A stretch of 64,000 bases of DNA from Chara braunii (lineage: Eukaryota > Plantae > Charophyceae): positions 6,297,115-6,361,114 of the forward strand of contig BFEA01000007.1 in the NCBI GenBank assembly GCA_003427395.1, given 5' to 3'. Shown one piece after another: positions 1-64,000 of the stretch (position 1 is its first letter; each line of letters starts with the position of its first letter). The notes under the pieces were generated by a model, which worked only from the letters and a program-made list of their open reading frames with translations, did not search any database and was not told the origin of the DNA. A program made the position numbers and the translations under genes.

Positions 1-55
1 CATGGGAGAGGCAGGTAAAACGACTTTTGCGAATAGGGAAAGATAAGAGGGGATG

Positions 56-56
<1 letters not shown>

Positions 57-111
<55 letters not shown>
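57..111. repeat. (GA)n microsatellite
   Basis: Perfect gagaga run. Confidence 0.95.
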
Positions 112-114
<3 letters not shown>

Positions 115-223
115 TTAATCCTAATCAAGTCTTACCCCTACTTGACCTACCGCCCTACTTGAAGCCTTCCCTTCTATCCGTCACCATACCCAATCCCTTG
201 AACAAGGCGTGGTCCGACCAATA

Positions 224-775
224 AGATGGAGGAAGATGAAGGCGAGGTGGTTGGCTGTGATGGATGAATGAAGAAAGTGGCGATGGGAGGCGAAGTGAGG
301 TGGTTGGCTATGGTGGGATGAATGAAGAAGATGGAGGTGAGAGGTGAAGCGAGGTGGCTGACTATGGTGGATGGATGATGGAGATGGAGGAGGAAGATGA
401 AGTGAGGTGGATGGCTATGATGGAAGGATGAAGAACAAGGGGGTGGGAGATGAAGTGAGGTGGCTGGCTATGGTGGATGGATGATGGGGATGGAGGAGGA
501 AGATGAAGTGAGGTGGATGACTATGGAGGATGAAGAAGATGGTGGTGGAAGATGGAGTGAGGTAGAGGCTATGGTGGATAGATGAAGAAGATGGAGGTGG
601 GAGGTGATGTGAGGTGACTCGCTATGGTGGATGTATGACGGAGATGGGGGAGGAGGATGAAGTGAGGTGGATGACTATGGTGGATGGACGAAGAAGAAGG
701 GGGTGGGAAGTGATGTGAGGTGGCTGGCTATGTTGGATGGATGATGGAGATGGAGGAGGAGAATGACGTGAAGGT
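224..775. repeat. Degenerate purine-rich tandem repeat, ~55-bp unit
   Basis: About ten recurrences of gaggtggctggctatggtggatg...gatggaggaggaagatgaagt. Confidence 0.85.
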
Positions 776-1654
776 GGTCCGGTACCCCTCCTATTTCCCC
801 AAGTGCGGGCCCCGCCTTTCCGAGAGTTGCCCCGTACTCCGGATCGTCAGAAAACCCAGTCTTAAAGAAAACAGACTTGCACAGATACAAAAAAATAGAT
901 TTGCACAGTACACAGATTGCATAAAAAATTTACAGATTTTGGTCGCTTTTCCTGGAGAAGGGAGAGCCAAAAAATACAGATTTGCATTCGGCGGCCCGGA
1001 CGGTGTCGGATGCCCACGTAGCTCGATGGGCCCTTTGTTTATACCCTATGGAAGACCCCCATAAAGTTTGGTTGGATTCCGTCGTCGGTTGCCCCAACTT
1101 GCCTTTTTTGGGCATCGCCTGAGGCTCTAAGCGAACAGTTCGGGGAAGTCCATTTTCCGCTTTTGTAGGAAAACGGACTCAGATGGCCTGCAGATTTTGC
1201 AGGCCATCTCTCTCTATGCCTATGATATGAGGTCTGTGAAGTAACAACCCTCATACCCCTATTTTTGGTGGAGTTGGCTACCGGTTTCCCGGACCACACC
1301 GGCGCCTTAGCCTCTTCCGCACCGGCCTTTGCTTCGGGGGACCAGCTAACGGTTCTCAGTAGCAGCAGCAGCCCGGCTTGGCCACACATCAACAGGAGCA
1401 ACAGCAGAGCCTTCCTTACTAGCAGCAGCATCCGCAATAGCAGTAGCAGCAGTAGTAACAACCCTCTGCCTACCTTCCTTTTACCTCGTTCGATTAGAGC
1501 ACGGGGGGGGGGGGGGGGGNNNNNNNNNNNNNNNNNNNNNNNNNNNNNNNNNNNNNNNNNNNNNGCAAAATCGGGATTCAAATAGAGCACGGGGGAGGCG
1601 AACTACTGCAAACGCAGTGCCTGTCATGCTTATGCAGCAAAGAAGAGTATCCAT

Positions 1655-4490
1655 GGATGAACCGGGATATTGCTAAATGGGAGATGAGTGACCTGAATAG
1701 TGTGACAGACTATAACATACATATGCAGCTATTGAGGCAACAAGGATTGATCTGGAACATCACCAAGTGGAAGATGAGTGAACTGCACAAGTGTGACTTA
1801 GACTAAACATACATATGAAGCTATGAAAGCAACAAGACTAAACTGGAACATTACCAAGTGGAGGATGAGTGATCTGCACAAGTGTGACTAAGACTACACA
1901 TACACATGGAAGCAACTAGGATTGCACTGGAACATTACCAAGTAGAAGACGAGTGAACTGCGCAAGTGTGATTAGACCACCCATACACATGAATCTATGG
2001 AAGCAACAAGGATTGAACCGGAACATCACCAAGTGGAAGATGGGTGAACTGCACATGTGTGACAAGACTACACATACACATAAAGCTACGGAAACAACTA
2101 GGATTGAACCGCAACATCACTAAGTGAAAGATGCGTGAACTGCACAAGTGTGACTATACTACATATACACATGAGATTATGGAACCAACAAGGATTGAAC
2201 CTTCACATCACCAAGTGGAACATGAGTGAACTGCACAAGTGTGACTGGGCTACACATATATATGAAGTCATGGAAACAACTAGGATTGAACCGGAACATT
2301 ACCCAGTGGAAGATGAGTGAACTGCATAAGTGTGACTAGACTACACATACACATGAAGCTATGAAAGCAACAAGGATTGAACCGACACATTACCAAACGG
2401 AAGATGGGTGAATTGCAGAAGTGTGACTAGAGTACGCATACACATGAAGCCATGAAAGCAACTAGGATTGCACCGGAACATCACCAAGTGAAGGATGAGT
2501 TAACTGCACAAGTGTGACTAGACTACACATACACATGAAGCTATGAAAACAACAAGGATTGAACTGAAATATTATCAAGTGGAGGATGAGTGAACTGCAG
2601 AAGTATGACTAGGTACACATACACATGAAGCTATAAAAGCAACAAGGATTGAACGGACACAATACCAAATGGAAGATGGGTGAACTGCACAAGTGTGACT
2701 AGACTACACATACACATGAAGCCATGGAAGCAACTAGGATTGCACCGGGGCATTACCAAGTGGAGGATGAGTGAACGGCACAAGTGTGATTAGACTACAC
2801 ATACACATAAACCGATGAAAGCAACAAGGGTTAAACCGAAACATTATCAAGTGAAAGATGCGTGAAATACACAAGTATGACTAGACCACACATACACACG
2901 AAGCCATGAAAGCAACTAGAATTGAACCGGAACGTTAGCAAGTGAAGAGGAGTGAATTGCAAAAGTGTGACTAGACTACACATACACAATAAGCTATGGA
3001 AGCAACAAGGATTGAACCGGCACATCAACAAGTGGAAGATGAGTAAACTGCACAAGTATGACAAGACTAAACATGCACATGAAGCCATTGAGGCAAGTAG
3101 GATTGAACTGGAACATTAGCAAGTGAAAAATGAGTGGACTGCACAAATGTGACTAAACTACACAAACACACACATGAAGCTATGAAAGCAACAAGGATTA
3201 AACTTACAGATTACCAACTGGAATATGAGTGAACTGCACAAGTGTGACTAGACTACACATACATATGAAGCCAAGGAAGCAACAAGGATTGAACCGGAAT
3301 ATTACCAAGTGGAGGATGAGTGAACCGCATAAGTGTGCCTAGACTGAATATACGCATGAAGTTATGGAAGCAACAAGGGTTGAACCGGAACATCACCAAG
3401 TGAGAGATGAGTGAACTGCACAAGTGTGACAAACTACACATACACATGAAGCCAAGGAAGCAACAAGGATTGAACCGAAAAATCACCGAGCGAAAGATCA
3501 GTGAACTGCACAAGTGTGACTAGACTACACATACACATGAATCTTTGGAAGCCTGAACAGACACATCACCAAATGGAAAATGAGTGAACTGCACAACAGT
3601 GACCAGACTACACATACACATGAAACCATGGAAGAAACTAGGATTGAACCGGAACATTACCAAGTGAAAGAGGAGTGAACTTCATAAGTGTGACTAGACT
3701 ACACATATACATGAAGCTATGAAAGCAACAAGGATTTAACCGGCACATTACCAAGTGGACGATGAGTGGAGTACACAAGTGTGACTAGACTACACATACG
3801 CATGAAGTCATGAGTGCAACAAGGATTGAACCCGAACATCACAAAGTGGAAGATGGGTAAACTTCATAAGTGTGACTAATCTACATAGACACATGAAGCT
3901 ATGTAAGCAATAAGGATTGAACCGGAACATCACCGAGTGAGAGATAGGTGAATTGCACAAGTGTGTCTAGACTAAACATACACATGAAACCATGAAAGCA
4001 ACTAGGATTGAACCGGAACATTACCAAGTGAAAGAGGAGTGAACTGCACAAGTGTGACTAGACTACACATACACATGAAGCTATGGAAGCAACAATGATT
4101 CAACCGACACATTACCAAGTAGAAGATGATTGAACTGCATAAGTGTGACAAGACTACATATACACATGAAGCCATAAAAACACCTATGATTGACCGGAAC
4201 ATCACCAAGTGGAACATGATTGAACTGCACAAGTGTGTCTACACACACATGAAGCTATGAAAGCAACAAGGATTGAACCGGAACATGACAAAGTGGGAGA
4301 TGGGTGAACTGCACAAGTATGACTATACTACACATACACATGAAGCCAAGGAAACAACAAGGATTGAACAGGAACATTGCGAAGTGGAGGATGAGTGAAC
4401 TGCACAAGTTTGACTAGACTACACATACACATGAAGCTATGAAAGCAACAAGGATTGGACCAGAACATCACCAAGTGAGAGATGATTGAT
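1655..4490. repeat. ~91-bp tandem satellite, about 30 copies
   Basis: Unit caaggattgaaccggaacatcaccaagtggaagatgagtgaactgcacaagtgtgactagactacacatacacatgaagctatggaagcaa recurs with ~91-bp spacing (e.g. 2007, 2098). The length is not a multiple of 3, so ORFs here are artefacts. Confidence 0.95.
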
Positions 4491-4984
4491 GCATGTGAGT
4501 AAAACTTAAAGACATGCAAGGTATTCAAGGAAGCATCATTTTGTGAGAGATGAGGCATGCATGTGAGTGAGACTTGCTCAAATACCTGCAAGGAACTCAA
4601 GGAAGCAACAAGATTGAAATCAATCATCATCATGTGAGAGAAACGCCATGTATGTGGGTGAGACTAGCTCAAACACTTTCATGGGACTCATGAAAGCAAC
4701 CAAGATTAAAACGGATCATCACAAAGTGGGGAAATGGACGATGCAAGAGGCAAGGATTACCAAAATACTAACATGAGTGAAAACCAAAGTAACGATTTCT
4801 ACCTAAGTGACGAGAGAAAGAGATAGTGAGGTGAGAGTGATTAAAACTGACTTTCGGGTCTGAAATCACCTGGAACAAAGTGACGATTTGTTAGGAAGTG
4901 AAGGAAATGGCTAATGTGTAGACGCTACTAATGGAGGAGCTTCTTCCCATCTTTTTTCTGTATTTGGGAAGCTTTAGTTTTGGA

Positions 4985-5093
4985 GGGAGAAAGAAAGTGA
5001 GGAGAGAGGAGAGAGGAGAGAGGAACAAATTAGAGGAGGAGGAGAAGAAGAAGAGGAAGAAGAAAAAAAAAAAGAATGAGAAGAAGAGGAAAA

Positions 5094-5164
<71 letters not shown>

Positions 5165-5165
5165 A
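4985..5165. repeat. Polypurine / poly(A) low-complexity tract
   Basis: GA-rich stretch followed by long A runs. Confidence 0.9.
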
Positions 5166-5764
5166 GGAGCACTCCTTCCTGTTCCAACTCACCTCCTTTG
5201 GTCTCTTGATGTTGAAGGTCAGTCTTGATGAAACTCTCACTCTCCTTGCACATGCGTTGCCCCAACTATGACTTTCTTCTTCCTCAAACCCTCATCTCCC
5301 TCCTCTTTCAGTCTCTCCCTGGCTATGGCAAACTCCCACTGCCAAGACTATAGAGTCCTCCCCTCTAGGAGGGTTAAATGCGCTCCTCCAAACCTCTCTC
5401 TCTCTCCCACAGCCTAGTGGCTATAGTGGACCACCTCCTTGGGTCAGCATCAGTCTCACTAGCTCCAATGACCACTCTCACTAGCCTACAGTCTCCTCCA
5501 AAACTCCAAACTGACAGCGGTTCCCCTCCTCTCATTCCAAGTGAGTAGAGTGCTCTCATGAGCTCACTTGAGCAGCATGAACACTCCTCGTGCAAATGTG
5601 AGTGTGGTGGACTGTTCCGTCAGCTTATGTAGGTTGAAACCAGCATACTGGTCAGCTCATGGACCTCTCCATGTGCCTCAACGTGAACCGAGGTACCCAC
5701 ATGGCCAAGTTTTACCACCAGGCCACTCTGGGGGCATACAAGCCTCATTTTGGCTAAGTACATG
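5166..5764 (-). pseudogene. Decayed ORF of unknown function (3' part), split by the nested insertion; 5' part lies at 28766-28830
   Basis: Removing 5765-28765 restores a continuous frame MQKRLEEAHGAV*VGTNQSDF|MYLAKMRLVCPQSGLVVKLGHVG...RVVIGASETDADPRRWSTIATRLWERE. A few stops and one frameshift in a GA run. Confidence 0.5.
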
Positions 5765-7569
5765 CTATGAATCCCCCCCGGAGGCGGCCATGTGCGGCCT
5801 AGGCCGCGGTCTGCGACCATGAAAAAAAAAACAAAAAAAACAAAGAATTCAAAAAATTCTGAAAAACAAAAATGTTATGCAAAACATATACTAAACAACT
5901 TTTGCCTTGGGGTCATATCCAACTACTTTACTGAATTTCAAATAAAAAAACACATAAGTTTCATAATATTTTTTTGAAAAAAAAAAAAAAAAACAGTTTT
6001 TGCCTCAGGAAAATTAGTTTTTGAATTTTTAAAATTTGAAGACGAAGTCAAAAAATAGAATAACAAATTGTGCAATTTAGATCTCGAAAAGATCTACAAC
6101 CCTATATTTTTTGTCTTTTTTTTTTAGAATTTTTTTAAATCTAAACAAATCCCTGAAAGTCACGGCCGCACCCAACCGCGGCCTGAGCCGCGGCTATCGT
6201 GATCACGGCCGCCCTCCGAGCTCGACCCCGGGGACGTGTTGTAGGGCGGCTGCCTACCAGCCGAATGCACCCTCTTACCAATTTTTCTTGGTCCTGCACT
6301 TCTTTTGTGTGGATGCATGTGACTGTGTGGCCTTGGGGTGTGCTTGAGTTGCTAGGTCCCCTTACTAACCTCTAGACGAACAAGGGTGACAACTTGGAAG
6401 GAGCTCGCAAGCAGGGGCAGGCGCGGACGGGAGGATCAGAGAATCCCAAGGGTCAGTCAAGGAAGGGGGGAAAAGCGACCAGCTTTTATCCAAAGTCCAA
6501 TTCCAGGGCGGTGGTGTGGGACCACGGTTCGACCTCTATCATTGTCGAGCAGGATGATTCGGTGACCGATATGGTGTGATCACCATGACACCCCTTCATA
6601 AGTTCAACATAATGATCGGTATGAGGACTGGCTCATCGTCCTTGGCGTTAATGGCTCCTGCGACCATACTTGTGGGGCGAGTAATTCAAAGTGACTAGCT
6701 TCGGTACTCAGATTGATTGACTTCTGGGCACCATTCAACATATGGTGGGCTGGCGTGGCGGTGGATCCTCTCCTGCCCCAACGATCTAAGACATGGTGCT
6801 AGGTGCCTGTGGCTTTGGGAAAAGGGGTCCCACGTTGTAAGCGCCGACAACTTCGCAAGGAATAAGGGCGGGGCGACTACTCAAGTCAGAAAAATTCGAC
6901 CCAAAAAGAGACGAATGGTCGATGGGCCGGATTGCGGTGGGGAATGCTGCGCCCCTCAAACGACTACACGCCAGATAGCAGCATTGCAGTGGTGGGGCCG
7001 GGCATAGTCGATGAAGGCGCCTTGAGGAAGCCGGTTCAAATTTCCGGCAAGGAGGGCAGCCCAGTGCGCACCGACCAAGGTCATCCAAAATAAAATGGTA
7101 GATGAGTGATGACAATCTCGGTGGACTGAACGTCGCCCCTGCTGTCTGACAAGAGCCTCTGATAAGAAAAAAAAAAAGGGGGGGCCCGAGCAAGGAAGAA
7201 TCTAAGCGACTGATCTTAGGAGAGACTAAGGGAAACTAGGATTGACGAATGAAGAGGGTAGGAGGAGGCCGCGAATGATGACGCATCTCGGGCAGGTACC
7301 ATTGTCGGCCAAGAGTAAACCAAGATGGATCGGATAAGCTCACATGACCGATAATGACTGATCCGCAGCCTTTACGATTGACCAAGGAATGAGATGAGAG
7401 CGAAGGGAGGGGATGAATTGTGTTGCCACAACAAGGATATAGTTGAGTTCTTGGAGGTACTCCTCGTAACAGTTCCGATCAGAGGAAAGCAAGAGGGACT
7501 GGGGCCCGAGGTAGTGGAAGCTGAACGGACGAGAGAAAGCGGGAGCGAGAGACGTCCAGGGATGCTGTG

Positions 7570-8020
7570 CAAGGACGGGTGACTTTGATCCCAGAGTCCA
7601 CGAAGGAGAGCTTGTGATTGGGAAGAGAAAATCAGGGCGGTAAACTTGGAAAATTTTGAGATTTTCGGGAGAAAGAAACGTCCAGGGAGACTGCGCGAGG
7701 GCGAGTGACTTTAATCCCTGAATCCGCGAAGAGGAGCTTGTGATTGGGAAGAGAAAATCAGGGCGTGGAACTTGGAAAATTTTGAGATTTTCGGGAGCAA
7801 GAAACCTCCAAGGAGACAGCAAGAGGGCGAGCGACTTTAATCCCAGAATCCTCGAAGAAGAGCTTGTGATTGAGAAGAGAAAATCAGGGCGGGAAACAGG
7901 GAAAATTTTGAGATTTTCGGGAGCAAGAAATGTTCAGGTAGAATGCGCGAGCACAAATGGCTTCAGTCCTAGAGTCCACAGAGCAGGAAACTTAGGAAAT
8001 TTGAGATTTTCGGAACTCAC
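7570..8020. repeat. 126-bp tandem repeat in 5' LTR (about 3 copies)
   Basis: gagcttgtgattgggaagagaaaatcagggcg...aaattttgagattttcggg at ~7607, 7734, 7860. Confidence 0.9.
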
Positions 8021-8284
8021 ATGGCATGGACGAAGGAAAAAGAGAGAGTGGGAAACGTCCAGGGGAGCTGCGGGCGGGGACACTCGACTTCGATCCTAGC
8101 AACTGGAAAAGAGAGCTTGTGATTGGAAGGAAATTTCAAGGCGGGAATAATTTCGAAAGTGCTCATGTAGCTCGGGAGGTGGGGCTCGGCCCGTGGTTTG
8201 AAGGGGGGAAAGGAGTATAAAAGTGAAGGAAAGAAGGGCGAAAAAAGAGGGGGGGGGGGGGAAGAAAGAAAGAGGAAGAGAAGG

Positions 8285-9130
8285 GAAGAGCGAACGTAGA
8301 CGGCGTCCGCATAAGAGCGCTCGAGTGGAGTGCACGAGTGCGAGCTGGGGTGGGCCTTCGGTTGCGCTAAAGATCGACTCAGGCCAGAGAGAGCACAGGG
8401 GAAAAGAGAGAGACAAAAAAGAGAGAGAGGGGGGAAGGAGAGAGGGGCGAAGAAGAAGAGAAAGATCGGGCGAACGTAGTCGGCGTCCGCAGAAGAGCGC
8501 TCGAGTGGAGTGCACGAGCGCGGATTGGGGTGGGCCTTCAGTAGCGCTTGAGATCGACTCAGGCCAGAGAGAGCACAGGGAAGAGAGAGACGAAAAAGAG
8601 AGATATGAAAAAGAGAGAGACGAAAAAGAGAGAGAGAGGGGAAGGAGAGAGGGGCGAAAAAGAAAAGAAAGATCTGGCGAACGTAGACGGCGTCCGCAGA
8701 AGAGCGCTCGAGTGGAGTGCACGCTCGCGGACTGGGGTGGGCCTTCGGTAGCGCTTGAGATCGACTCAGGCCAGAGAGAGCAGAGGGGAAGAGCGACGAA
8801 AAAGAGAGAGAGAGGGGAAGGAGAGAGGGGCGAAGAAGAAAATAAAGATTGGGCGAACGTAGACGGCGTCCGCAGAAGAGCGCTCGAGTGGAGCGCACGA
8901 CCGCGAGCTGGGGTGGGCCTTCGGTAGCGCTTGAGATTGACTCAGGCCAGAGAGAGCATAGGGGAAGAAAGACGAAAAAGAGATAGCGAGCGGAAGGAGA
9001 GAGGGGCGAAGAAGAAAAGAAAGATCGGGCGAACATGCGCGGCGTCCACAGAAGAGCGCTCGAGTTGAGTGCACGCGCGCGAACTGGGGTAGGCCTTCGG
9101 TAGCGCTTGATATCGACTCGGGTCCGAGAG
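8285..9130. repeat. ~178-bp tandem repeat in 5' LTR (5 copies): GC-rich core plus purine tract
   Basis: gaacgtagacggcgtccgcagaagagcgctcgagtggagtgcac...gatcgactcaggcca at ~8292, 8472, 8679, 8855, 9030. Confidence 0.92.
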
Positions 9131-11029
9131 AGTGGGTAGGAGGGGACACAGAAAGGGAGAGAAAGGAGAAGGAGACAACGGTGAAGAAAGGAAGCGGTCC
9201 TAGCCACCTACGGAGGAAGTAAGGGGCAAAAGTCGGCTAGCTCGAAGGTGGGCAAGACTGGCGCAAAAAGCTTGGGGAAGACGAGCGGCGCTCATGACTC
9301 TTGGAGTAGTTAAACGGAAAACGGGTGGGCCAAGGGATAGCCCGACAGCAGTTCGAGAGCTCTATGGGAGTCCGCAGTAACCAGGCGGCTCGACGAAGCT
9401 CACCGACAGTCGGGACAGCTTACGAAGGGGTACAGTCGGCTCACGCTGGGGAAAAAGCCCGGAACTTGTGAGAAGGTCATCGGTTGAGCTCCGGCGCCGA
9501 GGTAATGTGTAGTGATAAGGGGAGCCAAGAACGGCTGTACTGGCAATCGAGAAAGAGGAAGAGAAGGGGGGGAACCACCTGGACAAGGGCTCCGGCCTGC
9601 TACATCAGAGATAGGGGGGTCTTGATTTCAAGCAGTACTATCGGCCAAAGGAGGACTAGTGCACGACAAAGCTCGACCAAGAAGGAGAAGCAATTTCGGG
9701 AGATCGAGCAGGTGGAGTCGTCACGAGGTCGTTCAGGGCGCATCCGAGGTTGACATTCCAGCGACTATAGACAATGACAAGGTGTGGCTATGAGTCAAGG
9801 CTTGGAACCATATTTTCCTCGAGCAGGAGAGAACGGCAGCCTCAGGCCACGCTGGCATCCTCAACAGAAGCACTGGATCTTGACAGACAAAAGTGTGCCA
9901 CTCAGGCGTTGGGTCTTTTGTTTGAACACTGGCCGTCAAAAATATCGGGTCACTTACCTTCCACCTTTAGCTGTGAGCCTAGGACAGGGAGCATTAGAAA
10001 AGGCTCGTGCGTGAGAGAAAGGAAGAGAGACAAAAAGAGAGAGGGAGAGAAGGGAGAGGGAAAAAAAGGGAGAGAGGAAGCGAGAAGGGTCATATGGTCG
10101 ACTTGTTCGGGTGCATTGGTTCCCGCTGGCGATACCGACTGGGTGCCTCGTCAAAGCTGGTAGTCGCTGTGTGGGCACCAGGCGCTGAGGAGGGGGAGGA
10201 ACTCTAGAGACATAAGTTGGTAGTGGCGAGAGAGCACCAACATTGAGACTCGAATTCAGAGCTTTCATTATCAGTCTCCAATAGGCACTTCCGAGAGGTA
10301 GTCAGCACTGCTTTGTCGTGCATGCGAGAGAAAGAGAGAGAAAGAGAGAGAGAGGGAGAGAGTGGAAGAGAGAGAGAAATAAAAGAAGAGGGAGGGGGGT
10401 TGAAAGAGAAAGATAGCGAAGAGAGCCGCATGGCCAACTCCTTAAGGTGCCGCTGATACCGACAGAGGGCTTTGTCAATTCGAAAGCTAGTAGTTGTTGT
10501 GTGGTCGTAATCTGGGCGCCGAGCGCCGAAGGGGGGGAAGGACCCTCGAGACGTGAGTTGATAATGGCAAGAGTGCGCTCGCATTGAAACTGATACATTG
10601 CTTGTTTTCTTTCTTTCTTGATTGGTGTCTTTCCTCGTTCTAGTCAGCACTGTTTTTCCCGGCTCACAGATCGTCGTGTACGTATATGTGTGAGAGAGAA
10701 AGAGAGGAAAAGAGAGAGAGGGGAAGAGAAAGGGGGAAAGAGAGGGGAGGGGAAGGCCGCAGACCTCCCCTGGCTCGGCATGGTCCGTGCCCAGACTCAT
10801 TCCTTTTTTTTCAGATTGTTCGCAGCACCGTTGGTTTTGCGTTGTCGGACCGTTGGGCCTGATACTGCCTGGCTCTCCTTGTCAAAGTGAGGATCGGGCC
10901 CGACACAACCAAAAGGGACAATTAGGGATTCGCTCAGGGCTAGTAACTGCTATAGAATTAAGAGAGAATTAAAGGAGAAAACCCGCTGGTAACCGAAGCC
11001 AGGTGTGAGAGCCCCCTTAGGAGACAAAG

Positions 11030-11047
11030 TGGCGCCGTTGCCAGGGA
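11030..11047 (+). promoter_or_regulatory. Primer-binding site complementary to tRNA-Asp 3' end
   Basis: tggcgccgttgccaggga, 3 nt after the LTR's CA. Matches the TGGCGCCGTTGCCGGGGA PBS known from Athila-type gypsy elements. Confidence 0.92.
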
Positions 11048-11559
11048 CGAGCTTTCTTCCGTGACCTCAGCCGGCTCTAGGACTGCGGTGTGAGGGAGGA
11101 CGAGCGTGACAGGTGGTGGAGGGCGTGCCTGTGGTTCGGCGATCCTTTCTTCGACAGTTTTGGTTCCGGCGTCGACTTTTTCGACGCCTTTGTATCGGCT
11201 TCGTTTTCCTTCGGCAGTTTCGGCTTTGGCATCGACTTTTTCAACGGCTTTTTCGGCATCGACTTTTCGGCGTTTTTGCGGCCACGAAAATCCTCGATTG
11301 GGGTCTTGTTTTCCGTGCGGGAGGGGTTGCCGGGTTGGGGGTGAGGGACTTGGGGTGTCGGATTCTCTTGGTTTTGCAGGTCCGCGCGGGCCCTGCTTGC
11401 AACTTCGGCCTCGCTTACACCTTCCAAAAATCCAGGTCTGGGAGGTGTGATTTTTTTTATTTTTATTTTTTTAAATCCGCAAATTAAGAGGGTGAAACAG
11501 TTTGCTTGTGGGGTTTGAATGAGGGTTAAAAATAATCAAGGGAGGGGAAGAAGAGCCGT

Positions 11560-12130
11560 ACGGGAAAATTGTGTGAGTGGGTCCACGCGTGGGCAAGGAG
11601 GAGTGGACGCTAGGAGGAGACAGGAAAGGGGGGTTCGAGAGTGTCCTAGGACGCCGTCGGTTTGGGATCCGAGAGGGTTGGTTCAAAGGGAGAGGGGTTT
11701 GCCGAATATCCTGGACCCACACGGGTTATGGACGTCACCCGCACGGGACGAAACTCCCGCAAGGGAACGGGCTTCTCGAGAGGGGGCTAGGTTTTCGGTT
11801 TAGCCACGGGAAAATTGTGTAGTGGGTCCGCGCGTGGGGAAGGAGGCGTGGACGCTAGGGGGATATAGGAAAGGGGGCTTCGAGAGGGTCCTGGGACACC
11901 GTCGGTTTGGGATCCAAGAGGGTTGGTTCAAAGGGAGAAGGGTTTGCCGAGTATCCTCGACCCACACGGGTTGTGGACGTCACCCGCACGGAACGAAACT
12001 CCCGCAAGGGAACGGGCTTCTCGAGAGGGGGCTGGGTTTTCGGTTCTCGACCCTCGCGGTTTGTGGACGGGATCCGCGCGGGACGCGACTCCCGCGAGGG
12101 AGCGGAATTCTCAAGCAGGTGTTGTCCAGG
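11560..12130 (+). repeat. Duplicated (~245 bp) hairpin-rich leader segment
   Basis: cgggaaaattgtgt...gggtcc.cgcgtggg at ~11560 and ~11806. The ggacg..acccgcacgg.acgaaactcccgcaaggga module occurs three times. Confidence 0.85.
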
Positions 12131-12793
12131 ACTTGGGGGCGAGAAGGGTAGTGCTTCGAGTTCCGAGGCAAAGGGTCGAGGGAACTCCGACCGTCGTTGA
12201 GAACGAGAGGGGTAGAGGGCTACTTCGGGAAGAAGAGAGGAGAGATACGTGGGGCGCCTTGGATGAGGAATCGAAGGCCGAGTCCTGGGTGGACCAGTAT
12301 CTAGCCGATTTCTCGGACTCGGATCTCGGGGACTACTGGGACTACGAAAACGAATTCTAAAAAGGTCGAAGACTACAAGGTACGTATTTAAAGTGGCCAA
12401 ACCTGAGAGACTCTCTTTCTAAAAGTTCTAACTCCCCACCCTTTTTTTTGTGAAGACCCTGATTAAATTCTCTGATTCTGAGAAAGAAAAGAGTCAGATG
12501 GAGGCGAATAAGAAGAAGGGAACGAAGTGAGAACAGTTCACGATACAAGGAGGAGAATGAGAGGGAGTAGACAGGCTAGTGATCATTGATTGATAGGCGG
12601 ATAAAGTCCCGGAACCTGGGTAATTCCAGGCTCGAGGTGGGCCGAGTAGGGGCGTGGTACCGGAAAGGCTAACTTAGGGCTAGAGGTTGGTTCAGTGGGG
12701 GACGTAGGGCACTGGTGTGTGACTTCGGTCCAACACTGGGGAGGGGGTTGCCAGCCTTCTTCGGGGATAACTTGTGTTCGCGGCTAGTGATCA

Positions 12794-13345
12794 TTGATTG
12801 ATAGGCGGATAAAGTCGGAAGAAGTAAAAGGTAAAACGACTGAGGCGCATCTTAAAGTCACCGCAATAATCTTCGTCGAGCCAGGGGCTTGGGCAAAGGT
12901 TGTTGTACCCCTGGTCTTAGGCCAAGTGGGTGGCCTGGACCTATTGATCCAAGAAGTAAGAGAAGTGAGGAGAAGGTGGATAGTTAGGACCCGGAGGGGA
13001 TTTAGCTTTGTGGCGATAAAGGCAGAAAGGTTCGCTCGGGCAGGAGAGCTCCCGAGGGCGAGTTATCCAGTAATCACAAGGGCCCCAGGTTTTGTGTTCT
13101 CGAGCACGGACGAGGATAGGATAGTAAAGCTCTTGGAGAGAGGAAGGAGTTTAGGCCTACCATTTAGGGCCCTGTGGGTACTGTACACTCACTATATCGA
13201 CCAGGGAATTCCTTCGCGAGGGAAACTCTGGGGTATTTTTAGGAGGCTTGGGTCTCTGGAAAAGTCTGTCGCCCTCTCGCCTGAGAAGTACCGCGAGTGG
13301 GTCTTCAAAACAACATCGGTAGATGGTAAGGTTTGCGCTCAGTGA
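12794..13345 (+). CDS. Accessory ORF A, unknown family (paralogue of B, C, F); no ATG start
   Basis: Open 183 codons that align by eye to ORF B (LKVTAIIFVEPGAWAKV / LEVQATVFLGEGSWTEV; FARAGELPRAS / FAELGEVPRAS). Confidence 0.7.
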   Translation: MIDRRIKSEEVKGKTTEAHLKVTAIIFVEPGAWAKVVVPLVLGQVGGLDLLIQEVREVRRRWIVRTRRGFSFVAIKAERFARAGELPRASYPVITRAPGFVFSSTDEDRIVKLLERGRSLGLPFRALWVLYTHYIDQGIPSRGKLWGIFRRLGSLEKSVALSPEKYREWVFKTTSVDGKVCAQ

Positions 13346-14057
13346 AAACGGAGTGGCAGAAACGATACAGGTCGGTAACGGAGGCCAGGTCTTGATCCCT
13401 GAGGATCCCCGCGTAACTCCTTACTGGATGAGTGTTGAGAAGGGAGAGAACATCGGAGAAGGTGCTTACGCGTGGGTCCGAGCTCGTCGACTCACCTGGA
13501 AGGAAGGGGTGCAAAGGGGAGGTCCGCCTCACTTAGGACGGTTCCTAGAGGTCCAGGCTACGGTATTCCTCGGCGAAGGTTCGTGGACTGAAGTTTGGAA
13601 GGGTTTAGTGACCGACCTAGAGATTCATACGGAATACCTTGAGTCCGCGAGGAAGATAGCGAGCGAACTAGTACTAGGCAGTTACGAGGAAGGGACCTTC
13701 GAGTCGTGGACGCAAGTGTCCTTCGCCGAGCTGGGTGAAGTCCCCCGAGCTTCCAAGGTGCTCCACGCAGCCTTGCCTGAATTCCTAGTGCGATTGCTCC
13801 TACGGGACCCGGAAGGGAGAGTGATAGAACAACTCCGAACCGCACAACGATCCGGGGTGCGGACGCAAGGGCTATTTTGGCTTTACACTTGGTGTGTCGA
13901 CGCTGGGGCTCCCCATAGGAGAGAGCTAGCACCTATATTCGAAAGGTTAAGGGAGTTTGAGGAGGTGAGAACTCACGTTGCTGACGTCCCGTACGCCCGC
14001 CTCTTTGGGGAAGAGCAAGTGGCTAACTGGAGGGCGTACGAGGATCGGACGAGGTGA
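13323..14057 (+). CDS. Accessory ORF B, unknown family, 244 aa
   Basis: Intact ATG-to-stop ORF with globular-protein composition. Overlaps A by 23 nt and ends in a TGATG overlap with C. Confidence 0.8.
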   Translation: MVRFALSENGVAETIQVGNGGQVLIPEDPRVTPYWMSVEKGENIGEGAYAWVRARRLTWKEGVQRGGPPHLGRFLEVQATVFLGEGSWTEVWKGLVTDLEIHTEYLESARKIASELVLGSYEEGTFESWTQVSFAELGEVPRASKVLHAALPEFLVRLLLRDPEGRVIEQLRTAQRSGVRTQGLFWLYTWCVDAGAPHRRELAPIFERLREFEEVRTHVADVPYARLFGEEQVANWRAYEDRTR

Positions 14058-14782
14058 TGATAAGGGGAATTCTCGGGACTCTTTGGGCCTCGATAGAGCC
14101 TATAGAAGAGGCAGGGGAGGTTGTCCACATCACGTTACCAAAGGTGAGCCTGGAGGGTCCGACGAGAACCATTCGAGGGAAAGTATCTGAAATCCGCCGA
14201 GGGAAGGCGTTCGTTCGGTTGTCAATGAGTAGCGAGGAGGGGTTGGTGATCGGGAAAGCCAAGATATTCCTTTTGAAGGAGGGTCTCCTGGAGATAGTCG
14301 AGAGTTTGAAATTGGGGGAAGACCATCTCTTATACGCGGAGGCTGTACGAGAGCGTCTAGAGAGGTTACTGGAGGAGGTGAGGCCTCGAGAGAGGTGCCA
14401 GAGGATATATCGAGTGACGTACGCGGGTTGGGAAGAGGTACCGCTATTTGTCGACAGTAACCCCGTGGGAGTCCCTCGTTTCATCCTTGAGCGGGTCTAC
14501 CCCTCCAAAGCGGTCAAGAGGGTAGTAGAGCGGAGGATCTCGATCTTGAACCAATTTCGGTTCACCGGATCGGACCTGCACGCCCTGCTATCGTGGTGCC
14601 TTCGAAACCCGTACCAGGACAATTGGTCGTCACTTGAGGACTTGGGCTACGCCTTCGAAGGCTGGGATCAACACGTGAAGGTGTCGACCATTTTGTGGAG
14701 GTACTTGGGGAAGATCTGTGAGGCGGGGTTAGAAGGACTGGACCCATCGGATCTCATTCGGATTGCGATTGCGTGTCGGTGA
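14057..14782 (+). CDS. Accessory ORF C, unknown family, ~241 aa
   Basis: Intact ORF. VTYAGWEEVP...VPRFI and LHALLSWCL match B's VSFAELGEVP...LPEFL and LFWLYTWCV. Confidence 0.8.
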   Translation: MIRGILGTLWASIEPIEEAGEVVHITLPKVSLEGPTRTIRGKVSEIRRGKAFVRLSMSSEEGLVIGKAKIFLLKEGLLEIVESLKLGEDHLLYAEAVRERLERLLEEVRPRERCQRIYRVTYAGWEEVPLFVDSNPVGVPRFILERVYPSKAVKRVVERRISILNQFRFTGSDLHALLSWCLRNPYQDNWSSLEDLGYAFEGWDQHVKVSTILWRYLGKICEAGLEGLDPSDLIRIAIACR

Positions 14783-14795
14783 AGGAACTTGAGGC

Positions 14796-14990
14796 ATGAG
14801 CGAGTCTGACACCAGAGAACTAGTGAGACTAGAGAGGGTGAGGGCAAAAGTGTATAGAATTCTGACCCTTTGCTAGGAAGAGGGAAGAAGGCCAAGGCCA
14901 GGATCTTTCTACAAGATCAAATTACTTGAGACCACTACAGTTGAGATCTTCGACGAATTGAAGGAGGAGCTGCTCTCGGGAGGAAGATAG
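14796..14990 (+). pseudogene. Accessory small ORF D (65 codons, one internal stop)
   Basis: MSESDTRELVRLERVRAKVYRILTLC*EEGRR...ELKEELLSGGR*, followed by gcATG of the next ORF. Confidence 0.5.
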
Positions 14991-14992
14991 GC

Positions 14993-15469
14993 ATGAGAGT
15001 TACCCTCGCCTTTGACTCGATAGCCTAGGAATAAGAGACGCGGGACGTCGGCCCCGAGGTCGAGGTAGAAGTGGGGGTGGAACTTAGCCCGGGTCTCGGA
15101 GAGAACCAGAAGGCTCGAGCTAAGAAGGAATTCCTTGTCGAGATCCGACGGTTAGCTTTGTGGAAGAGGAGATCTTTGAGCGCGTTAGCGAAGTTTTTGG
15201 TTTTTGTTAGTAAGGCGGGGGAAGTGCGGTTCTCTAGGACTTGGTGAGAACCCTTGCTTGGGGTCGAGAGAAAGTTTGAGGAGGACTCTAGGTGGCTCGG
15301 GTCTCCCTTCGAAGCCAGGTTGTACCTAATTGAGGCCCGTTTCTGGGATAGGACGGGAGAATACGAGAAAGCATTGCAAAAGACGATTCTCGACCAAGGC
15401 GAGAGAGCGCGAGGGAGGTGTGAGGATTCGTTAGCAGAATTGGCCGAGAGATTAGCCCGGGTAAGGTAG
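14993..15469 (+). pseudogene. Accessory ORF E (~158 codons, three internal stops)
   Basis: ATG at 14993 is in frame with the 15254-15469 ORF. Each stop is one transition from a sense codon. Confidence 0.6.
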
Positions 15470-15471
15470 GC

Positions 15472-16309
15472 ATGTCAATGATTAGATACAGTAGGGGGAG
15501 CCATGTCGGGACCTTGGAGAGGGCTTGGAAGTCGGGGGCTAGGTATGCAGTAACCCTCCCCAAGATTAGGGAGGTAGGGAAGGCCATTACGGAGTTCTTC
15601 AAGATCTACGGGCAGGAAACGATAGTTCATTTTTCAATAATTTTTTAGGGAGGTACCCGCACGCGAAGGGCAAAAATTTGACTGTCTCACGACGATAGGC
15701 AGTTCTTTGCGACCGAGTTAGCGGAAGGAAAGCCCTAGACCGGCTAAGGGGGTTGAGAGGGGGTGCCGCCGAAGGACGCGTGGTAGATAGGGTTGGGTAC
15801 CGAGGGAGGCTAGAGGTCCTTAGGGCGGCTCACGGCCGGACCTGGGAAATTCCGGCTTGGGCGTACCGGTTGCTCTACCTCGATGACGCAGTTGTGATGA
15901 AGGTTCTAAATAGAGGATAAGTCGTTGAAAAATTTCCCCTAGAAGAGGAGAAGGGACACGAGTTATTCACCAGTGTTGGGAGTCGCGGGAGCATACGGAC
16001 TTCGAGTGGTGGGCGTTAGTAGGGGAGTTTATTAAGCCTCTGTTTAGAGGGCAAGCCGAAGAGGTGGATAGAGCTTTGATTAAGAGGTGTTCTCAAGAGG
16101 GGATTAGGGGCATCTCTGATCTAGAGATTGTCAGCCTAGCGTTAACTGCTTGCAAGGAGAAACGAGTACGCGACTCTTGGTGGACAGTGACCCGCGAAGA
16201 ATCTGAGGGTGATAGTGAGGAACGAGAATCAAGTGAAGGGGAGGAAAGCTCGGAAGAAAGTAACGAGGCGGAAGGACAGGAGAGTGACACTAGCGAGGAA
16301 AACGACTAG
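15472..16309 (+). pseudogene. Accessory ORF F, frameshifted paralogue of ORF C with an acidic tail
   Basis: MIR...VTLPKI vs C's MIR...ITLPKV; RVGYRGRLEV vs RVTYAGWEEV; KRCSQEGIRGISDLEIVSLALTAC vs KICEAGLEGLDPSDLIRIAIAC. Confidence 0.7.
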
Positions 16310-16327
16310 AGATTGGTGATAGGGTGC

Positions 16328-18680
16328 ATGGAAAGCGTGGTGGAGCATGAAATCGCCCGATCACCTAAGACCACTTACATGAGGCGAACCGAGGAGGATA
16401 CTGAGTTAGGGGCGAGATTAAGCAAGTCAACTGAAGGAGTGACCGAGGGGATGGAAGTTATTGGTAACGCCTTGAAGAGCACGGAGGCACCCCTCGGAGA
16501 GAGGACTATGGAATTGCGAGCGAGTTCCGAGGAGCGTTTGCATCGGGAAATAGAGCCATGAATACCAGTAAGAGAAAGGATGGCAGAAGCCACGAGGGGC
16601 TTCCCGAAGTTCCCGGTCGAAACTCGATGGGCGGGTCAAGTGGACGCAGAAGAGAGAGTCGGCGAAGTGCAGGAGTTCCTTCATGATAGGGTTGGGTGTT
16701 GGGCACCGAGGAGGGGCGAAGAAGGGAGCCTAAGGAGGAGGGAACTGGGAGACGAACGACCAACAGAAATTGGGGGAGGACCACAAAGGTGGGCCGGGAG
16801 AGAGACCGGCTCCGCATGGGTACAAGAGGAAGCAGTAGGAAGGAATGTGGGAGGATTCGGAGATGTCTGGAGGGGGTTTAGGGGCCAAGAACCCGTGCGT
16901 TGGGAACGCGAAGACCCGGGCAATAGAGGCCACCGTGAGGAAGAGCCGTGGGGACCTCCGAGAGCTCGAACACGGATGGAAGATCTGGATCCCGCTTGGT
17001 ACAAACCGGACGACCCAGTGATAGATGGCCGACTGAAGGTCCCTACTTCCATCGGTATGATGACCGGCGAGTCCTCTACTACGATGTGAACCTAGGACTA
17101 AAATCGCTCTACGTCAATGGAAGGGACGTGACCGGGTTCGTGGAGAAATTGGAAGAAATTTTCGGAGAAAGAATGGATCAACCATTTTATACAATATTCG
17201 GACCCTGAACTGGACCAGGCCATTAGGGCAATATACCCGGCAGATGGGAGGTGGAAAACCTTCAAGAGCAGCTTACTGCGGATCTTCGCATGTGACGACT
17301 TGATCCCTACGATAGAAGGGTTGCGTCGGGCCTCGAGGGGAGCAAGAGAGTCTGGTGGCGTTCACTCCGAGATTCAAACGCTTGTCACAAGCCTTGGTGG
17401 ATAGGGGGATGCTCTCGGAAGTAGACAGGTGTGTAATGTTCATCTTGCACCTACCCGAAGAAAAGAGGGAAGAAGTTCTCGAGAGGGCCCCAAGAGACTC
17501 GGCGAATTTCGAAAGAGTTGCCGAGGTGGTCTTTATGGGAGGGGGAATGGACGTGTGAGAGTATATGAAGGAAAGTCTGTACATGGCACTCCGAAGTATG
17601 TGTACTCAAAAAAACTATGGTCCTCGTGGGAACGATAGGCAGCCGTCTGGGCCTCCCGGCCAACGCTGGGGAGGTGGACCCTCACGTTGGCGGAACGAAT
17701 CCGCTAACCAAGGGAACTGGAGAAACGACCGAGAAGCTGGAGGGAGTCGGGTCTCGGAATGGGGGAGTTCCCACTGGAAGGATGCTAGAGATGGGAGATT
17801 GGGAGATCCTCCCCAGCCTAGGGCCGCAAGCGCTCAACCCGAGTTAAGCCAAGCTAGGACTTCATAGTCGTCCGGTCCTTCGACGACCATGGGGGCAACG
17901 CCCCAAGTAGGCCCGCGTCCTAGTAATCTGCCTCCTCAGAGCAGGTGTGTCTATTGCAATGAGGGTGGTCATGTCAAGCGGGAGTGTCCTCAGCTCACGG
18001 AAGCCCTAAGGTTAGGGGTGGTAAAGTTGAATGAAAATAAGTAGGTTGTGTGGGGAGATGATGGAGAAGCGGTCTCCTTCTACCCCTCAATGAAGATAAA
18101 TGTGGACAAAAGGGTAGCCCTACAAGAGGCAAGACTGGGCAAGAAGCCAGAGGTTGGTGGGACCTCCGGCTCCTCCCGGGTCCAAATGACGGAGGCACCA
18201 GGAGGGGTGTCCATAAGGGAGCCGCAAGTGTCTAGCATCAAGTTCGTTCAGACCAAGCCTGAAGAAGAAGGATCGTGCCTGAGAGTGAGAACCCAAGTTG
18301 GGGCCGGACCGTCTAAGGGCAAGGAGAGCTCGACAGTGGACGGAGGGAAGAGGAGTGGCGACAACGGCCAACCAACGGTAGACGCAAGAACTACGGAGGA
18401 AAGGAAGGGGGAAGAGCCTACGTCGCCGAAATCACCTAGGAAGAAAGGGCCGAGGAAGTTCGAAATGAAGTGTACCTTGGACGAGATAGACATGGTTGCA
18501 CCCCTGCGGAGGACTCTAATGCAGCCAATGCAATGCACCCTTCTGGAGTATTTGGTGGCCAGCAAGAGCGCTAGAGACGAGCTCCTGAGCATCACTAGGA
18601 AGGTGAGAATCCCGCTCGNGGGAGGGCCTACAGTTCCTGGGGATGGACCCGCCAAGAAGGAGGTGCAGTCTTCTTGAATT
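16328..18680 (+). pseudogene. gag: gag, fragmented, with CCHC zinc knuckle
   Basis: Capsid-like NGRDVTGFVEKLE... and FTPRFKRLSQAL...; knuckle CVYCNEGGHVKREC at ~17946-17987. Multiple stops and frameshifts. Confidence 0.85.
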
Positions 18681-18699
18681 ACGATAGAAGAACTGTCGG

Positions 18700-21600
18700 C
18701 CAGTTTCTTCTCGGAGGAAGAGGCTAAAACATTCTATGTATTAGGGAGTGGCCAGCTCCAAGCCGTGGTGAGTGGGAAGAAGATGAGAGCCCTAGTGGAC
18801 AATGGGTCCGAATCTACCGTATGTCGAGACTCCATTTCGGGGGAGTTAGGGTTAGAAGTGGATAGAGGGGTATCCATGTCCATGGTAGTTGCGGACAACA
18901 AGCTCCAACCGGCGGAAGGCGTATGTAACAGCCCCTTGATTGAGGTCGCAGGAGTGGAAGCTACAATTCCGATTTTTCTCGGTGAAGGAGTGTTCTTCTG
19001 AGTTGATCCTCGGGAGAACTTGGCTGAGCGCAGTCCATGCTACCACGGTCGACCTTCCGGACGGGAGTCAGACCCTCTCAATTCAGAGTCCGGACGGAAT
19101 CCGAGTGGTTCTAAAGACGGTGGATGCTCAAGATGAGCGGAACCGAACCAGTATTCCAAGGAGGAAGGAAGCCCAGTCACGGGTATGCCAGGTCCGACTA
19201 GAAGAGTCACCCTTTGCCGAGAAGGAACCCCCGGGGGACCGGGTAGATGTCGAGGATGTTGGGGACCGAGTTATAATCGATGGGGTAGGATACGAGAAAG
19301 AGGACGAAGAAGAAGAATTCGGTGGGTGCGTAAGGCTGTCTTTTTTTCGGGAATCCCTATAGCTGGCAGAGGTAAGAAGCATAAAATCGTAGCGATAAAA
19401 ATGAAACCCGTTGCTGTCAGTCGGGATAGGACGGGGGAAACCTCGATATCGGAGGAGGAGATAGCCGATATCGTCCGGAAGCGGAAGGAGACCGAAGGGC
19501 AGAGAATTACGGCTGACAGGCTAGCAAAAATAGACATAGGGGATGGAAACCTCACGAAACAAGAGAAGGAATATGTGGCAATGACCCTAAGGGATTGCGA
19601 CAAGGCCATAGCCTTCGACGATTCGGAGAGAGGGAGGATCGACCCGAGGTATGCTAAGCCCACCTGGATCCATACGATCCCTCACGTACCTTGGAAAGAT
19701 AGACCCCAGTGGAAGTATGCGCAAAAAGAGAAGGAGGAGACAATGACCTTCATCAAAGAGAAGATAAAGACGTTTATCGCGGAGCCTTGTGAGAGTGCCT
19801 ACTCCAACAAATGGTTTTTTATGAGAAAAGGGGGTAGCAACAAACTAAGGTGGATCCAGAATCTCCAAAGGACCAACGCGGTCACCATAAGGGATGTGGG
19901 GTCGATACCTGAGGCGGATCTACTTGCGGAAGGTTCGGCAGGTCACTCAATCTACTCGATCTGCGATCTCTTCTCGGGCTATGATGAAATTCCGTTGGAT
20001 TACCGAGATAAACACATGACCGCGATGCACACACCTCTAGGGCTTAGTTCAAATGATGGTGGTACCGATGGGGTGGACGAACGGGGTAGCGGTGTTCCAA
20101 AGAGCCATGATCGTGGTCCTCAAGGAGTTCATACCGGATAAGGTAGAAGTCTTCCTTGACGACTTCCCTATAAAGGGGCCGGTCCAAAAGAATGAGACGG
20201 AAGTCTTCCCTGGAGTGAGGAAGTTCGTGGTACACCACATGATGGATATAAAGGAGGTCCTTGCGAAATTAGACGACGCCAACCTTACCGTAAGTGGAAC
20301 GAATAGTCGTTGGGGAGTATCGTCAATCAAGATATTGGGCTTCATCTGTGACAAGGATGGGCGGAGGCCCGATCCCGCGAAATTAGAAAAATTGATGACC
20401 TGGTCGTCGCCGCTAAAATCCATCACGGAGGTTAGCCAGTTTTTAGGGGTGGTGGGCTACTGGAGGATCTTTATAAAAGGCTACAGCGAGAAGGCGGAGC
20501 CACTAAGGCGGCTGCTTAAGAAAGTTGAGGGATGGGTCGAGGAAGAAGAGCAGGTCACGGCCATGGAAATCCTTAAGGACGAATTCTGAGAGGGGAGGCA
20601 AGTCCTAAGCGTTCCGTTCTTCGAGGACGAGGAGAACCACCCGTTTATTGTATCTACGTATGCGGGGTCATACTTCGTAGGGGGGCTTCTGTCGCAAAGG
20701 GATGGAGACGGGAAAGAAAGACCCCTGCGTTTTGAGAGTCGGGCCTTAAATCCCGCCGAGAGGAACTACAACCAATTCAAGAAAGAAGTGTTGGGGGTGT
20801 TGCACTGCCTAAAGACCTTCCGCCACTACATCTACGGGAGGCGGTTCCTCCTAAGAATAGAGCCAACCGCAGTAGCTACCACCCTCCAAAAGGACTTCTC
20901 ACTAACTGACCCGACTATTGCTAGGTGGATTATCCATATCAGGCTCTACGATTATAGGGTCGAAAGAATATCCAGGGACGAAAACCAAGTCGCGGACGCC
21001 TTGTCCAGACTTCCCATCCGAGAAGAGGACTACCCAAAGTTGGAGGAAGTAACGATGTCAACGGCCAAGGACGAGACCCTCCATATTGCCGCTAACAAGG
21101 TGCAGGTGGCGGTGACCGTCCAAGATAAAGAAGAGGGCCCTAGGACGTTCCTCGCTAACCTTTACGACGAAAAATATTGTGATATTGGGTTATACCTGAC
21201 AGGTCGGGAAAAGGGCACCGAAGTAGTCAAAAGGGAGGCTCTCGGGTATTGCCTATGAGGAGGCCACCTCTTTAAGAGGCCCACCAAGTTTGCGATTCCC
21301 ATGAGGGTGCTTTGCGATCCGGAAGAAAAGAGGGCGGTCATAGAAGATTTGCATGACGGTGTCGCCGGAGGACATAGGGGGGTAAAAAGGACTTTTGATA
21401 AGGTCCGTAGCCTCTATTGGTGGGACGGGCAGTACAGAGAAGTCGAGAAGTATTGTTCGACCTGTGAGGCTTGCCAAAAGAGGGCGACAGTTCGCTACAA
21501 GGAGCCCCTAGTTCCGTCTATCCCCAGCGTACCGGGCGAGAAGGTCCATATAGACTTGGTAACCATGCCTAAGGGCGTCGGCAGACTTCGGTACATAATC

Positions 21601-22477
21601 AACGTCCACGACGACCTCACTGGATTCGTGGAAGCTAAGGTCATTAAGAAGAAGAAGACCGAGGAGGTGAGTGACTTTCTCTTAGAGTACATCACACGGT
21701 ACGGCTGTGTCGGAAAGATAGTGATGGATAGGGGTTCCGAGTTCTTAAGTCAAAAGGTCAAGGTGATATTGGAGAAAGCGGGGATTAAGGCGGCCTACAT
21801 GACCGCCTATAACCCCCAAAACAACGCCCCGGTCGAAAGAGGTCACCAAACGCTTGTAGATGTCTTAGCAAAGTGGTGCAAGGGGCGCACGGAACAGTGG
21901 CTAAAGTACTTGCGCTATGTAGTTTGGGCCGACAACATCACGGTCAAATCAAGTACGGGGTCCTCCTTACACGCTTTGGTTTGGCAGACACTGCCCCCTG
22001 CCCATCGAATTCCACGTTGACACTTGGACGAGTGTCTCGTGGAAGACCAACATGACAAGCGGGGAATTGTTAGAGGCGAGGATACAACAAATAACTGAAA
22101 ATCTTGACGCCGGACTTACCAAGGTCGGGAAGAACATCGAGAAGGAGAGGGTGAAAGGAAAAGAAAGGTGGGACAAGAATTTGCGGGTCCGACAAAGGCC
22201 GATAGGGACTAGTGACCTCGTCCTAATGTACGACTCGTCGCTAGAAAAGACTTGGAGCAGAAAACCAGCCAACTGATGGATGAGGCCGTACCGAGTCCTA
22301 AAGAGGTTGGATGGGGGAGCATACCTACTCGCCGAATTAGATGGGACTAGATTACGAGACCCTATCGCAGGGCCTCGTCTCAAACTTTTCAGATGGCGAG
22401 GAACCCCGAGGGAGGAACCAAAGAGGAAAGGGAAGGAAGCGGTCGACGCGGAGGTGACCGTCACTCATGAGAATTGA
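18700..22477 (+). pseudogene. pol: pol (aspartic protease, RT, RNase H, integrase), fragmented
   Basis: PR ALVDNGSE. RT YSICDLFSGYD, PMGWTNG, FLDD. RH RPLRFESRAL..ERNYNQFKKEVL, NQVADALSR. IN HHCC (LHDGVAGGH...CSTCEAC), HIDL, MDRGSEF, VERGHQT. Confidence 0.95.
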
Positions 22478-23133
22478 GAGACTTCGAAACAGGGGGCTTT
22501 TTCCCGACCACCAAAGAGACGGTACAAAGTTCGGAAACCTCCCCTGCCAAAGACCCCTAGGAGAAAGAAACGGCCTAGGGAAGATGACAGTGATACCAAC
22601 CAATAAGGGAAGCACAGGATGAGAGAGAAAAGGAGTGCTTCGAGGAAAGCCTTGAGAGTCAAACGCGCGAGAGAGGAGAGGAAACGAAACTGAGAGAGGC
22701 GAGAGAGAAGGATGAGAAGGCGGAGAGCGTTGGAGACAAGTATAAAATTCCTTGGAGAAAAGGGGGGGCATTGTACCATAATTAGAGAAGACATATATCA
22801 TAGTTCCAAAAAGGAATGTTGTACCATAGTTGGAGGAAACATATATTATAGTTCCAAAAGGGAGGCTGTACCATAGTTAAGAAAAACACGTATCATAAGG
22901 TAGGAGGCTAAGGGGGAATGTGCCATAATAAGGCAATGCGGTCTAGAAACCAAAAGTCCAGTAAGAAAGGGAAACGAGAGATGAATGTAATCTAACAAAA
23001 AGGGGGGGCGGTAATTCGAGTCATGAGAAAGGGAAAAAATACGTCAAAGGGACCAATAGGTGTGGGGCGGGGGTTAAGAAAAGGGCCACGGAAAAGCTCG
23101 CCGGGGACGGTGAGAATCGGGGTGCGGGCTGGT

Positions 23134-26100
23134 TGTCAGGTGGCTGCCAACCAGCCGATTGCACCCTCTTACCAAACAAAGATGATTTTTTCGGCGTGTT
23201 TTCCTTGGTCCTTCACTTATTTTGTGTGGATGCATATGACTGTCTGGCCTGGGGGTGTGCATGAATTGCTAGGTCCCCTTACTAACCTCTAGACGAACAG
23301 GGGTGACAACTCGGAAGGAGCTCGCAAGCAGGGGCAGGCACGGACGGGAGGATCAGAGAATCCCAAGGGTCAGTCAAGGAAGGGGGGAAAAGCGACTGGC
23401 TTTTATCCAAAGTCTGATGCCAGGGCGCTGATGTGAGACCACGGTCCGACCTCTATCATTGCCGAGTAGGATGATTCGGTGACCGATACGGTGTGATCAC
23501 TATGACGCCCCTTCATAAGTTCAGCATAATGATCGGTATGAGGACTGGCTCATCGTCCTCGGCGTCAATGGCTCCTGCGACCATACTGGTGGGGCGAGTA
23601 ATTCAAAGTGACTAGCTTCGGTACTCACAACGATTGGTTACTGGGCACCATTCGGCATACGGTGGGCTGGCGTGGCGGCGGATCCTCTCCTGCCCCAACG
23701 ATCTAAGACATGGCGCAAGGTGCCTGTGGCTTTGGGAAAAGGGGTCCCACGCTGTAAGGGCCGACAGCTTCGCAAGGAATAACGACGGGGTGACTATTCA
23801 AGTCAGAATAATTCGACCTAAGAAAAGACGAATGGTCAATGGGCGGGATAGCGGTGGGGAACGCTGCGCCCCTCAAAAGATTACACGCCTGATAGGCAGG
23901 ATTGCAGTGGTGGGGCCGGGCATAGTCGATGAAGGCCCCTTGAGGAAGCCTGTTCAAATTTCCCGCAAGGAGGGCGGCCCAGTGCGCACTGACCGGGGTC
24001 ATCCAGAATAAAATGGTAGACGAATGGTGACAATCTCGGTGAACTGAACGTCGCCCCTGCCCTCTGACAAGAGCCTCTGATAAGAAAAAGAAAAGGGGGG
24101 GGGCGACCAAGGAAGAATCTGAAGCGAATGGTCTTAGGAGAGACTAAGGGAAGCTAGGGTTGACAAATGAAGAGGGTAGGAGGAGGCCGCGAAGGATGAT
24201 GCATCTTGGGCAGGTAGCATTGTCAGCCGAGAGTAAACCAAGATGGATTGGATAAGCTCACATGACCGGTAATGGGTGATCAGCAGCCTCTACGACTGAC
24301 CAAGGAATAAGATGAGAGCGAAGGGAGGGGATGACTTGCGTTGCTACAACAAGGATACAATTGAGTTTTTGGAGGTACTCCCCGTAACCGTTCCGATCAG
24401 AGGAGAGCAAGAGGGACTGGGGCCCGAGGTAGCGGAAGCTGAACGGACGGGAGAAAGCGGGAGCGAGAGACGTCTAGGGAGGTTGTGCAAGGACCGACGA
24501 TTTTAATCCCAGAGTCCACGAAGGAGAGCTTGTGATTGGGAAGAGAAAATTAGGGTGGGAAACTTGGAAAATTTTGAGATTTTCATGAGCAAGAAGCTCC
24601 AGAGAGACTGCGCGAGGGCGAGCGACTTTAATCCCAGAATCCACGAAGAAGAGCTTGTGATAAGGAAGAGAAAATCAGGGCGGGAAACTTGGAAAATTTT
24701 GAGATTTTCGGGAGCAAGAAACCTCCAAGGAGACAGCAAGAGGGCGAGCGACTTTAATCCCAGAATCCTCGAAGAAGAGCTTGTGATTGGGAAGAGAAAA
24801 TCAGGGCGGGAAACTTGGAAAATTTTGAGATTTTCGGGAGCAAGAAACGTCCAGGGAGACTGCGCGAGGGCGAGCGACTTTAATCCCAGAATCCGCGAAG
24901 AAAAGCTTGTGATTGCGGAGAGAAAATCAGAGCGGGAAACTTGGAAATTTTTGAGATTTTCGGGAGCAAGAAACATCTAGGGAGAATGCGTGAGCACAAA
25001 CTGCTTCAGTCCTAGAGTTCGCAAAGCGGAAAACTTAGGAAACTTGAGATTTTCGGAATTCACATGGCAAGGATGAAGGAGAAGGAGAGAGCGGGAAATG
25101 TCCACGGGAGCTACGGGGGGGGACACGGGACTTCAATCCTAGCAACAGGAAAAGCGAGCTTGTGATTGGAAGGAAGTTTCAAGGCGGGAACAATTTCGAA
25201 AATGCTCATGCAACTCGGGAGGTGGGGCTCAGACCGTGGTTTGAAGGGGGAAAAGGAGTATAAAAGAGAAGGAGAGAAGTGTGAAAAAAGAGGGGGGGGG
25301 TGAAAAAAAAAGAGAAATAGGAAGAGAAGGGAAGGGCGAACGTAGACGGCGTCCGTAGAAGAGCGCTTGAGTGGAGTGCACGTGTGCGAGCTGGGGTGGG
25401 CCTTCGGTAGCGCCAGAGATCGACTCAGGCCAGAGAGAGCACAGGGGAAGAGAGAGATGAAAGAGAGAGAGAGAGGGGAAGGAGAGAGGGGCAAAGAAGA
25501 AGAGAAAGATCGGGCGAACGTAGCCGGCGTCCGCAGAAGAGCGCTCGAGTAGAGTGCACGGGCGCGGACTGGGGTGGGCCTTCGGTAGCGCTTGAGATCG
25601 ACTAAGACCAGAGAGAGCACAAGGGAAGAGAGAGACGAAAAAGACAGAGAAAGGGGAACCAGAGAGGGGTGAAGAAGAAAAGAAAGATCGGGTGAACGTA
25701 GACGGCGTTCACAGTAGAGCGCTCGAGTGGAATGCACGTGAGATGACTGGGGTGGGCCTTCGGTAGCGCTTGAGATTGACTTAGGCCAGAGAGAGCACGG
25801 GGGAAGAGAGAGAGAGGGGAAGGAGAGAGGGGCGAAGAAGAAAAGAAAGATCGGGCGAACGTAGACGGCGTCCGCAGAACAGCGCTCGAGTGGAATGCAT
25901 GTGCGCGGACTAGGGTAGGCCTTCAGTAGTGCTTGAGATTGACTCAGGCCAGAGAGAGCACAAGGGAAGAGAGAGACGAAAAAGAGAGAGAGAGGGGAAG
26001 GAGAGAGGGGCGAAGAAGAAAAGAAAGATCGGGCGAACGTAGACGACATCCGCAGAAGAACGCTCGAGTGGAGTGCACGCTCGCGAGCTGGGGTGGGCCT

Positions 26101-28736
26101 TCGGTAGCGCTTCAGATGGACTCAAGCCAAAGATATCATAGGGGAAGAGAGACGAAAAAGAGAGAGAGAGGGGAAGGAGAGAGGGGCGAAGAAGAAAAAA
26201 AAGATCAGGTGAACATGCACGGCGTCCGCAAAAAAGCGCTCGAGTGGAGTGCACGCACGTGGACTGGGGTAGGCCTTCGGTAGCGCTTCAGATCGACTCA
26301 GGCCAGAGAGAGCACAGGGAAGAGAGAGACGAAAAAGAGAGAGAGGGGAAGGAGAGGGGCGAAGAAGAAGAGAAAGATCGGGCGAACGTAGCCAGCGTCC
26401 GCAGAACAGCGCTCGAGTGGAGTGCACACGCATGGACGGGGGTGGGCCTCCGGTAGCGCTTGAGATCGACTCAGGCCAGAGAGAGCACAGGGGAAGAGAG
26501 AGACGAAAAAGAGAGAGAGAGGGGAAGGAGAGAGGGGCGAAGAAGAAAAGAAAGATCGGGCGAACGTAGACAGCGTCTGCAAAGAGCGCTCCAGTGGAGT
26601 GCACGTGCACGGACTGGGGTGGGCCTTTGGTAGCGCTTGAGATCGACTCAGGCCAGAGAGATCACAGGGGAAGAGAGACGAAAAAGAGAGAGAGAGGGGA
26701 ACGAGAGAGGGGCGAAGAAGAAAAAAAAGATCAGGCGAACATGCACGGCGTCCACAGAAGAGCGCTCGAGTTGAGTGCACGCGCGCGGACTGAGGTAGGC
26801 CTTCGGTAGCGCTTGATATCGACTCGGGTCCGAGAGAGTGGGGAGGAGGGGACACAGAAAGGGAGAGAAAGGAGAAGGAAACAACGGTGAAGAAAGGAAG
26901 CGGTCCTAGCCACCTACGGAGGAAGTAAGGGGCGAAAGTCGGCTAGCTCGAAGGTGGGCAAGACTGGCGCAAAAGGCTTGGGGAAGACGAGCGGCGCTCA
27001 TGACTCTTGGAGTCGTCAAACGGAGGACGGGTGGGCCAAGGGATAGCCCGACAAAAGCAGTTCGAGAGCTCTGTGGGAGTCTGCAGTAACTACGTGGCTC
27101 GACGAAGTTCACCGGCAGTCGGGACAACTTACGAAGAGGTACAGTTGGCTCATGTTGGGGAAAAAGGCCGGAACTTGTGAGAAGGCCGCCGGTTGAGCTC
27201 CGGCGCCAAGGTAATGCCGAATGATAAGAGGAGCCAAGAACGATTGTACTGGCAATCGAGAAAGAGGAAGAGAAGGGGGGGAACAGCCTGGACAAGGGCT
27301 CCGGCCTGCTACATCAAAGATAGCGGGGTCTTGAGGGCAAGTTGTACCGTCGGCCAAAGGAGGACTAGTGCACGGCAAAGCTCAACCAAAAAGGAGAAGC
27401 AATTTCGGGAGACCGCGCGGGTCGAGTCGTCAGGAGGTCGTTCAGGGTGCATCCGAGGTTGACATTCCAGCGACTATAGACAATGACAAGGTGTGGCTAT
27501 GAGTCAAGGCTTGGAACCATATTTTCCTCGAGCAAGAGAGAGCGGCATCCTCGGGCCACGTTGGCATCCTCAACAGAAGCACTGGATCTTGACAGACAAA
27601 AGCGTGTCACTCAGGCATTGGGTCTTTTATTTGAACGCTGGCCATCAAAAATATCGGGTCACTTACCTTCCACCTTTAGCTGTGAGCCTATGACAGGGAG
27701 CATTAGAAAGGGCTCGTGCGTGAGAGAGAGGAAGAGAGACAGAAAGAGAGAGGGAGAGAAGGGAGAGGGAAAGAAAGGGAGAGAGGAAGCGAGAAGGGCC
27801 GTATGGTCGACTTGTTCGGGTGCATCGGTTCTCGTTGGCGATACCGACGGGGTGCCTCGTCAATTTGGAAGCTGGTAGTCGTTGTGTGGGCACCAGGCGC
27901 TGACGAGGGGGAGGAACTCTAGAGACATAAGTTGGTAGTTGCGAGAGAGCACCAGAATTGAAACTCGAATTCAGAGCTTTCATTATCAGTCTCCAATAGG
28001 CACTTCCCAGACGTAGTCAACGCTGCTTTGCCGTGCATGTGAGAGAAAGAGAGAGGAAGAGAGAGAGAGAGAAAAAGGAAGAGAGAGAAAAAAAAAAAAA
28101 GAAGGGGGGCGTGAAAGAGAAAGATAGCGAGGAGAGCCGCATGACCAACTTCTTAAGGTGTTGCTGATACCGACATAGGGCTTTGTCAATTTGAAAGTTG
28201 GTAGTCGTTGTGTGGTCTTAATCTGGGCGCCGAGCGCCGAAGGGGGGGAAGGACCCTCGAGACGTGAGTTGATAATGGCGAGAGTGCAATCGCATTAAAA
28301 CTGATATAGTGCTTGTTTTTTTTCTTCTTGATTGGTGTCTTTTCTCGTTCTAGTCAGCACTGTTTTTCCTGGCTCACGGATCGTCATGTACGTATACGTA
28401 TGAGAGAGAAAGAGAGGAAAAGAGAGAGAGGGGAAGAGAAAGGGGGAAAGAGAGGGGAGGTGAAGGTCGTGGACCTCCCCTGGCTCGGCACGGTCAGTGC
28501 CCGGACTCATTCCTTTTTTTTCAGATTGTTTGAAGCACCGCTGGTTTTGCGTTGTCGGACCGTTGGGTCTAATACTGCCTGGCTAACCTTGTCAAACAAA
28601 GGATCGGGCCCGACACAACAAAAAGGGACAATTGGGGATTCGCTCAGGGCTGGTAACTGCTATAGAATTAAGAGAGAATTAAAGAAGAAAACCCGCTGGT
28701 AACTGAAGCTCGGTGTGAGAGCCCCCTTAGACGACA
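23134..28736 (+). repeat. 3' LTR (~5.6 kb) with 4x126-bp and 9x~178-bp internal arrays
   Basis: Starts tgtcaggtggctgcc, ends gagcccccttagacgaca. Homologous throughout to 6240-11026. Confidence 0.88.
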
Positions 28737-31700
28737 GCGTCTGCGGGTGTTTCATAGAGTACATGAAGTCCGATTGGTTGGTACCAACTCAGACTGCCCC
28801 GTGGGCCTCCTCAAGCCGCTTTTGCATTTTCAAATGCTGCCCCCTTGAGTCCAAATCCCCAAGGGGCAGCCTCATTTGAAAAAAAAAAGCCTCACAGATT
28901 TTTTTCTCGATTTTCTCTGATTCTATCCCATTTTGGGTAGGCCGAGATATTTTCCCATGCCTCGGTGCTATCTCTGCCTTGGATTTGGCTGAGATCGAAG
29001 GCTAGCAATATTTCGATCTACCTCCAAGTAGTTCGTGCTTCAATTTTGAACCCCAATGCTCACTTTTTCAATTTTTAGTGTATATGACCCTCTTTTTGGG
29101 CGAAATGCACAGGTCCGTCTTTTTCCCTCTTTTGTTTTTGTTTTCCGTTTTGGGCTGCCAACTCATTCCGTAGTTGGCCATTTGAGCAGGCCCCACAAAA
29201 ACGACCACATGCTCTTCTCCATGAGATCCGGTCTCAGATCTATTACCCACAAAAAAACCTGCCAACTCCTTTTTATTTTTTCTCTCAATTTTGTTTTTTT
29301 AATTAAGATATTGTTGAGATAATGCCCCAAGGGCCTTATCTCTGCAATCTGGATTGCCCTCCACCAAATCTGGATGGATGAGATCAGAGTAGGGATCTGC
29401 CAATCCCTACTATGCCAGTCCCAACTGACCAGCGCATCCTCCTCCATCCTTTTCTCCCCTTTTGTATCATTCCCGCTTTTTTTTCTCTCATTTTTCTCTT
29501 TTTTATTTTATTTTTTATGTTGTGACAAATGTCGAGCTGCTGTGAACTCTAATTCTAGGGCTTAGATCTTCATTCATGGTCAGATTCACACCCAACAGTT
29601 GGCTGTTACATCTCGAATTACAATAATGACGCCTCCGTGCTCATGGGGGATCCTTTTTGCCCCCGTTTTTTCAATTTTTAGCCCCCCTTTGCTCCGACTT
29701 TTCCTTGGCCGCTAATTTTATGCATAGGGTCCCTTGGGGCTCTATTGTCTTATGCCTTGCAGGTCCGACATATCTCGGATCGCTGGACAGTCTTCCCTTC
29801 ACCTTTTTTTCTCTCCTTTTTGCCTCCTACCACCTTATCCCTTGGCCCATTCAGGTTTTGCACCAAAAGTGACTAATATTTTTCATCGTTAAGATCTTAA
29901 TCTTGAAGGTGTCACTTGTTTTGCATGTTCATCTCTTTTGCTGGCTCTTGGTTTCCTTGGAACAACTCAAGTCCCCATTATTCTCCCCAAGCTAGTCTCA
30001 TTTTCTAGTCCTAGCGGTGGTCCCGTCGGCACATGTCCCAATTTTCGACTATTTTTGTTTTGGTTCATCCAGTCCCCGACATCATTCCCGATGAAGTCCC
30101 ATTTTTATTTTGGGCTTCCCAGTCCCCGACAGTCACAATGTCTCCCTCTCATGGGCCTCAAGTGCCATGAATATTCTCGGTCGCGAGATCCACCATCTCG
30201 TGGCCACCATTTACCGTCTCCATTTGCCCAAGTCTAATCACTCTTTTCTAGTGTTTTGGGTGTGCCATGACTATTTTTCTCTTGTCCTAGGGACCCCCTT
30301 GCAGTCCTCTATTTCTCAGACTGCCGTAAGGGCATTTTTCCTAGCCTCATTGCCCCCACAACTTGCCTCAAGCTGAAACAAAAAGAAACGACCAATTTCC
30401 AAGTGCATCTGGGCTCAATGTCGGCTCCAGATGTACCAAAACCATGTGTTTTCCTCTCCTTTTGCAATCCATTGTATCTCGGTTGCAAGAGGCCTTGATT
30501 TTCTTTGATTTTCTTTGATTTTCTATGAAAAATTTTAAAAAAATCTAAATACTTTGGAACCGACATATCCCATAATACATCGGGTTAAGGATGTATCTCC
30601 CTAAGTGGCCGTTTTTTACTGTTAGTGTCATTTTCCCTTTTCTTTTCTTTTCCTTTTTTTTTCCCTCCAAATTTGAATAGTAGGGACCTGTCAGTCCCTA
30701 CTTGTATCAGTCCCTACTGAAGGCCTAGTCACTCACTCCCTCTCACTCCGCTTGTCTTATTCTTCTATTTTTTTCTCCTCCTTTTTCTTTTCTTTTTCTT
30801 TATTTTTTTAGCATGTCAAGTACTAACTAGTTGTTGAGGCATTTTTTAGGCCCCTCCTCTTGGTTTTGGCTCTTCCTATGCCCAAGGTGCAGTCCGTTAT
30901 TTCTCGAACTGCAACTGTGGCCCCTCAACGCCCACGGGAGCCTCATTTTGTCTCTTTTTCCTCCAAACTGTACCCCTCCTACTCCAATATTTTCCCGGAG
31001 GCTTATTTCTCACATGGAGCCTCTCTAGGCTCCTTTTTCTTCAAGGTGGCTGATCCGAGATATTTCAGATTACTTCCATGCCTCTTCCCTTATTTTCCTT
31101 TGTTTTCTTTTCTCTTTTGGTCCTCTTGTTTGCTTCCACTAGTACTTGCACTAGTGGTGCTAATATTCTTGGTCGTTCAGATCTTTATCTTGACAACGCA
31201 CCTTGCTTTGAATATTTATTTCTCATAGCTTTTCACAACTTTTCCTTGGGACATCACAAGTTCTCGCTACTCGTCCCACGCTAGTTCCCATCGGTGGTCC
31301 TGCCGACACTTGTCCCTTGCTAGTCCCCGATACTTGTTTCGTCGATGATACCGTCGGCACTTGTCCCGCCGGTGGTCCCGCCAGTGCTCGTCCCAAAATA
31401 GCATTATTTTTACTTAGTCTCATACGGTTCCCGACATCTTTCATCACGGTGTCCTGGTCTCTCTTAGCATTTTACACCTCATGGCGGCCCCATTTCCTTG
31501 TTTCTTTCCATGTCTCTTGCGCGCTCTTGCCGGTCGTGGGCATTTGCTCTTGCGGCCACCGTTGGTTACCCTAAGTGGCCCCCAAGTTGAGCCCTTGTTT
31601 TGTAGCGTCTTGCAGTCGTCAAGGCTCTCCTTCTCATGGTCTCGATCTTCTCTTGTAGTCCACTGTGTCCCGCTTGCTTAACTCACGGCTCTTTGGACCC

Positions 31701-32804
31701 TTGCCATGCCGATTTCAAGCGACTTTCTTGGCCCCGTGCTACACTCCCATGCGTCTACGGGTCGTCACTCATTCTCTTGACGTCGTTGGCCCCCTTCACC
31801 ATGAGGCGTTCAGCCTAGGGTATTATTTTTTCGATGGTCCTCCTTCTTTTGAGGAAGGAGGGTCGCCTTTACTATTTTCTCGCGGCCCTTTTGCCGCTTG
31901 CTATTCTACTAATTTTATTCTTGGCCCAGTGGTTTCGGCGACTCAGGGTATTCTCTGGGCCCTAGGCATTTGACCACCATGCCTTAGCCCTCCATCCTTC
32001 CTATTTATCTTACCTCCCATTTTCTCTGTTGCGCATAATTATATCGTATACTATCTTTCAAGGGTCGGGACTTGTTTCGGGACCCATAGGTCCCGACACA
32101 TTGCCCTACTCATTCACAATGTCCGCACTAGTCAGTAGTCAATGGGGAAAGCAGTGGTTTGGGGAGAAGTGGACAAGGTGGGGAAGATAGGTAGTTAGTT
32201 TGTCAGGGTCCTTATCAGTCCTTCCTTTATTTCCTTTGCACTTTCTTTCTCTTTGGTCCATACAATCCATGTTTCTCTCCCAAGTTCAACCACCAAAATG
32301 TATGTAATCAGTTTTTGGCCCGTGCAATCCGTGTTACCGTTCCCAAGCAACACATCATGTAATCTGCTTTTCGAGCCGTGCAATCCGTGTTTTTGGTCGG
32401 CCTTTCCCCCTACTCAAATGCGATGTTCCCCTCTTTCCTGACCTTGTGCGTGTTCGGGGTTAGTCGTTTTTCAAGTCTGGTTAGTTCCTCTCTTTGGTCT
32501 CATCTTTTAGTTTGTCAATTCCCTTTGTCTTTTGTTGTCCCTTCCCATACTTGGTCTCATTTTAATGCCCCTATCCTCTTATTAGGCTCCCCTTGCTTAT
32601 TCTCAAGCGGTCACCAACGCTCTTCTCATTACCATTTGCTAGGCCTTTCAAGTCATTTTCAAGTTATGTCTTGCAATCCCTCGATCTGCTCAGCTAACAT
32701 TCTCTATGCTTTCTTACACATTCCTTGTATGAGTCATTTTGATCATTTAATCGAAGTTTTTTTTCCGGTATGTGTTTAGGCAATCTCTCATGCAATTTCT
32801 TCAT

Positions 32805-33265
32805 ACCATTTTGTCAGACATTTTTCAAGTCCCAGTTCAATTCACCTTTCACGCGTCGCTTCTAGACGTTTTGCTAGACCTTTCTCAATCCCAAGCTCAA
32901 TTTTTTTTACATGCATTTTTTTTTATTTTTATTTTTTGACATTTTGCGAGACCTTTCTTAAGCGCATGCTCAATCGATTTTACATGCATATCTTTATGAA
33001 CATCTTACCAGACGTTTCTCAAGCTCAAGCTCAACCAAAGCCTCTCTTTCTAGGCATCTTGCCATACCTTTCTCAAACCCATGCTCAACCAATTTCGCAT
33101 ACATTCTTTTCTGGACATCTTGCAAGACCTTTCTCAAACCCAAATCTTAACCAATTTCGCATACATTCTCTTCTGGACATCTTTGCCAAACCTTTTTCAA
33201 GCCCAAGCTCAACCAATTTTACATGCATATCTTTCTGGACGTCTTGCTAGACCTTTCTCAACTTC
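32805..33265. repeat. ~60-bp degenerate tandem repeat
   Basis: ggacatcttgc.agacctttctcaa.cccaagctcaaccaattt repeated about 8 times. Confidence 0.85.
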
Positions 33266-33320
33266 ATAGCACTCTAATCCTTTTGGCTGTTGTTCTTTTC
33301 GTACTCTTTTTCATCGGGTA

Positions 33321-33345
33321 GATAACATGTCTTCCCCCCACTTAA
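33321..33345 (-). other. Probable PPT / 3' LTR junction of an older - strand LTR element
   Basis: The - strand reads gggacatcgcgtttaagtggggggaagaca|TGttatc, a typical gypsy PPT-TG boundary. Confidence 0.5.
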
Positions 33346-34924
33346 ACGCGATGTCCCGATCACGCAACTGGTTCTCACTCGGAGGTACGCAGACCTTGCC
33401 TGCCAACTAAATGGACAAACATCAGCCCATCGTCCCCTAAAGGGAAGGGTGATCCCTCTTCCCCTTGCTGATTACTCACCCCATCCTCCACTTAGTCCGA
33501 CGGCCACTTCTTTAAAGATGGGCGTCGTCATTGAGGTACCACCTCACATCTGACAGACAGGTCCAGTTCATGCCTCCAAGAACCCCATCTTACCATTAGT
33601 GGCTCCCTCGTGAACCGTTTCTCCCGAGTGGTAATTTTTATGGATGCGACCTCTTCCTTTCAAGAGAGTTGGGGCTCGCTATTAGTTTGTGAGTGCAGTT
33701 ACGAAGATCTCACGGTTAGTCCTGGAGCAGTTGTAATCATCCGGCAGGGTGGTGTCTATGCCCTATGGTGGTGGTGGTACTCCACCTGGTACCTTGCCTC
33801 GACCTTCCATGTGGACGGTGCTGCTTGACTTAATGCGAGCAGCCTTTATCCATCCCAAACGACCAGGCCGCCCCTCAACGCCATGGCGTGTGGTTGGAGA
33901 GATTCCAAAGAGACTTCGAAGAGCAACTCTCGACCATTTTCGAGCGCCAGGACGTCTTAGGAACTCAATGTGAGACGCAATTCAAACCTTCCGGTTAGAG
34001 CTCGTTGTTGGAGCTGGTTCCGGATGTTGAACATCTTTAATGATGCCTTAATCCTTTAACCTTGTGTCCTACTTATGAGAAACATGTCGCTCTTAGACAT
34101 TTCCCTATGGGGCAGAGGTCATGGGGTCGCGGTGCGGGTACCAAAGACTAGACGAAGAAGGAAGACTTATTTCAAATGTTATTTTCGTGATCGATCTGGC
34201 GACATCTTTTCAATTTGCCTAGGGTCCCCTATTTATGCAGTACAGTTTCCAATTCTCAGGCAAACGCTCAATCAAATGCTCTTTCCAAGTCTTTCTCATG
34301 GTTGATTCTCATGATCGATTCGGCGACCTCTTTTTCAATTAGGCCACTTCTTGTGACCAACCCATCGGTCCATCCTTAATTATCAATCTCAATCTTCTTC
34401 CAAAAGCCATTTATCATGATTGTCCAAACGGTCATCCCAATTCACGTCCTTCTCTCTTCCTTTCTCAAGGTTGTTTCTTACGACCGTCCTAACGGTTTTT
34501 CCAAGTCTCCATCGAACTCATCCAATCTCATTTTCAAGGCTGATCCTTCTGACTGACCCGACGATCATTTTCGTTTTTTATCCATCCCTTCCAATCCCTT
34601 TTAACTCCTTCTCTTGGTCACCTCTTGTGACCGTCCCGACAACCATTTCAATTCTTTATCCAACTTTTTACACTATCTTTCTCAGTGCATAATTTTCGCG
34701 GCCGACCCGTCGGCCATCTCAATTCTCACTCAACTCTTTTCAATATCCTTCTCAATGCTCAATTTTCGCGGCCGACCCGTCGGCCATGTCAATTCTCATT
34801 GAACTTTGTTCAATATTTTTTCAAGGCTCAATGCAGCTCAATCTTATTTATCCTTTATCAAACAATCATGCAAGGGGATCCAAGTGCCAATTTTTTGGTG
34901 AACCTTGTCAGGGGCCACCTTTTT

Positions 34925-35128
34925 CTATTTCAAGTCGAATGGCCTGGTTAGGGTCATTATTTTCCATCTCAAGTCAAACAACCTGGTTAGGGTAATTCGT
35001 TTTCATTTAAAGTCGAACAACCTGGTTAGGGTCATTATTTTTCATCTCAAATTGAACAACCTTGTTAGGGTCATTCTTTTCCATCTCAAATCGAACAACC
35101 TGGTTAGGGTCATTCTTTTCCATTTCAA
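34925..35128. repeat. 39-bp tandem repeat, about 5 copies
   Basis: aacaacctggttagggtcatt.ttttccatctcaa repeated; ends abruptly at tgttagcg. Confidence 0.9.
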
Positions 35129-37149
35129 TGTTAGCGCCCGAGAGGGTGGGTTTCGAGGACACGGATCGCATCATTTACTAGGAGGGGGTTAAAAGGTGAC
35201 AATCGCATACAGTTTTCTGCGTGCGATGTTTTTTATTATTTCTTAATACACTTCGTTGTTCCAATGTTCTCATGCATACACCTGACTTAGCTTTTAGCAC
35301 TCAGGCCGAGACTTTCATCCTCAGGCAGCGCTAGCCCACCCGACCGTTCCACCACAGATCAGCACGTGGGGCCCTTCTGTCATTTTCACTCTTGCATTCT
35401 TACAGGTTCGCCTCTTGCGACATATGTTTGACTTAGTTGGATTAGGCTCCTAGGGGAGGGACATCCTCACACCCTTCTACCCATAGGTTTCGTAACCTCT
35501 CTTGCACTTGGTTGACACTTAATGCCTTCCTTTGCTCAACAATCCTAATTCATAGTCTTTTTTCAAAATACAATTTTTTATCTTCACAGGATCCATAACA
35601 CAACCGCCTCAACTATTCTCATACCAATGTTTCTTGTCAGCCCTTATCTTGCAGAAACTTTTCAAGGTAGCTCATCCAAAAAAGTATCTTAAGGATTATT
35701 TGCTTGCTAATTCATGCTAAAACCTGATTATTTTCTGTCTCATTCACTTTCAACGACTTTATTCACTCTAACCAAGTCCTACCACTTCATATTGTGAAAG
35801 AATTTTTTTGCCCATCACGCCTAGTCTCTTTCCTTGCTATCAGTCCTTTGCCGCTTGGCTTCTCGTTCGTCATCCCTTCTCCTCGACCCTTCAGTTCCCA
35901 GGTCGGAGCCCCGATTTTCCATTTTTTCCTCGCAATTTCTTGCAATTCCTTCTCACTGAAAAAGTCCAACGGTGTAATTGCCTCCCCGACCCTCATCAGT
36001 CTCCTAGCCTTGATGATCCAATCATGTTTGATCACACTGACCCATTGCTCGAACCAATGACTTGATATCGACCCAAACTCTTCTTCCCACCTAGAGGGTC
36101 GTTCCTTTGGCCCACTTGTTGAAGGTTGCCTTTTTTCCTTAGGCCTTGAAATCTCGTCTGTTTCATCCCCACTACTGATTTCAATAACCTCGTGGACTTT
36201 CTCTTCAATCTCGTGCTTTTCCTCCCGTACGGGGCTGTATTCACCCGTAAAGTTCCCAGGGTTCAGGTTGTAGCCTTGTACGGGATGCTTGACTCTCTCT
36301 CGTACCCTTCCTCATAATTTGCAAACCCTCTTTCACAACTGGTATGCATGTTTCGTCCCCTTTCCTCATAGTCCGCGTGTCTTCTCTCACAACTGCTATG
36401 CACACTTCGGCCTCCTTCCTCACTTCTCTTGTCCATCCTTTGTTCCTCACTTTCCTCCTCAGACAAGTGTTGCAATTTCTTTCCTTCCCTGAGGAGCGAG
36501 GATTTGCTGGCTAGGAGCTTCCACTTTCTTTTCCCCGGTGTCTGTCCTGGTTGTGGGCCTATGAACATTGTCGGTCTATGCCTGTCTCGTCGCCTCTCAG
36601 GCCTATGTCATTCATCCTCGACCGGTGCATTCGCGCAGTTATATCATTCTCATTTTCAAACTCCATCTTCACTGAAATTTTTTTCTGTGCCTGTCATCAC
36701 AAGGATGACGAAAGACCCGATCCGTACCCCCAGGCAAAATGCCATTCAAGCAGAAAGAAGACAACCCCGTTCCTTCATAGCACCAAGGCTCTCTCAATCC
36801 CAGGGACACACTCCTTACCCTAGTCTCCTTCACGCAGTACCATATGATACACCATACCCGCCAACCCAACCTCAGGAAACGTCCCTCGCCCATACATCCC
36901 TCAAGAACTATGTCACATTGCGGCAGGCATCCATCCAAACCCCATTCGTCCCTCACAAAAACTATGATATATTGCAGCAGACATTCATCCAAACCCCATC
37001 CGTCCCTTACAAAAACTATGATGCATTGCCCTAGGCATTCCCCCCTCCTTGTCACTCAACCCAAGCATCCCCCCCAAAAAAACACAGCCATCGCTACCCT
37101 AGAAAAAAAAAAAACATACATTGTAGATAAGATCTCTGTCGACACCTAC

Positions 37150-40100
37150 TGTGTCGGGTCCCCAGTTTCCTTATCTTGGGTTTCTTGCAACCACTGTTCC
37201 ATTGGATCTCGACTTAGGAACCTGACCCGTCGTTATTCCGGAGAGAATCCTTTCAATTTGGTCTCATCCAAATCTTCCAACTCATAAGTGTTAATCCCAA
37301 GCTACTTGGCGACCCGGTAGGTGCCCTTAAATCGTTTTCCCAACTGCTCTGACCAAGTGCTCTCTAGTGCCGAATTTCTTACTAGGACCATTTCCCCCAC
37401 CTGTAGTAGTTCTTTCTTGATATTCTTCAACTGATCCTATATTGTTTTATCTTTCATTCTGCTATCCAAGACTCGGTTCACTACTTCTTCTATTGCCTCC
37501 TCATTCTGAACAGTTTGTCGACAATTAGCCTCAATCAATTGCTCCGTGGTCAAGTGTGGTTCGTCGTCCAGCCTATTCCAACTTGTACTAGGGCTTCCAT
37601 TGGGCAGTCAAATTCCCTCCCATAGCATAACTCGGCTGGAATACATCTTGTGGTTCTCTTTGGAGTCGTGTTTTCTACGAAAACGGCATGCGTGAGATAC
37701 TTAGGTTAGTTCCCAAGATCGTCTGCTACTAACTTTGCGATTGTGCTTTTCAGGGTCCCATATCCTCTTTCCACCGACTCATTAGCCTCCGGGTGGTATG
37801 ACTCAATTAGCTTAATGGGCACCCTGAGTTTTTTGCAAGTGCTCAGTACTTCCTGATTTACGAACTTCGTCTCATTATCAGCTATAAATCTCCTGATGAA
37901 CGGGTGCCTTAGGTAGAAGTTCTCAATCGAACCTGCCACTGCCATCCCGATTTTTTTTCTTAGAGCTACTGCTTCCACAAACCCACTAAGGTTATCTCAA
38001 ACGTTAAGTATGTACCGGTATCCTTTCGTAGATACGGGCATGACCGTGAGATTGAGGTGAACCAGATATCCTGGTCCTAGCACCCGCATGGGCCTCAAAG
38101 GCTCAAAACACGAGCCGTACTCCACTCTTGACAGATTAAACAGGTTTGGCAATATGTGGCAACCATGTTCCCCATTCCCGACCAGAAGTAGAGTGGCGCT
38201 ATTTTTTCCAGTGTCCCCTTCGAGGAGCGATGTCCCCCGACCAATCCATCGTGCATTGCCTTATTTATGTCCACCTGCCTGGATCGTCTGCACACAACCC
38301 TCCTAGGCATTAGGTCTTCGTCCTTCTTGAATAGGTGTCCATTTCTCAATACATACTTGTCGGTCGCCTCTCTTGCCTTGAGGCTGACTTCCCCAACTTC
38401 CTTGTTTCCCACTAGCATTAGACCGATTTCCCTCAAAATCCCATCGTACATCCGAATAAGGAAGAATTCCTTCCTATCCTCGCGATCCTCCTTCCCGCTA
38501 ACATTAGACCGATTTTCCTGTACCTGATTCCCTGTTCCCTGTACCTGGTTCCCTGTACCATTGTTTCCTACTAGCATTAGACCGAATTCCTTGTACATGG
38601 TTCATTAAGTACTGTTGTCGCTTCTGTTCTCAAGACACGACTATATTCATAACCATTTTTCGTCCTCCTTCGATTGTCATCGCCATCAGGCCCCACAATG
38701 TTTTCCAACGAATCCTTGTCTTCCGTACGACCCTGCCTTGTGACCGACCTTTTCCTAAGTTCTGCAGCTATAACGGGAAACCCTTTCCCAATGCTTCACT
38801 CAACCACTCCCTCGACGCGCAGGCTTCATCTATCCCCTCGTTATCTACCACAAGAGTCCTTCCCTCGTAGTCGAGGAACGCATCGATGGGTTTTGTGTCT
38901 TTTTCTCCTTCCAATGCAATGCAAACGTTGCTCAGGCCATCGACCCTATTCCTAAGGTCGGCAATGCACTCAATCTTGTAATCGATTTGCCAGATGAATC
39001 CCACCCATTTTCCCACTGTAGCGTCTATGAGCTTAATTCTTTAACGCGCCCACGACATTCGTTGAATCAATCCTCAGAATGAACTACCTCCCGAAGAGGT
39101 AAGCCTGGAAGGTCTTGCGACAGTGTAGGACGGCTAGTACCTCTTTCTTGAACTGAGAGTAGAGACGTTTTGCCGAGTTCAACGTCCTACTCTCGAATCT
39201 GATTGGCCTTTCTCTCCCATCTTCACCTCTCTGTATCAGAACTCCTCCCACAACTAATGGTCCCCCATCGGTCTCAAGCACAAAAGGACGCCCTATCTCA
39301 TCGTTAAAACAGGGAGCGGCAAGGGTGACATTTTCGGTCGTCAATATGTCTTTGAGGGCCTGGACGGCGGTCTCTCGCTCCTCCGTCCAGTCCAAAGTGC
39401 CTTCTTCGTGAATCATGGCCCGAATGGGTTTCGCTATCTTAGCAAAGCCTTTGATGAAAATTCTTCAAAATCCTACAACCCCTAGGAAGACCCTCGCTTC
39501 TGCCGTGGTACGTAGGGGTGTTGGCCATTGAGAGATTTTGTCGGTCTTGGTTAGATCGGGTTTCCTTCTATATGATTCGCAGTGAAAGTCTAGCATGGTT
39601 ACTTTCAGAACTGTTAGGATACTCTTGTGACCACTGGTGGTGATGTTATACTCTAGGAACATGTGGAGAAGTTCCTTGATCTCCTGTAAGTGGTTTCACA
39701 CAAACTTTCGTATTCCGGGCTGAACTTCCCTCTCGTCTCTCTCTCAAGCGCCCTTGATCGGATTATCATCAATATAAGGCTCACATTTTTTTGAAAACAT
39801 GTCCCCAACAACCGCAAACATTCTCCTTTGTGCTTCCACCACCTCATTGGTGAGGCCCATAGGGGTTACTTGCATTTGCAGCTGGCCTACCGGGGTATGC
39901 ATGGTCGTGTAGGGTCTATCCCGGACGTCCAAAGGGAGCTGATCGTATCCGGAATAGAGGTCTACTAGTGAGTAAATACTTTGTCCGGCGTGGGATTCTG
40001 CCAACAAGTCCGCTTGAGGCAGCGACCCCGCGTCCCGGATGGTGACAACATTTAACTTCTGCAGATCTTGGATCCACCTAAGCGTCTTGTTAGGCTTCCG

Positions 40101-42457
40101 TAACACAAACCACCTGTTTGTGTATGGTGACGAGGTGGTTTTTGCCACAAAAGAACACATCTTTGCTCTAAGCAATTCTGTCACTTCTCCTGCTATTCTG
40201 AAATCGTAGGCCGGTCCCTTATCATTCCAACATTCGTGCTCGACTGTGTGAATCATGACGGGAGGTATCAACTTTGCGTCCAAACGCCTCTTCTGATGGT
40301 CATTGAAGGCAAATGCCTAGTGAAATTCTTGACACGTTTCTTTCATCAAGCGCACAAAAGTGGTCAACGACCTCCTGAAATTTCAGAATGAAAGATCCTG
40401 AAGTCTATTAGGAGAAGTCTTAAATCACTGGAATGACCTGAAGACACTTCATGCCATTCCAGGAGTTACAGGTGGTTTGGGGGTCATATTTTTTATTTTT
40501 TTTTTATTTTTTTTTTGCCTGTTTTTGTTTTGATTCAACGTTATTATGGGTCACTTCAAGTCATTTCAGGAGTTTCAGGTGGGGAGGCCTGAAACCTCTG
40601 GAAAGACCTGAAGTGGTCGAAGCTTCTGAAAGCGGTTTCAGGTCCCCCCATCCAAATGGTAGGATTGATGCATCTCAAACCGCTTTCAAATTTTCAGCAA
40701 CTTCATATTATTTCAAAAGTTTCAGATGGGGAGACATGAAACCTCTGACATGATCTGAAGTGGCTGAAGCTTCTGAAAGTGGTTTCAGGTACCCCCATCC
40801 AAATGGTTGGATGGGGGAATCTGAAACCGCTTTCAGATTTTCAGCCACTTCATATTATTTCAGGAGTTTCAGATGGAGAGACCTGAAACCTCTGAAATGG
40901 TATGAAGTGGCTGAAACTTCTCAAAGAGGTTTCAGGTCCCCCCATCTAAATGGTTGGATGGGAGCCTCTGAAACCGTTTTCAGGTTTTCAGCCACTTCAG
41001 ATCATTTCAGGAATTTCAGGTGGGAAGACCTGAAACCTCCGAAATGATATGAAGTGGCCGAAGCTTCTGAAAGCGGTTTCAGGTCCCCCCATCCAAATGC
41101 TTGGATGGGGGGGCCAGAAACCGCTTTCAAAACTTCAGCCACTTCAAGTCATTACAAGAGTTTCAGTTGCGAATCTGAAACCTCTGAAATGACCTAAAGT
41201 GGTTGAAGTTTTTGAAAGTAGTTTCAGGTTTTCCCATCCAAGTACCTCACACCCGTCTGAAGCAGCCAAAAATATCCTGAAAATAGAGACATCTGTTAAC
41301 CTTCTCTCTAAGCGCACTTCCTGCTTTGTCAGGAATCCCTGTACTCCTATCTTCATGGTCTCTGCTACTTCATTCGGTATTCGATGCCCTTCTGTTGCCC
41401 TTCTGTCTCTAATCACTCGGAGAATTTCTTCCTCTCTCTCCATGGTTTCTTCCTTTGCTATCTCTAGCAGAAGCAAGACAGGCTTAGCCATCTTTCCTAC
41501 TGGCTTGTACTTGCGAACGCTCCCTTCCGAGATGTTTCACCTAAAAAATGAACAGTTGGGACCGTCTGTGGTACTTCGGCAATTCGAGGCTAGATGCTGA
41601 TCAATTTCCTATTCATGCAGTACTTTTCAGGCTTTTTTCTCAAACATGGCGAGCGCAACCGGATTCACACCAACCTTAGGATACTTGATAGCTTTGACGA
41701 GATGCACTTAGTCAGGGACTTCAAGTGTTATCCCCGACTCCTCATCTCGAGCCTCCTTTGGTCTAGGCAAACTAGCCCCCAATTCGACCTCTGTTTCTTT
41801 TTCTATTACCATAACACCCAAAGCATCGTCCTCCTGTCTCCGCTCCTTTTGCGGTAATCCCATCTTAACTCAATCTTTCTTGCTGAATGCTATCTCGATC
41901 ATGATCTCTACCGTTTCTCTCATCCCTCTCATTCTTGCGAAGACCCCCTTTCTGGCGCTTTCCTCGAATGATGGCGACCACGTTGCTAATTTCCCCTTTA
42001 GTGTGTCACCTCCTGTCCTGATGAGACGAAGCAACTCACCACGTCTCGTTACCGAATCTTCTACATCATGCAGGTGTATCCCTATCATTTCTACATTCAC
42101 ACGTCGAGGTCTTCCAAGGATTATGTTATAGTCCATCTCGTTCATGACGGTCATCCGCAGGAACGACCAAATGGATTCCCTTACGCTCGCCTTTACTTCG
42201 CACTTAGTAACATAACCGGAGAACGGGATCTCCCCGCCTACCCCGCGGATGCTTCCGGTTGTTTCTTTGTTCACTGCGCATCCCGTAATTTTCGCAAAGC
42301 CTTTCTTAATGAGCGTGATTTCAGCCCCTCGGTCCACCAACGAGTCTGTGCGATGGCTTCCGATTTGCACCTTCAACTTCCCTACATGTAGCGCATGGAA
42401 ACTAAGCTTTGTTCTGGGTGATGCCCTCATAACTTCGCCACCTTCGCAATCTGGCAA
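37150..42457 (-). pseudogene. pol: Ty3/gypsy pol (PR, RT, RH, IN), fragmented and interrupted by the 40356-41308 insertion
   Basis: PR SLVDRGAE. RT YSLVDLYSGYDQ, PMGLTN, YIDD. RH FVLETDG...RPIRFESR. IN MHDGLVGGH...CQTCLIC, IADNETKF, SVERG. Confidence 0.93.
40356..41308. mobile_element. Non-autonomous foldback-rich element, copy 1 (9-bp TSD, possibly Mutator-like)
   Basis: TSD caagcgcac / taagcgcac. Removal restores pol KQEVRL|MKETCQEF. Contains ~147-bp palindromic units. Confidence 0.85.
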
Positions 42458-42459
42458 AC

Positions 42460-44357
42460 TTAAACGGATGTCGGCGAAAGCCTTTCCGGGTCTTCCAGGC
42501 CCTCGAGAACCCTTTGGAGGTTGGCGACTTCTCGCGGTGCCTCCTTCTCCTTCTCTTCTTCCTGATGCTCCAGACCTTCCTCTATTTCTACTCTTCGCCT
42601 GATCAGCAAGTGTTTGAGGCCTTTCAGGAGCCTATGACTTGTTTGCAGCATGGCCTGGAATGAGACCGACACCATGGTCCCTAGCAGCTTGCTAAGGGTG
42701 TCGTCGATCTCAGGCATAGTTAGAATAGGGATCTGGTATCGAAATTTCTTTTTGGTCGAAGTTGCTTTGTCTATTGGGGTATCCTCTCTAGGTTTCCCGT
42801 AAACCTTGTCTTGCTCTTGCACCTCAACTTCTTGTGGCGCCCCCGGACCATCCCCCACGTCTTCCACAGACGCATCTTGTACGACCTTCCTTTCCATCGC
42901 TCGCTGCCTTATGGTCACGTTTACTCTATCTCGCCCATCGCTATCTAGAATAAAGTTAGCCTCCGGCCCACGTGCTCGCGCCTATTCCCAAGCGATTTTT
43001 GCTACCGGCTCATCCTCTACCGTGGCGACGTCTAGATTGTTGAGTGCGATTACGGATCTTCGCATTCCTCCTGGGGAGTTTCAATTCACTTTCTCTCCTC
43101 GGGGGCCTACGATCTCCCCTCGTAGTGTCCTAAAGCACCTCTTTTGCATGATGTTATGGTTGAGTCTCACACATGCTCGCGCAAAATGCCCAAGCATCGT
43201 GCAATATTGGCACTGTTCATTGGGCGATTCTCTCCTATTGAACCCTCGGTTAGCTATTCCAGTTGGAACCACAGCTTCCTGCAGGGGGAGGGGGGGTCGG
43301 GTCACCTAGGCTTACGTCGCCTAGGTTTGCATTACCATTAATGCATTTTTCACTCTTTCGATTTTGCCATCTACTTCATGGACGCGCTCGTGCATACTTT
43401 CTATCTTTCTTTTTACCTTATCTCTTGGTTTGCTAGTTCGGTCTATGACCTCTCCCTCCTTCAGTAGGACCAAAGAGTCGCTTACGACCATTTTTTCGGC
43501 AATGTCCGTGATAGTACGGAAATCGATGTCCTTTGTATTCATAAACTTTGTGGTATACTGGTAGGCTGATAGGATCTTATCTTTATCAAACTCGGTGAAC
43601 TGTCTAAGGAAATATTTGCTCACTATACAGTCGGTCACCCACGGGATTCGCAATGCCACGAGGTTGAATTTTCTCAAGAAATCGTTATATGTTGCAAAAT
43701 TCGTCCTCTGCACCGCAACTAGCTATGTTTCCGTAGTCATTTTCTCAGCCGCCAGATACTTTCTCATCATTACATCTTGGACTTCCTTCCAGGATTCGCT
43801 AGCTATTATGTCTCTGTTTAGGTTCAGTGATACATACTGCCCTAGGTGGGTCATTTTCTCTTCCTCACTCCACATCAGTAGTGCTGCCAAGTTCTCGTAA
43901 TTTATCAGGAATTTCGTAATATTCGGTTCATCGAACGTTCGTTTCTTCTTGGCGTCAGCTAGGTACCCCTTATTTTTATTTAGCTCATGCATGAGGGACA
44001 ACATCATTTTTCTAAGCCCTCCTTCGGATCCTCCTGTCTCACCGGCGCCGCCGAATCCTTGTCCTTCCTTACCAGCTTCCAATCCATTTTCGGCCTTCGC
44101 CGTTCCTAAACGGTCAAACCGTCCCAACACCCTTTCTCTTAAGCTCCAAAACCCTTCACATCCTCTTGAAATCATGGGTGCGTCCGATGGTCGGTTTCCC
44201 CGCTATCTATAGCAGGTGGATAAGTGGTATTCTCCTCCTCGCTTCCCGGAGATCCTGTTCTCTCTTTTCTTTTCTTAGTCGACGTCTCTCTGCGTTGTCC
44301 CATGCGGTGGTCCCGCACCCTGCTGAGAGCGTTGAACCTCACGGTCGTGTCATGCAA
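42460..44357 (-). pseudogene. gag: Ty3/gypsy gag, fragmented, with CCHC knuckle
   Basis: FDEPNITKFLINYENLA capsid-like segment and CQYCTMLGHFARAC knuckle. Confidence 0.85.
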
Positions 44358-45836
44358 AAATTTCTTAAGTTTGTAAGGAACCAGGCATCACTCCGATCGT
44401 GCGCGCCGGCGATAGCTCTCACGACACCCCACAATAGGTCGGGGTGCCGCGAGGTACAACTTACCTCTACCCAAGGGGTTGTCACCACCCTTAGGTAGGT
44501 GTATCCCTGTTGAGCTACCGACCCACATGAGAAGACTATTAAATGCCTTTGTAGAGGTAGGTCGACCGAGGGCGTTTGCTCGATCGTTGTAGCATAGAAA
44601 TGGGGTATGCGTGGTAAGACGCCTAAGACTGACCCGTAGTCAAGTCATGTTCATGATGTGTTTTCCCTATCCTAGACTTCTAGATATTCCGGTCGACCTT
44701 TTTTAGAAGGCTGTCTATTTTCACTTCTAAACCTAAAAGTTTATTATTCCCCTGACAAAATGATCGAAGCATCAATCAAACCTTCTTAATATCTAGGGCA
44801 TTCTATCTTACTTAACAAACTATAACTTAACTAATATCAGACAGTATAAATGTTACATATGATAATAATGAGTATGGGGGTATAACCGCCGATAACCCTT
44901 CCCACTTTCACAAGTGTGGTGCGTCCGAGACTGAGACTCTTCATGATACCAAACCCAATTCAATCCAAAACCACGCACAAAACAGACCTGCACAAAGTAA
45001 TGCAAAGACAGTTCACATGCCATGCACTAAAGGCGTCAACCAGCAATCCACACCATTGACCTTGTCCCTCACTTCCCAAACCATGTACGACAACTCTAAC
45101 TTTCCTGAGACGTAAGCCCAACCTCCTCACATTTCTTCAAAGGACCCTTGAGAGTGACTGAGACCATTCAGGCAATGACCACATATGACAGTTTTACTGA
45201 CCACAACGTTTGACTTTTTAGACGTGGGTATCAAGTCAAGGTGGAAAAGTTGAATCGGTAACAACCTACCTGTTATCGAGAGATAACAGAAAGTTGGGTC
45301 CGTTATAAAACCGCTCCCTCAATTACAGTAATTTAAACAGAGACCTGCACACACACAGGTCAACAAAGATTCAACATTCCCGATTGTTTCCCCACATATC
45401 CATATCTAAGGGTCAAAACCCTAGATCTGGTCTATGAACTTTGGGATAGTCATCCTAAGATCTAACTACCAATCCTACTTTTTCAAACCCCTATGTGTCG
45501 TCTGTCTCTCTTGCCTTTCTTTCGAGGAGTTTCATGCCTGTGTCCTAAGTCGCCTCCAGGAAAGTTGTATCTTTTTTTCTTCTATGTCACTCATCCTTCT
45601 CTCTTGGGAATAAGCATATCTCTTGGTGCTTACGTAGTTGAGTCTGCCTCAGTTGACGTTGTAGCTTTCCTTTTTCAAAGTCATGGACGAACATGGACTA
45701 CGTGGTGATTCTATTTATTCCTATCATTTTTTTCTCGAGGTCCTAACTCCTTTCTTTGTTTTCTTCCTAGGTATGTCAAGTCTCGGTCTAACAGAAGCGT
45801 TGTCCCTTCCTTTTCTCTTCTATTTGTCCTGTAGTT

Positions 45837-46496
45837 ACAAGTGGTTAACGACCTACTGAAATTCCAGAATGGAAGATTCTGAAGTTTGTTAGCAGAGGTA
45901 TGAAATCACTAAAATGGTCTGAAGACACTTCAGATCATTTCAGGAGTTCCAAGTGGTTTGAAGGTCAAAGTTCATGGGTTTTGTTTGTTTTTCTTTGCCT
46001 ATTTTTGTTTTGGTTCAACATTGTTATGTGCCACTTCAGGTCATTTCAGGAGTTTCGGGTGGGGAAACATGAACCCTCTGAAATGACCTGAAGTGGCTGA
46101 AGCTTCTGAAAACGGTTTCAGGTCCCTCCATCCGAATGCTTGGGTAGGGAGACATGAAACCGCTTTCAGAATCTTCAGCTACTTCATGTTATTTCAGGCG
46201 TTTGAGGTGGGGGGACTTGGAACCTCTGAAATGACCTGCAGTGGTCGAACTTTCTGAAAGCGGTTGCAGGTCCCCCTGTCCAAATGCTTGGATGGGGGAA
46301 CTTGAAACCGATTTCAGAAGTTTCGGCCACTTCAAGTCATCTCAAAGGTTTCAGGTGGGGACGTGAAACCTATGAAATGACCTGAAGTGGCTAAAGCTTC
46401 TAAAGGCAGTTTTAGGTCCCCCGATCCAAGTACCCAACACCCGTACGAAGTAGTTGAAAATAACTTGAAAATATAGGCATTTGTTAACCTTCTCTC
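45837..46496. mobile_element. Same foldback-rich element, copy 2
   Basis: Same ends (a.aagtggt.aacgacc ... gttaaccttctctc). TSD cctgtagtt / cctgtagtg. Fewer internal units. Confidence 0.85.
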
Positions 46497-46679
46497 CCTG
46501 TAGTGGATCGATTCAAACATAAACCTTCCACTACCTGATCAATTCCAAGCAACCTATTAGTCAAGTAGATAGTCGAATAATACGCACAAGAATATTCGAC
46601 CATATTTCCAATTTCATTCAATACACTTGCAAACAGTTAGTAAGCGACAATACACGAGATCCGTTTCTCATAAGTAGTT

Positions 46680-48040
46680 GGATAACTCGCACATGAGTAT
46701 CCGTCTTGAAATAAATAGTCGAGGCTCTTACCGGGGCACCCCACTACTTGCTTTAGTCATCATTCAGAAGGATTAGATTTTACCTCCCAGAGGTTAGTAA
46801 TGATTCGAGTGAATAATAGGCGACCCGCACAAGAGCCCCCTACCATCACGTGACCAAAGACACGGTCCATTTCATGACTGCAATAGGATGATCCTCACAA
46901 GGGCATCCTATTGTCCTCCCGAGGCCAACCGATCTGAGACCTGGTTAGTTTGGACAGAAAACGAGTGTTTAGGATATTCCTACAAGAGTATCCCACCTTG
47001 AAAGTTACTACAGAATCAAGCAAGTAATAGGTTGTCCCTAACAAGGACCCCCCTACTACTTTCTTGGGTGATGAGTAGTCCACTTCTGAAACAAGTAATA
47101 GGATGATTCTTATTGAAGCCTTCTTACTACCTTCTCGGTGATCAGACTGCTTGGGAGTAAGTAAGTCGGTAGAGTACGAGTAGCAATGTGATTTCCTATT
47201 TCTTGTAGATCGTTAGTCAGTCTTAGACTCAAGCGTGTGAATAGGATGACCCTCACATGAGCCCCCTACTACACATCGAGTGATTGCAAAGAATGAACCT
47301 TTCCGAGTCGTTAACGGGAAGTTAGTACCTAAATCCCCCTTCGTTTTGGTTTCGCATTGGATGAACAGTTTGTTAGTAACTAATCAAATCATTAGTCATA
47401 TTTGGGCAAATACCAGGGTTACTCATACATGAGTATCCTATTATTGCCCAATCTCCCGCACTCTACATGTTCTCTGAGTTAGTTAGGTACGTATCAAACA
47501 AGAACTAGGAAAACTCACATATGAGCCTCCTATTACTTATCTGATTCATAGGAGATCGGTAAAGCAACCTTTTATCGAGTTATTTCGGCCAAGCGGCATA
47601 ATGACTCTCACAGGAGTCTTCGCCCCTCTTGTCGTATGCTTTTGCTCCATCATCACTAACCTGTTCGTCCATGTAGCGGCGAAATAGATCACATATAACC
47701 ATTTCCACACCTTCCACCTTCAAGCAGATCCCTAGTTAATCAAGGTGGTGAGGTAGCACACACAGGAGTACCGCCACCTTCTGATTTCGTCTCAGTCCCA
47801 TAAGGCAAGTATTTAACCCATACATGGGTTTTCTACCACCTTCGAAGACTGATCCGGTAGGTTAACAGGGCGACCCTCACAAGAGCCTCCCTTTATCGTT
47901 TTTAAATGTCAGACATCTCTCCCCTTCACGACGACAGTCGATCGGGTAAGGTAACTCACACACGAGTACCTCACTGCCAATTCTTCGTAGGGTTAGAGCA
48001 TACATAAATAGTACGACGACTCACACATGAGCCTCCATAG
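46680..48040. repeat. Dispersed array of about 13 hairpins with NCACAN-type loops separated by unrelated spacers
   Basis: Examples: ggata-a-ctc-gcacat-gag-tatcc; taggatg-a-tcc-tcacaa-ggg-catccta; aggta-a-ctc-acacac-gag-tacct. Confidence 0.65.
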
Positions 48041-48554
48041 CACCACTCTATTCTTCAAACCCAAGTAGTCGTAGGTTCCTTCTCGGTTATTTTAAGTTTC
48101 TTCCTTCCATCAGGCATGATTCTTCCTTCAGTCATATATTTTTTTTACTTTTGATAAACTTAGTCATGAAGACTGCATGAACAATATATCACACAACCAT
48201 ACATGCAGTCTGATAGAAGGTCGTAGTTTGTAAAGGTATACGGGAAAGAGATAGGTGATGCGTACCTCATGGTTCCTTGCCTCCATAGGTCCTCCTGAAT
48301 TCCAGCAAAGCTCCCGCAATCGCCCTGTTTATCGACCACGTCTAGTCATTGTATTTGACTGTCTAGACTTTAAAGCTAGTAAGGTCGGGATTATCTCAGT
48401 GGAAACATACTATCAAACAAATATACTCAACTAGATAAATATCAAGAACATGAATGGAGGAGGATAGAGGAGGTAGGCACCATCACACAGTGACAATGTC
48501 TCTCTCCTCTTCAACGTCCCTCATCCTCTTCATATTTGCCCCAAGATGCTCACT

Positions 48555-48658
48555 AATAGCAATAACAAAATAATGACAAAAATAATAATAATAAAAATAA
48601 TAATAATAATAGCAACAATAATAATAATAGTAACAATAATAATAATAATAGTAACAAT
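48555..48658. repeat. (AAT)n-like microsatellite, continuing at 49517-49532
   Basis: aataataat runs on both sides of the MITE. Confidence 0.85.
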
Positions 48659-49400
48659 CAGGGTTACCTGACCGAACGTTCGGGGGCCCACAGGCTGGCC
48701 CCCGAACGTTCGGGCGTTCGGGGTCCCGTTCGGGGGCCGAACACCTCCAGGTTCGGCCCCCGCCAAAAACAGTTTCGAGGCCTAAAAATAAGTTTTTTTT
48801 TTCTGAAGTGTTTCTTGTAAGTTCTCTATGATGTAACCTACACGCCTACAAATTTTGAAGCTATTCTACTAAGCCAAAAAAACATTAAATATCGTCAAAG
48901 ATGGGGGTGTCGAAACGTGCTCGCCACTCACTTTTTTGTTTTTTTTCACTTTTAACTTCTTTTTTCACTTTATTTCGGGGCCTAAAAAATTTTATTTTGA
49001 AAACTTTTTAATGAGTTATTGATTATGTAAAATACATATCTGTAAATTTTCAAGGCATTTGTCAATGCCAAAAAATAATTAAAAATCGGCAAAGATGGCG
49101 GTGTCGAAAAGGTGCTGGCACACTCACTNNNNNNNNNNNNNNNNNNNNNNNNNNNNNNNNNNNNNNNNNNNNNNNNNNNNNNNNNNNNNNNNNNNNNNNN
49201 NNNNNNNNNNNNNNNNNNNNNNNNNNNNNNNNNNNNNNNNNNNNNNNNATTTTAATTCTCTTTTTATTTTTTCTTATTTTTATTATAGTGTTTATTTTCT
49301 GTATTTGATTTTTAATTCAAATTTGGTAAAGAATTTGGATGTAGTGCCCGGAGAAATATAGTTTAGTTTATTTTTCTCCATAACATATGATTTTTTCGAA

Positions 49401-49431
<31 letters not shown>

Positions 49432-49516
49432 CCGCGTTCGGCCCGATAGCCGAACGCCTTCCGAAGGGGTCCCGTACGTTCAGGCGTTCGGCCCGTCCTG
49501 AACGTCGGTAACCCTG
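48659..49516. mobile_element. hAT-like MITE
   Basis: TIR CAGGGTTACC / GGTAACCCTG, perfect 8-bp TSD GTAACAAT (48651-48658, 49517-49524) and subterminal ccgaacg/cgttcgg repeats. Contains an N gap. Confidence 0.92.
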
Positions 49517-49790
49517 GTAACAATAATAATAACGAGAAAAAAAATAGAGGCAGTATCCTATCAGTGTTTTCGAATGATGGAAGAGAAGGCAGATACCTTG
49601 TATTGATGTTCTTCCTATGATAAAACCCTATGCGTGTCTTTTTAACGGGGAATGGGGGAATTAAACTGCCCTTGAATCCCGTTGAATTTGAAAAAATCTC
49701 ATTGGATTTTCGTTAAACGCGAAAATGGGCCGCTCTCACGCTTTTCGGAAAAACGGAATTGATGCGCAAGTCCGGAACACATGGCCCTAG

Positions 49791-49828
<38 letters not shown>

Positions 49829-50647
49829 ATTCCCCGAACCCCTGAAGCACCTCTTATACCACCGGTCTCATTGCTACTCGTACTCTACCACATTTCGTAC
49901 TCTTATACCAGCCGCCACTCACCAACCCCCCGGCACCAGTTCCCAAACCTACCCGGAAGTCCTCTAAGCCATCTGCCCCCACATCCCCCAACCCCCAAGA
50001 CCCTAGTTAGGTGTGTGCAAGGGCGAGGTCCCATTAGCAATCGGATAGGAGTGTGGCCGATCCAGTGTGACACTGAGTGGCAGCGGCCTGACAGGTTCAT
50101 TACAAATTTCTGAGCTGAGAAAACGAAAAAAAAAACAAAAAAAAAACGAGACCTCCCACCAGAAAGCACGGCAGAGTGTTTCCCAACCGTTAGATCACAA
50201 ATGATCTGATGGTGGTGATTGCAACAATAGGGAACAAAGTAACCACCACATTTTCTGGAATAAACTTGACTTCTATCAGCACTGATCTTGACACCCTCCA
50301 TATACTCCGTGTTTGAAGGAGGATTCCACCCAATGAGATAATTGCACAACAACAAGTAAAATACTGAAAATCTTCTATCCAGTGGGCCATAGGTCGACCC
50401 CACCCTCGTTTGGGGTTGGCCACACCCCCAACTGATTGAAAAAATTCTGGTGGGAAATTTTCTTTGCACGGGCATGCCGAGTATTAAGGAGAGGAGGAGG
50501 GGAATGAAGATCTCCTTACTTTTTCCGTTAATACAAGTAAAATACTGACTGTGGGATCACGGGTACTACACGGCAGGATTTGGGTCACTCAATCGCCCCA
50601 CAAACTCGTTTCTATCCTATCCCGTTGCTAGCGGGAACTCGCCCCCG

Positions 50648-50862
50648 GTGTGCTGTGTGTGCGCGCATGTGTGTATGTGTGTGCCTGCGTGTGTGAATAT
50701 GTATGTGCACGAATATGTATGTATGCGAGTGTGTTTGTGTATGTGTGTGTTTGTAAGTGTGTGTGCGTGTCTGTGTATGCATAATTGTTGGCGTGTGCAT
50801 GTGTGTGTTTGCTTATGTGTGTTTGTGTGTGTTGTATGTCTCTTTGTGTGCGTGCATGTCTG
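50648..50862. repeat. Degenerate (TG)n tract
   Basis: tgtgtg-rich low complexity. Confidence 0.9.
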
Positions 50863-51401
50863 CTTTTCATTTTTTTATTTACTTTTATGTTTTTTTTTTT
50901 TAATGTATGAAGTGAAAAAAAATTGTTATTGTACATCTTTGAAATATCTATAACCCTATATTTTTGGCTTGTTTTTCTGTTTGTTTTTTTAGCTTTAAAA
51001 CTATCTTTGAGTAACAATATATATATATATATATATCACAGCCCCTCGTTTGTTGTCCTCTTCTCTCTCTCTGCCTACGGTTTACCGGGCAGTTTTGTTT
51101 GTGACGATATATACTACGACTTCGCTAGGTTCCTGCTACGGTTTTTTCCGGTCAGGTCGAGCGGCACTGGTCGGGGCCGTTACTAGGCGGCCATGATGTG
51201 CCTCTAGTGCCAGTGGCGTGTCTGGAGTGTATTTTTTGGNTGTGACAGACCTTTCTTTGTTTCGTGGATGTTTTGCTGGCTTGCGATGGGGTGTGAACCG
51301 ACAGTCTGTAAAGTTTTTCATGTGGTGTGGGTGAGTGATAGTCTACTTTGATTTGGTTAAGGTAGATTATCATTTACAGTGTAATCAGTGAGGGGATTCT
51401 G

Positions 51402-51448
51402 CAGACTGTTGAGGGTTCAGCCTCCTGATGAGTCGGTGAAACTCCGAC
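51402..51448 (+). ncRNA. Hammerhead ribozyme, type III topology, truncated by N gap
   Basis: GUU triplet 51408-51410; stem I gagg/cctc; core CUGAUGA 51425-51431; stem II gtcgg/ccgac. The expected GAAAC would fall in the gap. Confidence 0.72.
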
Positions 51449-51534
51449 NNNNNNNNNNNNNNNNNNNNNNNNNNNNNNNNNNNNNNNNNNNNNNNNNNNN
51501 NNNNNNNNNNNNNNNNNNNNNNNNNNNNNNNNNN

Positions 51535-51601
<67 letters not shown>
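51535..51601. repeat. (TA)n microsatellite; another run at 51017-51036
   Basis: Perfect TA runs flanking the hammerhead-bearing insert. Confidence 0.95.
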
Positions 51602-51603
<2 letters not shown>

Positions 51604-53427
51604 CATGTTTTTGTTTTTTTTCTTTTCATTGTCTTTACGTTTGTTTTTTTTTTAAATATAGTAAAAACTCAAAACATAAAAATAAAAATATAAGGTTGTA
51701 GAGCTAAAAAAAATCTACAACAATATATTTTTTATTTTATTTTTTTGATTATTTTTAGCCCACGAAAAAAATCATTGGGGGTCCCGTTGTAAACCGTCTA
51801 ACTGGTTTTTCAACGGGGATTCAACGTGGATTCAACGCGGGTTGAATCTTTCAATGTGGAACCCGCGTTGAATCGATTTTCGGACACACAGAAAACCCTC
51901 TCCCCGTCTCTTTCTTCTTTCATCTCTTCTTATCCTTCCTTCTTTTGCTCTTCCTACTCATTTTCCTTTTCTAGTATTCCCCTTCTTTTAGTCTGCATGC
52001 GTTCCCGTTGTTTTCGCCATACAACCTTGAGCTCAGCAAACTGCTTGCTGCCCCGCATGCCCGTTCTCAGGACCATGTGCGAGTGCTCGTTGTTCCGCGC
52101 GACCACTTTTAAGTTGTGTGGTAGTATGCTTGCTGTTTTGCATGCTTGGCCATAGCCCGTTAGCGTCCCACTGCCAGTTGTGACCCACACCACTTAGTGT
52201 CTGCGAGTGGATGTGGTGACAATGCTGCGTTTCTCAGTGGCTCGTGACCCCTTCTTACTAAGGCAGACTCATGTTGCGTGTGCCCAAGCCGCCACCATCT
52301 GCGAGGCCGCTTCCTCCGGAAGAACCCTTGGAGTGAGTCCCCAGCTGCACTTCAACCAACCGACACGCAACGCTGTCTGAATCTCTGAAGCCTGCCTTCA
52401 CTTAAGGCGAGGGCAAGGCTCGTTGGGGTACCAGTACTATTATTCAAGTTAAAACTTCATAAATAGACTTAGTGATTCAATTAAATAATCATGTAAAAAA
52501 AAGAATTGACTCAGATCGCAAAATCTCTTTAAAAGTCAGGAAGTCCGACACTATCCGGACAGCAGTAACACATTGATACTCCATCAGCGGAATACCAAAC
52601 ACTGAATCCAAATGTGAGTGAGATTATACTCTCGCCACCACCAATCATAAGTGCTCAGAGCCCCTTCTCCCACTTAGTGTCTCGTGCTCAGACCACTATG
52701 CAACTATTTTTAGCCTACGAATTGACAAGGCAATTGTTGATGTAAGTATCAAAACCAACTGCATGGAGATGTCGACCCTAGTAGGCTACAACCAGGTAAG
52801 TCTCTCTCTATATACTCTTTTTGCGTGTACGTCAGTCTTTTTGTGTTTGTCCGTCTATTCGCATGTCCGTATCTATCTGTGTCTGTTTAGCTTCATGTCT
52901 CTTTTCCCTCCCTTCTCCATCTCTCTCTTTCTCTCTCTACTTGATAATCCTCATTCTGAATACGTTTGCTGCTACTTAGATCTATCCTACTACTAACTCA
53001 TGCGGCTATGGCCGCCTTCCTTCGAGTTCTCAGTGAAGTGCTGTCCAGCAGAACTCTCACGAGCATGCTACTTGCTGACAACGCACAAGTGATTCAGCAG
53101 CACCTCCACAAATGAGAACTCCCCGAAATGTGGCTGGCCTGTCCTTCTATTGACTTTGACCGAATCTCAGCTTGTCCCAGCCTTTGCTTCCTTTCGCTTG
53201 ACCTGGACCCGGTACCACATGACGATGACCTGCTTGCTTCAAAATGTCAAAGCCCGGTACTTTCCCGAATTTTCAATGGCGTGCTGCTGCCTCGATCTGT
53301 GAGTCACGACTTTTCAAGTAGCCTACGAATTTTAAGTAGCCGTAGCGGCCAGCAAAGCAGAAACAACAGCAGAAGTAGTGACAATCGGCGTTGATATATT
53401 GAACGGTGAAGCATAATCCACAAGACA

Positions 53428-54620
53428 TTAAAAATTTAGAGGAGATGCTGCTTGAAGGGGGAGTCTACGGATCGGAGCGGAATGAGGAGTGGAAGAAGCA
53501 ACCACGGGGGGAATTCTTTTGAGAAACTGTTGTTTCCGTGCATATTTCTGAAAGGGTTGGGGAATGGTCCCTTCTGTCGGACAATGTGGCAAATATAATG
53601 TCATCCTAGTAATCTCCTCATTAGAGAGAGTCACGAACTCATCGGTCAAAAGTGATTGCAATATGGAAGAAGCCTCCAAATCCAAAACATTCAACGGGTC
53701 TGAAGGAAGATGGAATCGTCGTTCCAACCGTATATCAGTGAGTTTGTTTCTTTTTCACTCCAGGAAGTTGTCCCATATTCGTCCATCTTTTACGACTGTG
53801 CCACTTTGACAAACATTTAAGAAAACACCTCAGTAAAGATATTTTGGATGTCAACCTTCTTCGCATCGTCAAACCATCTAGCAAGGTGAGCGTGGGGCTT
53901 CGAAGTGCGGATTGTGTGTTCATCTTTATCATCGCGCACCACAATAACCCCCGGAGAATTTTGTTGTTGCGATGTGGCGCAAATATCTCTTTCGAGTCCA
54001 CTGCGTTGAGATTGTGAACACGAATCATGAACACGTGCACGTCCAGCGAGTGGTGCACAAAACAGAAGAGATTGAAGTGCATCATCAGGGAGCGCATTCA
54101 GCGCTCTCATAATATGAGTCCCCGTTTCATCAACAACAGGTTGTCGTCCCACCTGATTATCAGCCAACGTAGGCTCCGGCACTTCAGGGGAATCCAAAAG
54201 ATTAGTTTTCACACCACGACTCTTTCTCCTCTTGAATGTAGATTCAACACAGTCTTCTTTCGAATCGTCCGTAACGTTATCATTCTCATCATCGGCAAAT
54301 GTAAGGTTAATAGGCCTACTCGACTGACCTCTACTCGAACCATCCCCATCAGCACGAAAATCGTTACCACCCCCCTGGACAACCATGTTTTCAGCATCAT
54401 TAAGGGTATTCCCTTGCGAACATAGACGTTCAACCTCACCAAGAACATGATGATCGTCACGATGATGTTCACTTCCAAGATTCACCGACCTCTCATCATT
54501 TCCACTTTTCGTCGACCTCTCCGAATGTTCGGCTCTACCTTTTGACGTAACATTCGTATCATATTGAGTGGTATTGTTGTTTCTCATTGTTTTTCCCTTA
54601 GCGCGAGTGTCGTACTTATG
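53428..54620 (-). pseudogene. Unknown ORF immediately downstream of Helitron RepHel, frameshifted
   Basis: The 53817-54710 ORF (first ATG ~54620) continues via frameshifts into the 53735-54097 and 53428-53727 frames. Confidence 0.5.
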
Positions 54621-54714
54621 CGGCATTCGGAAATCGCCTGCAAAGAAAGAAAATGGCACAATTATTTGGAAGGCCAAGGCTCGATGAAAAAAAAAACAGG
54701 ATTTATCCAAAAAA

Positions 54715-57700
54715 TTAATGATATACTATATTCTTCGTTAAAAAATTATTATCGGGCAATGCAACACGGATGTTGTTGGGATGACCAACACGCGACAAAG
54801 CAACGTACAGTTGGCCATGCGCAAAAACCGGTTTGCGTAGCCAAACCCTGACACACGATACGGTTTGTCCTTACGACTTATTAATCGTTACAGCAAAAAC
54901 AAAACGGACTGAAAATTGCCTCCTAAACCATTTGAACCTAGTTGTCTCACCATCGTTGGTCAGATCAATCTTCGGGATCAGTGTTGTTTTACCCGTGTGC
55001 ATTATTGTCATTTCCTACAAATCATCATTAACGATCTTCTTCAAAATCAGTCTTGCATCATTGCAAAGTCCTTGCTTCGGTGACAAATTTCGCAAAAGCA
55101 TCACAGGCGCACCAATTTTTAAGCGCAGCTTGTGAGGTGGAAGGTCAGATTCGTCAAGAGAGTTCAAGAACTTCCGCTCAAAACCAAACCCCGTATGATC
55201 CGAATCACGATTATGAACACTGAAAAGGTCACACACCTCCCCAGGGAAGTCGTCAGAAGAAGGTTGTTAACAGAACCAGCATCGTAATGCGCAGGGCATA
55301 TAATTAATCGAGGCAAGAAATACTCGACATCCCCCACAAGGTTGAACACATGATCCAACGTCCATGAAATTAACTCATCAATTGGTTTATCCGTACAAAT
55401 CTCACGTGGCAATATAACCGCAGCAGGTTCATCAGGAACAACACGAGGATGGTCACCATTTCCAATGCGCATCAAAAAGTGGGCATACATTCGTGTCATT
55501 TCGTCATTCCCTAAGCTTAAGATTCACATTTTTTCGGTTAGTTGATGAATCTCAAAAAGTTTCCACAAAGGAAATATTTTCATGGACGCATCAATTTATT
55601 GTGCCCCCGATCCGTGTTTCACAACGGGCAAAACCTGTCTAAAATCCCCAGCTACAAGCAGAACTTTCCCACCAAACAACTTGTCATTGTTAAAGAGGTC
55701 CCGAATGCAAAAAGTTTTCCTGCTCCAATCAGTGCATCGACAAAAGCACACAACGACTTTTTCTCTTGCACAACTCAAACGGCTCTTTCCACCAACAATC
55801 GTTGACGTGGACGACGACGTCGAAAATTAGAGTCATATTTGCGTTGAATTTGAATAGGATCATACGACAACCCGTCGTTTAGAATCGAGGATACCGTTCT
55901 GTTCTCGTAATGTCTTGTTATGTTCTCAGCAATCGTTTCCCCGTCGGGTGTTGGATAATAAATTCAGAACTGACCGAAGTTTTTTTTAGACTCTTGCAAA
56001 ATACGGTCAAGATGAAATAACACTAACCATTTCAAAATATTTGGGGGAACAATTTCATTGTTTGCACGATACTGAAAATTATCACACATCTTATCCCAAA
56101 GTCGTTCAAAAAAACGGACCGGATCGTTCACTAGATAAAACGCCAGAACCATAGCAAATATTTTACGAACTTCTTAAGGCATATCATGCATAGCGCCTGT
56201 GTCTATGCACTGATCGTATGCATCGTCTGTTTGTAAAAGGCCCAATCGAAGGTACACGGATCGAAACGAGTCATATTCGACTCCGTCCACCGTACGAATT
56301 TCGACAAAAGAACGTCCCCCACGAGAATGTTCATGGTTTACCAACACCCGCAGATAGAATCGTTTCCCTTCCGTGATCCTCACGTGATGCAACCAAGATA
56401 TCTTTTTAACGGGACCACCGTGAAGGTCACGCTTTCTTCTGTTCCACTTCTTATGTTTGTTATTCCACACATGAGTATTAATGATTTCTTCGTAAAGAGG
56501 AAGTTCCTCTTTAGGAACATGTTCGTTCAAAGAGTTGTGTTTCATCCATGACGTCAATTTCGTTTTCCCTGGCCCATTTGAAACAACATCATGCTCACTG
56601 CCGGGTTCGAATTGCACTTTTTGCATGTTTTCGAGATGCACAGACAATATTTCAACCGCGGGTTATTGTTCCGCAACGTCAAACTCAAATAGACGTCTGC
56701 ATGTTTCACATGCACCTACAACACGCATATCTTGATACAATTTGACCTCGTCGATGGGCTCATTATCATCTTGCTCGCAAACCATAGCACGATCACACCC
56801 TTTGTACATATACTTATATACGTACTTGCACACCTTGATGTTAGCACAATATTCGACATTCAAGCGGCAATTAAACCTCATTAGCAAGTACGGGTTATAT
56901 GGGACCACACGCCGATTATCGTAAACGACACTATTTTGAACAATCCTAAAACCACCGTCACTTGGTTTCCTTATCCTATACGAAGGGTACGTTTGTTCGT
57001 CTTTGAATGTTGTTGTTGAAATGAAATCTTTCGAAAACTCTGTTGTGCATTATTCGTTCTCCGTACACGAAGTGTTGCGTTTCTCCGCACCGCAAATCCC
57101 GTGCAACATGAATTTGGCAACCCTTTCTCTCAATACCCCTTCCGGAGGAATCTAGGCATACACCGAATTGTCAACAGCATCCGCATCCAGAATTTTATCA
57201 TCTGGATGCAAGATAACCAATATATTTGCGTGTGGTAGACCTCTTTTTTGAAACTCCACCACATACAACATTACACTCACCCTATCAAAGATCCGTTTGT
57301 TTTTTATCTCATGAATCAGTTGTGCAAGATAACCTTTGAACACTCGCACAAGAAGATCCGGTCTCTCGTTAGGACATTGACCTGATAACAGGGCGTGTTT
57401 TATCTCCGTCCAGCTAGCGTTGCACGCCATAGTGATGAAAAAATCTGGTTTTCCAAATCGCCTCACAAGTGACATGCTGTCGTATTATCTTTTACTCATA
57501 TCTCGGGGCACCCCAGTGAACGTTAACAGTAAAACCATTTTTGAACCAACACCCTCACCACGTTGATTTTGTTGCACAGCGTCTCGTAAATCTTGATAAT
57601 GCTCCGAGCGCAATTTTGTTTTGTGGAATCTCACCCATTGTAAGAGGAGGGATTCAACTTTACCGTACGCAATGCAACAAAACTCGTGGAAGAGACGTGT

Positions 57701-59200
57701 TGCTCATTGACACTAAGTCCTGGCGGCCATCCAACTTTCGAGGGATGTCGGACATACCAACTATCAATTCCCTCCAGGAAAAGTAAAACAAACCTTAAGC
57801 AGTCGTGCGCTCGAGAGCACTCCGGAACCACAACCGTCTGCCTCTCACCCGAAAAAGGAGCGCGCAAATGAATCTCGAGCTCACGAGGAAGGAGATCATC
57901 GGTCATCAGAACACTCACCTCATGTAAACCCATAGGACGGTTATAACGCTTTGCATGTTCCTCATCAGGCATGGCATCCGGATTTATCACAAACTTCCTC
58001 CCGTTCAACGCCTCCTGCGGAAGGTCAGAAACCATCATAATGTCCTTCACATAATTGTTATATTGTTATAGCAATTCGTGAAACCTTCTCAATATTTGTT
58101 TCGCTCGATCAAGTTCGACATCGGATGTACGTGCAGGTGAGTTAAGGAAATATATTTTTTGATCAATCGCATCGTCCAAACGTTGAGGATCGTGCAAGTA
58201 TAGTTGCGCAAACTGAGGACGTTCCTCTTCCCCCACAACCAATGCACTGGCATGATGAAAGATTGGACCTTGAGCCCTAAATTGGCCCTGGAATCCTCGA
58301 AGACCATCACTCGGCTGCTTCAACCTCGAGGATGTAAGGTATAAACTATTATTAATTATCCTCGCATTGTTTCAAAAGAATTGACCTTCGAAAGTTTGAG
58401 ATGTCCAAAGGGAAAGAATCTTATGCTTCGGGGAACCTTCGCAAGACCATTCTCATAAAGGACAACGTTTTGTACGTTTTCAACAACACATTTTTGTCCA
58501 TTTTTTTTCATAATCCCACAATTTAGCACCACAATGCTTACACAGATCTCGACCGCCAATGCCGAACGGTTCAACAATGTTCGTATTCCCAATAATCGCT
58601 ATTGTGTTATCAACAACCACATACGTTGTTGCCACTGGTGTCGATGGAAGTGCATTCAAATCAGGAGCCGGAACATCATGCGAATCATTTATTTCTTCCT
58701 CGCGACTATTTGGCTCACTGTCTTCGTGATTATTCATTGAATTTTAATTTTTGACGGATGCATTTTGTGATTGTCTCGCTCGCGATGACAGACTCTGTTA
58801 GTGTCTCGCCCGAGAAGATTGACTCCGCGATCGTCTCGCAGGAGAAGATGCACTCCTCGATTGCGCAGAGGCGGTCACTCTAATCTCTCGAAGGATATTC
58901 ACAGCGAACAAACTTCGTCTCATAACCCGCACAAAATCTTTATGAGCACGCTCATCTTCTTTCCTCCTATGATTCTTAACCGCAACTCTCAATGCATGCA
59001 TGCGTTTAACATGAAAGTTTGGTCGTCTTCCTTGGTTTTTCCTTCGTTTTAAAATTTTATGCGACGTCGAACATGGTTCATTCACATTCATTCCATCCAC
59101 ATATTTCGTTCCTCCACCAGCCTCTACAGTAGTTTCAACAACTATTGCACTTCCATCACAGCCCGATGACATACGGTAAGGCATCGACGACAACAATCTG
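54715..59200 (-). pseudogene. Helitron Rep/PIF1 helicase (RepHel), heavily fragmented
   Basis: N-terminal CKHCGAKLWDYE...CC and PQFAQLY. Rep motifs FGKPDFFITM, VEFQKRGLPHA, KYVYKY. Helicase GAGKTF, FGGKVLLVAGDFRQVLPVV, LKIGAPVMLLRNL, FAHGQLYVALSRV, TKNIVY. Confidence 0.95.
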
Positions 59201-59740
59201 ACAAGTTTCAAACGACGAACGGTTTTATTGGCACGCAGTCGTCCAATCAACAACATACGGCACCGTCTGTTGCGCCTTGAACAAATCGGTTTCCATAATA
59301 ATAATCTTCTCCGTCGATTATGAGATCCAATAAACTTTCTAATCAATGTGTTCGGCAAATTCGGTTGGGCCGTGGCAGCAAAAAATGGATGTGCATGAAC
59401 ATTTGTCAAATTTGAGAAAGGTTGCTCGCCACACATTTTTGCCGAACATCGACAGTCAATATCGATGAAGAACAATTGTGCACATGTGCCGAGTGCAAAA
59501 AACAATCATCGAGTAAAACCGATCTTTCGACCATCGAAACAGAATCTGCATTTATTGCAACATCCGTAGGAATTTCAAGTGGACGTTCACTTTGCAAGGT
59601 CATAGAAAGATTTTCATGACAACTAATGCGATCCGTACGAATATTGATATTTCCTTGACTCGTTGTTTTGAAAAACGCATGGCTTGTGAAATCATTCATC
59701 GATGGAATCGCTTGTCCAAAAATCCTATATGGATTCGTGA

Positions 59741-60035
59741 TTTGAAATATTGAAGTTTCTTCGCAATATTCAATACTGAATTGACGATTTTTCATGATGT
59801 TCTTCATTCATGAAATTCTTGCAACGGGCGCATGAATTTTGATTATTTTGATATCGTTGGAAACCCTAAATTCATAAGTGTTTGAATTCGAAATATTGAA
59901 GTTTCTTCGCAATCTTGAATACCGAATTGACGATTTTTCATGATGTTCTTCATTCATAAAATTATTGCACGGGGTGCATGAATTTTGATTCTTTTGATCC
60001 AGTTGGAAACCTTAAATTCATAAGTGTTTAAATTT
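59741..60035. repeat. ~147-bp tandem duplication upstream of RepHel
   Basis: gaaatattgaagtttcttcgcaat...taaattcataagtgttt occurs twice. Confidence 0.9.
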
Positions 60036-61994
60036 TGCCCTGCAGAGTGTATTCTCGTACCTGTTTTTGCACTGGTCATTGGAGATATATTTGGGAGTGT
60101 GAGACCTGGTTGAGCTTAGTATTTACGATAGGTCAGTTGAGGCAGCCGTAAAGTGGTCTATTGAATAACACAGGGGTAACGTGGTTTTGAATATATCGGC
60201 ACCAGAGTTATATCATTTGGTTCTCATTTTCAGAAAGTAAGTCTGTTGGTTTCGGTTGTTTACAGGTGGTTTTAAGAATGTTTTAGGATTCTGGGGACTT
60301 ATAACAACTCGCGTTAGGTTGTTTGATACTATTACATTCATGGATCTGAGGTTGTTCGATGTGAGAACGACGCTGGTCGGTGCAGGGGTGTTGCCCTGTA
60401 ACCTGCTGTTTGCAAGAGCGTAAGGCCTGATAGAGAGATTCGGGGATGCTTTGGGGTCGGCATTCCAAGGGACAACCAAAGGTCGTTGTTGGGATGACGC
60501 TGGCTGGAGCTGGGGCGAGTCGTGTTGCTCTGTAACCTAGTCGGGTGGGGGTGTAAGGCATGAGAGAGCTTGACAGGGAATAAGACAGTGTTGGACAATA
60601 TTAGAGAGTTTTGTTTGGGATTCTAGGGGGTTTTAGCAATGTCATTCAAAAGACTTTTGTCGCTATCCATGTCAACTTAGTAATTGCTGTTGAAGCAGTC
60701 TTGAAATATGTCAGTAATCATTCATACTTTTCCAACCTCTCATTTAATTTTTGTAAATCTCTTCAATAGTTCTCAGATTGATCCTTAGTCGAAGCCGGAT
60801 AATGGCCCCGGTATCTCAAATGACTTGTGTAACTTTATATGGGACGCTGGACCCGGTCCCTAATACGTGCTGCTTCCCACGAATAGACTTGAGCATTTGT
60901 TCCACAAAAAAAAAAAAAAAAAGGCTCCCAAATTATTTTTTTTCTGAATACGGCTGATTGCGGTCCCTACTCTCCTTTTGTTCTCTATTCAGGGTGGGGT
61001 TAACTCACCTCTTGCTTCGCTCGTGAGCCGACCCTCACTGATCGTGCTACCCCGAGCTTCCAATAACTTTTTAAGAGAACTAACTAATCGCGTTGCTGAA
61101 ATTTATAGCGTGCATGCATGCGCGAAGAACACGAAATTGCAAGGACTTAAAAGGAGAGAAGGGAAGGAAGCGCCTACGTTCTACATGGCCAAATCGTGGC
61201 AAGGGGGACGTAGCCACTCTCCTTGCATTGATCCAGTAGTGCAGCCCGCGGGCTTACTGGACACAACAGAAGGAAAAGAGAGGGCAGGAAAGACGAAGCT
61301 CAAGAAGAAAGACACAGTTACAATGGGGCCCGCCCAAAAGTTACAGTTGCACACAAGATTAAGGGCGCCGACTAATCGGAGCTCCGTTGCAGCCGCAAAA
61401 AGAAGCGAGCAAGTAAAGAGCATCGTGCGGCAAAAGAAATTCTGAATTCCTAAATTTCTATCTAATTCGAAAATGCAAAAAAAACTTCAATAAAGCACAA
61501 ATTCCGAAAATAAAATCCGAAATTCCAAGAGTTGTCGACAATATTTGAAAATAAATTTAAAAAAAAGAAAGACGTAAAAACTTTCGCACGATCATATCGC
61601 CAAAAAAACGCACAGCAAAAAAAGAAGCTATGTCAACCATTATTAATCGCACATGCGTCCATCCAGGGCCTGCCCATCACCGCCGAAGGGAAAGGAGCGA
61701 AGCGAAGGAAAAGAAAGAAGCGAGGACACTGACGCAATTTACTTGCCGACCCCGCCTCCCGTAATTGACCCAACCCTCCCATCTTAGGACCCCTCATTGT
61801 CATTGTGATGAAAGTCGCGCGGCACAGAAAGTGGTTCGTCACATATGCGACGCCCAGGGGCTTCCAATCTTGAGCAAGCTCCCGCTTGCTTTCTCATCAG
61901 GCGCCGATCCATGATTGGGGGGCCGACGCAGAGCTTACACGTGCCACACCGTAGGATTTGAGTGTGGAAGTCATCCAACGTGGCAATCGTGTGC

Positions 61995-62639
61995 TCAATC
62001 CAGAATGGTGTCGGGGAAGGGTAGTCTGATTACGGGCTGGGGAGGGGAGGAATGTACCTGGGGAAAGAGAGGCATGAAGCTATAAATCTCCCTACCGTCA
62101 CTAGGGAGCGGGAGGTAGTAGATGGAGCGATGGGTATGAGGAAAGCGAGGGTGTCGTCGTTGGTGGGGGAGGGAAGCAAGGTAGTCGGGGTAAAGGGTGG
62201 CGATGGTACGACGAATGACTGTGCGAAAATTGTCATAATCCTCGCACGCAGGGATCGTGCCAGAGACGATGCAATAAACCTCCATGTGATTGAACTCCCG
62301 CCAATCGACGTTAAAGAGTAGGACATGGAGAGGAAAGGAAGTGACAATCGAACGGGTAGTAGTCTGAGGAAAGATAGTGATCAGAAGTCGGCTGGCATAT
62401 CGATGATAGAAGAGGGGAAGAGGAAACGGGTGCCACCTATTGGGGAACGGGGGTCGGCCTACAAGCTGCTGGACGGTGAGGAAATCATGGGGACGACGGG
62501 ATAATAACCGGGGACGAAGCCCGATCGCCCGCATTTCGACGTAAACGAAGGGTGGCAAGGGAGGGTGAGGAGGATTGAGAGGGGGATGCACTTCTTTGGC
62601 GGCGGTGGCTTGTTGAGGGCTCGGCTGCGGCGGCTCCAT
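61995..62639 (-). CDS. Hypothetical Pro-rich protein, probably a retrotransposon accessory ORF
   Basis: Intact 214-aa ATG ORF overlapping the upstream ORF. Confidence 0.5.
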   Translation of the reverse strand: MEPPQPSPQQATAAKEVHPPLNPPHPPLPPFVYVEMRAIGLRPRLLSRRPHDFLTVQQLVGRPPFPNRWHPFPLPLFYHRYASRLLITIFPQTTTRSIVTSFPLHVLLFNVDWREFNHMEVYCIVSGTIPACEDYDNFRTVIRRTIATLYPDYLASLPHQRRHPRFPHTHRSIYYLPLPSDGREIYSFMPLFPQVHSSPPQPVIRLPFPDTILD

Positions 62640-63566
62640 CTCTCTTGTCTTCTTCCCGTGGAGGCTCCGAATTGAGTGCAGGATTTCCCTGCAGCAGCTG
62701 TCGTGGTGGTCCTGAGTCCTTGACTGGACGTTTGCCTTCCGCCTTTTCCCGCTGCTTCTGGTCCTCAGCTTCCTGCTCCTCCCTCGTCAACTTAGTCGAC
62801 GTGGCTTCCTCCTCCGAGTCGTCCTCCTGTTCCTCGTTGTCTTCCCCCGATCCAACCTCTTCCAACACCTCGTCAGCGGACTCTTAGTAGTCAGGATCGT
62901 CGTTCCGCTCCTCCTCTTTTGCCGACTCCTCGGATTCTTCATCCTCCTCCTCCTGTACCTCCTCGCTGGTCTGTCCTTCAGGGACGCGTCGAACGAGCGG
63001 GTCCCACGTGGACAGATCGGTAACGTCGACTGTTAGAAACACACCCCTCAAGGGCAAATAGTAGCTTCCCTCGTCTAACTCCGTACACGTGGACCACAAA
63101 AGGTGCGGCTCCAAGGAGCGAGTAAGCGTCTCCGCTCCTGGACTTTCGTCGCAGCGCGACAGGATCCCCAGCGGCAGATCGTCCTGAACTTGGACCAGGA
63201 ATATCAGCAACTCGTCCGTGATGGCGCTCAAGTTGTCGTCTCTCACTTCCCCAAATATAATTCCCAGAAAATATCCCTCCGTACCTGTTCTCCACGCTTG
63301 AACGAGTAGCAGCTCTACCTCATCGTCTGGAACCTCGCCTTCCACGGTCCGATCTGCAGGCTCAGCCCAATGGAACGCGACGTCGAGAAGGCAAAAGCTA
63401 AGGGCCACGTAAGCTTGCCACTGCCACCACCGGCCCACGGCAGCGCGCTCAGGATCGGCACGTCCAGGTGCTTGATCGTGAAGGACAGAGATGTGTCAAC
63501 ATCAGACTGCCAGAACACGGGGACATACGAAGGGAGGGTGAAGGTGGAAAGGCGATGGTGGTTCAT
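62485..63566 (-). pseudogene. Hypothetical protein with acidic C-terminus (one frameshift, one stop), probably a retrotransposon accessory ORF
   Basis: 63315-63566, 62884-63438 and 62485-62868 join into one reading unit (...HWAEPAD...VELLLVQAWRT...EPHLLWSTC... then an E/D-rich tail). Confidence 0.55.
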
Positions 63567-63817
63567 CGAGGCGGGGCGAAAGGAAGGAGCTCAGGAAGGT
63601 CGATATCGTTAGTCGTTACAATCCGATCGCGCGGTCGAGCCAACAATTGCACCCAAGCCCTCGTGATATCCGTTGCCCAGGCTCTTAGCTGTCGGAAGAT
63701 CTCGGTATGGCTCCCCGAATGCAGAGAGGTAAGGTCGCCCGTGAAGACAATGATGACCGACATGTGGCTTTCTCCAAGGGGAAACAGTCGCAAAAAGGTC
63801 GACACCTTGGCCAACAC
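63563..63817 (-). CDS. Hypothetical ORF fragment coupled to the next ORF by an ATGA overlap
   Basis: Its stop (63563-63565) overlaps the ATG at 63566. Confidence 0.4.
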   Translation of the reverse strand: MLAKVSTFLRLFPLGESHMSVIIVFTGDLTSLHSGSHTEIFRQLRAWATDITRAWVQLLARPRDRIVTTNDIDLPELLPFAPPR

Positions 63818-64000
63818 ACGTGTCTCTCCAGTTGCCGTGAATCAAAATCCGGTCGCCGTGTGAATGGCCGCTGTGTTGAAGAAGGCAGCGAATCGGAGTA
63901 GATCCGGACTCACTCGGGGACGCCGTACTTTCCGGATGAATAAAGTCGGATGAGTCTTCACACTACTTCCGATGAATAAGATGAGCAAAATCAGACGGAT

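Follow-up and report, generated by a model that had tools for sequence, protein, structure and literature searches.

The Chara braunii element

The stretch of DNA analysed here (the window) comprises 64,000 nucleotides of contig BFEA01000007.1 of Chara braunii and contains a retrotransposon whose features all lie on the + strand. The element is delimited by a 5′ LTR (6240..11026), some 4.8 kb long and containing tandem repeats, and by a matching 3′ LTR (23134..28736), the identity of the former to 23134-28736 being 86-90%. The LTR pair has TG...CA ends, as read by eye, and K2P divergence between the LTRs is 0.094 and 0.087 in two blocks. A clean target-site duplication flanking the LTRs was looked for and not found, and without it an age drawn from the LTR divergence (~0.09) is unsafe. 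A primer-binding-site-like sequence with a TGG start (11030..11048) lies 3 nt past the 5′ LTR and may resemble the tRNA-Asp type of Athila. It is followed by an AUG-poor leader (11049..12793) with a direct repeat at 245-nt spacing. Within 11030-12793, ATG occurs 5 times against 12.3 expected and CAT is low too (3 against 7.8). Folding of the leader gave z −2.3 for 12570-12820 and z +0.7 for 11030-11500, and no shunt-type hairpin is claimed.

Downstream, a broken region (16328..18977) carries an aspartic protease (PF13650, E 3e-5) and is collinear with the sister gene models P0002, P0005, P0006 and P0010. Pfam returned no gag match in this region, whose position and CCHC knuckle nevertheless point to gag. 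The pol region (19356..22460), also broken, encodes reverse transcriptase, RNase H and integrase in gypsy order (PF00078, PF17917, PF17921, PF00665), with 77-86% identity to P0012 and P0014. The element thus has the two LTRs, the primer site after the first LTR and the order protease, reverse transcriptase, RNase H and integrase that define Ty3/gypsy elements. The window pol pieces and P0012 matched RT_RNaseH families only, with no additional archaeal-type RNase H, a trait of Tat and Ogre, and the integrase tail gave no Pfam match to a chromodomain, the chromovirus trait.

Six ORFs upstream of gag

Six sense-strand ORFs, A to F, are present between the primer-binding-site-like sequence (11030) and the gag start (16328), as an earlier note on this DNA had described. 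ORFs A (12794..13345) and B (13323..14057) form one pair of paralogues; A has 59-62% identity to P0001, P0002 and P0004, and B, whole at 244 aa, has 66-71% identity to P0003, P0005 and P0006. The other pair consists of ORF C (14057..14782), whole at 241 aa and 78% identical to P0005, and ORF F (15472..16309), which has an acidic tail and is open over 227-247 aa in P0008 and P0010-P0013. Between them lie two ORFs that are not paralogues: D (14796..14990, ~64 aa, 61% identity to the sister sequence L002), with one stop here (14874), and E (14993..15469, 158 aa), with three (15026, 15032, 15245). In L002, D has an ATG of its own and is open over 62 aa, and E is open over 158 aa; E is also found in P0002. 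D and E are conserved coding genes, a point absent from the earlier note.

The copy in the window is dead: A is truncated, and D-F and gag-pol are broken. F had been described as a single ORF, which it is not in this copy, where it is interrupted by stops at 15646, 15679 and 15918 and by changes of frame near 15730 and near 15960. The proposed contrast between stop-free ORFs A-C and a broken gag-pol holds for B and C; A is stop-free, but it has no ATG and ~50 N-terminal residues are missing. In the sister A models P0002 and P0004 the methionine lies ~50 residues further up, and that stretch aligns with the N-terminus of B. The site of the ORF A start in sister copies is occupied here by an exact 35-nt copy (12782..12816) of 12574-12608, likely filler at a deletion, and eight DNA contigs continue with different sequence past 12788.

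Two pairs of ancient paralogues

The proposal that A, B, C and F are tandem paralogues was borne out by similarity beyond chance once sister-copy proteins were included. A and B are related on the window sequences alone (local score 127 against a shuffle mean of 32.5, fitted p 1.7e-11), and their profile comparison reached a probability of 98.3%. With window sequences alone, neither A-C (p 0.51) nor B-C (p 0.034) was convincing and C-F aligned in patches only. Profile comparison with sister-copy proteins joined C to F (probability 97.4%, E 1.2e-11) and the AB profile to the CF profile (probability 87.3%, E 3.8e-6). Compared directly, A/B and F show a weak link (probability 2.5%, E 0.018; 11.7 bits for a sister F on the AB profile, 0/500 shuffles), so the A/B-F relation leans mostly on C as a bridge. 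Judged from sequence comparison, the four proteins group as ((A,B),(C,F)), and the divergence among them exceeds 1.8 changes per site. Among the motifs reported as shared, the (I/V)F strand, E(V/L)P...P and L(Y/F/L)(T/S) fall in common columns. The cysteine that ends the C/F motif is kept in none of seven sister F proteins, so this is no motif for metal binding. Scored on the paralogue profiles, E gave nothing above shuffles. Read in another frame, D scored as a possible fifth paralogue (4.7 bits, 0/300, one of 54 tests), a reading rejected because it is the other frame that the sister keeps open.

Purifying selection across copies

All named relatives are C. braunii gene models, and at least 13 annotated ‘hypothetical proteins’ of this species are stitched from pieces of this retrotransposon. 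The cassette is present family-wide: 2641 DNA contig pieces fill 30 of 30 bins at a depth like that of gag, and the order C-D-E-F-gag is the same in the sister copy as in the window. Comparison of the window with one sister copy (L001 and L002, which overlap without mismatch), covering C (3′ part), D, E and F only, gave dN/dS of 0.07-0.34 overall at near-saturated dS. The values were 0.07-0.15 for C against L002, 0.19 for D, 0.20-0.34 for E and 0.08-0.19 for F against L001/L002; with transition weighting, cassette ORFs gave 0.15-0.34 and the N-terminal part of gag 0.32. For A and B the signs of selection are at the protein level only, 7, 35, 18 and 0 of 200 neutral runs being as good in a conservative-change test. 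The ORFs compared are under purifying selection in the active lineage, at least as strong as that on N-terminal gag. The family had also been called a ‘diversifying effector’ family, a description that the between-copy dN/dS of 0.07-0.34 does not support. In other respects the earlier proposal survived the points on which it had been staked: similarity is significant, dN/dS is well below 1, sister copies carry the cassette and no family match was found.

One could suppose that the cassette is neutral cargo, or that host domestication acted on B and C at this locus, as these two ORFs are whole in a copy otherwise broken and little RNA is seen. This is very improbable, since four ORFs, of which three are broken in the window, have dN/dS far below 1, sister copies keep the order and A is truncated. 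Neutrality of the cassette is largely refuted.

AUG avoidance and the expression of the cassette

The best clue to how the cassette is expressed came from its avoidance of AUG. In 12794-16327, AUG is the most depleted of the 64 triplets (12 against 35 expected, z −5.5); its complement CAT shows no deficit there (22 against 18) and the gag-protease region has a surplus of AUG (61 against 45). When synonymous codons were shuffled with the proteins held fixed (2000 shuffles), out-of-frame AUG was found once in window A-E against 11.0 expected and once in sister C-E against 7.2, a result reached by 0 of 2000 shuffles in either case. Outside A-E there was no such deficit (observed/expected 3/4.9 and 7/9.4 for F, 33/35 for gag-pol), and none of eight other triplets was depleted in A-E by this test. 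Including starts, A-E contain 6 AUGs against 25.8 expected, a ratio of 0.23. Codons preceding TG codons end in A in no case and in G in 16 (p 4e-4), compared with 8 and 11 in gag-pol, and internal methionines number 7 in 2697 residues of sister cassette proteins against 94 in 4114 of their gag-pol, the sequences being related and not independent. Because the deficit persists across a dS of 1-3 between window and sister, it is being maintained.

The ORFs are also tightly packed. From A through gag, the gaps between a stop and the next start are −23, −1, 13, 2, 2 and 18 nt in the window, and 4, 8 and 19 nt plus one 20-nt overlap in the sister; at the B/C junction the start of C overlaps the stop of B (TGATG). 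Start contexts are sub-optimal in 10 of 10 cases, a weak signal since 79 of 100 AUGs inside gag-pol are sub-optimal too.

Upstream ORFs free of AUG are how leaky scanning is recognised in rice tungro bacilliform virus (RTBV) and badnaviruses (PMC5902531), and it is quite probable that ribosomes scan through A-E. A single capped RNA would carry A-F; each start codon would capture a share of the ribosomes, and the remainder would scan through AUG-free coding sequence to the next start, with reinitiation assisting at tight junctions and F acting like the last cistron. If F behaves in this way, gag-pol would need reinitiation past F or a separate spliced RNA. Six leaky starts in series would leave little for gag. 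Gag is normally an abundant protein.

Non-LTR elements and caulimoviruses are known to couple termination to reinitiation (PMC5902531), and the downstream ORFs could be reached by this route alone or through an element-encoded transactivator, as with the TAV of CaMV. The TGATG at B/C, the 2-nt gaps at D/E and E/F and the 18-19 nt before gag in both copies would suit such coupling. It is nonetheless an unlikely explanation, since ribosomes translating an ORF are blind to its internal AUGs, which leaves the loss of out-of-frame AUG unexplained, and the gaps vary between copies (2 to 4 nt, 2 to 8 nt, and a 13-nt gap against a 20-nt overlap at C/D). Reinitiation may operate beside scanning.

Alternatively, the ORFs might be made from alternatively spliced or subgenomic RNAs, like the accessory genes of complex retroviruses and CERV of the LTR element Cer1, which comes from a spliced mRNA (PMC10309623). 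An AG within 5 nt before the start is found at five of the six starts in the window, but these AGs are mostly part of stop codons, the sister lacks the YAG at E, F and gag, and the sequence upstream of the starts is purine-rich (5-11 T per 40 nt). Further, separate mRNAs have no need of AUG-free coding regions, and we regard this mode as improbable for the cassette. Splicing is still plausible for gag-pol alone. No RNA source for the cassette was listed among the indexed runs; RNA reads over it numbered 174 in one run and 2 and 0 in two others, ran in both directions, were mostly less than 95% alike and showed no joints, at a coverage too low to test splicing. Their coverage tracks DNA depth (r 0.82), and such reads fit contaminating genomic DNA, or else background transcription from other copies.

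Serial leaky scanning is the mode that we favour. On balance, A-F are best explained as an accessory cassette of six genes, conserved and selected in a multi-copy gypsy family and probably scanned from one capped RNA.

Possible functions of the proteins

The paralogues had been described as unrecognised proteins, and they remain so: Pfam gave no match and the best hit among PDB sequences had E 0.22. There were likewise no Rfam matches, no usable match in the ESM Atlas with B and one sister F as queries, and nothing for B among 757 candidates at near lengths or eight viral contigs, nor for the A/B/C patterns in 268 metagenome contigs. A search of 1.84 billion sequences with a three-sequence profile lacking F, which may miss distant relatives, returned four proteins. 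The cassette proteins are Arg-rich, and hydropathy detected no membrane segment in B, C, E and F (peak 0.25-1.37), A being borderline (1.8-2.0). With membrane segments absent apart from this borderline case, and with a position before gag rather than after pol, they differ from env-like ORFs.

AlphaFold models were poor (pLDDT 48.9 for B, 47.2 for C), no Foldseek match of the cassette models reached E 0.001, and the prediction of a B-C complex, at a score of 0.00, speaks neither for nor against one. A loose resemblance of C to hotdog folds had been mentioned; no hotdog-fold chain was among the matches listed for the searches with these low-confidence models. For C residues 17-123 of the pLDDT-47 model, cap-binding domains of segmented negative-strand virus polymerases were the best or near-best matches (Z 3.4-5.4, all below 8), with Hantaan L at Z 5.4, rmsd 7.2 and 76 aligned residues and reptarenavirus L at Z 4.5, rmsd 4.2 and 84 aligned. 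These low-confidence matches have 5-12% identity, gelsolin-type folds score equally, and cap-binding domains are absent from the top 50 wide rows of the B model, so that the viral cap-binding likeness of C is a lead only. The top wide rows of the B model, helical eIF4G-type HEAT domains (Z 6.0 and 5.8), were set aside as a common helical arrangement.

Tentatively, the four paralogues may be soluble two-domain proteins that act, in graded amounts, on the RNA of the element itself, in its export, protection or translation. A bolder version, which is a long shot, would combine a six- or seven-cistron mRNA, serially scanned over ~5 kb, with paralogues forming a new cap- or RNA-binding family that tunes ribosome entry on, or shields, its own capped RNA. 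It is possible, if doubtful, that the paralogues are instead counter-defence proteins with anti-silencing activity, like VANC of DNA transposons, each with a different host target. Retention of four copies across more than 1.8 changes per site would agree with this, as would the higher dN/dS and more predicted host contacts described for Arabidopsis accessory TE proteins (PMC13547354); against it, there is no fast change between copies (dN/dS 0.07-0.34, a pairwise average compatible with a few positively selected sites) and no match to the plant-mobile-domain or other chromatin families. An unlikely third reading sees them as proteins associated with the particle or with movement between cells, comparable to the small ORFs before the badnavirus polyprotein: the position before the capsid gene and the predicted mode of translation recall badnavirus ORFs I and II, but no movement-protein family was matched by sequence and a viral-library fold search with low-confidence models found nothing at E ≤ 0.001.

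Comparison with known systems

In reports on plant LTR elements, extra ORFs number one or two in each element; most lie behind pol and have no known function. In Ogre, the extra ORF sits 5′ of gag. The C. braunii element resembles Ogre/OTA non-chromovirus gypsy elements in its very long LTRs with tandem repeats, total size of ~22 kb and extra internal sense ORFs, as these are described in PMC6317226, PMC6431247 and PMC7264820. In contrast to the one or two extra ORFs of Ogre, 57% with a plant mobile domain, it has six, four of them paralogous, and PF10536 was matched by none of 13 aligned members at E up to 1, nor in the Pfam search of the window. It also differs from Tat elements, which have an added RNase H, in giving no second RNase H match.

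RTBV and badnavirus ORFs I-III are comparably packed, small and without internal AUG ahead of the capsid/RT polyprotein (PMC5902531), but there the upstream ORFs are two, non-paralogous and span ~900 nt, compared with the five AUG-poor ORFs that span ~2.7 kb here, in an LTR element that has an integrase. Bicistronic genes of green algae, for which leaky scanning was tested in vivo, show the same AUG deficit ahead of the last ORF and none within it (PMC11291117); as described there, they are two-ORF host genes of chlorophytes with an observed/expected AUG of 0.43-0.49, against 0.23 in Chara A-E including starts. CERV of the C. elegans element Cer1 is a family-less accessory protein of an LTR element that acts on element RNA (PMC10309623), a role only proposed for the Chara paralogues; it is a single gene expressed from a spliced mRNA, and the comparison with the cassette concerns its role.

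In conclusion, this block of six selected genes, four of them old paralogues, shows that an LTR element can build up an accessory gene family within its own genome, like complex viruses. The AUG signal provides a testable handle on the number of long ORFs that a eukaryotic ribosome can scan on one RNA, the scanning proposed here covering five cistrons, well past the two of badnaviruses. It would extend leaky-scanning polycistrons from the chlorophyte algae towards streptophytes. If the cap- or RNA-binding proposal were also true, the element would supply its own means of controlling translation, in the algal lineage that is sister to land plants.

Paralogous ORFs upstream of gag

The six ORFs (A to F) fill 12794-16309 in the sense direction, between a primer-binding-like site and gag of a Ty3/gypsy element of ~22.5 kb, whose LTRs (6240-11026 and 23134-28736) share 86-90% identity, with K2P of 0.094 and 0.087 in two blocks. 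A clean target-site duplication was looked for at the ends of the element and none was found. Pfam analysis of the element revealed the domain order of gypsy elements (protease, RT, RNase H, integrase), with every frame broken. Two Tat/Ogre features were looked for and neither was found: an added archaeal-type RNase H in pol and the plant mobile domain PF10536 in the extra ORFs. Protein sequence searches yielded 13 named relatives, every one a Chara braunii gene model, with 53-86% identity to the window; such models made up 3 of 4 hits in the search of representatives, the fourth hit having no name, and 2 of 2 and 9 of 9 (one a repeat) in two more searches.

The proposal of the earlier note that A, B, C and F are paralogues has been borne out. 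Similarity between A and B is plain from the window sequence alone (p 1.7e-11 against shuffles); their matches by codon position (0.42, 0.53, 0.28) and the different codons used at 31 of 40 common residues are the pattern of old coding constraint. For C and F, sister proteins were needed. C scored 17.8 bits on an A+B profile, exceeding 500/500 shuffles, and a 213-residue alignment of a sister F with C of the window showed 27% identity (E 1e-8). Profile-profile comparison gave probabilities of 98.3% for A-B, 97.4% for C-F and 87.3% (E 3.8e-6) for AB-CF, with just 2.5% for AB against F on its own. D and E scored no higher than shuffles on the paralogue profiles. A tree built on 14 of the 17 rows (the other 3, shorter than 150 aa, were left out) grouped the paralogues as ((A,B),(C,F)) at 99/97 support and recovered each ORF as its own clade (100/99). 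Paralogues are separated by paths of ~1.8 to 3 changes per site and sequences of one ORF mostly by <0.4; the duplications are therefore far older than the spread of the present copies.

State of the window copy and nature of the proteins

The same note had set intact extra ORFs against a broken gag-pol. This holds for B and C, which are whole at 244 and 241 aa, but not for A, which lacks an ATG, nor for D (one stop), E (three stops) and F (three stops and two frame changes); the window copy is decayed throughout. Because sister models of A begin ~50 residues further up, in a stretch aligning with the N-terminal start of B, and because an exact 35-nt copy of 12574-12608 sits at the ORF A join, this join is probably a deletion with filler.

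That the proteins would be unrecognised proved correct, as no family or solved sequence was matched in Pfam or PDB sequences, nor any cluster of the ESM Atlas by B and a sister F. In low-confidence models of B and C, the N-terminal half is rich in strands and closed by a long helix, and the C-terminal half is helical. The columns that are conserved hold hydrophobic residues, Pro and a single Glu, and form no metal or catalytic pattern. For residues 17-123 of C, the sole recurring structural theme of the low-confidence model was a cap-binding domain like that in polymerases of segmented RNA viruses. It occupied 5 of 50 listed rows in a wide search (Z 3.7-4.5) and the top row in a second one (Z 5.4, rmsd 7.2), in which many rows repeat one influenza domain; all these scores lie below the tool's meaningful level. 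The proteins are Arg-rich and, save for a borderline stretch in A, devoid of membrane segments. With low confidence, the paralogues are predicted to be RNA-acting accessory factors; a counter-defence function is nearly as likely, and a role in particles or movement less so.

Presence across the family and selection

In the DNA run X1, 2641 contig pieces cover 30/30 bins of 11000-18000. Summed depth, which does not equal copy number, is 102-487 over the cassette, akin to gag (158-605), and single contigs have 5-9. Presence in sister elements was also checked. One sister copy, represented by two contigs (L001, L002; 395 nt overlap, 0 mismatches) and 67-70% identical to the window, carries C-D-E-F-gag with an ATG for each, D and E open and one stop in F. 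In sister gene models, cassette ORFs are combined with parts of gag or pol and their order is unchanged, as A-E-F-gag (P0002), B-C-gag (P0005) and F-gag (P0007, P0010); these models are stitched and are no evidence for real fusions.

Between window and sister, a single pair near saturation (dS 1.05-3.5) with A and B absent, dN/dS is well below 1. The values without/with transition weighting were 0.07/0.15 for C (137 codons), saturated/0.19 for D (61), 0.20/0.34 for E (155), 0.08/0.19 for F (241) and 0.13/0.32 for the gag N-terminus (100), with bootstrap upper limits of 0.17-0.53. Conservative-change tests of A and B had a mixed outcome (7, 35, 18 and 0 of 200).

Other features of the window

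Both CAG and CTG are scarce in gag-pol (16328-22300), a pattern that decay of methylated CHG sites would produce. Each LTR is mildly AUG-poor over its 3' two thirds (7500-11026, 24420-28736; 9/15.8, 11/18.1, 16/22.4, 13/19.9) and not over its first 1.3 kb; the AUG-poor portion may mark the transcribed part. In the leader (11519-12360), an ATG frame at 11519 enters a 245-nt-spaced repeat, whose number varies from copy to copy, as contig joints show, and a 163-codon frame (11869-12360) has an acidic and aromatic tail; no Pfam match was obtained for these frames, a possible broken seventh ORF. DNA depth at 12170-12871 is 759-1415, 2-4 times that of the cassette, and 12570-12820 folds somewhat more stably than shuffles (z -2.3); the deeper region is perhaps a cis element common to more copies. 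Elsewhere, the minus strand carries a second, distant gypsy pol (37700-40400; 45% identity to the gene-model protein P0012), with no paralogue-profile match nearby, and another element's remnant (62650-63790; 60-78% to the first 446 residues of P0005). A satellite of ~30 copies of a 91-nt unit lies at 1660-4630, and tandem arrays of a 147-nt unit that is internally inverted-symmetric occupy 40360-41310 and 45840-46500.

AUG avoidance and translation

Of all triplets in the cassette, ATG is depleted most strongly (12 against 35 expected, ORF starts accounting for five of the 12; CAT, 22 against 18). ATG counts are 17 against 47 from primer site to gag start, 61 against 45 in gag-protease and 40 against 38.5 in RT-integrase. 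With synonymous codons shuffled and proteins held fixed (2000 per set), out-of-frame AUGs numbered 1 against 11.0 in window A-E and 1 against 7.2 in sister C-E (0/2000 shuffles each). For F the numbers were 3 against 4.9 and 7 against 9.4, and for gag-pol 33 against 35. A-E hold two internal Met codons, one of which (14225) is private to the window copy, as 25/25 overlapping contigs differ; F is also Met-poor. Because the loss is strand-specific, affects a single triplet in all frames and is retained across saturated synonymous sites, it points to ribosomes scanning through the A-E ORFs. Downstream ORFs, which are packed stop-to-start, might instead be reached by reinitiation alone or splicing alone, but neither would require AUG loss. 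Such scanning would resemble that of RTBV and badnaviruses, whose polyprotein is reached by leaky scanning through two AUG-free ORFs (PMC5902531). Green algal bicistrons also use leaky scanning, and their last ORF has no AUG deficit (PMC11291117), a pattern that F matches in its out-of-frame AUGs. Before gag, both copies have a gap of 18-19 nt and the same start context, which would allow gag to be reached by reinitiation or via spliced RNA. None of the start contexts is optimal, but they do not exceed background in this respect. RNA reads over the cassette (174, 2 and 0 in three runs, 6-13% of each scanned) run in both directions and follow DNA depth.

Relation to known elements

The 2018 Chara genome paper reportedly describes an atypical gypsy group. 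The literature searched, mostly by listing and with few subscription papers, contained no report of the Chara element family itself, of a multi-paralogue cassette before gag or of leaky scanning through several LTR-element ORFs. Plant surveys present extra ORFs as common in gypsy elements and mostly without known domains, with one or two in Ogre, in contrast to the six before gag here (PMC6317226, PMC6431247, PMC7264820); bdelloid elements have one captured third ORF (PMC5408684). In conclusion, the accessory cassette, apparently undescribed so far, is real and under selection, and it carries a strong, testable predicted translation signal.
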